From Caldimicrobium thiodismutans (GTDB lineage Bacteria; Desulfobacterota; Thermodesulfobacteria; Thermodesulfobacteriales; Thermodesulfobacteriaceae), in NCBI RefSeq assembly GCF_001548275.1, contig NZ_AP014945.1, forward strand, positions 450,001-482,000: a stretch of DNA of 32,000 nucleotides, in the 5' to 3' direction. The translations under genes were made by a program, and so were the position numbers. A model generated the notes under the pieces. The model was not told the DNA's origin, made no database searches, and was given only the letters and a program-made list of their open reading frames with translations. This document shows, in pieces, positions 1 through 32,000 of the stretch (the first letter of the stretch is position 1; each line of letters begins with the position of its first letter).

Positions 1-138
1 GAGAAAAAATTTATCCTGATTTTCAGCAATTACTTCAGGGGTTATCTTTTTCACCGCAAGTTCAGCTTTATATCCCATGAAACGGAGCCATTTAGCAAGT
101 CCCGTGAGAGAGGCCTCTAAGAAAAAGTTCTTTTCCAT
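1..138 (-). CDS. N-terminal part of a Mut7-C/DUF82 (PIN-like RNase) domain protein, truncated by the window edge
   Basis: Hand translation of the reverse strand from the ATG at 138-136 gives MEKNFFLEASLTGLAKWLRFMGYKAELAVKKITPEVIAENQDKFFL, open to position 1. The LAKWLRxxGY core resembles the start of the Mut7-C RNase domain. The ORF is too short to appear in the ORF track. Confidence 0.45.
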   Translation of the reverse strand, partial: MEKNFFLEASLTGLAKWLRFMGYKAELAVKKITPEVIAENQDKFFL

Positions 139-261
139 TTTAAAATTGAAGAGATTTATTTAATATTTTACTCCTTAATCTCAGGCTGTAAATTTTTTAA
201 AAATGTTAAGAAAAAAAATAAAAATTAGAACTTATTTTTAGTTATTTTACTAAAACGGGTC

Positions 262-290
262 TTGACAAAACTGAATTTTTTTAATAATAT
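262..290 (+). promoter_or_regulatory. Sigma70-type promoter of dsrABD
   Basis: TTGACA (262-267), a 17-nt spacer, then TAATAT (285-290). It lies about 30 nt upstream of the GGGAGG RBS (311-316) and the dsrA ATG at 322. Confidence 0.6.
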
Positions 291-321
291 GTAAGCGACA
301 AAAAAATGTAGGGAGGTTATT

Positions 322-1620
322 ATGGGAGAGGTAAAAAAACATGACACACCATTGATGGATGAGTTGAAGTCAGGTCCGTGGCCCAGTTTTGTAGATGATA
401 TTTATAGTTATGCTGAAAAGCATAAAAAGCAGGCTGGGTTTGACATTATGGGCCAGATGGAACTCTCTTACAAAAACAAAGAGACCCATTGGAAGCATGG
501 CGGAATCGTAGGTGTTTTTGGTTACGGTGGAGGGGTTATTGGTCGTTATTCAGACCAGCAAGAAAAGTTTCCTGCTATCTGGGCCTTTCACACCGTTCGT
601 GTAAATCAACCAGCGGCTAAATGGTATCACTCTTCAGCTTTAAGAAAACTTTGTGACCTCTGGGATCATCGTGGTTCAGGAATTATGAATTTGCATGGTT
701 CCACAGGAGATATTATTCTTCTTGGAACAGTAACTGAACAACTTGAATATATCTTTTATGATTTGACTCATCAGCTCAATATGGATCTTGGAGGTTCGGG
801 TTCAAATCTTAGAACTCCTGAGTGTTGTATGGGTATGTCAAGATGTGAATGGTCCTGCATCGATACTCAGGACATGATTCATGAATTCACCAATCAATTT
901 CAGGATGAGCTTCATAGACCTGCCTTTCCTTATAAGTTTAAGATAAAGATTTCCGGGTGCCCCAATGATTGTGTGGCAGCCATTGCCCGTTCAGATTTTT
1001 CTATTATTGGAACCTGGAGAGATGATATCAGGATTGATCAAGAGGCTGTGAGGGCTTATGTAGGTGGTGAGCTAAAGCCAAATGCAGGAGCCCATTCAGA
1101 TAGAGATTGGGGTCCCTTTGATATCAAGAAAGAGGTCATTGATCTTTGTCCCACTAAGTGTATGCACTGGGATGAAGGTCAGAAGAAGCTTTACATTAAC
1201 AATGCCGAATGTAATAGATGTATGCACTGTATCAATGTAATGCCTGAAGCCCTTAGGCCAGGCCTTGATACCGGAGCAACCATTCTTATGGGTGCCAAGG
1301 CCCCTATCTTAGAGGGTGCTCAACTTTCAACTGTCATTATTCCTTTTATAAAGACTGAACCACCCTATGATAATATTAAGAATCTCATTTACAAAGTCTG
1401 GGATTACTGGATGGAAAATGGTAAGAATCGTGAAAGGCTGGGTGAGACCATTCAGAGAATCGGATTGAATAGATTTATCGTAGATGTTCTTGGGCTTAAA
1501 CCTTTACCACAGCATGTTAGAGAGCCTCGTTCTAATCCATATATTTTCTGGAAGGAAGAAGAGGTGGAAGGTGGCTGGACAAGAGATGTGGCTGAATTCA
1601 GAAAACGCCATCCAGCCTAA
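322..1620 (+). CDS. dsrA: Dissimilatory sulfite reductase alpha subunit
   Basis: 432-aa ORF with a strong RBS. It has the sirohaem/FeS Cys motifs (CxxxxxC ... CPNDC) and a ferredoxin-like insert (CPTKC ... CNRCMHC). It is followed directly by dsrB and dsrD. Confidence 0.95.
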   Translation: MGEVKKHDTPLMDELKSGPWPSFVDDIYSYAEKHKKQAGFDIMGQMELSYKNKETHWKHGGIVGVFGYGGGVIGRYSDQQEKFPAIWAFHTVRVNQPAAKWYHSSALRKLCDLWDHRGSGIMNLHGSTGDIILLGTVTEQLEYIFYDLTHQLNMDLGGSGSNLRTPECCMGMSRCEWSCIDTQDMIHEFTNQFQDELHRPAFPYKFKIKISGCPNDCVAAIARSDFSIIGTWRDDIRIDQEAVRAYVGGELKPNAGAHSDRDWGPFDIKKEVIDLCPTKCMHWDEGQKKLYINNAECNRCMHCINVMPEALRPGLDTGATILMGAKAPILEGAQLSTVIIPFIKTEPPYDNIKNLIYKVWDYWMENGKNRERLGETIQRIGLNRFIVDVLGLKPLPQHVREPRSNPYIFWKEEEVEGGWTRDVAEFRKRHPA

Positions 1621-1660
1621 GCAAAAAATGAATTAAAACAAATTTTAATAGGAGGGGAAC

Positions 1661-2890
1661 ATGAGCGAAAGACCAGAAAGACCAGATCCAATTTATACTC
1701 AACCTTATGATCCAACCTTAGCTGAAAAACTTTATAATCCTCAGAAACCTATGGAAAATAGAATTACTGATATTGGTCCTCCACATTATTGGCAGTTTTT
1801 ACCGCCTGTCATTCAGAGAAATTACGGTAAATGGAAATCTCACGAAATTATTCAGCCAGGTGTTATAAAGTATAAGGCTGAGTCTGGAGAGGTAGTTTAT
1901 GCTGTCCGTTGTGGAACGCCAAGGCTTGAAACAACTGATTATGTAAGGGAGATTTGTGAAATTGCTGATAAATACTGTGATGGATATGTCCGCTGGACAA
2001 CTCGTAATAATGTAGAATTTCATGTAACTGATGAGGAAAAATTGAGAGCTCTTCTTGAAGATTTAAAGAGTAGAAAGCATCCTGGTGGATCTTACAAGTA
2101 TCCCGTTGGTGGAACCGGAGCCTCTGTTACTAACATTGTTCACACTCAGGGTTGGATTCATTGTCACACCCCTGCAATTGATGCTTCAGGTGTTGTTAAA
2201 GCAATTATGGATGAGATCTTTGATTACTTTGGATCACATAAACTACCTGCTCAGGTAAGAATGGCTCTGGCTTGCTGTTTAAATATGTGTGGTGCGGTGC
2301 ACTGCTCAGATATCGCTGTAGTTGGTATTCACAGGAAACCACCTCTTGTTGAAGATGAAAGATTGGAAAAAGTTTGTGAAATTCCTCTTGTTATTGCTTC
2401 CTGCCCCCTTGGTGCAATTAAACCTGCAACTGCTGAAGTGGGTGGTGAAAAAAAGAAGACAGTTAGAGTTAATGTTGACAGATGTATGTTCTGTGGCAAC
2501 TGCTATACCATGTGTCCAGCCATGCCCATTTCTGATGGTCAAGGTGACGGTATAGCTATTGTGGTAGGTGGAAAAGTTTCTAACAGAATTAGCCCACCCA
2601 AATTCTCAAAGGTTGTAATCCCCTATATCCCCAATGAACCACCCCGTTGGCCAACTACTGTAAAATGGATTAAAAAGATACTTGAAACCTATTCAAAACA
2701 TGCAAATAAATATGAAAGAGTTGGCGACTGGATTGAAAGAATAGGCTGGGAAAGATTCTTTGAGCTTACAGAAATTCCCTTTACCTGGCACCTTATTGAT
2801 GATTACAGGTTAGCATACGACACTTATAGAACCTCAGTTCACTTTAAGTTTACCAGCCATGTAGAAACAGTTACAGAAATTGAATACTAA
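1661..2890 (+). CDS. dsrB: Dissimilatory sulfite reductase beta subunit
   Basis: 409-aa ORF with an AGGAGGGG RBS 3 nt upstream. It carries the conserved [11 protein letters not shown] motif, the CHTP ... [13 protein letters not shown] motif and a ferredoxin domain ([12 protein letters not shown]). It has roughly 17-30 extra N-terminal residues compared with the Desulfovibrio DsrB as I recall it. Confidence 0.95.
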
Positions 2891-2908
2891 TAAAAAGGGG
2901 TGAGAGTT

Positions 2909-3163
2909 ATGGACAAAGAAGAATTGAAACAAAAGATTATGGAGGTCATGACCAAAAAAGCTTCTGGAGGTGGAAAAAGTAAAATCTATCTTAAAGATTT
3001 ACAAAGGGAAATACCAGGAGCTAATCCCAGAGATATCAAAAATGCTGCTAATGAACTTGTCAGGGAAGGTAAACTTGAGTATTTTTCCACTGGAAGCACT
3101 GTTATGTATGGTGTTCCAGGTGTGGGAATGGGATTAGAGGCAGGAACAGAAAAACCAGAGTAA
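2909..3163 (+). CDS. dsrD: DsrD, small winged-helix protein of reductive-type dsr operons
   Basis: Small ORF immediately after dsrB, with a Lys-rich YLKD motif. The ATG at 2909 is preferred because the tracked GTG at 2900 lies inside the GGGGTGA RBS. Confidence 0.85.
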   Translation: MDKEELKQKIMEVMTKKASGGGKSKIYLKDLQREIPGANPRDIKNAANELVREGKLEYFSTGSTVMYGVPGVGMGLEAGTEKPE

Positions 3164-3170
3164 AATCTTT

Positions 3171-3200
3171 GAGGGGGGATACTCTCCCCCTTCTTATTTT
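3171..3200. terminator. Rho-independent terminator between convergent dsrD and tatA
   Basis: GAGGGGGGA (3171-3179) pairs with TCCCCCTTC (3185-3193), including one G-U pair, around a 5-nt loop. TTATTTT follows on the plus strand. Confidence 0.7.
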
Positions 3201-3300
3201 ATAAAGAATTTTCTAAAAATTTTAAAGTCTTAAAATTATTTGAATCAGAATTGGATTGTATTGACCTCTTCTTTAAATAGACTTAATCATATATAAGAAT

Positions 3301-3531
3301 TTATACTTTTTTAGCTTCGGTAGGGGCTGATTCAGATGTGGAGTCAGTTTTTTTGGGTTCCTCCAATTTTTGAACCTCTTCACTAACATCAGCTTCCTTT
3401 AAAGACTGTTTAAAGGATTTAATCCCTTTTCCAAGGCCAGCACCAACTTCTGGTAATCTTTTAGCTCCAAAGATTAGTAAAGCAAGAAAGAGGATAATAA
3501 AAAGCTCCTGTCCACCAAGGCCTAAAGGCAT
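3301..3531 (-). CDS. tatA: Twin-arginine translocase subunit TatA/E
   Basis: 76-aa protein. The N-terminus [36 protein letters not shown] is the canonical TatA TM plus amphipathic helix. Confidence 0.9.
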
Positions 3532-3532
3532 G

Positions 3533-4267
3533 CTAAGCCCTCCTAAATTTAGTTATTTTTATTAAAATTATACCTATCTCATAAAGAATTGTCAAGGGTA
3601 AGGCTAGTAAGATTTGATAAATGGGATCCGCTCCAGCGGTGAGGATACTGGCAAGAACAAAGGATAGAATAATCGCGTAGGGACGAAAGTTTTTTAATTG
3701 ATCAAGGCTTGCAATCCCAAGTTTATGGATGAAAAATATTATAGAGGGAGTTTGGAAGAAGAGTCCAAAAATAAGAAGTAATTTAAGTAAAAAATTAATG
3801 TATTCCTTAAGGTAGGGTTTAAAAATAAGAAATTGTGATCCAAAGGAATAAAAAAATTTTAGAATAAAGGGTAAGAAAAAATAAAAGGCGATTAAATCGC
3901 CAATGAGAAAGGAAAAGGAGCTCATAAAAAGGGCTCCTTTAAGCCATTTTTTCTCATGGGGATATAGTCCAGGGGCTATAAAAATCCAGAGTTGATAAAT
4001 GATATATGGACTTCCAATGATTAATCCAAGAATTACCGCAATTTTTACCTGGTTAGAAAATACCTCAGGTAATGTTTTAAAAAAGAGTTTCTTATCTGCT
4101 AAATAGGGGCGAAGAGGATTGATAAGAAACTCCAGAATATTATCTGAATAAAGATAAACCAAAATTGAGGCTATTATCCAACCAAGAAAGGCTTTAATAA
4201 GACAGGACCTAAGTTCAAGGAGGTGTTCAACAAAAGACTGTTTCTTTTCTAAAGCTGCTTCAGACAT
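3533..4267 (-). CDS. tatC: Twin-arginine translocase subunit TatC
   Basis: 244-aa polytopic membrane protein with a TatC-like N-terminus ([14 protein letters not shown]). It lies 1 nt upstream of tatA. Confidence 0.9.
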
Positions 4268-6206
4268 TTATTAGATCTTGAAAGGCTTGCGCTATTGATT
4301 CAGGATCAAGGCCAGCCCTCCTAAAAAGGTCAGCAGGACTTCCAGATGAAGCAGGCTCTTTATGACCAAGAAGCTTCAAATTCACCTGAATACCCTTTAT
4401 TCCAAAAAAGGATGCAATCCTTGCCCCAAGCCCTGTTTCCACATAGTGGTCTTCCACAATTAAAAGATTTTTTAGATGGGCAACCTCAAGGAGATCCCTT
4501 TCTGGGAAAGGTTTAATAGAGGCTATGTTTAAAAGTGAGACCTCTAAACCACTTTCTTTTAGAAGTTCCCAGGCTTTAAAGGCATAGGGCATAAGATTGC
4601 CGTATGAAAGTATAGCACCTCTGTTGCCCTTTCTAATCCAATCTGCATACCCGGGTCTGAATTGATAATTTTCATCAAAATAGGGAGTGCCGTCCTCCTT
4701 GAGCAAGATGGGGACCTTTGATCTTCCCATTCCTACAAAGATATTCCCGGGTCTAAGGGAAATATACCGGAGGATATGATCGGTTTGATTGGGATCAGCT
4801 GGAAAATAAATTTCAAAGTCCTGAAGGCTGAATAAAAGCCCGAGATAATCAATGCACTGATGAGTGGGGCCATCTTCTCCTACATCAGCTCCTAAATGGG
4901 TGCAAACCACCTTAAGGGCAGTTTTATTTAAGGTATTGAGTCTTAATTGATTATAGACCTCATCAATGCCAAAGACCCCGAAGGTTGAAAAAAATACCAG
5001 AAACCCTTCCTTGGATAAGGCCCCGGCAACTGAGGCGGTGTGGTGTTCCTGGATACCTGATTCAAAAAAGGCAGAAGGTGAATGCTTTTTGAAGTCGGTC
5101 ATTTTCACAGAACCTTCAAGATCACAAGTGAGTCCAAGAATTTTAGGGCTTTCTCCGGACAGATTATTTTTTACCGCAAGATTTAATAGGGCTTTACCAT
5201 AAGCTGATCTACAATCTGTTTTTTTCTCGGCAGAATAAATTACTGGAGAAGCTGGTTCAATCTTAACAGGAAGAGGATCATGGGGCTGATGAGGAAAGGA
5301 AACTATATAGTTTTTGCGTTTTTCTTTTAAGCTATCCAGTTCCTCAGGAGCAAAACCAAGTTCCTGAAGAGCCTTTTTAGCAAGATCTTCTGATAGGGCT
5401 GATCCATGCCACTTGGGATCATTTTCCATAAAAGAAATACCCCTTCCCATAACAGTATGGGCTAAAATAGCAGTAGGTTTAGTGGGATCGGTAACTTCAC
5501 CTTTAAGGGCCTTGCTTAGGGCTTGATAGATTTCCTGAAAATTATTTCCATCAACCTCAAATAAATTCCAGGAGGTAGCTATGATCTCTTCTTTTATCTT
5601 CTGTGGCATTACCTCAGTAATATTACCACCAATCTGAAGCTTGTTAAAATCAATAAGGGCAATGAGATTGTTTAGACCAAATTTTACTGCCCAGCGTCTG
5701 GCCTCAATTACCTGCCCTTTTTGTTGTTCTCCATCTCCCATAAGACAGAAAACCTTATTGGGAAGGCCTTTTAGTTTTAAGGCCATAGCCATACCACAGG
5801 CAGCTGATAAACCCTGACCAAGATTGCCTGTATTCCACTCAACTCCCGGGACTGCCTGTTCAATATGACCAGCAAAAGCAGATCCCGCTCTTCTAAATTC
5901 CATTAAAAAAGGTTCTTCTGGAAAGAACCCGTATTCACAGAGAACACTGTAAACCCCTGGACTGATATGTCCATGGCTAACCACTACCCTATCTCTATCC
6001 AAGGCTCTTGGATTTTTTGGATCAACCTTGGCTAAGGCATAGACCATTAAAAGAAGGCTAAGAGAGGAAAGAGATCCTCCTGGATGTCCACTTCCAGCCA
6101 GAGTTGTAGCAAGTATTATTCTTCTTGCGCACCTTTTAAAGGCAGCATTAAAAAAAGAGATCTCTTCAGGCGTAAGAGCATCTTTACTCGGAGATAGTTT
6201 AAGCAT
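4260..6206 (-). CDS. tkt: Transketolase (fused N- and C-terminal halves)
   Basis: 648-aa protein with the TPP-binding motifs SGHPGGSLS and GDGEQQKGQ, followed by pyrimidine-binding and C-terminal domains. It overlaps the tatC start by 8 nt. Confidence 0.85.
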   Translation of the reverse strand: MLKLSPSKDALTPEEISFFNAAFKRCARRIILATTLAGSGHPGGSLSSLSLLLMVYALAKVDPKNPRALDRDRVVVSHGHISPGVYSVLCEYGFFPEEPFLMEFRRAGSAFAGHIEQAVPGVEWNTGNLGQGLSAACGMAMALKLKGLPNKVFCLMGDGEQQKGQVIEARRWAVKFGLNNLIALIDFNKLQIGGNITEVMPQKIKEEIIATSWNLFEVDGNNFQEIYQALSKALKGEVTDPTKPTAILAHTVMGRGISFMENDPKWHGSALSEDLAKKALQELGFAPEELDSLKEKRKNYIVSFPHQPHDPLPVKIEPASPVIYSAEKKTDCRSAYGKALLNLAVKNNLSGESPKILGLTCDLEGSVKMTDFKKHSPSAFFESGIQEHHTASVAGALSKEGFLVFFSTFGVFGIDEVYNQLRLNTLNKTALKVVCTHLGADVGEDGPTHQCIDYLGLLFSLQDFEIYFPADPNQTDHILRYISLRPGNIFVGMGRSKVPILLKEDGTPYFDENYQFRPGYADWIRKGNRGAILSYGNLMPYAFKAWELLKESGLEVSLLNIASIKPFPERDLLEVAHLKNLLIVEDHYVETGLGARIASFFGIKGIQVNLKLLGHKEPASSGSPADLFRRAGLDPESIAQAFQDLINV

Positions 6207-6260
6207 CCTTGACTCCTCATGTTTTTTGGTTGAAAGATTTTAATCCGTGGAGGAAGAATT

Positions 6261-6758
6261 TCAAGGAGTCTTTTTTTCTCTTTTCATGGCAATTAAGCCA
6301 GTTCTTACAATCTCTTTAATTCCAATAGGTCTAAGAAGATCAATTACAGCATTAAGTTTATTTTTATCTCCCGTGACCTCAATCACATAGGTTCTGGGGC
6401 TCACATCCACTATTTTTAATCTGAAGATTTCGCAGATTCTATAAATCTCATCGCGATATTCCTTTTCTGCTCTGACTTTAATCAGGGCCATTTCTCTTTC
6501 TACAAAATCACCCTCTTCAGTGACATCAACTACTTTATATACATCAATAAGTCTTCTGAGCTGTTTGATTATCTGTTCTATAATAAAATCATCTCCATGG
6601 GTAACTAAGGTAAGATGCGATAGGGTTGGATCAAGGGTTTCAGCAACGCATAGACTGTCAATGTTAAAGCCTCTTCCGCTGAAGAGCCCAGCAATGCGAG
6701 CTAAAGCACCTGGGGTATTTTCAACCAAAACTGAGAGAGTGCACTTTCTTTCAGCCAT
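6261..6758 (-). CDS. ilvN: Acetolactate synthase small (regulatory) subunit
   Basis: 165-aa ACT-domain protein (LSVLVENTPGALARIAGLFSGRGFNIDSL) located directly downstream of ilvB. Confidence 0.9.
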   Translation of the reverse strand: MAERKCTLSVLVENTPGALARIAGLFSGRGFNIDSLCVAETLDPTLSHLTLVTHGDDFIIEQIIKQLRRLIDVYKVVDVTEEGDFVEREMALIKVRAEKEYRDEIYRICEIFRLKIVDVSPRTYVIEVTGDKNKLNAVIDLLRPIGIKEIVRTGLIAMKREKKTP

Positions 6759-6769
6759 TTCTTCCTCCC

Positions 6770-8473
6770 TTAGACTAAAATCATTTCTGTAGTGGCTTTA
6801 CCAGCTGGAACCATTGGGAAGACGCCTTCTTCAGGGGATATAATCACATCTAAGATAACCAGTTTATCCATAGAAATAATTTTTTTAAGGGTTGGCTCAA
6901 CCTCCTGGGGTTTAGTAATCCTGAGACCAACTGCTCCATAGGCTTCTGCAATTTTGACAAAGTCAGGAATGGTAGCAAATTTAACAGCTGAGTATCTTCT
7001 TTCATAGAAGAGCTCTTGCCACTGCCTAACCATACCGAGAAAACCGTTATTGAGAATAATAATTTTTATAGGTAGCCTTTGATCCATGGCTGTAGCAAGC
7101 TCCTGAATATTCATCTGAATAGATCCATCTCCAGCAATATCTATAACTAATTTACCTGGATTCCCCATCTGGGCACCTATTGAAGCGGGAAATCCAAATC
7201 CCATTGTTCCAAGGCCTCCTGAGGAGATAAGTGTCCTTGGATACTTAAATTTGTAATATTGAGCAGTCCACATTTGGTTTTGTCCAACCTCTGTGCAAAT
7301 TATGGCCTCGCCCTTAGTTAACTCATAAAGTTTTTCCAATACAAATTGGGGCTTAATATAGTTAGGATCTTCCTTGTAGGTTAGGGGGTATCTTTTTCTC
7401 CAGATATCAATCTGTTCCCACCACTCTTTATAACGCTCCTTCCAGTATTTCTTGGGTTTCCCAACCTCTTTAATTACCTCAAGTAATCTCTCTAAGGATC
7501 TTTTGCAGTCCCCTACAATGGGTACATCAACTTTAACATTTTTCTGAATAGAGGTAGGATCAATATCTATATGTATAATTTTGGCATTGGGGGCAAAGGC
7601 ATCCACTTTTCCAGTTACTCTATCGTCAAAACGAGCACCAACTGCTAAAAGAACATCACAATTAGCTACAGCCATATTGGCAAAATATGTGCCATGCATG
7701 CCAAGCATACCGAGAGATTGGTCATGTTCTCCCGGGAATCCCCCTAATCCCATAAGGGTCATAGTTACAGGAAGATTAAGCCTTTCAGCAATAGCTCTGA
7801 CTTCTTCTGAGGCTCCAGAGGAAATGACTCCACCACCAATTAAAAAAACAGGCCTTTCTGCCTTTTCTAAAAGTTGATAGGCCTTTTCAATCTGTTTAAA
7901 ATGGGGTTCATAAGTGGGATTATAACTTCTTAGATGAATTTCATCTGGATAATTAAAATCTCCCTTGGCTTGCTGGATATCCTTTGGAATATCCACAAGA
8001 ACAGGCCCTGGCCTACCTGTTCTTGCAATGTAAAATGCTTCTTTTATAATGCGCGGAAGATCTTCAACCCTTTTTACTAAAAAGTTATGCTTAGTAATAG
8101 GTCTTGTTATACCAGTGATATCAACTTCCTGAAAGGCGTCATTACCAATAAGTTTTGTGGGCACCTGACCTGTTAGTACCACTATAGGGATAGAGTCCAT
8201 ATAGGCAGTGGCAATCCCTGTAACAGTATTTGTAGCCCCTGGGCCAGAGGTTGCGAGGGCTACTCCAACCCTGCCTGTTGACCTTGCAAAGCCATCAGCT
8301 GCATGAGCTGCACCTTGCTCATGTCTAACAAGCACATGATGCACCTCAGGACTTTTGTAAAGGGCATCATAGATATCAATAATAGCTCCTCCTGGATAAC
8401 CAAAGATAACCTCAACACCCTCCCGTTTGAGGGCCTCAACTACCATTTGAGCCCCTGTCATCGTTTCACCCAA
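6770..8473 (-). CDS. ilvB: Acetolactate synthase large subunit (biosynthetic type)
   Basis: 567-aa TPP enzyme with the motifs GYPGGA, GPGATN and [12 protein letters not shown]. The TTG start at 8473 has GGAGGG 8 nt upstream. An alternative ATG lies at 8461. Confidence 0.9.
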
Positions 8474-8474
8474 T

Positions 8475-8696
8475 TCAGCTTCCCTCCTTTTGATATTTTT
8501 TTATCAGTTCAAAGATCCTTTCCTTTAAATGGAGTTTTTCAAGTTTAATCTGTTTTTCCCTTATTTCTTCTTCTGTTGTTAGATAGGGCTTTTTCGTTAA
8601 TTCTTCAAGTTCTCTCTCAAGTTTCTGGTGCTTCTCAAAGAGTTCCCTAACATCTTGATACTTTTCAGCATAGCTTTTTACTATTTCTTTATCCAT
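8475..8696 (-). CDS. DUF465 (YdcH-like) small coiled-coil protein
   Basis: 73-aa charged helical protein. The pattern [29 protein letters not shown] resembles DUF465. Its stop codon lies 1 nt before the ilvB start. Confidence 0.6.
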
Positions 8697-8758
8697 AAGA
8701 TACCTCCTTTATATTATTTTTTTGAGACTTTGCGAGAATTTGTGAAAAATTTCTTGAA

Positions 8759-9517
8759 TTATGCGTTAGAAGCATCTCCTTTATGTATAAGGGCCTTTAA
8801 GAGTTCTATAGGTAAAGGGAAGAGAATGGTAGAATTTTTCTCTGTAGCAATTTCAGTAAGGGTTTGAAGATATCTAAGCTGGAGTGTAATAGGGCTTTCC
8901 GCCATAATTTTAGCAGCCTCAAGAAGGGTTTTTGAGGCCTGATATTCTCCATCGGCGCTGATGATTTTGGCTCTTCTTTCTCTTTCAGCTTCAGCTTGTT
9001 TGGCCATAGCTCTTTTCATCTCCTCAGGTAGATCAATCTCTTTAATCTCAACTTTGGAGACTTTAACCCCCCAGGGCTCTGTGTCTGCATCAAGAATTTC
9101 CTGAAGTCTAAGATTAAGTTTTTCTCTTTCTGAGAGAATTTCGTCAAGCTCTGCCTGACCACAAACACTTCTTAAAGTAGTTTGGGAGAGCTGACTTGTA
9201 GCATAATAGTAATCCTCTACCTGTAAAAAGGCCTTGTCTGGATCCATAACTCTGAAATAAACTACAGCACTGACTCTAATAGAGACATTGTCCCGGGTAA
9301 TTACCTCCTGTGGGGGGACATCTAAGGTTATTGTTCTCAGATCAATTTTGCGCATTTTGTCAATAATGGGGATAAGAATAATAAGACCAGGTCCTTTGAC
9401 CTTGTGAAATTTTCCCAATCTTAAAACTACAGCCCTTTCATACTCATTGATAATTTTAATAGAAGCCTGTAAAAAAAGTAAAACAACTATTACAATAAAT
9501 AGCAAGGAAAAACCCAT
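8759..9517 (-). CDS. SPFH/band-7 (stomatin-like) membrane protein
   Basis: 252-aa protein with an N-terminal TM segment, then [12 protein letters not shown] and the SPFH core, then an [11 protein letters not shown] coiled coil. Confidence 0.9.
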
Positions 9518-9545
9518 ATTTATTCACCTCCATCTTTTTCTTATG

Positions 9546-9574
9546 AGTTTAATTAAGATCAACTTAAAAGTCAA
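9546..9574 (-). promoter_or_regulatory. Putative sigma70 promoter of the SPFH gene
   Basis: On the minus strand: TTGACT (9574-9569), a 17-nt spacer, then TAAACT (9551-9546). Confidence 0.35.
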
Positions 9575-9600
9575 GAAAGATTTTTTGAATTTAAAGTAGA

Positions 9601-9628
9601 AATAGGGCAGGGTGTTTCCTGCCCTATT
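9601..9628 (-). terminator. Hairpin terminator downstream of hcp
   Basis: Perfect 11-bp stem, AATAGGGCAGG (9601-9611) with CCTGCCCTATT (9618-9628), and a 6-nt loop. On the minus strand it begins 16 nt after the hcp stop and is followed by a T-rich stretch. Confidence 0.65.
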
Positions 9629-9643
9629 TTGGGAAGAGTAATA

Positions 9644-11266
9644 TTACCCTAAGATAGCTTTTAAGTCTTCTTCAGGGGTGCTTACGGGTTTCAGATTGTA
9701 ATTTTCAACGATGAAGTTAGCCACATTTTTGCTTAAAAAGGCTGGCATACTTGGTCCAAGGCGCATATTTTTGATACCGAGATAGAGAAGAGTGAGAAAT
9801 ATAGCCACTGCCTTTTGCTCATACCAGGAAATAATTAAAGAAAGGGGAAGTTCATTAACACCCACATTGAAGACCTTGGAAAGGGCAAGGGCAATTTGAA
9901 TGGCAGAGTAGGCATCATTGCACTGACCTATGTCAAGAAGTCTCGGGATTCCATTTATGGTTCCGAGATCTTTATCAAAGAATCTAAACTTTCCGCAGGC
10001 AAGGGTTAAAACCACACAATCCTGAGGCACCTTTTCTACAAACTCAGTGTAATAATTCCTTACTGGTTTTGCCCCATCACAGCCTCCAACAAGGAAAAAG
10101 TGTCTGATTTTTCCTGACTTAACAAGCTCAACTACTTTATCTGCTACAGATAATACGGCATTTCTTGCAAAGCCAGTCATGATCTCCTTTCCGGGAATAT
10201 CTTCCTTAAATCCCTCCATGGATAGGGCCATCTCAATTACAGGAGTAAAGTCTTCATTGGGGATATGCTTTACTCCAGGGTAACCCACAGGACCAAGGGT
10301 AAAAACTCTGTCCTTATAGGAGTCCTTAGGGGGCATAAGACAATTTGTGGTCATAACAATTGGGCCAGGGAAGGCTTCAAATTCCTTCTGTTGATTTTGC
10401 CATGCGGTTCCGTAATGTCCATAAAGATGGGGAAATTTCTTCAGTTCAGGATAGCCATGAGCTGGAAGCATCTCCCCATGGGTATAAATATAAATACCCT
10501 TTCCCTCAGTCTGTTTGAGTAGCTCGTAAAGGTCTTTTAAGTCATGTCCTGAGACAAGAATGGCCTTACCAGCCTTAGCACCAAGAGGCACTCTGGTAGG
10601 AACAGGATTTCCGTAAGAAGAAGTGTTAGCCTTATCAAGGGCCTCCATAGTTAAGAGATTTAATCTGCCTGTTTCAAGGGCTCTTTCAACCCAGGTTCTT
10701 AAATCTGAGCTCTTATCTTTAAAAATGTTTACCAAAAGTTCCTTAAAGCCTTTGTAGACCTCTTCATTCCTCACACCGAGCCTCTCGGCATGATAGGCGT
10801 AAGCAGCAATGCCTTTAAGGGCATAAAGTATTGTAAGTTTAAGGCTTGCAATGTCTTCTCCTTCTTCTTTCATAACGGTAGGTTCAATTTCCCTTTCTTC
10901 AGCCTGTTTAATGAGTTCTTCCATGGATTTAGCAGGTTTAAAGTGAGCCCAGGGGGTATCTACCTCAACCTTGGCCTCGTGCTTTAAGGTCTCCCTTAAT
11001 TCCACAGCCTTTTCAATGTAAGCCTTAATCCTTTCAGGATCAAAGTTCACATTGGTAAGAGTGGAAAACATACCTTCCATGAGGAAGAAGTCAACTTCAG
11101 GCTTTTTAACTCCTCTCTTTTCTGCTTCTAAGGCTACTTCCGAAAGTCCTGCAAGTGTGTAAATCAAGAGATCCTGAAGCACATCGGTTTCATGGGTTTT
11201 CCCGCAAACCCCCCTCACCGTGCAGGCAAAACCTTTGGCAGTCTGTTCACACTGATTACAAAACAT
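9644..11266 (-). CDS. hcp: Hybrid cluster protein (hydroxylamine/NO reductase), class I
   Basis: The N-terminus MFCNQCEQTAKGFACTVRGVCGK has C-x2-C-x8-C-x5-C spacing, and the length is about 540 aa. The ATG at 11266 is preferred because the tracked GTG at 11275 lies inside the AGGAGGTG RBS. Confidence 0.93.
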   Translation of the reverse strand: MFCNQCEQTAKGFACTVRGVCGKTHETDVLQDLLIYTLAGLSEVALEAEKRGVKKPEVDFFLMEGMFSTLTNVNFDPERIKAYIEKAVELRETLKHEAKVEVDTPWAHFKPAKSMEELIKQAEEREIEPTVMKEEGEDIASLKLTILYALKGIAAYAYHAERLGVRNEEVYKGFKELLVNIFKDKSSDLRTWVERALETGRLNLLTMEALDKANTSSYGNPVPTRVPLGAKAGKAILVSGHDLKDLYELLKQTEGKGIYIYTHGEMLPAHGYPELKKFPHLYGHYGTAWQNQQKEFEAFPGPIVMTTNCLMPPKDSYKDRVFTLGPVGYPGVKHIPNEDFTPVIEMALSMEGFKEDIPGKEIMTGFARNAVLSVADKVVELVKSGKIRHFFLVGGCDGAKPVRNYYTEFVEKVPQDCVVLTLACGKFRFFDKDLGTINGIPRLLDIGQCNDAYSAIQIALALSKVFNVGVNELPLSLIISWYEQKAVAIFLTLLYLGIKNMRLGPSMPAFLSKNVANFIVENYNLKPVSTPEEDLKAILG

Positions 11267-11333
11267 AACAGGCACCTCCTTTTTTATTTTTTGAATTCTG
11301 AATAAAATTTAAGACCACCTTTTAAAAGTTTCC

Positions 11334-11347
11334 TTGATCTATATCAA
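11334..11347. promoter_or_regulatory. FNR/CRP-family binding site (TTGAT-N4-ATCAA) upstream of hcp
   Basis: TTGATCTATATCAA is a perfect FNR-type palindrome. On the minus strand a -10-like TAAATT starts 22 nt downstream of the site. Confidence 0.6.
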
Positions 11348-11454
11348 ATTTTTAAAATTAAATTAAAAAAGTTTACATAAGCAATTTTTAAATTAAAAAA
11401 ATCCAGCTGGAAGTATAGCCCTTATACTTTTAGGGCTTAAACCCGCTTTTTACC

Positions 11455-11783
11455 TTAAATTGGAAAAGGTGAAGTAGGTGCCCAGCCATACCAGTGCATA
11501 TAATCGGGATTCATGTGAAAGGCTCCCTGAAAAGTCCTCATCCTGTATTCAAGGAACATTACATAGAGATCTTGTTCTATAGAGCTTTTGGCTTTATAAA
11601 ACTTCAATAGATCTGGTGCAAAGACCCAGTTTTTGGGCCCACTATTCCTGGCGTTACCTTTTGATGGCACTCGATACACTGTGATTTAGGATCTGCATAA
11701 AGGGACGAAACCAGAAGTAATGAAAGAATAAAACTTGCCACACCTATCCACTGATCTTTACATCCCGATCCTAACCATAGCAT
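11455..11783 (-). pseudogene. Secreted monohaem c-type cytochrome-like gene split over two frames (-1 shift)
   Basis: ORF 11792-11604 encodes a signal peptide plus CIECH. ORF 11679-11455 continues in the -1 frame. The two overlap by 76 nt, and the overlap contains an A5 run and the heptamer C-CCA-AAA. The ATG at 11783 has an AGGAGGTG RBS. Confidence 0.5.
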
Positions 11784-11846
11784 ACCCTTCACCTCCTTTT
11801 AAATTTTTTTTTGACATTATTTTAAAAAGATTATATTTAAAAGTCC

Positions 11847-11860
11847 TTGATCTAAATCAA
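11847..11860. promoter_or_regulatory. FNR/CRP-family binding site upstream of the cytochrome c gene
   Basis: TTGATCTAAATCAA with the same TCC 5' flank as the hcp site. On the minus strand TAAAAT starts 22 nt downstream of the site. Confidence 0.55.
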
Positions 11861-11958
11861 GTTTTTCAGGAATTAGATCATATCAAGAGTTAAGAAGGTT
11901 CCAGAACTTGTTCAAAACCTTAATGGAATTCTTGGAAACTTGGTCTATATTATACAAT

Positions 11959-13872
11959 ATGAAATTTCTTGAGGAATTTGATGTTATTGTGATTGGGGCT
12001 GGGCATGCAGGAATTGAGGCCTCCCTTGCTTCTGCCCGCATGGGCTGTCGGACCCTTCTTCTTACCATAAGTCTTGATAGAATTGGAGCTATGAGTTGTA
12101 ATCCCTCTATCGGTGGAATAGGGAAGGGGCATCTTGTAAAGGAAATTGATGCCTTAGGTGGAGAGATGGCCCTTGCCATTGATGAGACAGGAATTCAATT
12201 TAGAAAACTCAATACCAAAAAAGGGCCAGCTGTTAGAGCCACTCGTGCCCAGGCAGATCGTTTTCGCTATCAGACCAGAATGAAAGGAGTTCTTGAAAGA
12301 ATTCCTAATTTACATCTTCGCCAGGCCTCAGTCTCTCAACTTCTTATTAAAGATAAAAGAATAATTGGAATCAGAACCCGAACTGGGGAAGAATACGGTG
12401 CTAAAGCGGTGGTTATTGCAGCTGGAACCTTCATGCATGGTCTGATTCATATTGGTCTTGAATCCTTTCCTGCAGGTCGTCTTGGAGATCCACCTTCAAA
12501 CCGACTTCCTGATCATCTCAAAGAGCTGGGCTTGGCTTTAGGAAGATTTAAAACCGGAACCTGCCCTCGCCTTGACGGAAGAACCATAGATTACTCTAAA
12601 TGCGAGCTCCAATGGGGAGATTATCCACCCCCTCTTTTTTCCTTTAAAAACCGCAGGAAAAGACCACCCTTACCCCAGGTCCCCTGTTTTATAACTTATA
12701 CCAATTCAATGACCCACGAGATTATAAGAAAGGCCCTTGATAGATCTCCTCTTTTTACAGGAAGAATCAAGTCAAGAGGGGTGAGATACTGTCCATCCAT
12801 TGAAGATAAAATTTTCCGATTTGCGGATAAAGAGCGCCACCAGGTCTTTCTTGAACCTGAAGGTCTTGATACAATTGAGGTCTATCCTAATGGTATAAGT
12901 AATAGTTTACCCCTTGATGTGCAGATTGAGATGGTAAGATCTATTCCAGGGCTTGAAAAGGCTGTTATTTTAAGACCTGGATATGGTATTGAATATGACT
13001 TTGTTTATCCCGATCAGTTAAAACATACCCTTGAAACAAGGCTAATTGAGGGGCTTTTTCTTGCAGGTCAGATAAATGGAACAACGGGATATGAAGAGGC
13101 AGCAGCTCAGGGATTGATAGCAGGAATCAATGCCGCCTTAAAGGCTAAAGACGAAGAGCCTTTTATACTTGACAGATCTCAGGCTTACATTGGTGTGCTT
13201 ATTGATGACCTTGTCACAAAGGGAACGGATGAACCCTATCGCATGTTTACCTCAAGGGCAGAATATAGGCTTCTTCTCAGAGAGGACAATGCAGATTTGA
13301 GACTCACTGAACTTGGAAGAAAGCTCGGGCTTGTGGATGATGAACGCTGGGAGATCTACCTTGATAGAAAAGAAAAAAGACTAAGGCTTTTAGAATCTCT
13401 AAAGGAGATTAAGGTCTCTCCAGGTCTTATTAATTCATATCTTGAAAACATTGGCTCAACCCCTCTTAAAGACCCTATTAGACTCTTTGATCTTCTAAGG
13501 AGGCCTGAAATTGAAATTTCTTTCTTAGTTGAATTAATAGATGAGCTCAAGAGGTATTCTCAAGACATCCTGGAGGAGGTAGAAATTGAGGTCAAATATA
13601 GTGGATATCTTGAAAAACAACAAAGAGAGGTTGAAAAATTTAAAAAGTTAGAGAACATGTTGATTCCAGAGAATATTGATTACTTTGAGGTAGCTGGACT
13701 GTCAAATGAGGTCAGGGAGAAACTTTCAAGGCATCGACCACTTTCATTGGGTCAGGCTTTAAGAATTCCAGGGATTACGCCTTCGGCTATCTCAGCCATT
13801 CAAATTTATCTTAAAAAAAGAGGCTTCAAATCTGAAAAAGAAGATTCCCCAGCCCATTCTAAAGTTAATTAA
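11959..13872 (+). CDS. mnmG: tRNA uridine 5-carboxymethylaminomethyl modification enzyme MnmG (GidA)
   Basis: The N-terminus [16 protein letters not shown] is an FAD fold, and the GidA core is conserved throughout. The ATG at 11959 matches the usual MnmG N-terminus. The tracked TTG at 11908, with GAAGG 9 nt upstream, is an alternative start. Confidence 0.9.
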
Positions 13873-14932
13873 ATATTTAAATAAAAAGGGCTATCTTGCC
13901 TATTTAGTTGGTGGTTGTGTCCGGGATCTAATACTTGGTTATGAACCAAAGGATTTTGATATTGTAACAGATGCCCGTCCAGAGGAACTTCTTAGACTTT
14001 TCCCAAGAGCGCGTCTTATTGGTAGGCGTTTCCCTATTGTGCATGTCTACTTTAATAAAGGGGATTTTGTTGAAATAACCACTTTTAGAGGCCCAGAGGA
14101 TCAAGATCATACAAAGGCTGACAATTATGGAACCCCTGAAGAGGATGCTCAGAGAAGGGATTTAACCATTAATGCCCTTTTTTATGATCCCTTTACAGGA
14201 GAAATTCTTGATTATGTGGGTGGTCTTGAGGATTTAAAAAGGGGAATCATACGAGTAATCGGTATCCCTGAACTTCGTTATAGGCGGGATCCTATTAGAA
14301 TGCTGAGAGTAATAAGACATGCTGCAAGAACAGGCTTTGAGATTGACAGGGAGACCTGGGAAGCCCTTTTAAAATCTAAAGAACTGATTAAGATCGTATC
14401 AAGAGAAAGATTGAGAGATGAAATCTTAAAAGATCTTTCTGGATTCTGGCTAAAAAGATGGTTTAAAATCTTGAAAGAAAGTGCACTTCTTTATGAGATT
14501 TATCCATTTTATAAAAACCTTGAGAATAAGTTAGATTTTTCAGAAAGTTTTTTATTGGATATCCTTAAAATAATTGAGGGATCGGAATTGAATCTTGAAC
14601 AAAGGATCGTGCTTTTTGTTTATCCCTTTTTACCTTTTATTCAAAGGACTTATAAACCTGATTTATATCAAAACATGCCTACTTTTGAGAGAAAGGAACT
14701 TTTAAAACTCTTCTGGGCCCTCTTTTTCACTTTTCGTTATAGCCGAGGCTTATTTGAAAAAACTATGGATATGTTTAGAGACCTTTACAAGATGCTTTAT
14801 TTGAAATTAAAGGGAAGAGAGATTCCGAAAAGATTTAAAAGAAAAATTTATTATTCCGAAATAGTTCCTCTTCTTGATATTTTATCTAATTTAATCAAAA
14901 ATAAAGGAAGGAGGAAAAAAGATGAGTCTTGA
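13832..14932 (+). CDS. Class II nucleotidyltransferase, poly(A) polymerase (PcnB)-like; start codon uncertain
   Basis: The frame is open from 13763. Hand translation upstream of the tracked GTG at 14039 gives [69 protein letters not shown], which covers the catalytic GG..RD and DxD motifs and the PAP-type RLxGRRF signature. There is no ATG, GTG or TTG in that stretch. The CTG at 13832 has AAGAGG 8 nt upstream. Confidence 0.7.
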
Positions 14933-15647
14933 AAGGACTTTAAGCTACCAGTTCATACAAAAAACCAAATTATCTTTTACAACTCTTGGAGTGAGGGAGA
15001 TTTATCTTGAATCTGCGCCTCCTTATAAAAGCTATCCTCAGGTAGAAAAAATTGAACTCAAGCTTAGGGATATCCCAGAGAAAGGGAATTTTTTTCAAAT
15101 TCTTTCTAAAAGAAGGAGTAATAGAAAATACAGGAAAAGGCCTTTATCTCTTGAGGAGATTTCTCTTTTATGCTTTGCAGCCCAGGGAATTACTGCTCAG
15201 GCTGGTTTTTATCTCTTAAGAACAGCCCCTTCTGCAGGAGCTCTCTATCCTGTTGAGACTTATCTCGCAGTAAATTACTCGGAGGAGATACCATCAGGTA
15301 TATATCACCTTGAGGTAAGAAGTTTTGTCCTTGAAAAATTGATGGAAGGGAATTTCGGCAAAATTCTAAGAGATCTTGCCCTTGGTCAGGCCTTTTTTGA
15401 AGCAGCAAGTTGTGTCTTCATCTGGAGCGCAGTGCTTAGAAGAACCCTTTCCAAATATGGAGAAAGAGGACTTAGGTATATTTTTATGGATGTAGCCCAT
15501 ATCTGCCAGAATGTTCTTTTGGCAGCAGAGGCTCTGCACCTTAAAGCCTGCCCAGTTGGAGCCTTCCTTGATGAGGAAATCAATGAGTTTTTAGGGCTTG
15601 ATGGAAAAGAGGAAACAGTAATTTATATGGCAACTATTGGGAAATAA
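14922..15647 (+). CDS. SagB-type dehydrogenase / nitroreductase-family protein
   Basis: 241-aa protein. The motifs RRSNRKY, PSAGALYP and a C-terminal nitroreductase fold are typical of the SagB/ThcOx subfamily. A GGAGG RBS is present, and the gene overlaps the upstream gene by 11 nt. Confidence 0.7.
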   Translation: MSLERTLSYQFIQKTKLSFTTLGVREIYLESAPPYKSYPQVEKIELKLRDIPEKGNFFQILSKRRSNRKYRKRPLSLEEISLLCFAAQGITAQAGFYLLRTAPSAGALYPVETYLAVNYSEEIPSGIYHLEVRSFVLEKLMEGNFGKILRDLALGQAFFEAASCVFIWSAVLRRTLSKYGERGLRYIFMDVAHICQNVLLAAEALHLKACPVGAFLDEEINEFLGLDGKEETVIYMATIGK

Positions 15648-15648
15648 C

Positions 15649-16005
<357 letters not shown>

Positions 16006-16010
16006 TCATT

Positions 16011-17255
16011 TTAAATGTGAAGATTATAAGCTCGTTCTCCGTGCTGGGTTTCATCAAGTCCAACAAGTTCATCTTCTGGATTAACCCTAAGGTTTTTAAA
16101 TATAATCTTAAGAAATAGAAAAATCAAAGCAGTAACCATAGCTGAATAAAAAATTATTATACCAATACCTAAGAGTTGAAGCCAGAGTTGGGCGGCACTT
16201 CCGTAAAAGAGACCAGCAATCTGATTTATAGAGGGATCTGCAAAGAATCCTACGCTTAGGCTTCCTATAATTCCACCTACTCCATGGATTCCAAAGGCAT
16301 CTAAGGTGTCGTCATAATTAAGCTTTCCTTTTACAAAGGCTATGGAGATAAAACAGACAAGGCCTGCAATTACACCAATAATTAAAGCTCCATAAACATT
16401 TACATATCCAGCGGCTGGAGTAATGGTTGCAAGGCCTGCAATAGTCCCAGAGGCTAAACCAAGGATAGTAGGTTTTTTAAAGATAAGCCATTCAGCAATA
16501 CACCAGATTAGTGAAGCGGAGGCAGCTGCTGTATTAGTATTAACAAAGGCTATAGTAGCAAGCTCTTTGGCTGAAAGGGCAGAACCTGCATTAAAACCAA
16601 ACCATCCAAACCACAGAAGACCGGTTCCGAGGACTACAAGGGTTAAATTATGTGGAATAAGGGTGGTATCATTGCGTGCTTTTAGTATCAAGGCTCCTAT
16701 TAAAGCAGAAATTCCAGCTGTAGTATGCACTACTATACCCCCTGCAAAGTCAACAACTCCCATTTTTGCAAGAAAGCCACCTCCCCAAATCCAATGAGCA
16801 ACCGGAAGGTATACCATGGTAAACCAGAGAAGGCTGAAGGTTATCCAAATGGAAAATTTTATTCTTTCAATATAGGCACCACTAACCAGAGCAACTGTAA
16901 TAGCTGCAAAGGTTAATTGAAACATAGCAAAAATAAATTCAGGGACAGTTTTTGCTCCTTCATTTGAAGAAGTTAAAGTAATAGACTTAAAAAATATCTT
17001 TTCAAAGCCTCCAATTAATCCGAAAATATCATGTCCAAAGGCAAGGCTATAGCCATAAACTACCCAAAAAACACTTATCAAGCAGTATGTTACAAAAGAC
17101 ATGGCCATAGTATTTAGAGCATCTTTCCTTTTGCTAAGACCACCATAAAAAAGAGCAAGTCCTGGTAGGGTCATCATCATGACCAAAGCAGTAGAAATAA
17201 GTAGCCATGCAGTATCTCCAGTGTCAAACTTTAATAATTCTTGAGGATTGGGCAT
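16011..17255 (-). CDS. amtB: Ammonium transporter
   Basis: Amt family motifs are present (DTAWLLISTALVMMMTLPGLALFYGG, FAGGIVVHTTAG, DDTLDAFGIHGVGG). The ATG at 17255 has a GGAGG RBS 8 nt upstream. The tracked start at 17288 looks like an upstream extension. Confidence 0.93.
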   Translation of the reverse strand: MPNPQELLKFDTGDTAWLLISTALVMMMTLPGLALFYGGLSKRKDALNTMAMSFVTYCLISVFWVVYGYSLAFGHDIFGLIGGFEKIFFKSITLTSSNEGAKTVPEFIFAMFQLTFAAITVALVSGAYIERIKFSIWITFSLLWFTMVYLPVAHWIWGGGFLAKMGVVDFAGGIVVHTTAGISALIGALILKARNDTTLIPHNLTLVVLGTGLLWFGWFGFNAGSALSAKELATIAFVNTNTAAASASLIWCIAEWLIFKKPTILGLASGTIAGLATITPAAGYVNVYGALIIGVIAGLVCFISIAFVKGKLNYDDTLDAFGIHGVGGIIGSLSVGFFADPSINQIAGLFYGSAAQLWLQLLGIGIIIFYSAMVTALIFLFLKIIFKNLRVNPEDELVGLDETQHGERAYNLHI

Positions 17256-17291
17256 TCCCTTAACCTCCTTTTGAGAATTTGTAAACATTAA

Positions 17292-17307
17292 TACAAAAAC
17301 TGTGCCT
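17292..17307 (-). promoter_or_regulatory. Possible sigma54 -24/-12 element upstream of amtB-glnK
   Basis: The minus strand reads AGGCACAGTTTTTGTA against the consensus TGGCAC-N5-TTGCW. GG and TTG have the correct spacing, but the -12 element is GT rather than GC. Confidence 0.25.
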
Positions 17308-17394
17308 ACTTGAAGAGCTTTATTTTCTTAGCCAGTAAAATGAACAAAATTGTAATAAATTAACAATCTTGATCAAATTGACAAAATTGTAAAT

Positions 17395-18147
17395 TTATCT
17401 TTCCCTTTCTTTTTGTCTTTTCTTTTGCCAGGACTTCCAGGGTTTTTCTTTCTTTTTTCCATAAGTTATTTTCCGGAAGGGGAGATCTTCCTGTGGCTGG
17501 GTTAGCTCTTGGGAAAGTTCCTGAAGGAGTTTTAAGGGTGATTCTTTTTTATGTTGGGGCTCTTTGTTTTTAAAATATTTCTGGATAAATTTTTGATTTA
17601 TGTTAGGCCCTCTGCAAGCTTTGAAGGGCAATATTTCAGTAAGAACTACCTTCTGGCCAAAGATCTGATATCTTCCCTCAGGATCCAAAAAATTGGGTAA
17701 AACCTCAATTAATAATGCTCCTTTAATTTTAGCCCATTTTTCAGCAAGCTCTTTTTCCGTAAAAAGAGGAAGAGGTTTCTGAAAATAGAGAATCTCCTCT
17801 AAGGATAATTTATACCACATCCAGGGCTTGACAAAGGTCCAAAGTTGCTTTAACCTAAAAATAAAATTAAAATCAACTTCTTGGGGAGGTGAATAAAACC
17901 GCTCCTTAGCCTTTATTAGGGATAGATTATCAGAAAAATCAAAAAAATCTCTGAAATAATAAGAAAATAGGTTTTTAAGTGTATCTAATTTAAGATTATG
18001 TGCCTTTTTGGTAAAAATTAAAACTTGAAAAATTTCTTTAACTTTTAAAAAATCATCCTTATCTGGAATTAAACCAAATTCTTCAGGATGATGAGCGGTT
18101 AAATAGAGCAAAAATTTTAGGAAGCTCCGGGAAATGATTGAATCCAT
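17395..18147 (-). CDS. Hypothetical protein with a KptA/Tpt1-like N-terminal segment and a highly basic C-terminal tail
   Basis: 250-aa ORF. SRSFLKFLLYLTAHHPEEFGLIPDKDDFLKV resembles the SKFLSxxLRHxPExxGL start of RNA 2'-phosphotransferases. I could not recognise the catalytic Arg/His residues. The tail is KKKEKPWKSWQKKRQKERER. Confidence 0.5.
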   Translation of the reverse strand: MDSIISRSFLKFLLYLTAHHPEEFGLIPDKDDFLKVKEIFQVLIFTKKAHNLKLDTLKNLFSYYFRDFFDFSDNLSLIKAKERFYSPPQEVDFNFIFRLKQLWTFVKPWMWYKLSLEEILYFQKPLPLFTEKELAEKWAKIKGALLIEVLPNFLDPEGRYQIFGQKVVLTEILPFKACRGPNINQKFIQKYFKNKEPQHKKESPLKLLQELSQELTQPQEDLPFRKITYGKKKEKPWKSWQKKRQKERER

Positions 18148-18171
18148 TAATAGGGTGTTTTATTTTTTTAT

Positions 18172-18200
18172 TTGCAGTGAAATATTTTAACACATATTAA
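18172..18200 (+). promoter_or_regulatory. Putative sigma70 promoter of the sigma factor gene
   Basis: TTGCAG (18172-18177), a 17-nt spacer, then TATTAA (18195-18200), upstream of the GGGAGG RBS. Confidence 0.3.
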
Positions 18201-18232
18201 GGTTTAGAAAAGGGAGGTTTGAAAAGCAGGCG

Positions 18233-19555
18233 ATGAACAAGGAACTACAGGATAAAATCCTTGAGTTAGGAAAATCCGGGCAGCTCACCTATGATCTTTT
18301 GAATAGCCTTCTTCCTGAGGAATACAATGATCCCGATAAAATGGAAGAAATCTTTGATCTCCTTGAGACATATAGAATCGAGCTTAAAGAGATGGATCCC
18401 TATGAGAGAGAAGAATATATAGAAAAACGCGTTCAGGATAAAATGAAGGAACTTTCAACCCTCAGTGAAGGAGAGCTTGAGGAAGAGGAAGAGGGTATTC
18501 TTGAACCTGCCAGTGAAGAGCTTCTTTCTATTTATCTGCGTGAAATGGGAAAATACGAGCTTTTGACTCCAGAAAAAGAGGAAGAGCTATCTAAATTGAT
18601 TAGAGAAGGCTTTGAAGGTATAATTAATGCCTTCATAAATAGTAACCTCAAATATAAGGAAATTATTGAGACAAAAGAGGTAATTCTTGCTTGGAAGAAA
18701 AGAGATCCTAATCTTAAGCCCAAGAAAAGTTATGTAAATTACTTTGAAAATCTCGTAAAGACCTGTTGTGAAAGGTATAAGCAAGATAAAAGGATGCAAA
18801 ATTTTTGCGAAATTGTTAAGAAACATATCGGTCAGATTGAAAAAGCCAAGGATGAGATGGTTAGAGCTAATTTGAGACTTGTGGTCTCCATTGCCAAGAA
18901 ATATATGCGCCAGGGACTAAGTCTTGCTGATCTTATTCAAGAAGGAAATTTAGGCCTTATGCGGGCTGTCTATCGTTTTGACTATCGTAAAGGGAATAAA
19001 TTTAGCACCTATGCCTCCTGGTGGATAAGACAATCCATTACCCGTGCCATTCTTGATAAGACAAGGACTATAAGACTTCCGGTGCACTTTCTTGAACTCA
19101 GAAATTATGTTTTTAAAACCTTTTATGAGATGGCTAAAGAGCTTGGTAGAGAGCCAACTCCTGAAGAACTTTCAGAAAAGACCAAGGTGCCCTATGAAAA
19201 AATTCTCGTTATTTTTGAGACTGCAAAAGATCCGGTCTCCCTTGAGACCCCAATTGGTGACGAAGAGAGTACCCTTGGAAATTTTATAGAAAACAAAAAG
19301 AGCCCTATGCCCTATGAGAAAACCAGAAAAAGGGACATCTCTGAAAAGATAAAAAAATTTCTCTCCACTCTTTCTCCCCGTGAGGAAAAAATTATTCGTA
19401 TGAGGTTTGGTCTTGGAGAGTATGAGGGTTATACCTTAGAAGAAATTGGTTATATGTTTAAGGTCTCAAGGGAGAGGATTCGCCAGATTGAGAAAAAGGC
19501 CCTTGCTAAAATGAGACAACTGGCTCAAAAGGAAGGGTTTGAGTTTAAAGAGTAA
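18233..19555 (+). CDS. rpoD: RNA polymerase sigma factor, RpoD (sigma70) family
   Basis: 440-aa protein with an acidic N-terminal region, region 2 (NLRLVVSIAKKYMRQGLSLADLIQEGNLGLMRAVYRFDYRKGNKFSTYASWWIRQSITRAI), and regions 3 and 4 (TLEEIGYMFKVSRERIRQIEKKAL). Confidence 0.9.
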   Translation: MNKELQDKILELGKSGQLTYDLLNSLLPEEYNDPDKMEEIFDLLETYRIELKEMDPYEREEYIEKRVQDKMKELSTLSEGELEEEEEGILEPASEELLSIYLREMGKYELLTPEKEEELSKLIREGFEGIINAFINSNLKYKEIIETKEVILAWKKRDPNLKPKKSYVNYFENLVKTCCERYKQDKRMQNFCEIVKKHIGQIEKAKDEMVRANLRLVVSIAKKYMRQGLSLADLIQEGNLGLMRAVYRFDYRKGNKFSTYASWWIRQSITRAILDKTRTIRLPVHFLELRNYVFKTFYEMAKELGREPTPEELSEKTKVPYEKILVIFETAKDPVSLETPIGDEESTLGNFIENKKSPMPYEKTRKRDISEKIKKFLSTLSPREEKIIRMRFGLGEYEGYTLEEIGYMFKVSRERIRQIEKKALAKMRQLAQKEGFEFKE

Positions 19556-19558
19556 GCT

Positions 19559-21064
19559 TTAAAATAAATCTATCTGTTTTGGTTTTGGGGGTCTCTTTGG
19601 AAACTCTTTATAGGGAAGGGTTTTTAGCCAGCCTGACAATCCCTGGGTAAGTTCGTAGTGAAAAATCTTTCTTTTTTGAGTTGCAGTAAAGTAAAAACTT
19701 CCTTTGGCACGGGTTAAAGCCACATAGAGAATTCTTTTTTCCTCATCAAGGTCATAATCCCTAAAAAGAGTAAAGGGAATAAGCCCCTCTTCTCCTCCGT
19801 AAAGAATAACAACCTCTGCTTCAAGCCCCTTTGAGGCATGGATTGTTAAAAAATTAACCCCTTCAAGCTTAGGAAAAATTAAGTCTTCAGAAGAGAGACC
19901 TTTAAGATAGAATAGAAATTTTTCCTGATCCCTTTCTAAAAGCCCTCTCCAGTTTTGGAAGATATTTTTTAAGAAGGGGGAGACATCATTTATAATTTCT
20001 GGTAAAGGTTCTTTGAAAACTTTAATCCTTTCTACAATTTGATTAATTTCATCTTTTAATTTTTGAGCCTCCTCTTCAGGTAGGGCTACAGGAATTCCTT
20101 CTTTCTGAAAGGCCTCAATTAGAGGTTCGGAAACCCTTTTTATTCTTGAAAGGATAAAGATGTCCGAAGGTGCAAAAGTAGTGTGTCTTGCCCTTTCAAG
20201 TTGAGTCCCACCTAAGATATTTTGAACCAGATTTACGAGGAAATCCTTTTCTTCATAGGTATTTGGAAAAATAAAACCCTGTATTATACCTCCTGAATGC
20301 TTACTTCTAAATGGAGGAATTTTCCAGGGGGAAGCTTTAAACTGATTTGCTCTTTTGAGAATCTCCTCTTTACATCTAAAACTCTCGGTTAAGGTTAATA
20401 TTTGCAGATGGGGCTTATGGGTTTGAAGAAAGTTTTGAATTTTAGCTAAGTTAACGCCTCTAAATCCATAAATGGATTGATTGGGATCCCCAAAAAGAAT
20501 CCAAGTAGCCTCTTTAAAGGATTTTAAAAAGTCAAGGATTTCTGGTGATAGATCCTGAAACTCATCAAGGAAAAGGTAATATTCTCGTAAGTTTTCTGGG
20601 TTTATCAAGGAGATAGCCTTGTTCAAAAGCAGGTCAAAATCAATGAGTCCATTTTTTTCAAGATAATCAAAATATTGAATTTTTTGGTCAGAGTTTTTTA
20701 GGAGATTTCTTTCTCCGGAAAAGAGTTTCTTCAAAAGAGAGGTTTTCTCCTTTTCATCTATAAGCCTTGGCTCTTTTTGATAGAAGTCCCTATAAAGGTC
20801 ATAGGCAAGCCCATGAAAGGTATCAACCTTAGCCTCTTTAATTCCAAGCCTTGAGAGTCTTTCCCTCAATTCTTGACATGTCTTTAAGGAAAAGGTAAGG
20901 ATTAATATTTTTTCTGGTGGAAGGCCATTTTCGAGGAGGGTTTTTATTTTTAGGAGAAGGGTATAAGTTTTTCCCGTTCCTGGGCCAGCAATTACAAGGA
21001 GATCCTTATTAGCTTCAATAACAGCCTTTTGTTCCTGGGTAATAAAGGGTTCATAAAGCATCAT
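19559..21064 (-). CDS. Compact UvrD/Rep-type SF1 DNA helicase
   Basis: 501-aa protein with the motifs AGPGTGKT (I), DEFQD (II), GDPNQSIYGFRG (III), HASKGLEAEVV (V) and LYVALTRAK (VI). Confidence 0.85.
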   Translation of the reverse strand: MMLYEPFITQEQKAVIEANKDLLVIAGPGTGKTYTLLLKIKTLLENGLPPEKILILTFSLKTCQELRERLSRLGIKEAKVDTFHGLAYDLYRDFYQKEPRLIDEKEKTSLLKKLFSGERNLLKNSDQKIQYFDYLEKNGLIDFDLLLNKAISLINPENLREYYLFLDEFQDLSPEILDFLKSFKEATWILFGDPNQSIYGFRGVNLAKIQNFLQTHKPHLQILTLTESFRCKEEILKRANQFKASPWKIPPFRSKHSGGIIQGFIFPNTYEEKDFLVNLVQNILGGTQLERARHTTFAPSDIFILSRIKRVSEPLIEAFQKEGIPVALPEEEAQKLKDEINQIVERIKVFKEPLPEIINDVSPFLKNIFQNWRGLLERDQEKFLFYLKGLSSEDLIFPKLEGVNFLTIHASKGLEAEVVILYGGEEGLIPFTLFRDYDLDEEKRILYVALTRAKGSFYFTATQKRKIFHYELTQGLSGWLKTLPYKEFPKRPPKPKQIDLF

Positions 21065-22322
21065 TAAGTTCCTTTAAAGCCTTTAGAGTAGAGGCCACAA
21101 AGTAAATAGAGCCTGTTACAAGAATTTTAGAACAATCCTCTGTGGACAAAGCCCTTTCCAAAGCTTGATGGGGTTCTTTGTAGAATTCAAAGGGGCTCCT
21201 ATCATTTAAAGCCTTAGCCCAGTCCTCTATGGTTACCACTTTTCTTTCAGCTTTAAATTCTGATATTAAGATCTTATGGGCAAAAGGAGACAATTCCTTT
21301 AAAAGGGAGAGAAAAGGCTTTTCCCCGTCCTCGTTCGTTGCTCCAAAGATTAGAATAAAAGGGTAAAAATGTTCTTTCATAAGGGAATCCTTAAGGACCT
21401 TTATGCCCTCTGGATTATGGGCACAATCAAATAGAATTTCTTTGGAATTAATAAAAATCTTTTTATATCTACCTTCCCAGGCGACCTCCCTTAAAGCCTT
21501 TTTTAATTTTTCCTCTTCAATTTTCACCCAGCCCCTATCTTCAAGAATTTCAAGCCCTTTAATAGCAAGGGCTAAGTTAGAGCCCTGATAATTACCCTGG
21601 AGGGAAAGCTTAAGTCCTTGAAAATGATACTTTCCTCTATATGTCCAGAAATTATCTGAATATTCTATTTTAAAATCTTGATCTAACAAAAAAAACTTAG
21701 AAGAAAGATCTGTTGCTCTATCTAAGATTACCTTAAGTGGTTTTGACTCAATCCTTCCCAGAACAAGAGGTTTACCTCGTTTAATTATACCTGCCTTTTC
21801 AAAGGCGATTTTTTCAAGGGTATTTCCAAGGTATTTAGTATGATCAAATCCAATGCTTGTGATAAAGGATATTTCAGGGTGAATCACATTAGTAGCATCA
21901 AGCCTTCCCCCAAGTCCTGTTTCAATAATAGCCATATCCACATTTTTCTCAGCGAAATACAAAAAAGCAAGGGCAGTTGTAAGTTCAAAATAGGTTACGG
22001 GTTCTTCAGTCTTGAGTTTAAGGATTTTTAACATTTCAAGAAGTTCTTCATCGGAAATATCTTGCTGATTGATTTTGAAGCGCTCATTTAATCTAAAGAG
22101 GTGGGGAGAAGTATAAAGTCCAGATTTAAAACCGTGTTCTGTGAGCAGGGCATTAAGAATGGCACAGGTTGAGCCCTTTCCATTAGTTCCTGCAATATGA
22201 AGAGAAGGATACTTTTTATGTGGATTTCCGAGTTTTTTCAATAAGTTTATAATCCGAACAAGGCCTGGCCTTATCCCGTGAAATTGATGTTGATTAAGCC
22301 AGTTGAGATAAAATTTTAGCAT
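21051..22322 (-). CDS. folC: Bifunctional folylpolyglutamate synthase / dihydrofolate synthase
   Basis: 423-aa Mur-ligase-family protein with the motif HIAGTNGKGST and a FolC-type C-terminal domain. It overlaps the helicase start by 14 nt. Confidence 0.88.
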   Translation of the reverse strand: MLKFYLNWLNQHQFHGIRPGLVRIINLLKKLGNPHKKYPSLHIAGTNGKGSTCAILNALLTEHGFKSGLYTSPHLFRLNERFKINQQDISDEELLEMLKILKLKTEEPVTYFELTTALAFLYFAEKNVDMAIIETGLGGRLDATNVIHPEISFITSIGFDHTKYLGNTLEKIAFEKAGIIKRGKPLVLGRIESKPLKVILDRATDLSSKFFLLDQDFKIEYSDNFWTYRGKYHFQGLKLSLQGNYQGSNLALAIKGLEILEDRGWVKIEEEKLKKALREVAWEGRYKKIFINSKEILFDCAHNPEGIKVLKDSLMKEHFYPFILIFGATNEDGEKPFLSLLKELSPFAHKILISEFKAERKVVTIEDWAKALNDRSPFEFYKEPHQALERALSTEDCSKILVTGSIYFVASTLKALKELNDAL

Positions 22323-23345
22323 TTATAAAAGAGATATGATAACAGTTAAGATATAAAAAATATAACACAAACCTGATAGGAGTAAAAGGGCTGGATGTAT
22401 TTTTTTGAAAATTTTTATTACTAAAAAATAAAAGCTTCCGAGGGATAGGGCTATAAGGGCTGAAATCAGAGCAAACCCTTCAATTTTCCATTCAGTAAAA
22501 AGTAATCCCACACTGACAGGAAAGGTGGATTGGAAAACCATTGCTCCAGTCATATTTCCAAGGGCAAGGACATCTTTTCCCCGCAAGGTCCAAAGTAAGC
22601 TATTGAATTTCTCAGGAAGCTCTGTAGCAATAGGAGCTACAATAAGGGCAAAAAGGAGAGGCGATATCCCCCATTTGTGTGAGAGAATCTCTATGGCATG
22701 AACAAAGAGATGAGCCCCTTTCACCATAATTACTACCGCGCTTATACTCTGTAAAAGGGCTAAAAAAATAATAACTCCTTTAGAGGCCTTGATTTGTAGC
22801 CAGAGGAGTGGTTTTTCAAAATAAAGGTCTTTATAAGCCTCAACTTCAAGGCTTTCTGATTTAAAGGTAAGAAAAAGATAAAGGCAATAATTAATCAATA
22901 AGACCAAGGCTACTAAATAGTGAAGGGTACGCGTGTTGGGCAGAATAAGGGGGATAAAAATAGCTGTGGAATAACTTAGAAGGAAGAAAAAGAAATCCCT
23001 TTTAAAGGTCTTCTCTTCAAGATAGATTTTTAACTCTCTTTTTCTTTGGAGATACCCAATCCATACGCCTATTCCCACTATAAAAAGGCCTGCTGTAATT
23101 AGCATGAAGGGTGCTCCAAGGATAGCGCCAATTCCTATATGGGAGCCAGCTTGTCCTTTATAAAGAAGAATGGCAACTAAAGGAATGATAGTTTCTGGAA
23201 GAGCGGTTCCAACAGCTGCAAGAATACTTCCCACTACTGCCTGAGATAAAGAAAGTTTCTCTCCAAAGACCTCAACTCCATTGGTAAAAATCTCCGCACA
23301 GAGAAGTATTATAAGAAGGGCAACAAGGGCCTCAAGAATTGCCAT
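22323..23345 (-). CDS. Sodium/calcium exchanger (CaCA family) membrane protein
   Basis: 340-aa polytopic protein with two alpha-repeat-like motifs (GTALPE and ATELPEKFNS). Confidence 0.8.
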   Translation of the reverse strand: MAILEALVALLIILLCAEIFTNGVEVFGEKLSLSQAVVGSILAAVGTALPETIIPLVAILLYKGQAGSHIGIGAILGAPFMLITAGLFIVGIGVWIGYLQRKRELKIYLEEKTFKRDFFFFLLSYSTAIFIPLILPNTRTLHYLVALVLLINYCLYLFLTFKSESLEVEAYKDLYFEKPLLWLQIKASKGVIIFLALLQSISAVVIMVKGAHLFVHAIEILSHKWGISPLLFALIVAPIATELPEKFNSLLWTLRGKDVLALGNMTGAMVFQSTFPVSVGLLFTEWKIEGFALISALIALSLGSFYFLVIKIFKKIHPALLLLSGLCYIFYILTVIISLL

Positions 23346-23352
23346 TGTAAAA

Positions 23353-24180
23353 TTAGTTTACTAAAAGGACCGGGATTTTTGAGGTCTTAATAAGTGCCTT
23401 GCTAACTGAGCCTATTCCCGTTTGCAAAATCTTACCTCTTCTTCCAGCTATAATAAGGTCAATTGATTCTTGCTCAACCTTTTGCATTATTTCATCCAGC
23501 CTGTTTCCACAAACAGTTTCAAAACGAAAATTGATATCAGGAGGTTTGATAGTATTTAAGAGGTTTTTCCAGTTTTCTTTAATTTCTTTTTCCCTTTCTG
23601 TAACATACTGAAGATTACAGGTCTTATCTGGAGATTCTAAGGGATTTATGACATAGAGAACGATGAGTTCAGCTTGGGTTTTCTCAGCATAATAAAAGGC
23701 TTTTTTGAGGGCAGATAGGGCCTTTTCAGAAAAGTCAAAGGGACAGAGTATTTTATTTAGTTTTTTCAGGGGATTTTCTTTTACTACAAGAAAACTTATC
23801 TCTAAGCGTTCAAGAATTTTTTCTGCTGTGGGTATTTTAATTAAGTGGGGTTCATATCCAAGGATAATAAGCTCAGGATTTAAAAGCTCAACAAAATTTC
23901 TAAGAGCTGTCCAGAATTCTCCCAGTAAAACAGCTTTTTCAACTCTGAAGCCTTTTTTAGATATAGGAGCCATGAGTTCATTCAGGGCTTTTTCAAGACG
24001 CTCTTTTTCAATATTTAAGTAAGGGAGAAGATAGGCAGGGGGAGTAAAAAATTGTTCAATAACATGGAAAAGGATGGCCTTTGAAGAGGGATAAATATTC
24101 TTTAGTAAAAATTCCCCTGTTGTAAGAACAGAGGGGGTAAATTTTTTAAAATCAATGGCTAAGGCAATGGGTTTGCTCAT
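23353..24180 (-). CDS. Tandem universal stress protein (UspA family)
   Basis: 275-aa protein with two Usp-like halves. The C-terminal ATP-binding-type motif is GRRGKILQTGIGSVS. Confidence 0.75.
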   Translation of the reverse strand: MSKPIALAIDFKKFTPSVLTTGEFLLKNIYPSSKAILFHVIEQFFTPPAYLLPYLNIEKERLEKALNELMAPISKKGFRVEKAVLLGEFWTALRNFVELLNPELIILGYEPHLIKIPTAEKILERLEISFLVVKENPLKKLNKILCPFDFSEKALSALKKAFYYAEKTQAELIVLYVINPLESPDKTCNLQYVTEREKEIKENWKNLLNTIKPPDINFRFETVCGNRLDEIMQKVEQESIDLIIAGRRGKILQTGIGSVSKALIKTSKIPVLLVN

Positions 24181-24183
24181 GGA

Positions 24184-24693
24184 TTAATCTCTTTTCCAAT
24201 AAACTCTAACTAATTTTTCACCCTTTGACCATTTAAATTCTAAATCTCCTTTATAGGCCTTGTAAAGGGCTCTTCCAAGCCTTTCAGCCAGGTGGTCAGT
24301 TGTTGTCTCAATAATAGTTTTATCTTCTTCTTCGTAAATGCTGATAATTTGATGTAAGGGATTAAGTCCTCTTGCCTTTTCAACCTCATTATTAATAAGA
24401 CGCATCATATCCTCTTGATGGGTCTTCCAGAAGTCTCCTGAGATAAAAAGATAGCCCATGGCATATTTTTCTAAGGCCTTTCTGCAGCCTGGACAAAGAA
24501 GTTTGGGGACATTTTCAGCCTCAAGAAGCTCTTCTGCAAGCTCCTCATCTATAAACCATCTTTTGTCTTTGAAGACAGATTTACATTGAGGACAGACTGC
24601 CTCTCCTGAAGGCGCAGATTGAATAGCATAGGGATCTTCAGTAGATTCGAATTCCCAGGTATGTTTGATCCACTTTTCACCTTTTCTTGACAT
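24184..24693 (-). CDS. Conserved hypothetical zinc-ribbon protein (two CxxC pairs)
   Basis: 169-aa ORF with CPQCKS and CPGCRK motifs. A GGGAGG RBS is present. I could not assign a function. Confidence 0.6.
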   Translation of the reverse strand: MSRKGEKWIKHTWEFESTEDPYAIQSAPSGEAVCPQCKSVFKDKRWFIDEELAEELLEAENVPKLLCPGCRKALEKYAMGYLFISGDFWKTHQEDMMRLINNEVEKARGLNPLHQIISIYEEEDKTIIETTTDHLAERLGRALYKAYKGDLEFKWSKGEKLVRVYWKRD

Positions 24694-24694
24694 A

Positions 24695-24745
24695 AAGACC
24701 TCCCTTTGAAGATTTAATTTAAATTATAATTCAAAGGGAGGTCTT
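24695..24745 (-). promoter_or_regulatory. Perfect 16-bp hairpin sequestering the RBS of the zinc-ribbon gene
   Basis: AAGACCTCCCTTTGAA (24695-24710) is the exact reverse complement of TTCAAAGGGAGGTCTT (24730-24745), with a 19-nt AT-rich loop between them. In the minus-strand mRNA the 3' arm contains the GGGAGG RBS and ends 1 nt before the AUG at 24693. Confidence 0.6.
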
Positions 24746-24758
24746 CGTCAATGAAAAA

Positions 24759-24947
24759 TTAATCCTGCCAGGATATAGCAGAAACTGGGCAGGAATTAAT
24801 AGCCTCTTCGCAGTTACACTCTTTACAACCCTCCTGGTTCTTTACATAGGCCTTTTCATCTGACCCAAGTTCAAAGACATTGGGGCAGAGTTCCACACAG
24901 GTCCCACAGCCAATACAAAGTTCATCATCAACCACAAGGGTAGCCAT
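24759..24947 (-). CDS. Small single-cluster ferredoxin
   Basis: CIGCGTCVELCP plus distal Cys residues including CP. The ATG at 24947 has GGAGG 8 nt upstream. The tracked ATG at 24953 is only 2 nt from the RBS. Confidence 0.85.
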   Translation of the reverse strand: MATLVVDDELCIGCGTCVELCPNVFELGSDEKAYVKNQEGCKECNCEEAINSCPVSAISWQD

Positions 24948-25011
24948 AAGCATAACCTCCTTTTTAGTATTTTTTTATAATATAAATTAAGCTTTCACTT
25001 TGTAAAATCCT

Positions 25012-25025
25012 TTGATCTAAATCAA
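25012..25025. promoter_or_regulatory. FNR/CRP-family binding site in the ferredoxin / molybdoenzyme divergent region
   Basis: TTGATCTAAATCAA has a 14-mer core identical to 11847-11860. On the minus strand TAATTT starts 22 nt downstream of the site. The site is 65 nt from the tracked ferredoxin ATG (24953) and 166 nt before the molybdoenzyme ATG. Confidence 0.55.
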
Positions 25026-25089
25026 GATCTTATGTTTGTATAGTATACTTGCTAACTCAACTTATTTAAAAATTCTTTACTTAAGATAA

Positions 25090-25133
25090 AAATTAACAAG
25101 AAATTAACTGAAATTTAACTTCTTCTTAACAGA
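25090..25133 (+). repeat. Four direct aaaTTAAC repeats phased at exactly 11 bp, a candidate response-regulator binding array
   Basis: TTAAC starts at 25093, 25104, 25115 and 25126. The units read aaaTTAACaag, aaaTTAACtga, aatTTAACttc and ttcTTAACaga. The array lies about 60 nt upstream of the ATG at 25191. Confidence 0.5.
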
Positions 25134-25190
25134 ATATTTTTGATTTTGGGTTAATCTTTAAGAAGAATTTACCATGAGGAGGGGGATAAG

Positions 25191-27875
25191 ATGCGAGTTA
25201 GCAGGAGGACCTTTTTAAAAACCGCCCTTTTAGGAAGTGCTTTTTTAGCTGGTTCAAAGTATTTTAAAAAGGGGTTTACTGAGATTTCAAGGGATGAGGG
25301 TATTAAGTATGTAAGATCTACCTGTTCCCCTAATTGCACCGGAGCCTGTGGATTTAAGGCCATGGTTTATAGGGGAAGGCTTGTAGCCCTCATTCAGGCA
25401 GCTGATTATCCTGAGGAGGAATACAACCCCAGAGGCTGTCTTAGAGGGCAATCCATGATTAATCTTATTTATGGACCTGATCGGTTGAAACAACCCCTAA
25501 TCAGAGTTGGTAAAAGAGGAGAGGGAAGATTTAAGGCTGTAAGCTGGGATGAAGCCCTGGATTATACAGCTACAAAACTTGCAGAGATCATGAAAAAATA
25601 TGGTCCTGAGTCTGTGGCTTCTTTTATTCAAGTCCCTGGCACAGGATATGTTCAGAAAGGAGCCTTGATGAGGCTTTCTTCTATGTTGGGATGGAGTGTG
25701 ATTCATGCCTATACCATGAATGGAGATCTTCCCATGTTTTGGCCTATAACTTTTGGAGTTCAAACAGAGGAACTTGAAAGTCTTGAATGGGCAAATTCAA
25801 AATACACCCTTATTTGCGGTTCGAATATTCTTTGGACGCGTGTCCCGGATGCTAAATTTCTTCATCTTAGTAGGGAAAGGGGAGGAAAAATAGTAGTTGT
25901 TGATCCCAATTATTCTCCCACAGCAGCTGCAGCTGATGAATGGATTCAAATTAATCCTTCAACAGATGCTGCCTTTGCTTTAGGTTTAGCCCATGTAATT
26001 CTTTCTGAAGGTCTTTATGATGAGAATTTTGTCAAAACTTATACGGATTTACCTCTTCTTGTGAGACTTGACAATCAGAAAAAATTGAAAGCTGAGGAAG
26101 TGGCTGGACTTTCGGCTCAGGCTAAGGCTATGAAGAGCCGTCTTCCAGAATACCGAGAGTGTTATGTGGTTTATGATGTAAAGGCCAAAAGATTTGTAAT
26201 CCCCAATCCTGAAAATCTTAAAAGGGATTTTGAACCCTTTCTTGAGGGTGAGATTGAGGTCACCCTTGTGGATGGAAAAAAGGTGAAAGTTAAACCCGTT
26301 TTTCAGCTCTTAAAAGAGGAAATTCTTGCTAATTATAGTCCTGAAAAGGTGGCTCAGATAATTTCTCCATCAGCAGATAGGGTGAAAGAATATGAGGAGA
26401 TAGTAAAACGTATTGGAAGGGAAATAGCTACTATAAAGCCCCTTCACATTGTTTACGGAGCAAGTAATTATCAGTGGTATCATGGAGATCTTAAAGGTAG
26501 GGCCTATTCCCTTTTAGTAGCTCTTACAGGAAATCTTGGAAAGTCAGGGGCTGGAATTTCTACCTATGCAGGCCAATACAGGATTCGCTGGCCTCTCGGG
26601 GCCTGGTGGCAATTTAAAGGTAAGCCCTTAAAATGGGTCAGTTTTCTCCTCTGGCTGAATAAAGAATATAGAGAAAGTGAAGAATTTAAAAAGTATAATA
26701 AAGAGACTCCATATCCTCCCAATGATGTTAAAGCCCTTGTCTTTGGTTGGGGGAATCCCTTTGATCAGCATAACCTTGCCAATCGTTTAAGAGAGAAAGC
26801 CTTAAATGGGGAGCTTGAGTTAATTGTCAATTTTGATTTTCAGATGGCAACCTCTGTTGCCTGGTCAGATGTAATATTACCTGGAGTTGCCTGGTATGAA
26901 AAATATGACCTTACAGCCACAGTTCTTCATCCATATGTTCAGCTTCAACAGCCTGCTATTGAACCCCTCTTTCAGTGTATGCCTGAGATCTGGATTTGTA
27001 AAGAGCTTGCCAAAAGAGTGGCTGAAAAGTTAGGAGATGATGAGCTAAAAAAGGAGGTAAGAGAATTCTATGTAAATCCTGAACTTTTTGATAAAGAGGA
27101 ATCTGCAAGAAAGAAAGGAGAATGGAATCTAAGGCTTGCCAGAGAGATAGCTAATCAAGCCAGTCTTGATGCTGCAGACCTTATGTTAAAAACTGGGGGC
27201 CCCCTTGTTGAGGGAATTACCCTTGAAGCCCTTAAAAAGGGTCCTGTCCGTCTTAATTTGCCAGCCCCTGGAAAAAGACAGCTTGTCTTTTATGAACAGA
27301 TCCAGGAATACAAACCCTTTCCACCAGTGTCTTATCCAGCACCACTTCCCAAAACTGCAAGATTTGTCAAAAGTGGAAGAATTGAGTTTTACAAGGAGGA
27401 GGATGTCTTTATTGATCTTAAAGAAACTTTACCAGTGCACAAAGACCCTATCAAAGATACTGAACACAAAAACATGAAAGAAAAGTATTCTTTAATCTAT
27501 ATTACCCGTAATAGACTTTACACTGTTCATTCCACTCACAGCAATAACATTACTATGCTTGAGCTTCAGGACTTTAGACCAAGAATCTGGATCCATCCAG
27601 ATACAGCAAAAAAGAGAGGGATTAAAGAAGGGGATCTTGTTGAGATCTATAACGAGAGAGGAAAGGTTTATGCTTATGCTGTCCTTGATCCAGGAATTCA
27701 TCCTCAGATTGTAACTTTTGAAGAGGGATGGTGGAGTAGATACTTAAGGGGAACTTCCTATAATACTCTAATCTACCCCTGGATTAAACCTACTCATATT
27801 ATTTATTTTGTCCCAGGGATCTGGGAGGCAAGTACCTGCTGGAATGAAGCAGCATGTGAAATTAAAAAGGCCTAA
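25191..27875 (+). CDS. Tat-exported molybdopterin (Mo/W-bisPGD) oxidoreductase alpha subunit, NarG-like type II DMSO reductase family
   Basis: 894-aa protein with an SRRTFLK twin-arginine motif (aa 4-10). The FS0 motif is C45-x3-C49-x3-C53-x29-C83, embedded in VRSTCSPNCTGAC...DYP...PRGCLRG, which parallels E. coli NarG VRSTHGVNCTGSC...DYP...PRGCPRG. MNGDLP (Asp179, nt 25725-25727) aligns with the NarG Mo-ligand Asp in WYCDLP. AWYEKYD matches NarG TWYEKDD. Confidence 0.85.
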   Translation: MRVSRRTFLKTALLGSAFLAGSKYFKKGFTEISRDEGIKYVRSTCSPNCTGACGFKAMVYRGRLVALIQAADYPEEEYNPRGCLRGQSMINLIYGPDRLKQPLIRVGKRGEGRFKAVSWDEALDYTATKLAEIMKKYGPESVASFIQVPGTGYVQKGALMRLSSMLGWSVIHAYTMNGDLPMFWPITFGVQTEELESLEWANSKYTLICGSNILWTRVPDAKFLHLSRERGGKIVVVDPNYSPTAAAADEWIQINPSTDAAFALGLAHVILSEGLYDENFVKTYTDLPLLVRLDNQKKLKAEEVAGLSAQAKAMKSRLPEYRECYVVYDVKAKRFVIPNPENLKRDFEPFLEGEIEVTLVDGKKVKVKPVFQLLKEEILANYSPEKVAQIISPSADRVKEYEEIVKRIGREIATIKPLHIVYGASNYQWYHGDLKGRAYSLLVALTGNLGKSGAGISTYAGQYRIRWPLGAWWQFKGKPLKWVSFLLWLNKEYRESEEFKKYNKETPYPPNDVKALVFGWGNPFDQHNLANRLREKALNGELELIVNFDFQMATSVAWSDVILPGVAWYEKYDLTATVLHPYVQLQQPAIEPLFQCMPEIWICKELAKRVAEKLGDDELKKEVREFYVNPELFDKEESARKKGEWNLRLAREIANQASLDAADLMLKTGGPLVEGITLEALKKGPVRLNLPAPGKRQLVFYEQIQEYKPFPPVSYPAPLPKTARFVKSGRIEFYKEEDVFIDLKETLPVHKDPIKDTEHKNMKEKYSLIYITRNRLYTVHSTHSNNITMLELQDFRPRIWIHPDTAKKRGIKEGDLVEIYNERGKVYAYAVLDPGIHPQIVTFEEGWWSRYLRGTSYNTLIYPWIKPTHIIYFVPGIWEASTCWNEAACEIKKA

Positions 27876-27888
27876 GGAGGAGGGAAAG

Positions 27889-28668
27889 ATGCCAAGATGG
27901 GGAATGGCTATAGACCTTGGAAGATGTATAGGTTGCAGAAGTTGTGCCGTGATTTGTAAAATTCATAATGCTCTTCCACCAGGAACCTGGTGGCAAAGAG
28001 TTGAGACCATAGGGTCCAAGGTTCATCATACTCCTGTGGGAAGATATCCCGATTTTTCTGAGGTTTATCTTCCTGTGCCCTGTCAACACTGTGATAATGC
28101 TCCCTGTGTTAAAGTATGTCCTGTTGGAGCAACCTGGCAAAGGGAAGATGGGCTTGTTCTCATTGATTTTGAAAGGTGCATTGGTTGTAGATATTGTATG
28201 ACTGCCTGTCCCTATGGGGTCAGACAGTTTAACTGGCAGAATCCTGACAAAAACTTTAAGGAAGCTTTTAAAAAACTTGGTTATCCTCAAGACTGGTTTG
28301 CTGATTCTTCTTACAGACCTGGTTATCCCCTTGAACACAGAACTAAGGATGGAAGGCTTGTTTTTACTCCTAAGAGACCAAGGGGTGTGGTGGAAAAATG
28401 CACCTTTTGTGTCCAATATGTGGATCAGGGATTACCACCTGCCTGTGTCAGGGGATGTCCAGGAAATGCAAGGATCTTTGGAGATCTAAATGATCCCCAT
28501 AGTTTAATCTCTCAGGTTATTAAAAGAAGAGATGTGATTCGTATGAGAGAAGATTTAAATACCTCTCCCAAAGTTTTTTATCTCCTTCCGGAATATAAGA
28601 GTTACAGAGGAAGGATTATCTACGAGAGGGTTCTCAAAGCCTTTGAAGGAAAAGTGGTTAATCTGTAA
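27889..28668 (+). CDS. Four-cluster [4Fe-4S] electron-transfer beta subunit (PsrB/NrfC/DmsB-like)
   Basis: Four complete Cys groups are present: CIGCRSCAVIC, CQHCDNAPCVKVCP, CIGCRYCMTACP and CTFC...CVRGCP. The ATG at 27889 has a GGAGGAGGG RBS. The tracked 27808 start overlaps the alpha subunit gene. Confidence 0.9.
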   Translation: MPRWGMAIDLGRCIGCRSCAVICKIHNALPPGTWWQRVETIGSKVHHTPVGRYPDFSEVYLPVPCQHCDNAPCVKVCPVGATWQREDGLVLIDFERCIGCRYCMTACPYGVRQFNWQNPDKNFKEAFKKLGYPQDWFADSSYRPGYPLEHRTKDGRLVFTPKRPRGVVEKCTFCVQYVDQGLPPACVRGCPGNARIFGDLNDPHSLISQVIKRRDVIRMREDLNTSPKVFYLLPEYKSYRGRIIYERVLKAFEGKVVNL

Positions 28669-28690
28669 AAAATAAATGGAGGGGACAACC

Positions 28691-29959
28691 ATGCAGGGAA
28701 GATTTTCTAAAGTTTATAAAATCCTTGGTCTAATAATAGTTATTGGACTTTTAGCCTTTATCTATCAGTTATCCAGGGGATTAATTGTCACCCATATGCG
28801 AAACTCCTTCTCCTGGGGGCTTTACATTGCTACCTGGGCCTTTTTTGTTGGAACTGCTGCAGGAGGATTGGTAGTTTCCTCTTCCATTTACCTTTTCAAG
28901 GTTGAGACCTTAAAACCAGTAGCAAGACTAGCTACCATTACAGCCTTTGTCTTTGCTATTGCAGCTATGACCATACTTTTGCCAGATGTGGGAAGACCGG
29001 ACAGACTTTACAATGTTTTTATTCATCCCAATTTTAAAAGCCTTCTCCCTTGGGATTTTCTGGTTCTTTCTTCTTATTCACTGGTTTCTATAATTTATGC
29101 CTATGTTTTAATGAAGCCCGAGATTTATAAATTTGGAGTGAACTTTCCTTTTCTTGGCTTAAAGGGTAAAAAAGATATAAGTGATGAGGAGTATACGAGG
29201 TTAAAAGAGCAATCTTTTGCACAGGCTAAAAAGCTTGCTCCTATTGCGCTTCCCCTTGCTATTTTAATTCATACTGTCACAGCCTGGGTCCTTGCCACAC
29301 AGGCAGCAAGACCTTGGTGGTATGGAGGCCTTCTTGCTCCTACCTTTATTGCTACAGCTATCTCTACAGGCCCTGCTATTGTTATTCTCTTTTCCCTCTG
29401 GATTCTTGGTGTCAATGAAAAACTTCTTTCTGCCTATAGAGTCCTTGCCAAAATCTCAGCACTATCAAGCATAATCTTACTCTTTATGTATTACAATGAA
29501 TTTTTCATTCGCTTTTGGTGGCACCATGGAGAGGATTATGAAGCCTTAAAACTTCTTTTTACCAAGTATTTACATCTCCATGTGATTGAGGTCTTCTTCA
29601 TTCTTCTTTCAGCCTATCTATTTTTCAGATACTCAGATGTTCCAAAAAAACTTATTCAGGGAGGTATTGCTTTAATAATTGGAGTTTTTGCACATAGATT
29701 TTTACTTCTTCCCTCGGCATACAATATAATTCCTTTTAAAGTGCCTGTAATTGAAAGGTATGGTTCCGAGGAATGGAGCTATCCCATTGCCCACGGGGAA
29801 GTGACAGGGGATCTTTTAAATCCGGGAAGGATCTTTGTAGATTTCTGGAATTATTATCCCTCTGTTATTGAGATTTTAATAACAGCTGGTGTTATGGCAG
29901 CAGTTGTGTTTGTAATTTTAAAACTTTCAGAAATTTTACCTGTTGAAGAAAAAGCATGA
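28691..29959 (+). CDS. NrfD/PsrC-type integral membrane (quinone-interacting) subunit
   Basis: About 420-aa polytopic protein. The N-terminal pattern SWGLYIATWAFFVGTAAGG is typical of NrfD-family anchors. The ATG at 28691 has GGAGGGG 6-8 nt upstream. An alternative ATG lies at 28676. Confidence 0.85.
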   Translation: MQGRFSKVYKILGLIIVIGLLAFIYQLSRGLIVTHMRNSFSWGLYIATWAFFVGTAAGGLVVSSSIYLFKVETLKPVARLATITAFVFAIAAMTILLPDVGRPDRLYNVFIHPNFKSLLPWDFLVLSSYSLVSIIYAYVLMKPEIYKFGVNFPFLGLKGKKDISDEEYTRLKEQSFAQAKKLAPIALPLAILIHTVTAWVLATQAARPWWYGGLLAPTFIATAISTGPAIVILFSLWILGVNEKLLSAYRVLAKISALSSIILLFMYYNEFFIRFWWHHGEDYEALKLLFTKYLHLHVIEVFFILLSAYLFFRYSDVPKKLIQGGIALIIGVFAHRFLLLPSAYNIIPFKVPVIERYGSEEWSYPIAHGEVTGDLLNPGRIFVDFWNYYPSVIEILITAGVMAAVVFVILKLSEILPVEEKA

Positions 29960-30447
29960 AAAACCTTTGGTTCAAATATTATTCTTTACTTTTAAGTTAT
30001 CCTTCAAAAGACTGGCTTTATGAACTTGAAAATATTGAGAGGTATTTAGAAAAAGAAAAAAATGATTTTTTTAAATTCAGCCAGTTCTTTAAAAATTTTT
30101 CTCTACAGGAGTTGCAGGAAGAATACACCAATCTTTTTATCTCCTCATTCCCCACCCTTCCATGCCCTCCCTATGAGGCCTATTATAGGGAGGGCCTTCT
30201 TCTTGGTGAAACCTCTCAAGAGGTTTTAGATTATTATGAAAAAACTGGATTTCAATTTTTCAAAGAAGGCGAGGCCCCTGATCATATTGCTGTGGAACTG
30301 GAATTCTGCGCCCTTACCGAGGACCTTACCTTTATTAAAAGGATTAAAAATTGGTTTAACGATCTAAAAGAATGTGTAGAAAAAAGTTCTCAAATTTATA
30401 GTAAGATTGTAAAATTTATAAGTGAAGAATTAAAAAAGTGGGAATAA
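29956..30447 (+). CDS. TorD/DmsD/NarJ-family redox enzyme maturation chaperone
   Basis: 163-aa protein with the family pattern YTNLF...PPYEAYY...G...VLDYYEKTGF...APDHIAVELEF. Its start overlaps the upstream stop as ATGA. Confidence 0.8.
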   Translation: MKNLWFKYYSLLLSYPSKDWLYELENIERYLEKEKNDFFKFSQFFKNFSLQELQEEYTNLFISSFPTLPCPPYEAYYREGLLLGETSQEVLDYYEKTGFQFFKEGEAPDHIAVELEFCALTEDLTFIKRIKNWFNDLKECVEKSSQIYSKIVKFISEELKKWE

Positions 30448-30449
30448 AA

Positions 30450-31040
30450 ATGCCAAAAAAAATTTCCATTTCAGAGGAAGATATTTTATCTGCTATGAAA
30501 TCTCTGGGAACATACATTGATATTACTCCCGAAGATTTCAAAAAATTATATGAAATTGTCTGGCAGAAAGTTAAGGAAAAATTTCTGTATGAAACTAAAG
30601 CCAAAGATATTATGAATCCCGAAGTTTTATATGTTTTTCCTGAAGATAAACTTGAAGAGGTTATAATCCAGATGGCAGAGAGAGGAGTTTCTGGGGTGCC
30701 TGTAGTAGAAAAGGAGAAGGTGATGGGTATTCTTTCGGAGAAGGATATCCTAAAGGGTATAGGGATTAGTAAATCCATAGGACTTTTATCAGCATTGGCT
30801 GAATGTCTTAAAAGGAGTGAATGTTTATTAGAAGAAGTTTTAACTAAAAAAGTAAAAGATTTCATGACCTCGCCTGCCATTACTGTTAATCTTAACGATC
30901 CTGTAGTCAAAGTAATTGAATTATTCAAGAAAAAAAGGATAAACCGTGTGCCAGTGATTGATAATGAGGGAAAACTTAAAGGTATTATTGCCCGAGGAGA
31001 TATATTTCTTTTGCCCTTTTTTGAAGAGGAACTTTCATGA
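30450..31040 (+). CDS. CBS-pair domain protein
   Basis: Two CBS motifs are present (KDIMNPEVLYV...GVSGVPVV and VKDFMTSPAITV...RINRVPVID). The ATG at 30450 lies 2 nt after the chaperone stop. An alternative GTG lies at 30438. Confidence 0.85.
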   Translation: MPKKISISEEDILSAMKSLGTYIDITPEDFKKLYEIVWQKVKEKFLYETKAKDIMNPEVLYVFPEDKLEEVIIQMAERGVSGVPVVEKEKVMGILSEKDILKGIGISKSIGLLSALAECLKRSECLLEEVLTKKVKDFMTSPAITVNLNDPVVKVIELFKKKRINRVPVIDNEGKLKGIIARGDIFLLPFFEEELS

Positions 31041-31579
31041 CTCTTGGTGAGTATTTTTCTAAAATGAAAGGAGGAGCCAAGTCTCCTCCCAGGGTAAGTC
31101 TTTTAGAGGTCTTCTGGTCCTTTGTGGGAAGTTTTCTTGGGATTGGTCTTGTAGCCTTTATTCACAGTTTTTATGTTGAGCCCCGGGGACTTTTTTTGGT
31201 AATAGCCTCATATGGGGCTTCAGCGGTTTTAATTTATGGAGCACCCCATAGTCCTCTTGCTCAGCCAAGAAATCTTTTAGGAGGACATTTATTATCAGGA
31301 TTTGTGGGCGCATTGATTGCCAAACTTGTCCCGTTTTATTTCCTTGCCTGTGCCTTGAGTGTTTCCCTTGCCATTGTGGTTATGCATCTAACCAAAACCC
31401 TTCACCCTCCAGGAGGAGCAACAGCCCTTTTTGCAGTGATTGGAGGAGAAAAGGTGCAAAGACTCGGCTTAATTTATGCCTTATTCCCTGTTCTAACAGG
31501 AGCTATTCTTATGCTAATAATTGCCCTTCTTGTGAACAATCTTTCTAAGGTAAGAAGATATCCTGAATACTGGTGGTGA
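31037..31579 (+). CDS. HPP-family membrane protein
   Basis: 180-aa protein with four or more TM segments and the eponymous motif KTLHPPGGATAL. Its start overlaps the CBS gene stop as ATGA. Confidence 0.85.
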   Translation: MTLGEYFSKMKGGAKSPPRVSLLEVFWSFVGSFLGIGLVAFIHSFYVEPRGLFLVIASYGASAVLIYGAPHSPLAQPRNLLGGHLLSGFVGALIAKLVPFYFLACALSVSLAIVVMHLTKTLHPPGGATALFAVIGGEKVQRLGLIYALFPVLTGAILMLIIALLVNNLSKVRRYPEYWW

Positions 31580-31581
31580 TT

Positions 31582-32000
31582 TTAAGAAGGGCTCCTAAAG
31601 AGAAGGTATATACCAAGAGCGATTAAAAAGGTTCCGATGATTTTGCTTAAGGTTAGAGGTTCTTTCAAGATAAGGATGGCAAGAAAGGTGGCTACAAGGG
31701 GATAAGTTGCGGTAAGAGGAACAATTTGAGAAGCTTGGTGCATCTTAAGAAGGGAAAAGTAAAAATACATTCCAAGAAAGCCTGCGGTTATCCCTGAAAG
31801 GCATAGATAAAATAGATCCCTTTTTTCAAGGATTTTTAAAGCTTGAAAGGAAGAGGTAAAGAGAAGGGCAAGGGTAATTCCAATAAGGGCTGAAAGGGTT
31901 CTAATCCAGAGGCCAATAAGGGGCTCAACTTTTTTTAATCCCACCTTTTCAAGGGTTGGGCTTATGCCCCAGAAAAAGAGGGTAAGAAGCCAAAGTATCA
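31582..32000 (-). CDS. EamA/DMT-family transporter, C-terminal part (open to the window edge)
   Basis: The frame stays open upstream of the tracked GTG at 31944. Hand translation gives ILWLLTLFFWGISPTLEKVGLKK, which is EamA-like. The gene is therefore truncated at position 32000. Confidence 0.75.
   Translation of the reverse strand, partial: ILWLLTLFFWGISPTLEKVGLKKVEPLIGLWIRTLSALIGITLALLFTSSFQALKILEKRDLFYLCLSGITAGFLGMYFYFSLLKMHQASQIVPLTATYPLVATFLAILILKEPLTLSKIIGTFLIALGIYLLFRSPS

Follow-up and report, generated by a model that had tools for sequence, protein, structure and literature searches.

The AF0176-AF0173 complex of Archaeoglobus fulgidus is an already studied (per)chlorate/nitrate-type molybdoenzyme. 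AF0174-AF0176 are assigned to perchlorate reduction (Liebensteiner et al. 2013). The AF0176 complex has also long been discussed as a pNar and was earlier called a nitrate reductase (Dridge et al. 2006; Liebensteiner et al. 2013). A second relevant group is the HPP family, whose members are nitrite transporters in cyanobacteria and plastids, the sole groups with known transport (Maeda et al. 2014). A sequence-only reading of the DNA analyzed here had cited both the 2013 and 2014 reports correctly. No HPP protein structure is known.

Genes related to both systems are found together in a 32,000-nucleotide stretch (the window) from Caldimicrobium thiodismutans, a hot-spring bacterium that grows by sulfur disproportionation. 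The genus has been described as incapable of dissimilatory sulfate reduction. The earlier label of "sulfate reducer" is therefore inaccurate, as the host is a sulfur disproportionator with dsrAB, which is present in the window, and it produces sulfide.

An ortholog of the Archaeoglobus AF0176-AF0173 complex

Six open reading frames, all on the plus strand, lie where the sequence-only reading had placed them:

25191-27875, plus strand: alpha (catalytic) subunit, 894 aa; Pfam PF04879, PF00384, and PF01568; ortholog of A. fulgidus AF0176 (71% identity)
27889-28668, plus strand: beta subunit, 259 aa; Fer4_11; ortholog of AF0175 (70% identity)
28676-29959, plus strand: NrfD/PsrC-type membrane subunit, 427 aa; Pfam NrfD, 3.8e-56; ortholog of AF0174 (58% identity)
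29956-30447, plus strand: NarJ/TorD-family chaperone, 163 aa; Nitrate_red_del, 3.8e-22; ortholog of AF0173 (37% identity)
30450-31040, plus strand: soluble CBS-pair protein, 196 aa (THC_0478); two CBS domains; first gene of the CBS-HPP cassette
31037-31579, plus strand: HPP-family membrane protein, 180 aa; TM_HPP (PF04982), 1.3e-58, 197 bits

A Pfam profile search of the six frames returned the domain assignments proposed earlier, and the individual sequence features (Tat motif, FS0 spacing, Mo-ligand Asp, NrfD anchor, NarJ-like chaperone, CBS pair, and HPP) all hold. The gene junctions measure, in order, +13, +7 (or 22, with Met6 as the start codon), -4 (ATGA), +2, and -4 (ATGA) nt. These rechecked gaps and overlaps uphold the tight spacing, which in turn suggests the translational coupling that had been stated as fact. 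The six-gene operon is real, and the enzyme it encodes is closely related to the Archaeoglobus reductase. Only the last two genes of the operon, a putative nitrite-channel cassette, are unusual. A known enzyme family thereby gains a member with a lineage-specific transporter add-on.

The alpha subunit carries the Tat motif S-R-R-T-F-L-K at residues 4-10, an FS0 site for a [4Fe-4S] cluster (C45-x3-C49-x3-C53-x29-C83), Mo-bisPGD domains, MNGDLP at residues 176-181, and AWYEKYD from residue 567. Asp179 occupies the Mo-ligand position, as had been proposed: it is invariant across the family and aligns with the Asp of "CDLP" in E. coli NarG and of "GDHP" in PcrA. The block-by-block match to NarG needs one small correction, as the FS0 block is not identical. 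Its first ligand is Cys in the window protein and His in NarG, pNarG, PcrA, and ClrA. The score against TIGR01580 is 290 bits, with a cutoff of 1084. Overall, these sequence features support a Tat-exported, Asp-ligated, type II-like molybdoenzyme, for which quinol-linked periplasmic oxyanion reduction is the most plausible role.

The beta subunit has 16 Cys residues in four complete Cys4 groups, predicted to hold 4 x [4Fe-4S], and lacks its own signal peptide. All 16 are kept in the window protein, AF0175, PhsB, and DmsB, whereas the third group is C-x2-W in NarH, ClrB, Haloferax NarH, and a cld-linked beta subunit, which have 15 Cys (17 in E. coli NarH). Both the count and the comparison agree with the PsrB/NrfC-like assignment made before. 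The membrane subunit, with about 10 hydrophobic segments and no heme motifs, is likewise consistent with a heme-free NrfD anchor, and it presumably holds the quinol site. The Nitrate_red_del domain confirms the NarJ-like chaperone gene.

These first four genes are the C. thiodismutans ortholog of the AF0176-AF0173 complex. In a neighbor-joining tree with PhsA (26% identical to the window alpha) as the outgroup, the family receives 100/100 bootstrap support, as does the subclade containing the window alpha and AF0176. Thus, the alpha subunit nests with the already studied AF0176, which has the same subunit set, an outcome that the sequence-only reading had itself named as counting against its proposal. 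This set had been implied to be a departure from the type II norm, but it is standard in a large known family, given that the alpha-beta-NrfD order is kept in all ~80 homologous loci. The AF0176-AF0173 type is a distinct, widespread branch of Asp-ligated NarG/Pcr/Clr molybdoenzymes, whose hallmark is the combination of the catalytic subunit, a 4x[4Fe-4S] PsrB-like subunit, and a heme-free NrfD. The closest relative outside Caldimicrobium is from Thermosulfurimonas (79% identity).

The family is common in sulfur-metabolizing anaerobes and is also present in rumen Lachnospiraceae, Moorella, and Methanoperedenaceae. The first part of this distribution would suit an inorganic sulfur substrate (thiosulfate, tetrathionate, polysulfide, or sulfite) used as part of sulfur disproportionation, by which the host lives. 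In addition, the best profile matches of beta and NrfD are the DsrO/TtrB/ArrB and DsrP models, and molybdopterin enzymes are candidate disproportionation markers. However, alpha belongs to the Asp-ligated Nar/Pcr/Clr lineage rather than to the Cys-ligated Psr/Phs/Ttr lineage, the proposed MOLY cluster consists of three other genes and lacks NrfD, and the occurrence of the family in rumen Lachnospiraceae, Moorella, and Methanoperedenaceae also speaks against a sulfur substrate, which we consider very unlikely.

The CBS-HPP cassette

The HPP protein has an invariant H123-P124-P125 motif and 4-5 hydrophobic segments, and by analogy with its characterized relatives it is a putative nitrite channel or transporter. 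HPP is immediately preceded by a CBS gene in 51 of the 60 loci where that position can be seen, and a CBS gene is also upstream of it in all four of the homologue contexts sampled. CBS-HPP is an autonomous two-gene cassette. Because the pair stands alone elsewhere, the CBS protein belongs with HPP and not with the enzyme, to which it had previously been tied.

Five sequences of the Caldimicrobium lineage (the window, L003, L004, L094, and L095) retain all six genes as an operon, although CBS identity among them falls to 71%; the narJ-CBS junction in the relatives is an ATGA overlap. Fusion of the cassette to an AF0176-type operon is restricted to this lineage. The expectation that CBS and HPP are conserved neighbors is therefore correct within Caldimicrobium but fails in Thermosulfurimonas, Archaeoglobi, and most Nitrospirota/Firmicutes loci.

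Perhaps the cassette is a mere neighbor, co-transcribed in the Caldimicrobium lineage yet functionally uncoupled, with the enzyme acting as in its cassette-free relatives. Consistent with this, the cassette occurs in many unrelated contexts (GlnE, CLC channels, CRISPR Cmr genes, and LpxB), is at a different place in another Caldimicrobium MAG, and is missing from the Thermosulfurimonas (79% identity) and A. fulgidus operons. Yet the overlapping or 2-nt junctions persist despite the CBS divergence, and HPP or CBS-HPP has been placed independently by AF0176-type, NarG, and Nxr-type operons in various orientations and phyla. By a rough estimate, this co-placement is far above the ~1% per 16-kb span expected for a one- or two-copy gene. 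We regard functional independence as unlikely.

Export of the enzyme would draw on genes outside the operon, which had also been noted earlier and were both found (minus strand, 3301-4267):

3301-3531, minus strand: tatA, general export machinery
3533-4267, minus strand: tatC, general export machinery

In the mechanism we propose, the NarJ-like chaperone would hold apo-alpha until Mo-bisPGD insertion, and alpha and beta would be co-exported via TatAC by using the twin-arginine signal of alpha. NrfD would oxidize menaquinol, electrons would pass through the four beta clusters to FS0 and then to Mo, and the oxyanion would be reduced on the periplasmic side. HPP might be a small channel for nitrite (or for both nitrate and nitrite) through which the product crosses the membrane, to be reduced or detoxified in the cytoplasm. 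The CBS pair might be the cytoplasmic ligand-sensing gate of HPP rather than a regulator of the enzyme.

Candidate substrates and regulation

We agree with the sequence-only reading that the substrate is not readable from sequence alone. This leaves room for a different oxyanion (selenate, arsenate, or iodate, for example), and type II enzymes do include the selenate reductase SerA. However, neighbors involved in Se, As, or I metabolism are absent in the ~165 loci examined, and such a substrate seems highly improbable.

The neighborhoods of the cassette and the family instead point to nitrate/nitrite chemistry. HPP is the fifth gene after narGHJI in locus L104, whose alpha subunit exceeds the TIGR01580 cutoff with 1523 bits, and a Kuenenia-type nxrABC-like operon is followed by CBS-HPP in L096. 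At least five arrangements place CBS-HPP or HPP next to an AF0176-type operon (the window clade, L006/L141, L100, L156, and L028/L051, plus L023), whereas in most AF0176-type loci neither HPP nor hcp is close by. The hcp gene adjoins AF0176-type operons in 7 of 80 loci and CBS-HPP in four. Because the CBS-HPP pair at the operon end elsewhere adjoins narGHJI, nxr-type, and AF0176-type operons and hcp, nitrate appears more likely than (per)chlorate to be the natural substrate in Caldimicrobium.

The phenotypes of other carriers are mixed. D. metallidurans and Desulfosporosinus sp. I2 are nitrate reducers that have the operon and give no E. coli-type NarG or NapA matches, whereas D. hippei and D. 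fructosivorans have the operon and are reported to be nitrate-negative. A. neptunius has the operon but does not grow on nitrate or (per)chlorate; Geoglobus ahangari, whose described metabolism is obligate Fe(III) reduction, has a close homolog; and F. placidus carries a separate canonical NarGHI. Therefore, the operon does not track nitrate use in Archaeoglobi. We found no report in the literature of nitrate or (per)chlorate use by C. thiodismutans.

A (per)chlorate reductase would form chlorite in the periplasm for abiotic removal by host sulfide, with CBS-HPP as unrelated cargo or a handler of other small anions. Perchlorate reduction by AF0174-AF0176 is the sole experimental assignment in the family. 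PcrA is also the best solved-structure match to alpha, aligning at full length with 377 bits; the NarG match is fragmented and reaches 247 bits. Where PcrA has the gate residue W461, the AF0176-type family has Tyr or Phe and both NarG and pNarG have Glu. This aromatic residue looks Pcr-like rather than Nar-like, which keeps (per)chlorate a candidate substrate. Furthermore, the nearest outgroup by identity (37%) is a plasmid enzyme that adjoins chlorite dismutase and has an AGQYR motif in common with the family, and the host, with dsrAB in the window, produces sulfide. However, sulfidic hot springs contain little naturally occurring perchlorate, and no chlorite dismutase was found among window ORFs of >=100 aa scanned with Pfam. 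The recurrent neighbors of the family and cassette are nitrogen-oxide genes (Hcp, NarGHJI, and Nxr), and A. neptunius does not grow on chlorate or perchlorate despite its operon. Enzymes of the Nar and Pcr types often accept either class of substrate, and thus chlorate activity would be compatible with nitrate as the physiological substrate. We view a dedicated (per)chlorate reductase as rather unlikely. The best overall explanation, in which we place slightly more belief than doubt, is an AF0176-type ortholog for which nitrate reduction is likelier and whose HPP protein would be a nitrite channel with a CBS gate.

Four features bear on regulation:

25012-25025, no strand: perfect FNR/CRP-type palindrome TTGATCTAAATCAA, between the divergent ferredoxin (minus strand) and alpha genes
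25093-25130, plus strand: four TTAAC direct repeats recurring exactly every 11 nt, located 61-98 nt ahead of the alpha start codon
24759-24953, minus strand: small single-cluster ferredoxin, 64 aa, divergently oriented, with a promoter region in common with the operon
9644-11275, minus strand: hcp (hybrid cluster protein), with the identical FNR/CRP-type 14-mer at 11334-11347

Exact TTGAT-N4-ATCAA sites number three in the window versus 0.14 expected, and the other two are in the hcp upstream region. In Caldimicrobium relatives, the half-sites are invariant, the spacer is variable, and the divergent ferredoxin/operon arrangement is conserved. The candidate box may act on the ferredoxin gene, on the operon, or on both. 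Measured from its center, the ferredoxin start codon is 65.5 nt away, a spacing also seen at hcp, and the alpha ATG is 172 nt away. This spacing suits the divergent ferredoxin, and the box may not control the operon. Possibly, hcp is in one regulon with the operon/ferredoxin pair, and the 14-mer that they have in common counts as a further link of the operon to nitrogen oxides. The window holds no second match to the TTAAC array, even when 2 mismatches are tolerated, and 0 of 100 shuffles gave a match. The outer repeats of the array are invariant, and its inner ones are partly conserved, in L003, L094, and L095. The array may serve the operon as an operator or promoter element.

Comparison with known systems

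The A. fulgidus AF0176-AF0173 operon has the same four genes in the same order, and its complex shares the Tat signal, Cys-type FS0, Asp ligand, 16-Cys beta subunit, and NrfD anchor with that of the window. It differs in having no CBS-HPP downstream and in its archaeal, not bacterial, host.

PcrAB of Azospira suillum (PDB 4ydd) is, like the window enzyme, periplasmic and Asp-ligated, and the two align at full length. PcrA Y165 is conserved in the window alpha, but gate residue F164 is replaced by Ala, identity is ~35%, and the PcrA FS0 is of the His type. The Pcr electron route is a soluble cytochrome, and Pcr is not known to have an NrfD. NarGHI of E. coli and pNarGH of Haloferax mediterranei share the Asp ligand, FS0, AWYEK block, and NarJ-type chaperone with the window operon, and pNar is also Tat-exported. 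However, NarG and pNarG are only 28-33% identical to the window alpha, and NarH carries a 3Fe-4S cluster, unlike the window beta. The NarH-type betas compared (NarH, ClrB, Haloferax NarH, and the cld-linked subunit) have the C-x2-W (3Fe-4S) signature where the window protein has four complete groups. The anchors of the NarGHI and pNarGH systems are heme-b NarI, or cytochrome b/Rieske plus an EB_dh-like subunit, rather than NrfD.

PsrABC, PhsABC, TtrABC, and DsrOP-type systems have the same electron-input module as the window operon (4x[4Fe-4S] beta plus heme-free NrfD), but the Psr/Phs/Ttr catalytic subunit is of a separate Cys-ligated lineage, unlike the Asp-ligated window alpha. Finally, the window HPP resembles the cyanobacterial and plastid nitrite transporters in being a small polytopic PF04982 protein with the invariant HPP motif. 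Unlike them, it is made as a discrete protein of 180 aa whose gene is preceded by a CBS-pair gene of its own, and it belongs to a thermophilic anaerobe, in which it is attached to a respiratory-type operon and not to genes of assimilation.

The operon and its kinship with the Archaeoglobus fulgidus enzyme

Six ORFs on the + strand at 25191-31579 form the head-to-tail set proposed by the sequence-only reading, and an HMM search returned domains matching the Pfam assignments for all six.

Genes of the operon in order, with Pfam matches
+ strand, alpha subunit, 894 aa: Molybdop_Fe4S4, Molybdopterin and Molydop_binding
+ strand, beta subunit, 259 aa counted from the ATG at 27889: Fer4_11
+ strand, membrane subunit: NrfD, PF03916 (3.8e-56)
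+ strand, NarJ-like chaperone: Nitrate_red_del (3.8e-22)
+ strand, CBS protein THC_0478: two CBS domains
+ strand, HPP protein: TM_HPP, PF04982 (1.3e-58; 197.5 bits against a gathering threshold of 27.2)

Successive junctions measure +13, +7, -4 (ATGA), +2 and -4 (ATGA) nt, in agreement with the tight spacing claimed earlier. Because a 237-nt AT-rich gap lies 5′ of alpha and a convergent EamA-like gene begins 2 nt past HPP, we regard the operon as a bounded unit. A promoter scan gave no convincing + strand site upstream of alpha (35 promoter-like matches versus 16 expected, in an AT-rich region), and terminator-like matches occur at chance level. A 13-bp G+C-rich hairpin without a proper T tract (30164-30195, inside the chaperone gene) is probably not a terminator. 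The tatC and tatA genes said to lie in the window are found at 3301-4267 on the - strand.

The motifs attributed to the catalytic subunit are all in place. The Tat motif SRRTFLK occupies residues 4-10, the [4Fe-4S] site FS0 has the spacing C45-x3-C49-x3-C53-x29-C83, the Asp of MNGDLP is residue 179, and AWYEKYD begins at 567. Asp179 aligns with the ligand Asp of NarG, as had been proposed, and with that of PcrA, and this column is common to NarG, pNarG, PcrA and ClrA and absent from DmsA and PhsA. Nearly all aligned family members keep the twin-arginine signal, the Cys-x3-Cys-x3-Cys FS0 and the N-G-D-L-P Asp. The first FS0 ligand is His in NarG, pNarG, PcrA and ClrA, whereas it is Cys throughout the family. 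In two members, from a Methanoperedenaceae MAG and a Deltaproteobacteria MAG, the second FS0 Cys is replaced by Asp (alpha residues 41-56).

A close relative that has already been studied is AF0176 of A. fulgidus, to which alpha is 71% identical over its full length.

Identity of other sequences to the window alpha subunit
Caldimicrobium MAGs: 93%
Thermosulfurimonas: 79%
Nitrospirota/Thermodesulfovibrionales, with Archaeoglobus, Geoglobus and Ferroglobus: ~70%
Moorella, Carboxydothermus, Desulfosporosinus, Desulfitobacterium, Deltaproteobacteria and a Methanoperedenaceae MAG: 52-57%
Rumen Lachnospiraceae: 47-50%
Enzyme linked to chlorite dismutase (cld) on a plasmid, L087: 34-37%
PcrA: ~35%
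pNarG: 33%
NarG: 28-29%
ClrA: 27%
PhsA: 26%

References were taken from annotated plasmids (Haloferax mediterranei pNarG, Alicycliphilus ClrA, E. coli and Thermus NarG, a DmsA-like protein, PhsA and the cld-adjacent Alisedimentitalea enzyme), and the PcrA sequence was reconstructed from a PDB alignment. In a neighbor-joining tree of 29 sequences (Kimura distances computed in numpy, 100 bootstraps), AF0176-like sequences form one clade (100/100) apart from NarG, pNarG, PcrA and ClrA, and the window alpha falls with AF0176, Geoglobus and Nitrospirota sequences in a subclade (100/100). This tree was built without SerA, DdhA, EbdA and full NxrA and is adequate for AF0176 orthology, not for the deep branching of Asp-ligated enzymes; its tip labeled Eggerthellaceae is a wrong ORF from locus L079 (18% identity) and should be disregarded. 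Judged from these comparisons, the window catalytic subunit is an ortholog of AF0176. The best NCBIfam match, TIGR03479 (type II alpha), reaches 504 bits, yet its cutoff is 985.

The remaining subunits agree with this placement in their gene order. On the A. fulgidus chromosome, AF0176 is followed by genes for a 251-aa Fe-S protein, an NrfD protein and a Nitrate_red_del protein, and the same order of alpha, 16-Cys beta, NrfD and NarJ-like chaperone is present in the window. The beta subunit contains the four complete Cys4 groups that had been claimed, with all 16 Cys counted, as in PhsB and DmsB. Its third group reads CIGCRYC rather than the C-x2-W (3Fe-4S signature) of NarH, ClrB, Haloferax NarH and the cld-linked beta, and with TIGR03478 (type II beta) the subunit reaches 113 bits, where the cutoff is 481. 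Pfam searches found no EB_dh or NarI gene for a haem-b gamma subunit within the operon; the membrane partner is the PF03916 NrfD protein, which has about ten hydrophobic segments and whose closest relatives of solved structure are ACIII ActC-type subunits.

The sequence-only reading saw this subunit set as a departure from type II enzymes. However, when 82 loci were surveyed with tblastn, alpha, beta and NrfD proved to be collinear in virtually all of those with sufficient length, and thus the set is the standard architecture of a large AF0176 family. Alpha moreover nests with an A. fulgidus enzyme of equal subunit set to which the literature already assigns a function, and such nesting is what the sequence-only reading had named as grounds against it. 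AF0174-AF0176 was first named a nitrate reductase, later a molybdoenzyme of unknown function, and later still a candidate pNar. From Liebensteiner et al. 2013 onward, genomic and proteomic evidence has led to the view that this enzyme carries out the reduction of perchlorate to chlorite in A. fulgidus. A review counts relatives in Ferroglobus, Desulfosporosinus, Desulfitobacterium, Carboxydothermus and Moorella. The enzyme itself is nothing new in kind; its family came to light with the A. fulgidus genome and has been the subject of several reviews.

Several variations were observed among family loci. Clade-specific regulators flank the operon in Firmicutes and rumen loci (for example L026, L028, L031 and L040; L054, L061, L073 and L076). 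In 11 loci the upstream gene encodes a sigma-54 activator with PAS domains, and a GAF histidine kinase with a LuxR-type response regulator occurs at 8, mainly from rumen and gut. At 15 loci the NarJ-like gene has given way to one for a large poly-ferredoxin.

The CBS-HPP cassette and its genomic neighbors

The CBS and HPP genes are the only part of the operon not accounted for by orthology to Archaeoglobus. The HPP protein is small and polytopic (4-5 hydrophobic segments), and its residues H123-P124-P125 are invariant across 14 homologs. Nitrite transport has been shown for cyanobacterial and plastid HPP members only, and we found no solved structure for the family; as a PF04982 member, the protein is a putative nitrite transporter.

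Four HPP homologs (60-64% identity) were sampled on long contigs, from Dissulfurispira, Desulfobacca, another Caldimicrobium MAG and one further genome. Each has a CBS gene of ~200 aa directly upstream, and none has a molybdoenzyme nearby. Likewise, an HPP-centered scan of metagenome contigs found an adjacent CBS gene in 51 of the 60 HPP loci with room to see it. This adjacency indicates that CBS belongs with HPP and does not regulate the reductase. No fused protein occurs among the best 120 CBS homologs and best 120 HPP homologs, which leaves the Rosetta-stone argument with only the source names ("CBS-domain-containing membrane protein") and COG3448.

The cassette is attached to the reductase operon in the window and in loci L003, L004, L094 and L095. 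Among the attached Caldimicrobium loci, identity falls to 71% for CBS and 77% for HPP, with alpha above 91%, and in L094 and L095 narJ and CBS overlap at an ATGA. Thus, the earlier proposal that CBS and HPP are conserved neighbors of the enzyme holds within the Caldimicrobium lineage and fails elsewhere, since CBS-HPP is absent from the operon in Thermosulfurimonas, Archaeoglobi and most other surveyed loci. By gene order, the attachment is a lineage-specific yet stable addition of an autonomous cassette.

HPP or CBS-HPP nevertheless adjoins AF0176-type operons in several other arrangements, and it also occurs beside other enzymes.

Arrangements of HPP or CBS-HPP in other loci
L006/L141 (Dissulfurispiraceae): HPP or CBS-HPP ~3.5 kb from the AF0176-type operon, opposite strand, with hcp (hybrid cluster protein gene)
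L100: HPP or CBS-HPP divergent from the AF0176-type operon
L156, 5549-10212: CBS-HPP intact and divergent from the operon, with hcp immediately after HPP
L028, L051 (Paradesulfitobacterium and Desulfitobacterium): HPP alone, directly after NrfD
L023 (Bacillota MAG): HPP or CBS-HPP beside the AF0176-type operon, with hcp
L104, ORJL010057921.1 3726-10546: narG, narH, genes of 184 and 226 aa at the narJ and narI positions, HPP fifth
L112: CBS-HPP at a distance of 3 kb from a gene for NarG (55% identity with the E. coli protein)
L096, FWWM01030869.1 3-5150: Kuenenia-type nitrite oxidoreductase-like operon ending in CBS-HPP

The L104 narG scores 1523 bits with TIGR01580, above cutoff, and its HPP gene, without CBS, lies 19 nt past the fourth gene. 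L096 runs from an NxrA-like alpha C-terminus through an NxrB-like beta, an EB_dh gamma and two small genes to CBS-HPP; its beta scores 404 bits with Kuenenia NxrB (PDB 7b04). Of 80 loci with AF0176-type operons, 7 have hcp (Prismane) as a neighbor, among them that of Desulfosporosinus nitroreducens, and hcp adjoins CBS-HPP in 4 loci; by a rough estimate rather than a computed control, a one- or two-copy gene would fall in a random 16-kb window at most 1% of the time. Taken together, these gene orders show that the HPP or CBS-HPP association recurs independently and reaches other nitrate and nitrite enzymes.

Other features near the cassette deserve mention. The alpha gene of L156 appears to be in fragments (a 97-aa N-terminus with a Tat motif and a separate 91-aa piece), and at this locus the reductase may be decaying next to a cassette that has been kept. 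A gene of ~215 aa, MOSC/YiiM-like and with a weak likeness to 6-hydroxyaminopurine reductase (137 bits, below cutoff), lies directly 3′ of HPP in L122, L141, L142, L150, L162 and L175. A COX1-family protein (457 aa) and a cytochrome c subunit occur near CBS-HPP in L099, L101, L110, L142 and L160. Because this pair gave no NCBIfam match, we do not name it NO reductase; it may be NO reductase-like or an oxidase. A protoglobin-PsiE fusion is found near CBS-HPP in four loci that overlap only partly with the COX1 loci, and a Fer4_5 protein also recurs there. Molybdoenzymes of ~680 aa beside HPP in L114 and L158 received no class assignment from the NCBIfam search.

The promoter region and other genes of the window

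The palindrome TTGAT-N4-ATCAA, of FNR/CRP type, occurs exactly three times in the window against 0.14 expected, and two of the three copies are the identical 14-mer. Each lies 62-66 nt upstream of a - strand gene start (ferredoxin, hcp and a small CxxCH ORF).

Palindromes and other features of the window
25012-25025: palindrome between the divergent small ferredoxin gene (- strand) and alpha
11334-11347: palindrome 65 nt upstream of hcp
11847-11860: palindrome upstream of the small CxxCH ORF that precedes hcp
25093-25130: four perfect TTAAC direct repeats
322-3163: dsrA, dsrB and a dsrD-like 87-aa ORF
9644-11275: hcp
11455-11792, - strand: two short overlapping ORFs
14922-15647: nitroreductase-family gene
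15649-17288: PII and ammonium transporter genes

Run on positive controls, the search picked up the boxes 5′ of E. coli narG, narK and a dmsA-like gene. In Caldimicrobium relatives, the half-sites are conserved and the spacer is variable, and three Desulfobacterales loci have an FNR-type box ~97 nt upstream of alpha. Because the spacing from the 25012-25025 box to the ferredoxin gene (65.5 nt) is exactly that at hcp, this box may serve the ferredoxin gene rather than the operon. The shared palindrome suggests that one CRP/FNR-family regulon might link hcp with the ferredoxin/reductase promoter region. The TTAAC repeats, 61-98 nt 5′ of the alpha start, have an exact 11-nt period. The window holds no second such array, and none of 100 shuffles matched it even with 2 mismatches; it is partly conserved in Caldimicrobium relatives and is a candidate binding array for a dedicated regulator.

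Between hcp and mnmG, the two short ORFs at 11455-11792 encode 62 and 74 aa and have no Pfam match. In the first, the N-terminus is hydrophobic and a CIECH haem-c motif is present; the pair may represent one small gene for a cytochrome c, possibly with a frameshift, behind an FNR-type box.

The description of the host as a sulfate reducer is inaccurate, because the genus Caldimicrobium is described as incapable of sulfate respiration and C. thiodismutans grows by sulfur disproportionation. Our literature search found nothing on its use of nitrate or (per)chlorate.

Candidate substrates and comparison with known systems

The general proposal of a quinol-linked periplasmic oxyanion reductase, with a substrate that cannot be read from sequence, is reasonable. 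A nitrite oxidoreductase was rejected, because nitrite oxidation cannot reduce menaquinone without energy input, as established thermodynamics requires. Identity with the "MOLY" sulfur-disproportionation cluster was also rejected, because its composition differs.

The wider neighborhood of the cassette (narGHJI, nxr-type and AF0176-type operons, and hcp) argues indirectly that it handles nitrite and, by association, nitrate is a plausible natural substrate of the Caldimicrobium enzyme. In a published table, Desulfosporosinus metallidurans and Desulfosporosinus sp. I2 appear among the nitrate reducers, with no E. coli-type NarG/NapA match, only a 30-31% "NarG" match, and both genomes carry an AF0176-type operon (L030 and L037). 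However, D. hippei and D. fructosivorans carry the operon and are listed as nitrate-negative, and the correlation is therefore imperfect.

We consider it about equally probable that (per)chlorate is the substrate, or that enzyme and cassette have no functional coupling, as that the nitrate/nitrite proposal is correct. PcrA is the best structural relative of alpha, and the position of its gate residue W461 is Tyr or Phe in the whole family and Glu in NarG and pNarG (a PcrA W461E variant is deposited as 5e7o). PcrA residue Y165 is conserved in the family, and F164 is replaced by Ala, Gly or Pro. The cld-adjacent enzyme shares the AGQYR motif with the family, in the form AGQYR(M/I)R. Given the PcrA match, the aromatic gate, Y165 and AGQYR, the active site seems to resemble that of Pcr no less than that of Nar. 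Enzymes of the Nar/Pcr group usually turn over both nitrate and chlorate. No chlorite dismutase was found among window ORFs of at least 100 aa. The plasmid locus L087 (Alisedimentitalea scapharcae, NZ_CP123588.1 5119-10648) is on a conjugative plasmid and encodes chlorite dismutase with a type II alpha, a 15-Cys beta, TorD and a cytochrome c.

For the family, (per)chlorate activity is known from A. fulgidus physiology and proteomics only. A. neptunius has the cluster and does not grow with nitrate or (per)chlorate, the G. ahangari copy is annotated NarGHIJ in an organism described as an obligate iron reducer, and F. placidus has a canonical Nar in addition. AF0174-AF0176 is thus less firmly tied to its substrate than its name implies, and nitrate and (per)chlorate are the candidate substrates of the widespread family.

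Perhaps AF0176-type enzymes are a distinct class of periplasmic nitrate reductase, with CBS-HPP as the nitrite channel that they share with Nar and Nxr. We offer this joint reading tentatively and think it somewhat more apt to fail than to hold. If true, the class would be an Asp-ligated, NrfD-anchored, haem-free respiratory nitrate reductase, explaining nitrate reduction in anaerobes without NarG or NapA, such as some Desulfosporosinus, and perhaps likewise Moorella, Carboxydothermus and rumen Lachnospiraceae. Split CBS-HPP would then be a general ligand-gated nitrite channel, interchangeable among Nar, Nxr and AF0176-type systems, and the Caldimicrobium operon would be its clearest case because enzyme and channel are hard-wired in one transcript. 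The useful part of these findings is the context: in an organism that is in culture and completely sequenced, a reductase operon is joined to a cassette for a putative nitrite channel. The cassette beside narGHJI, nxr-type operons and hcp offers a first broad genomic argument tying bacterial CBS-HPP to nitrogen-oxide metabolism.

The enzyme differs from the best-known systems in several respects. NarGHI has a cytoplasmic active site, whereas the window alpha carries a Tat signal and scores only 290 bits with the NarG equivalog model TIGR01580 (cutoff 1084). Compared with PcrABCD, alpha lacks PcrA-level similarity and the His-type FS0 of PcrA. By these sequence criteria, three traits set the AF0176 family apart: the Cys-type first ligand of FS0, the 16-Cys beta subunit and the NrfD anchor.
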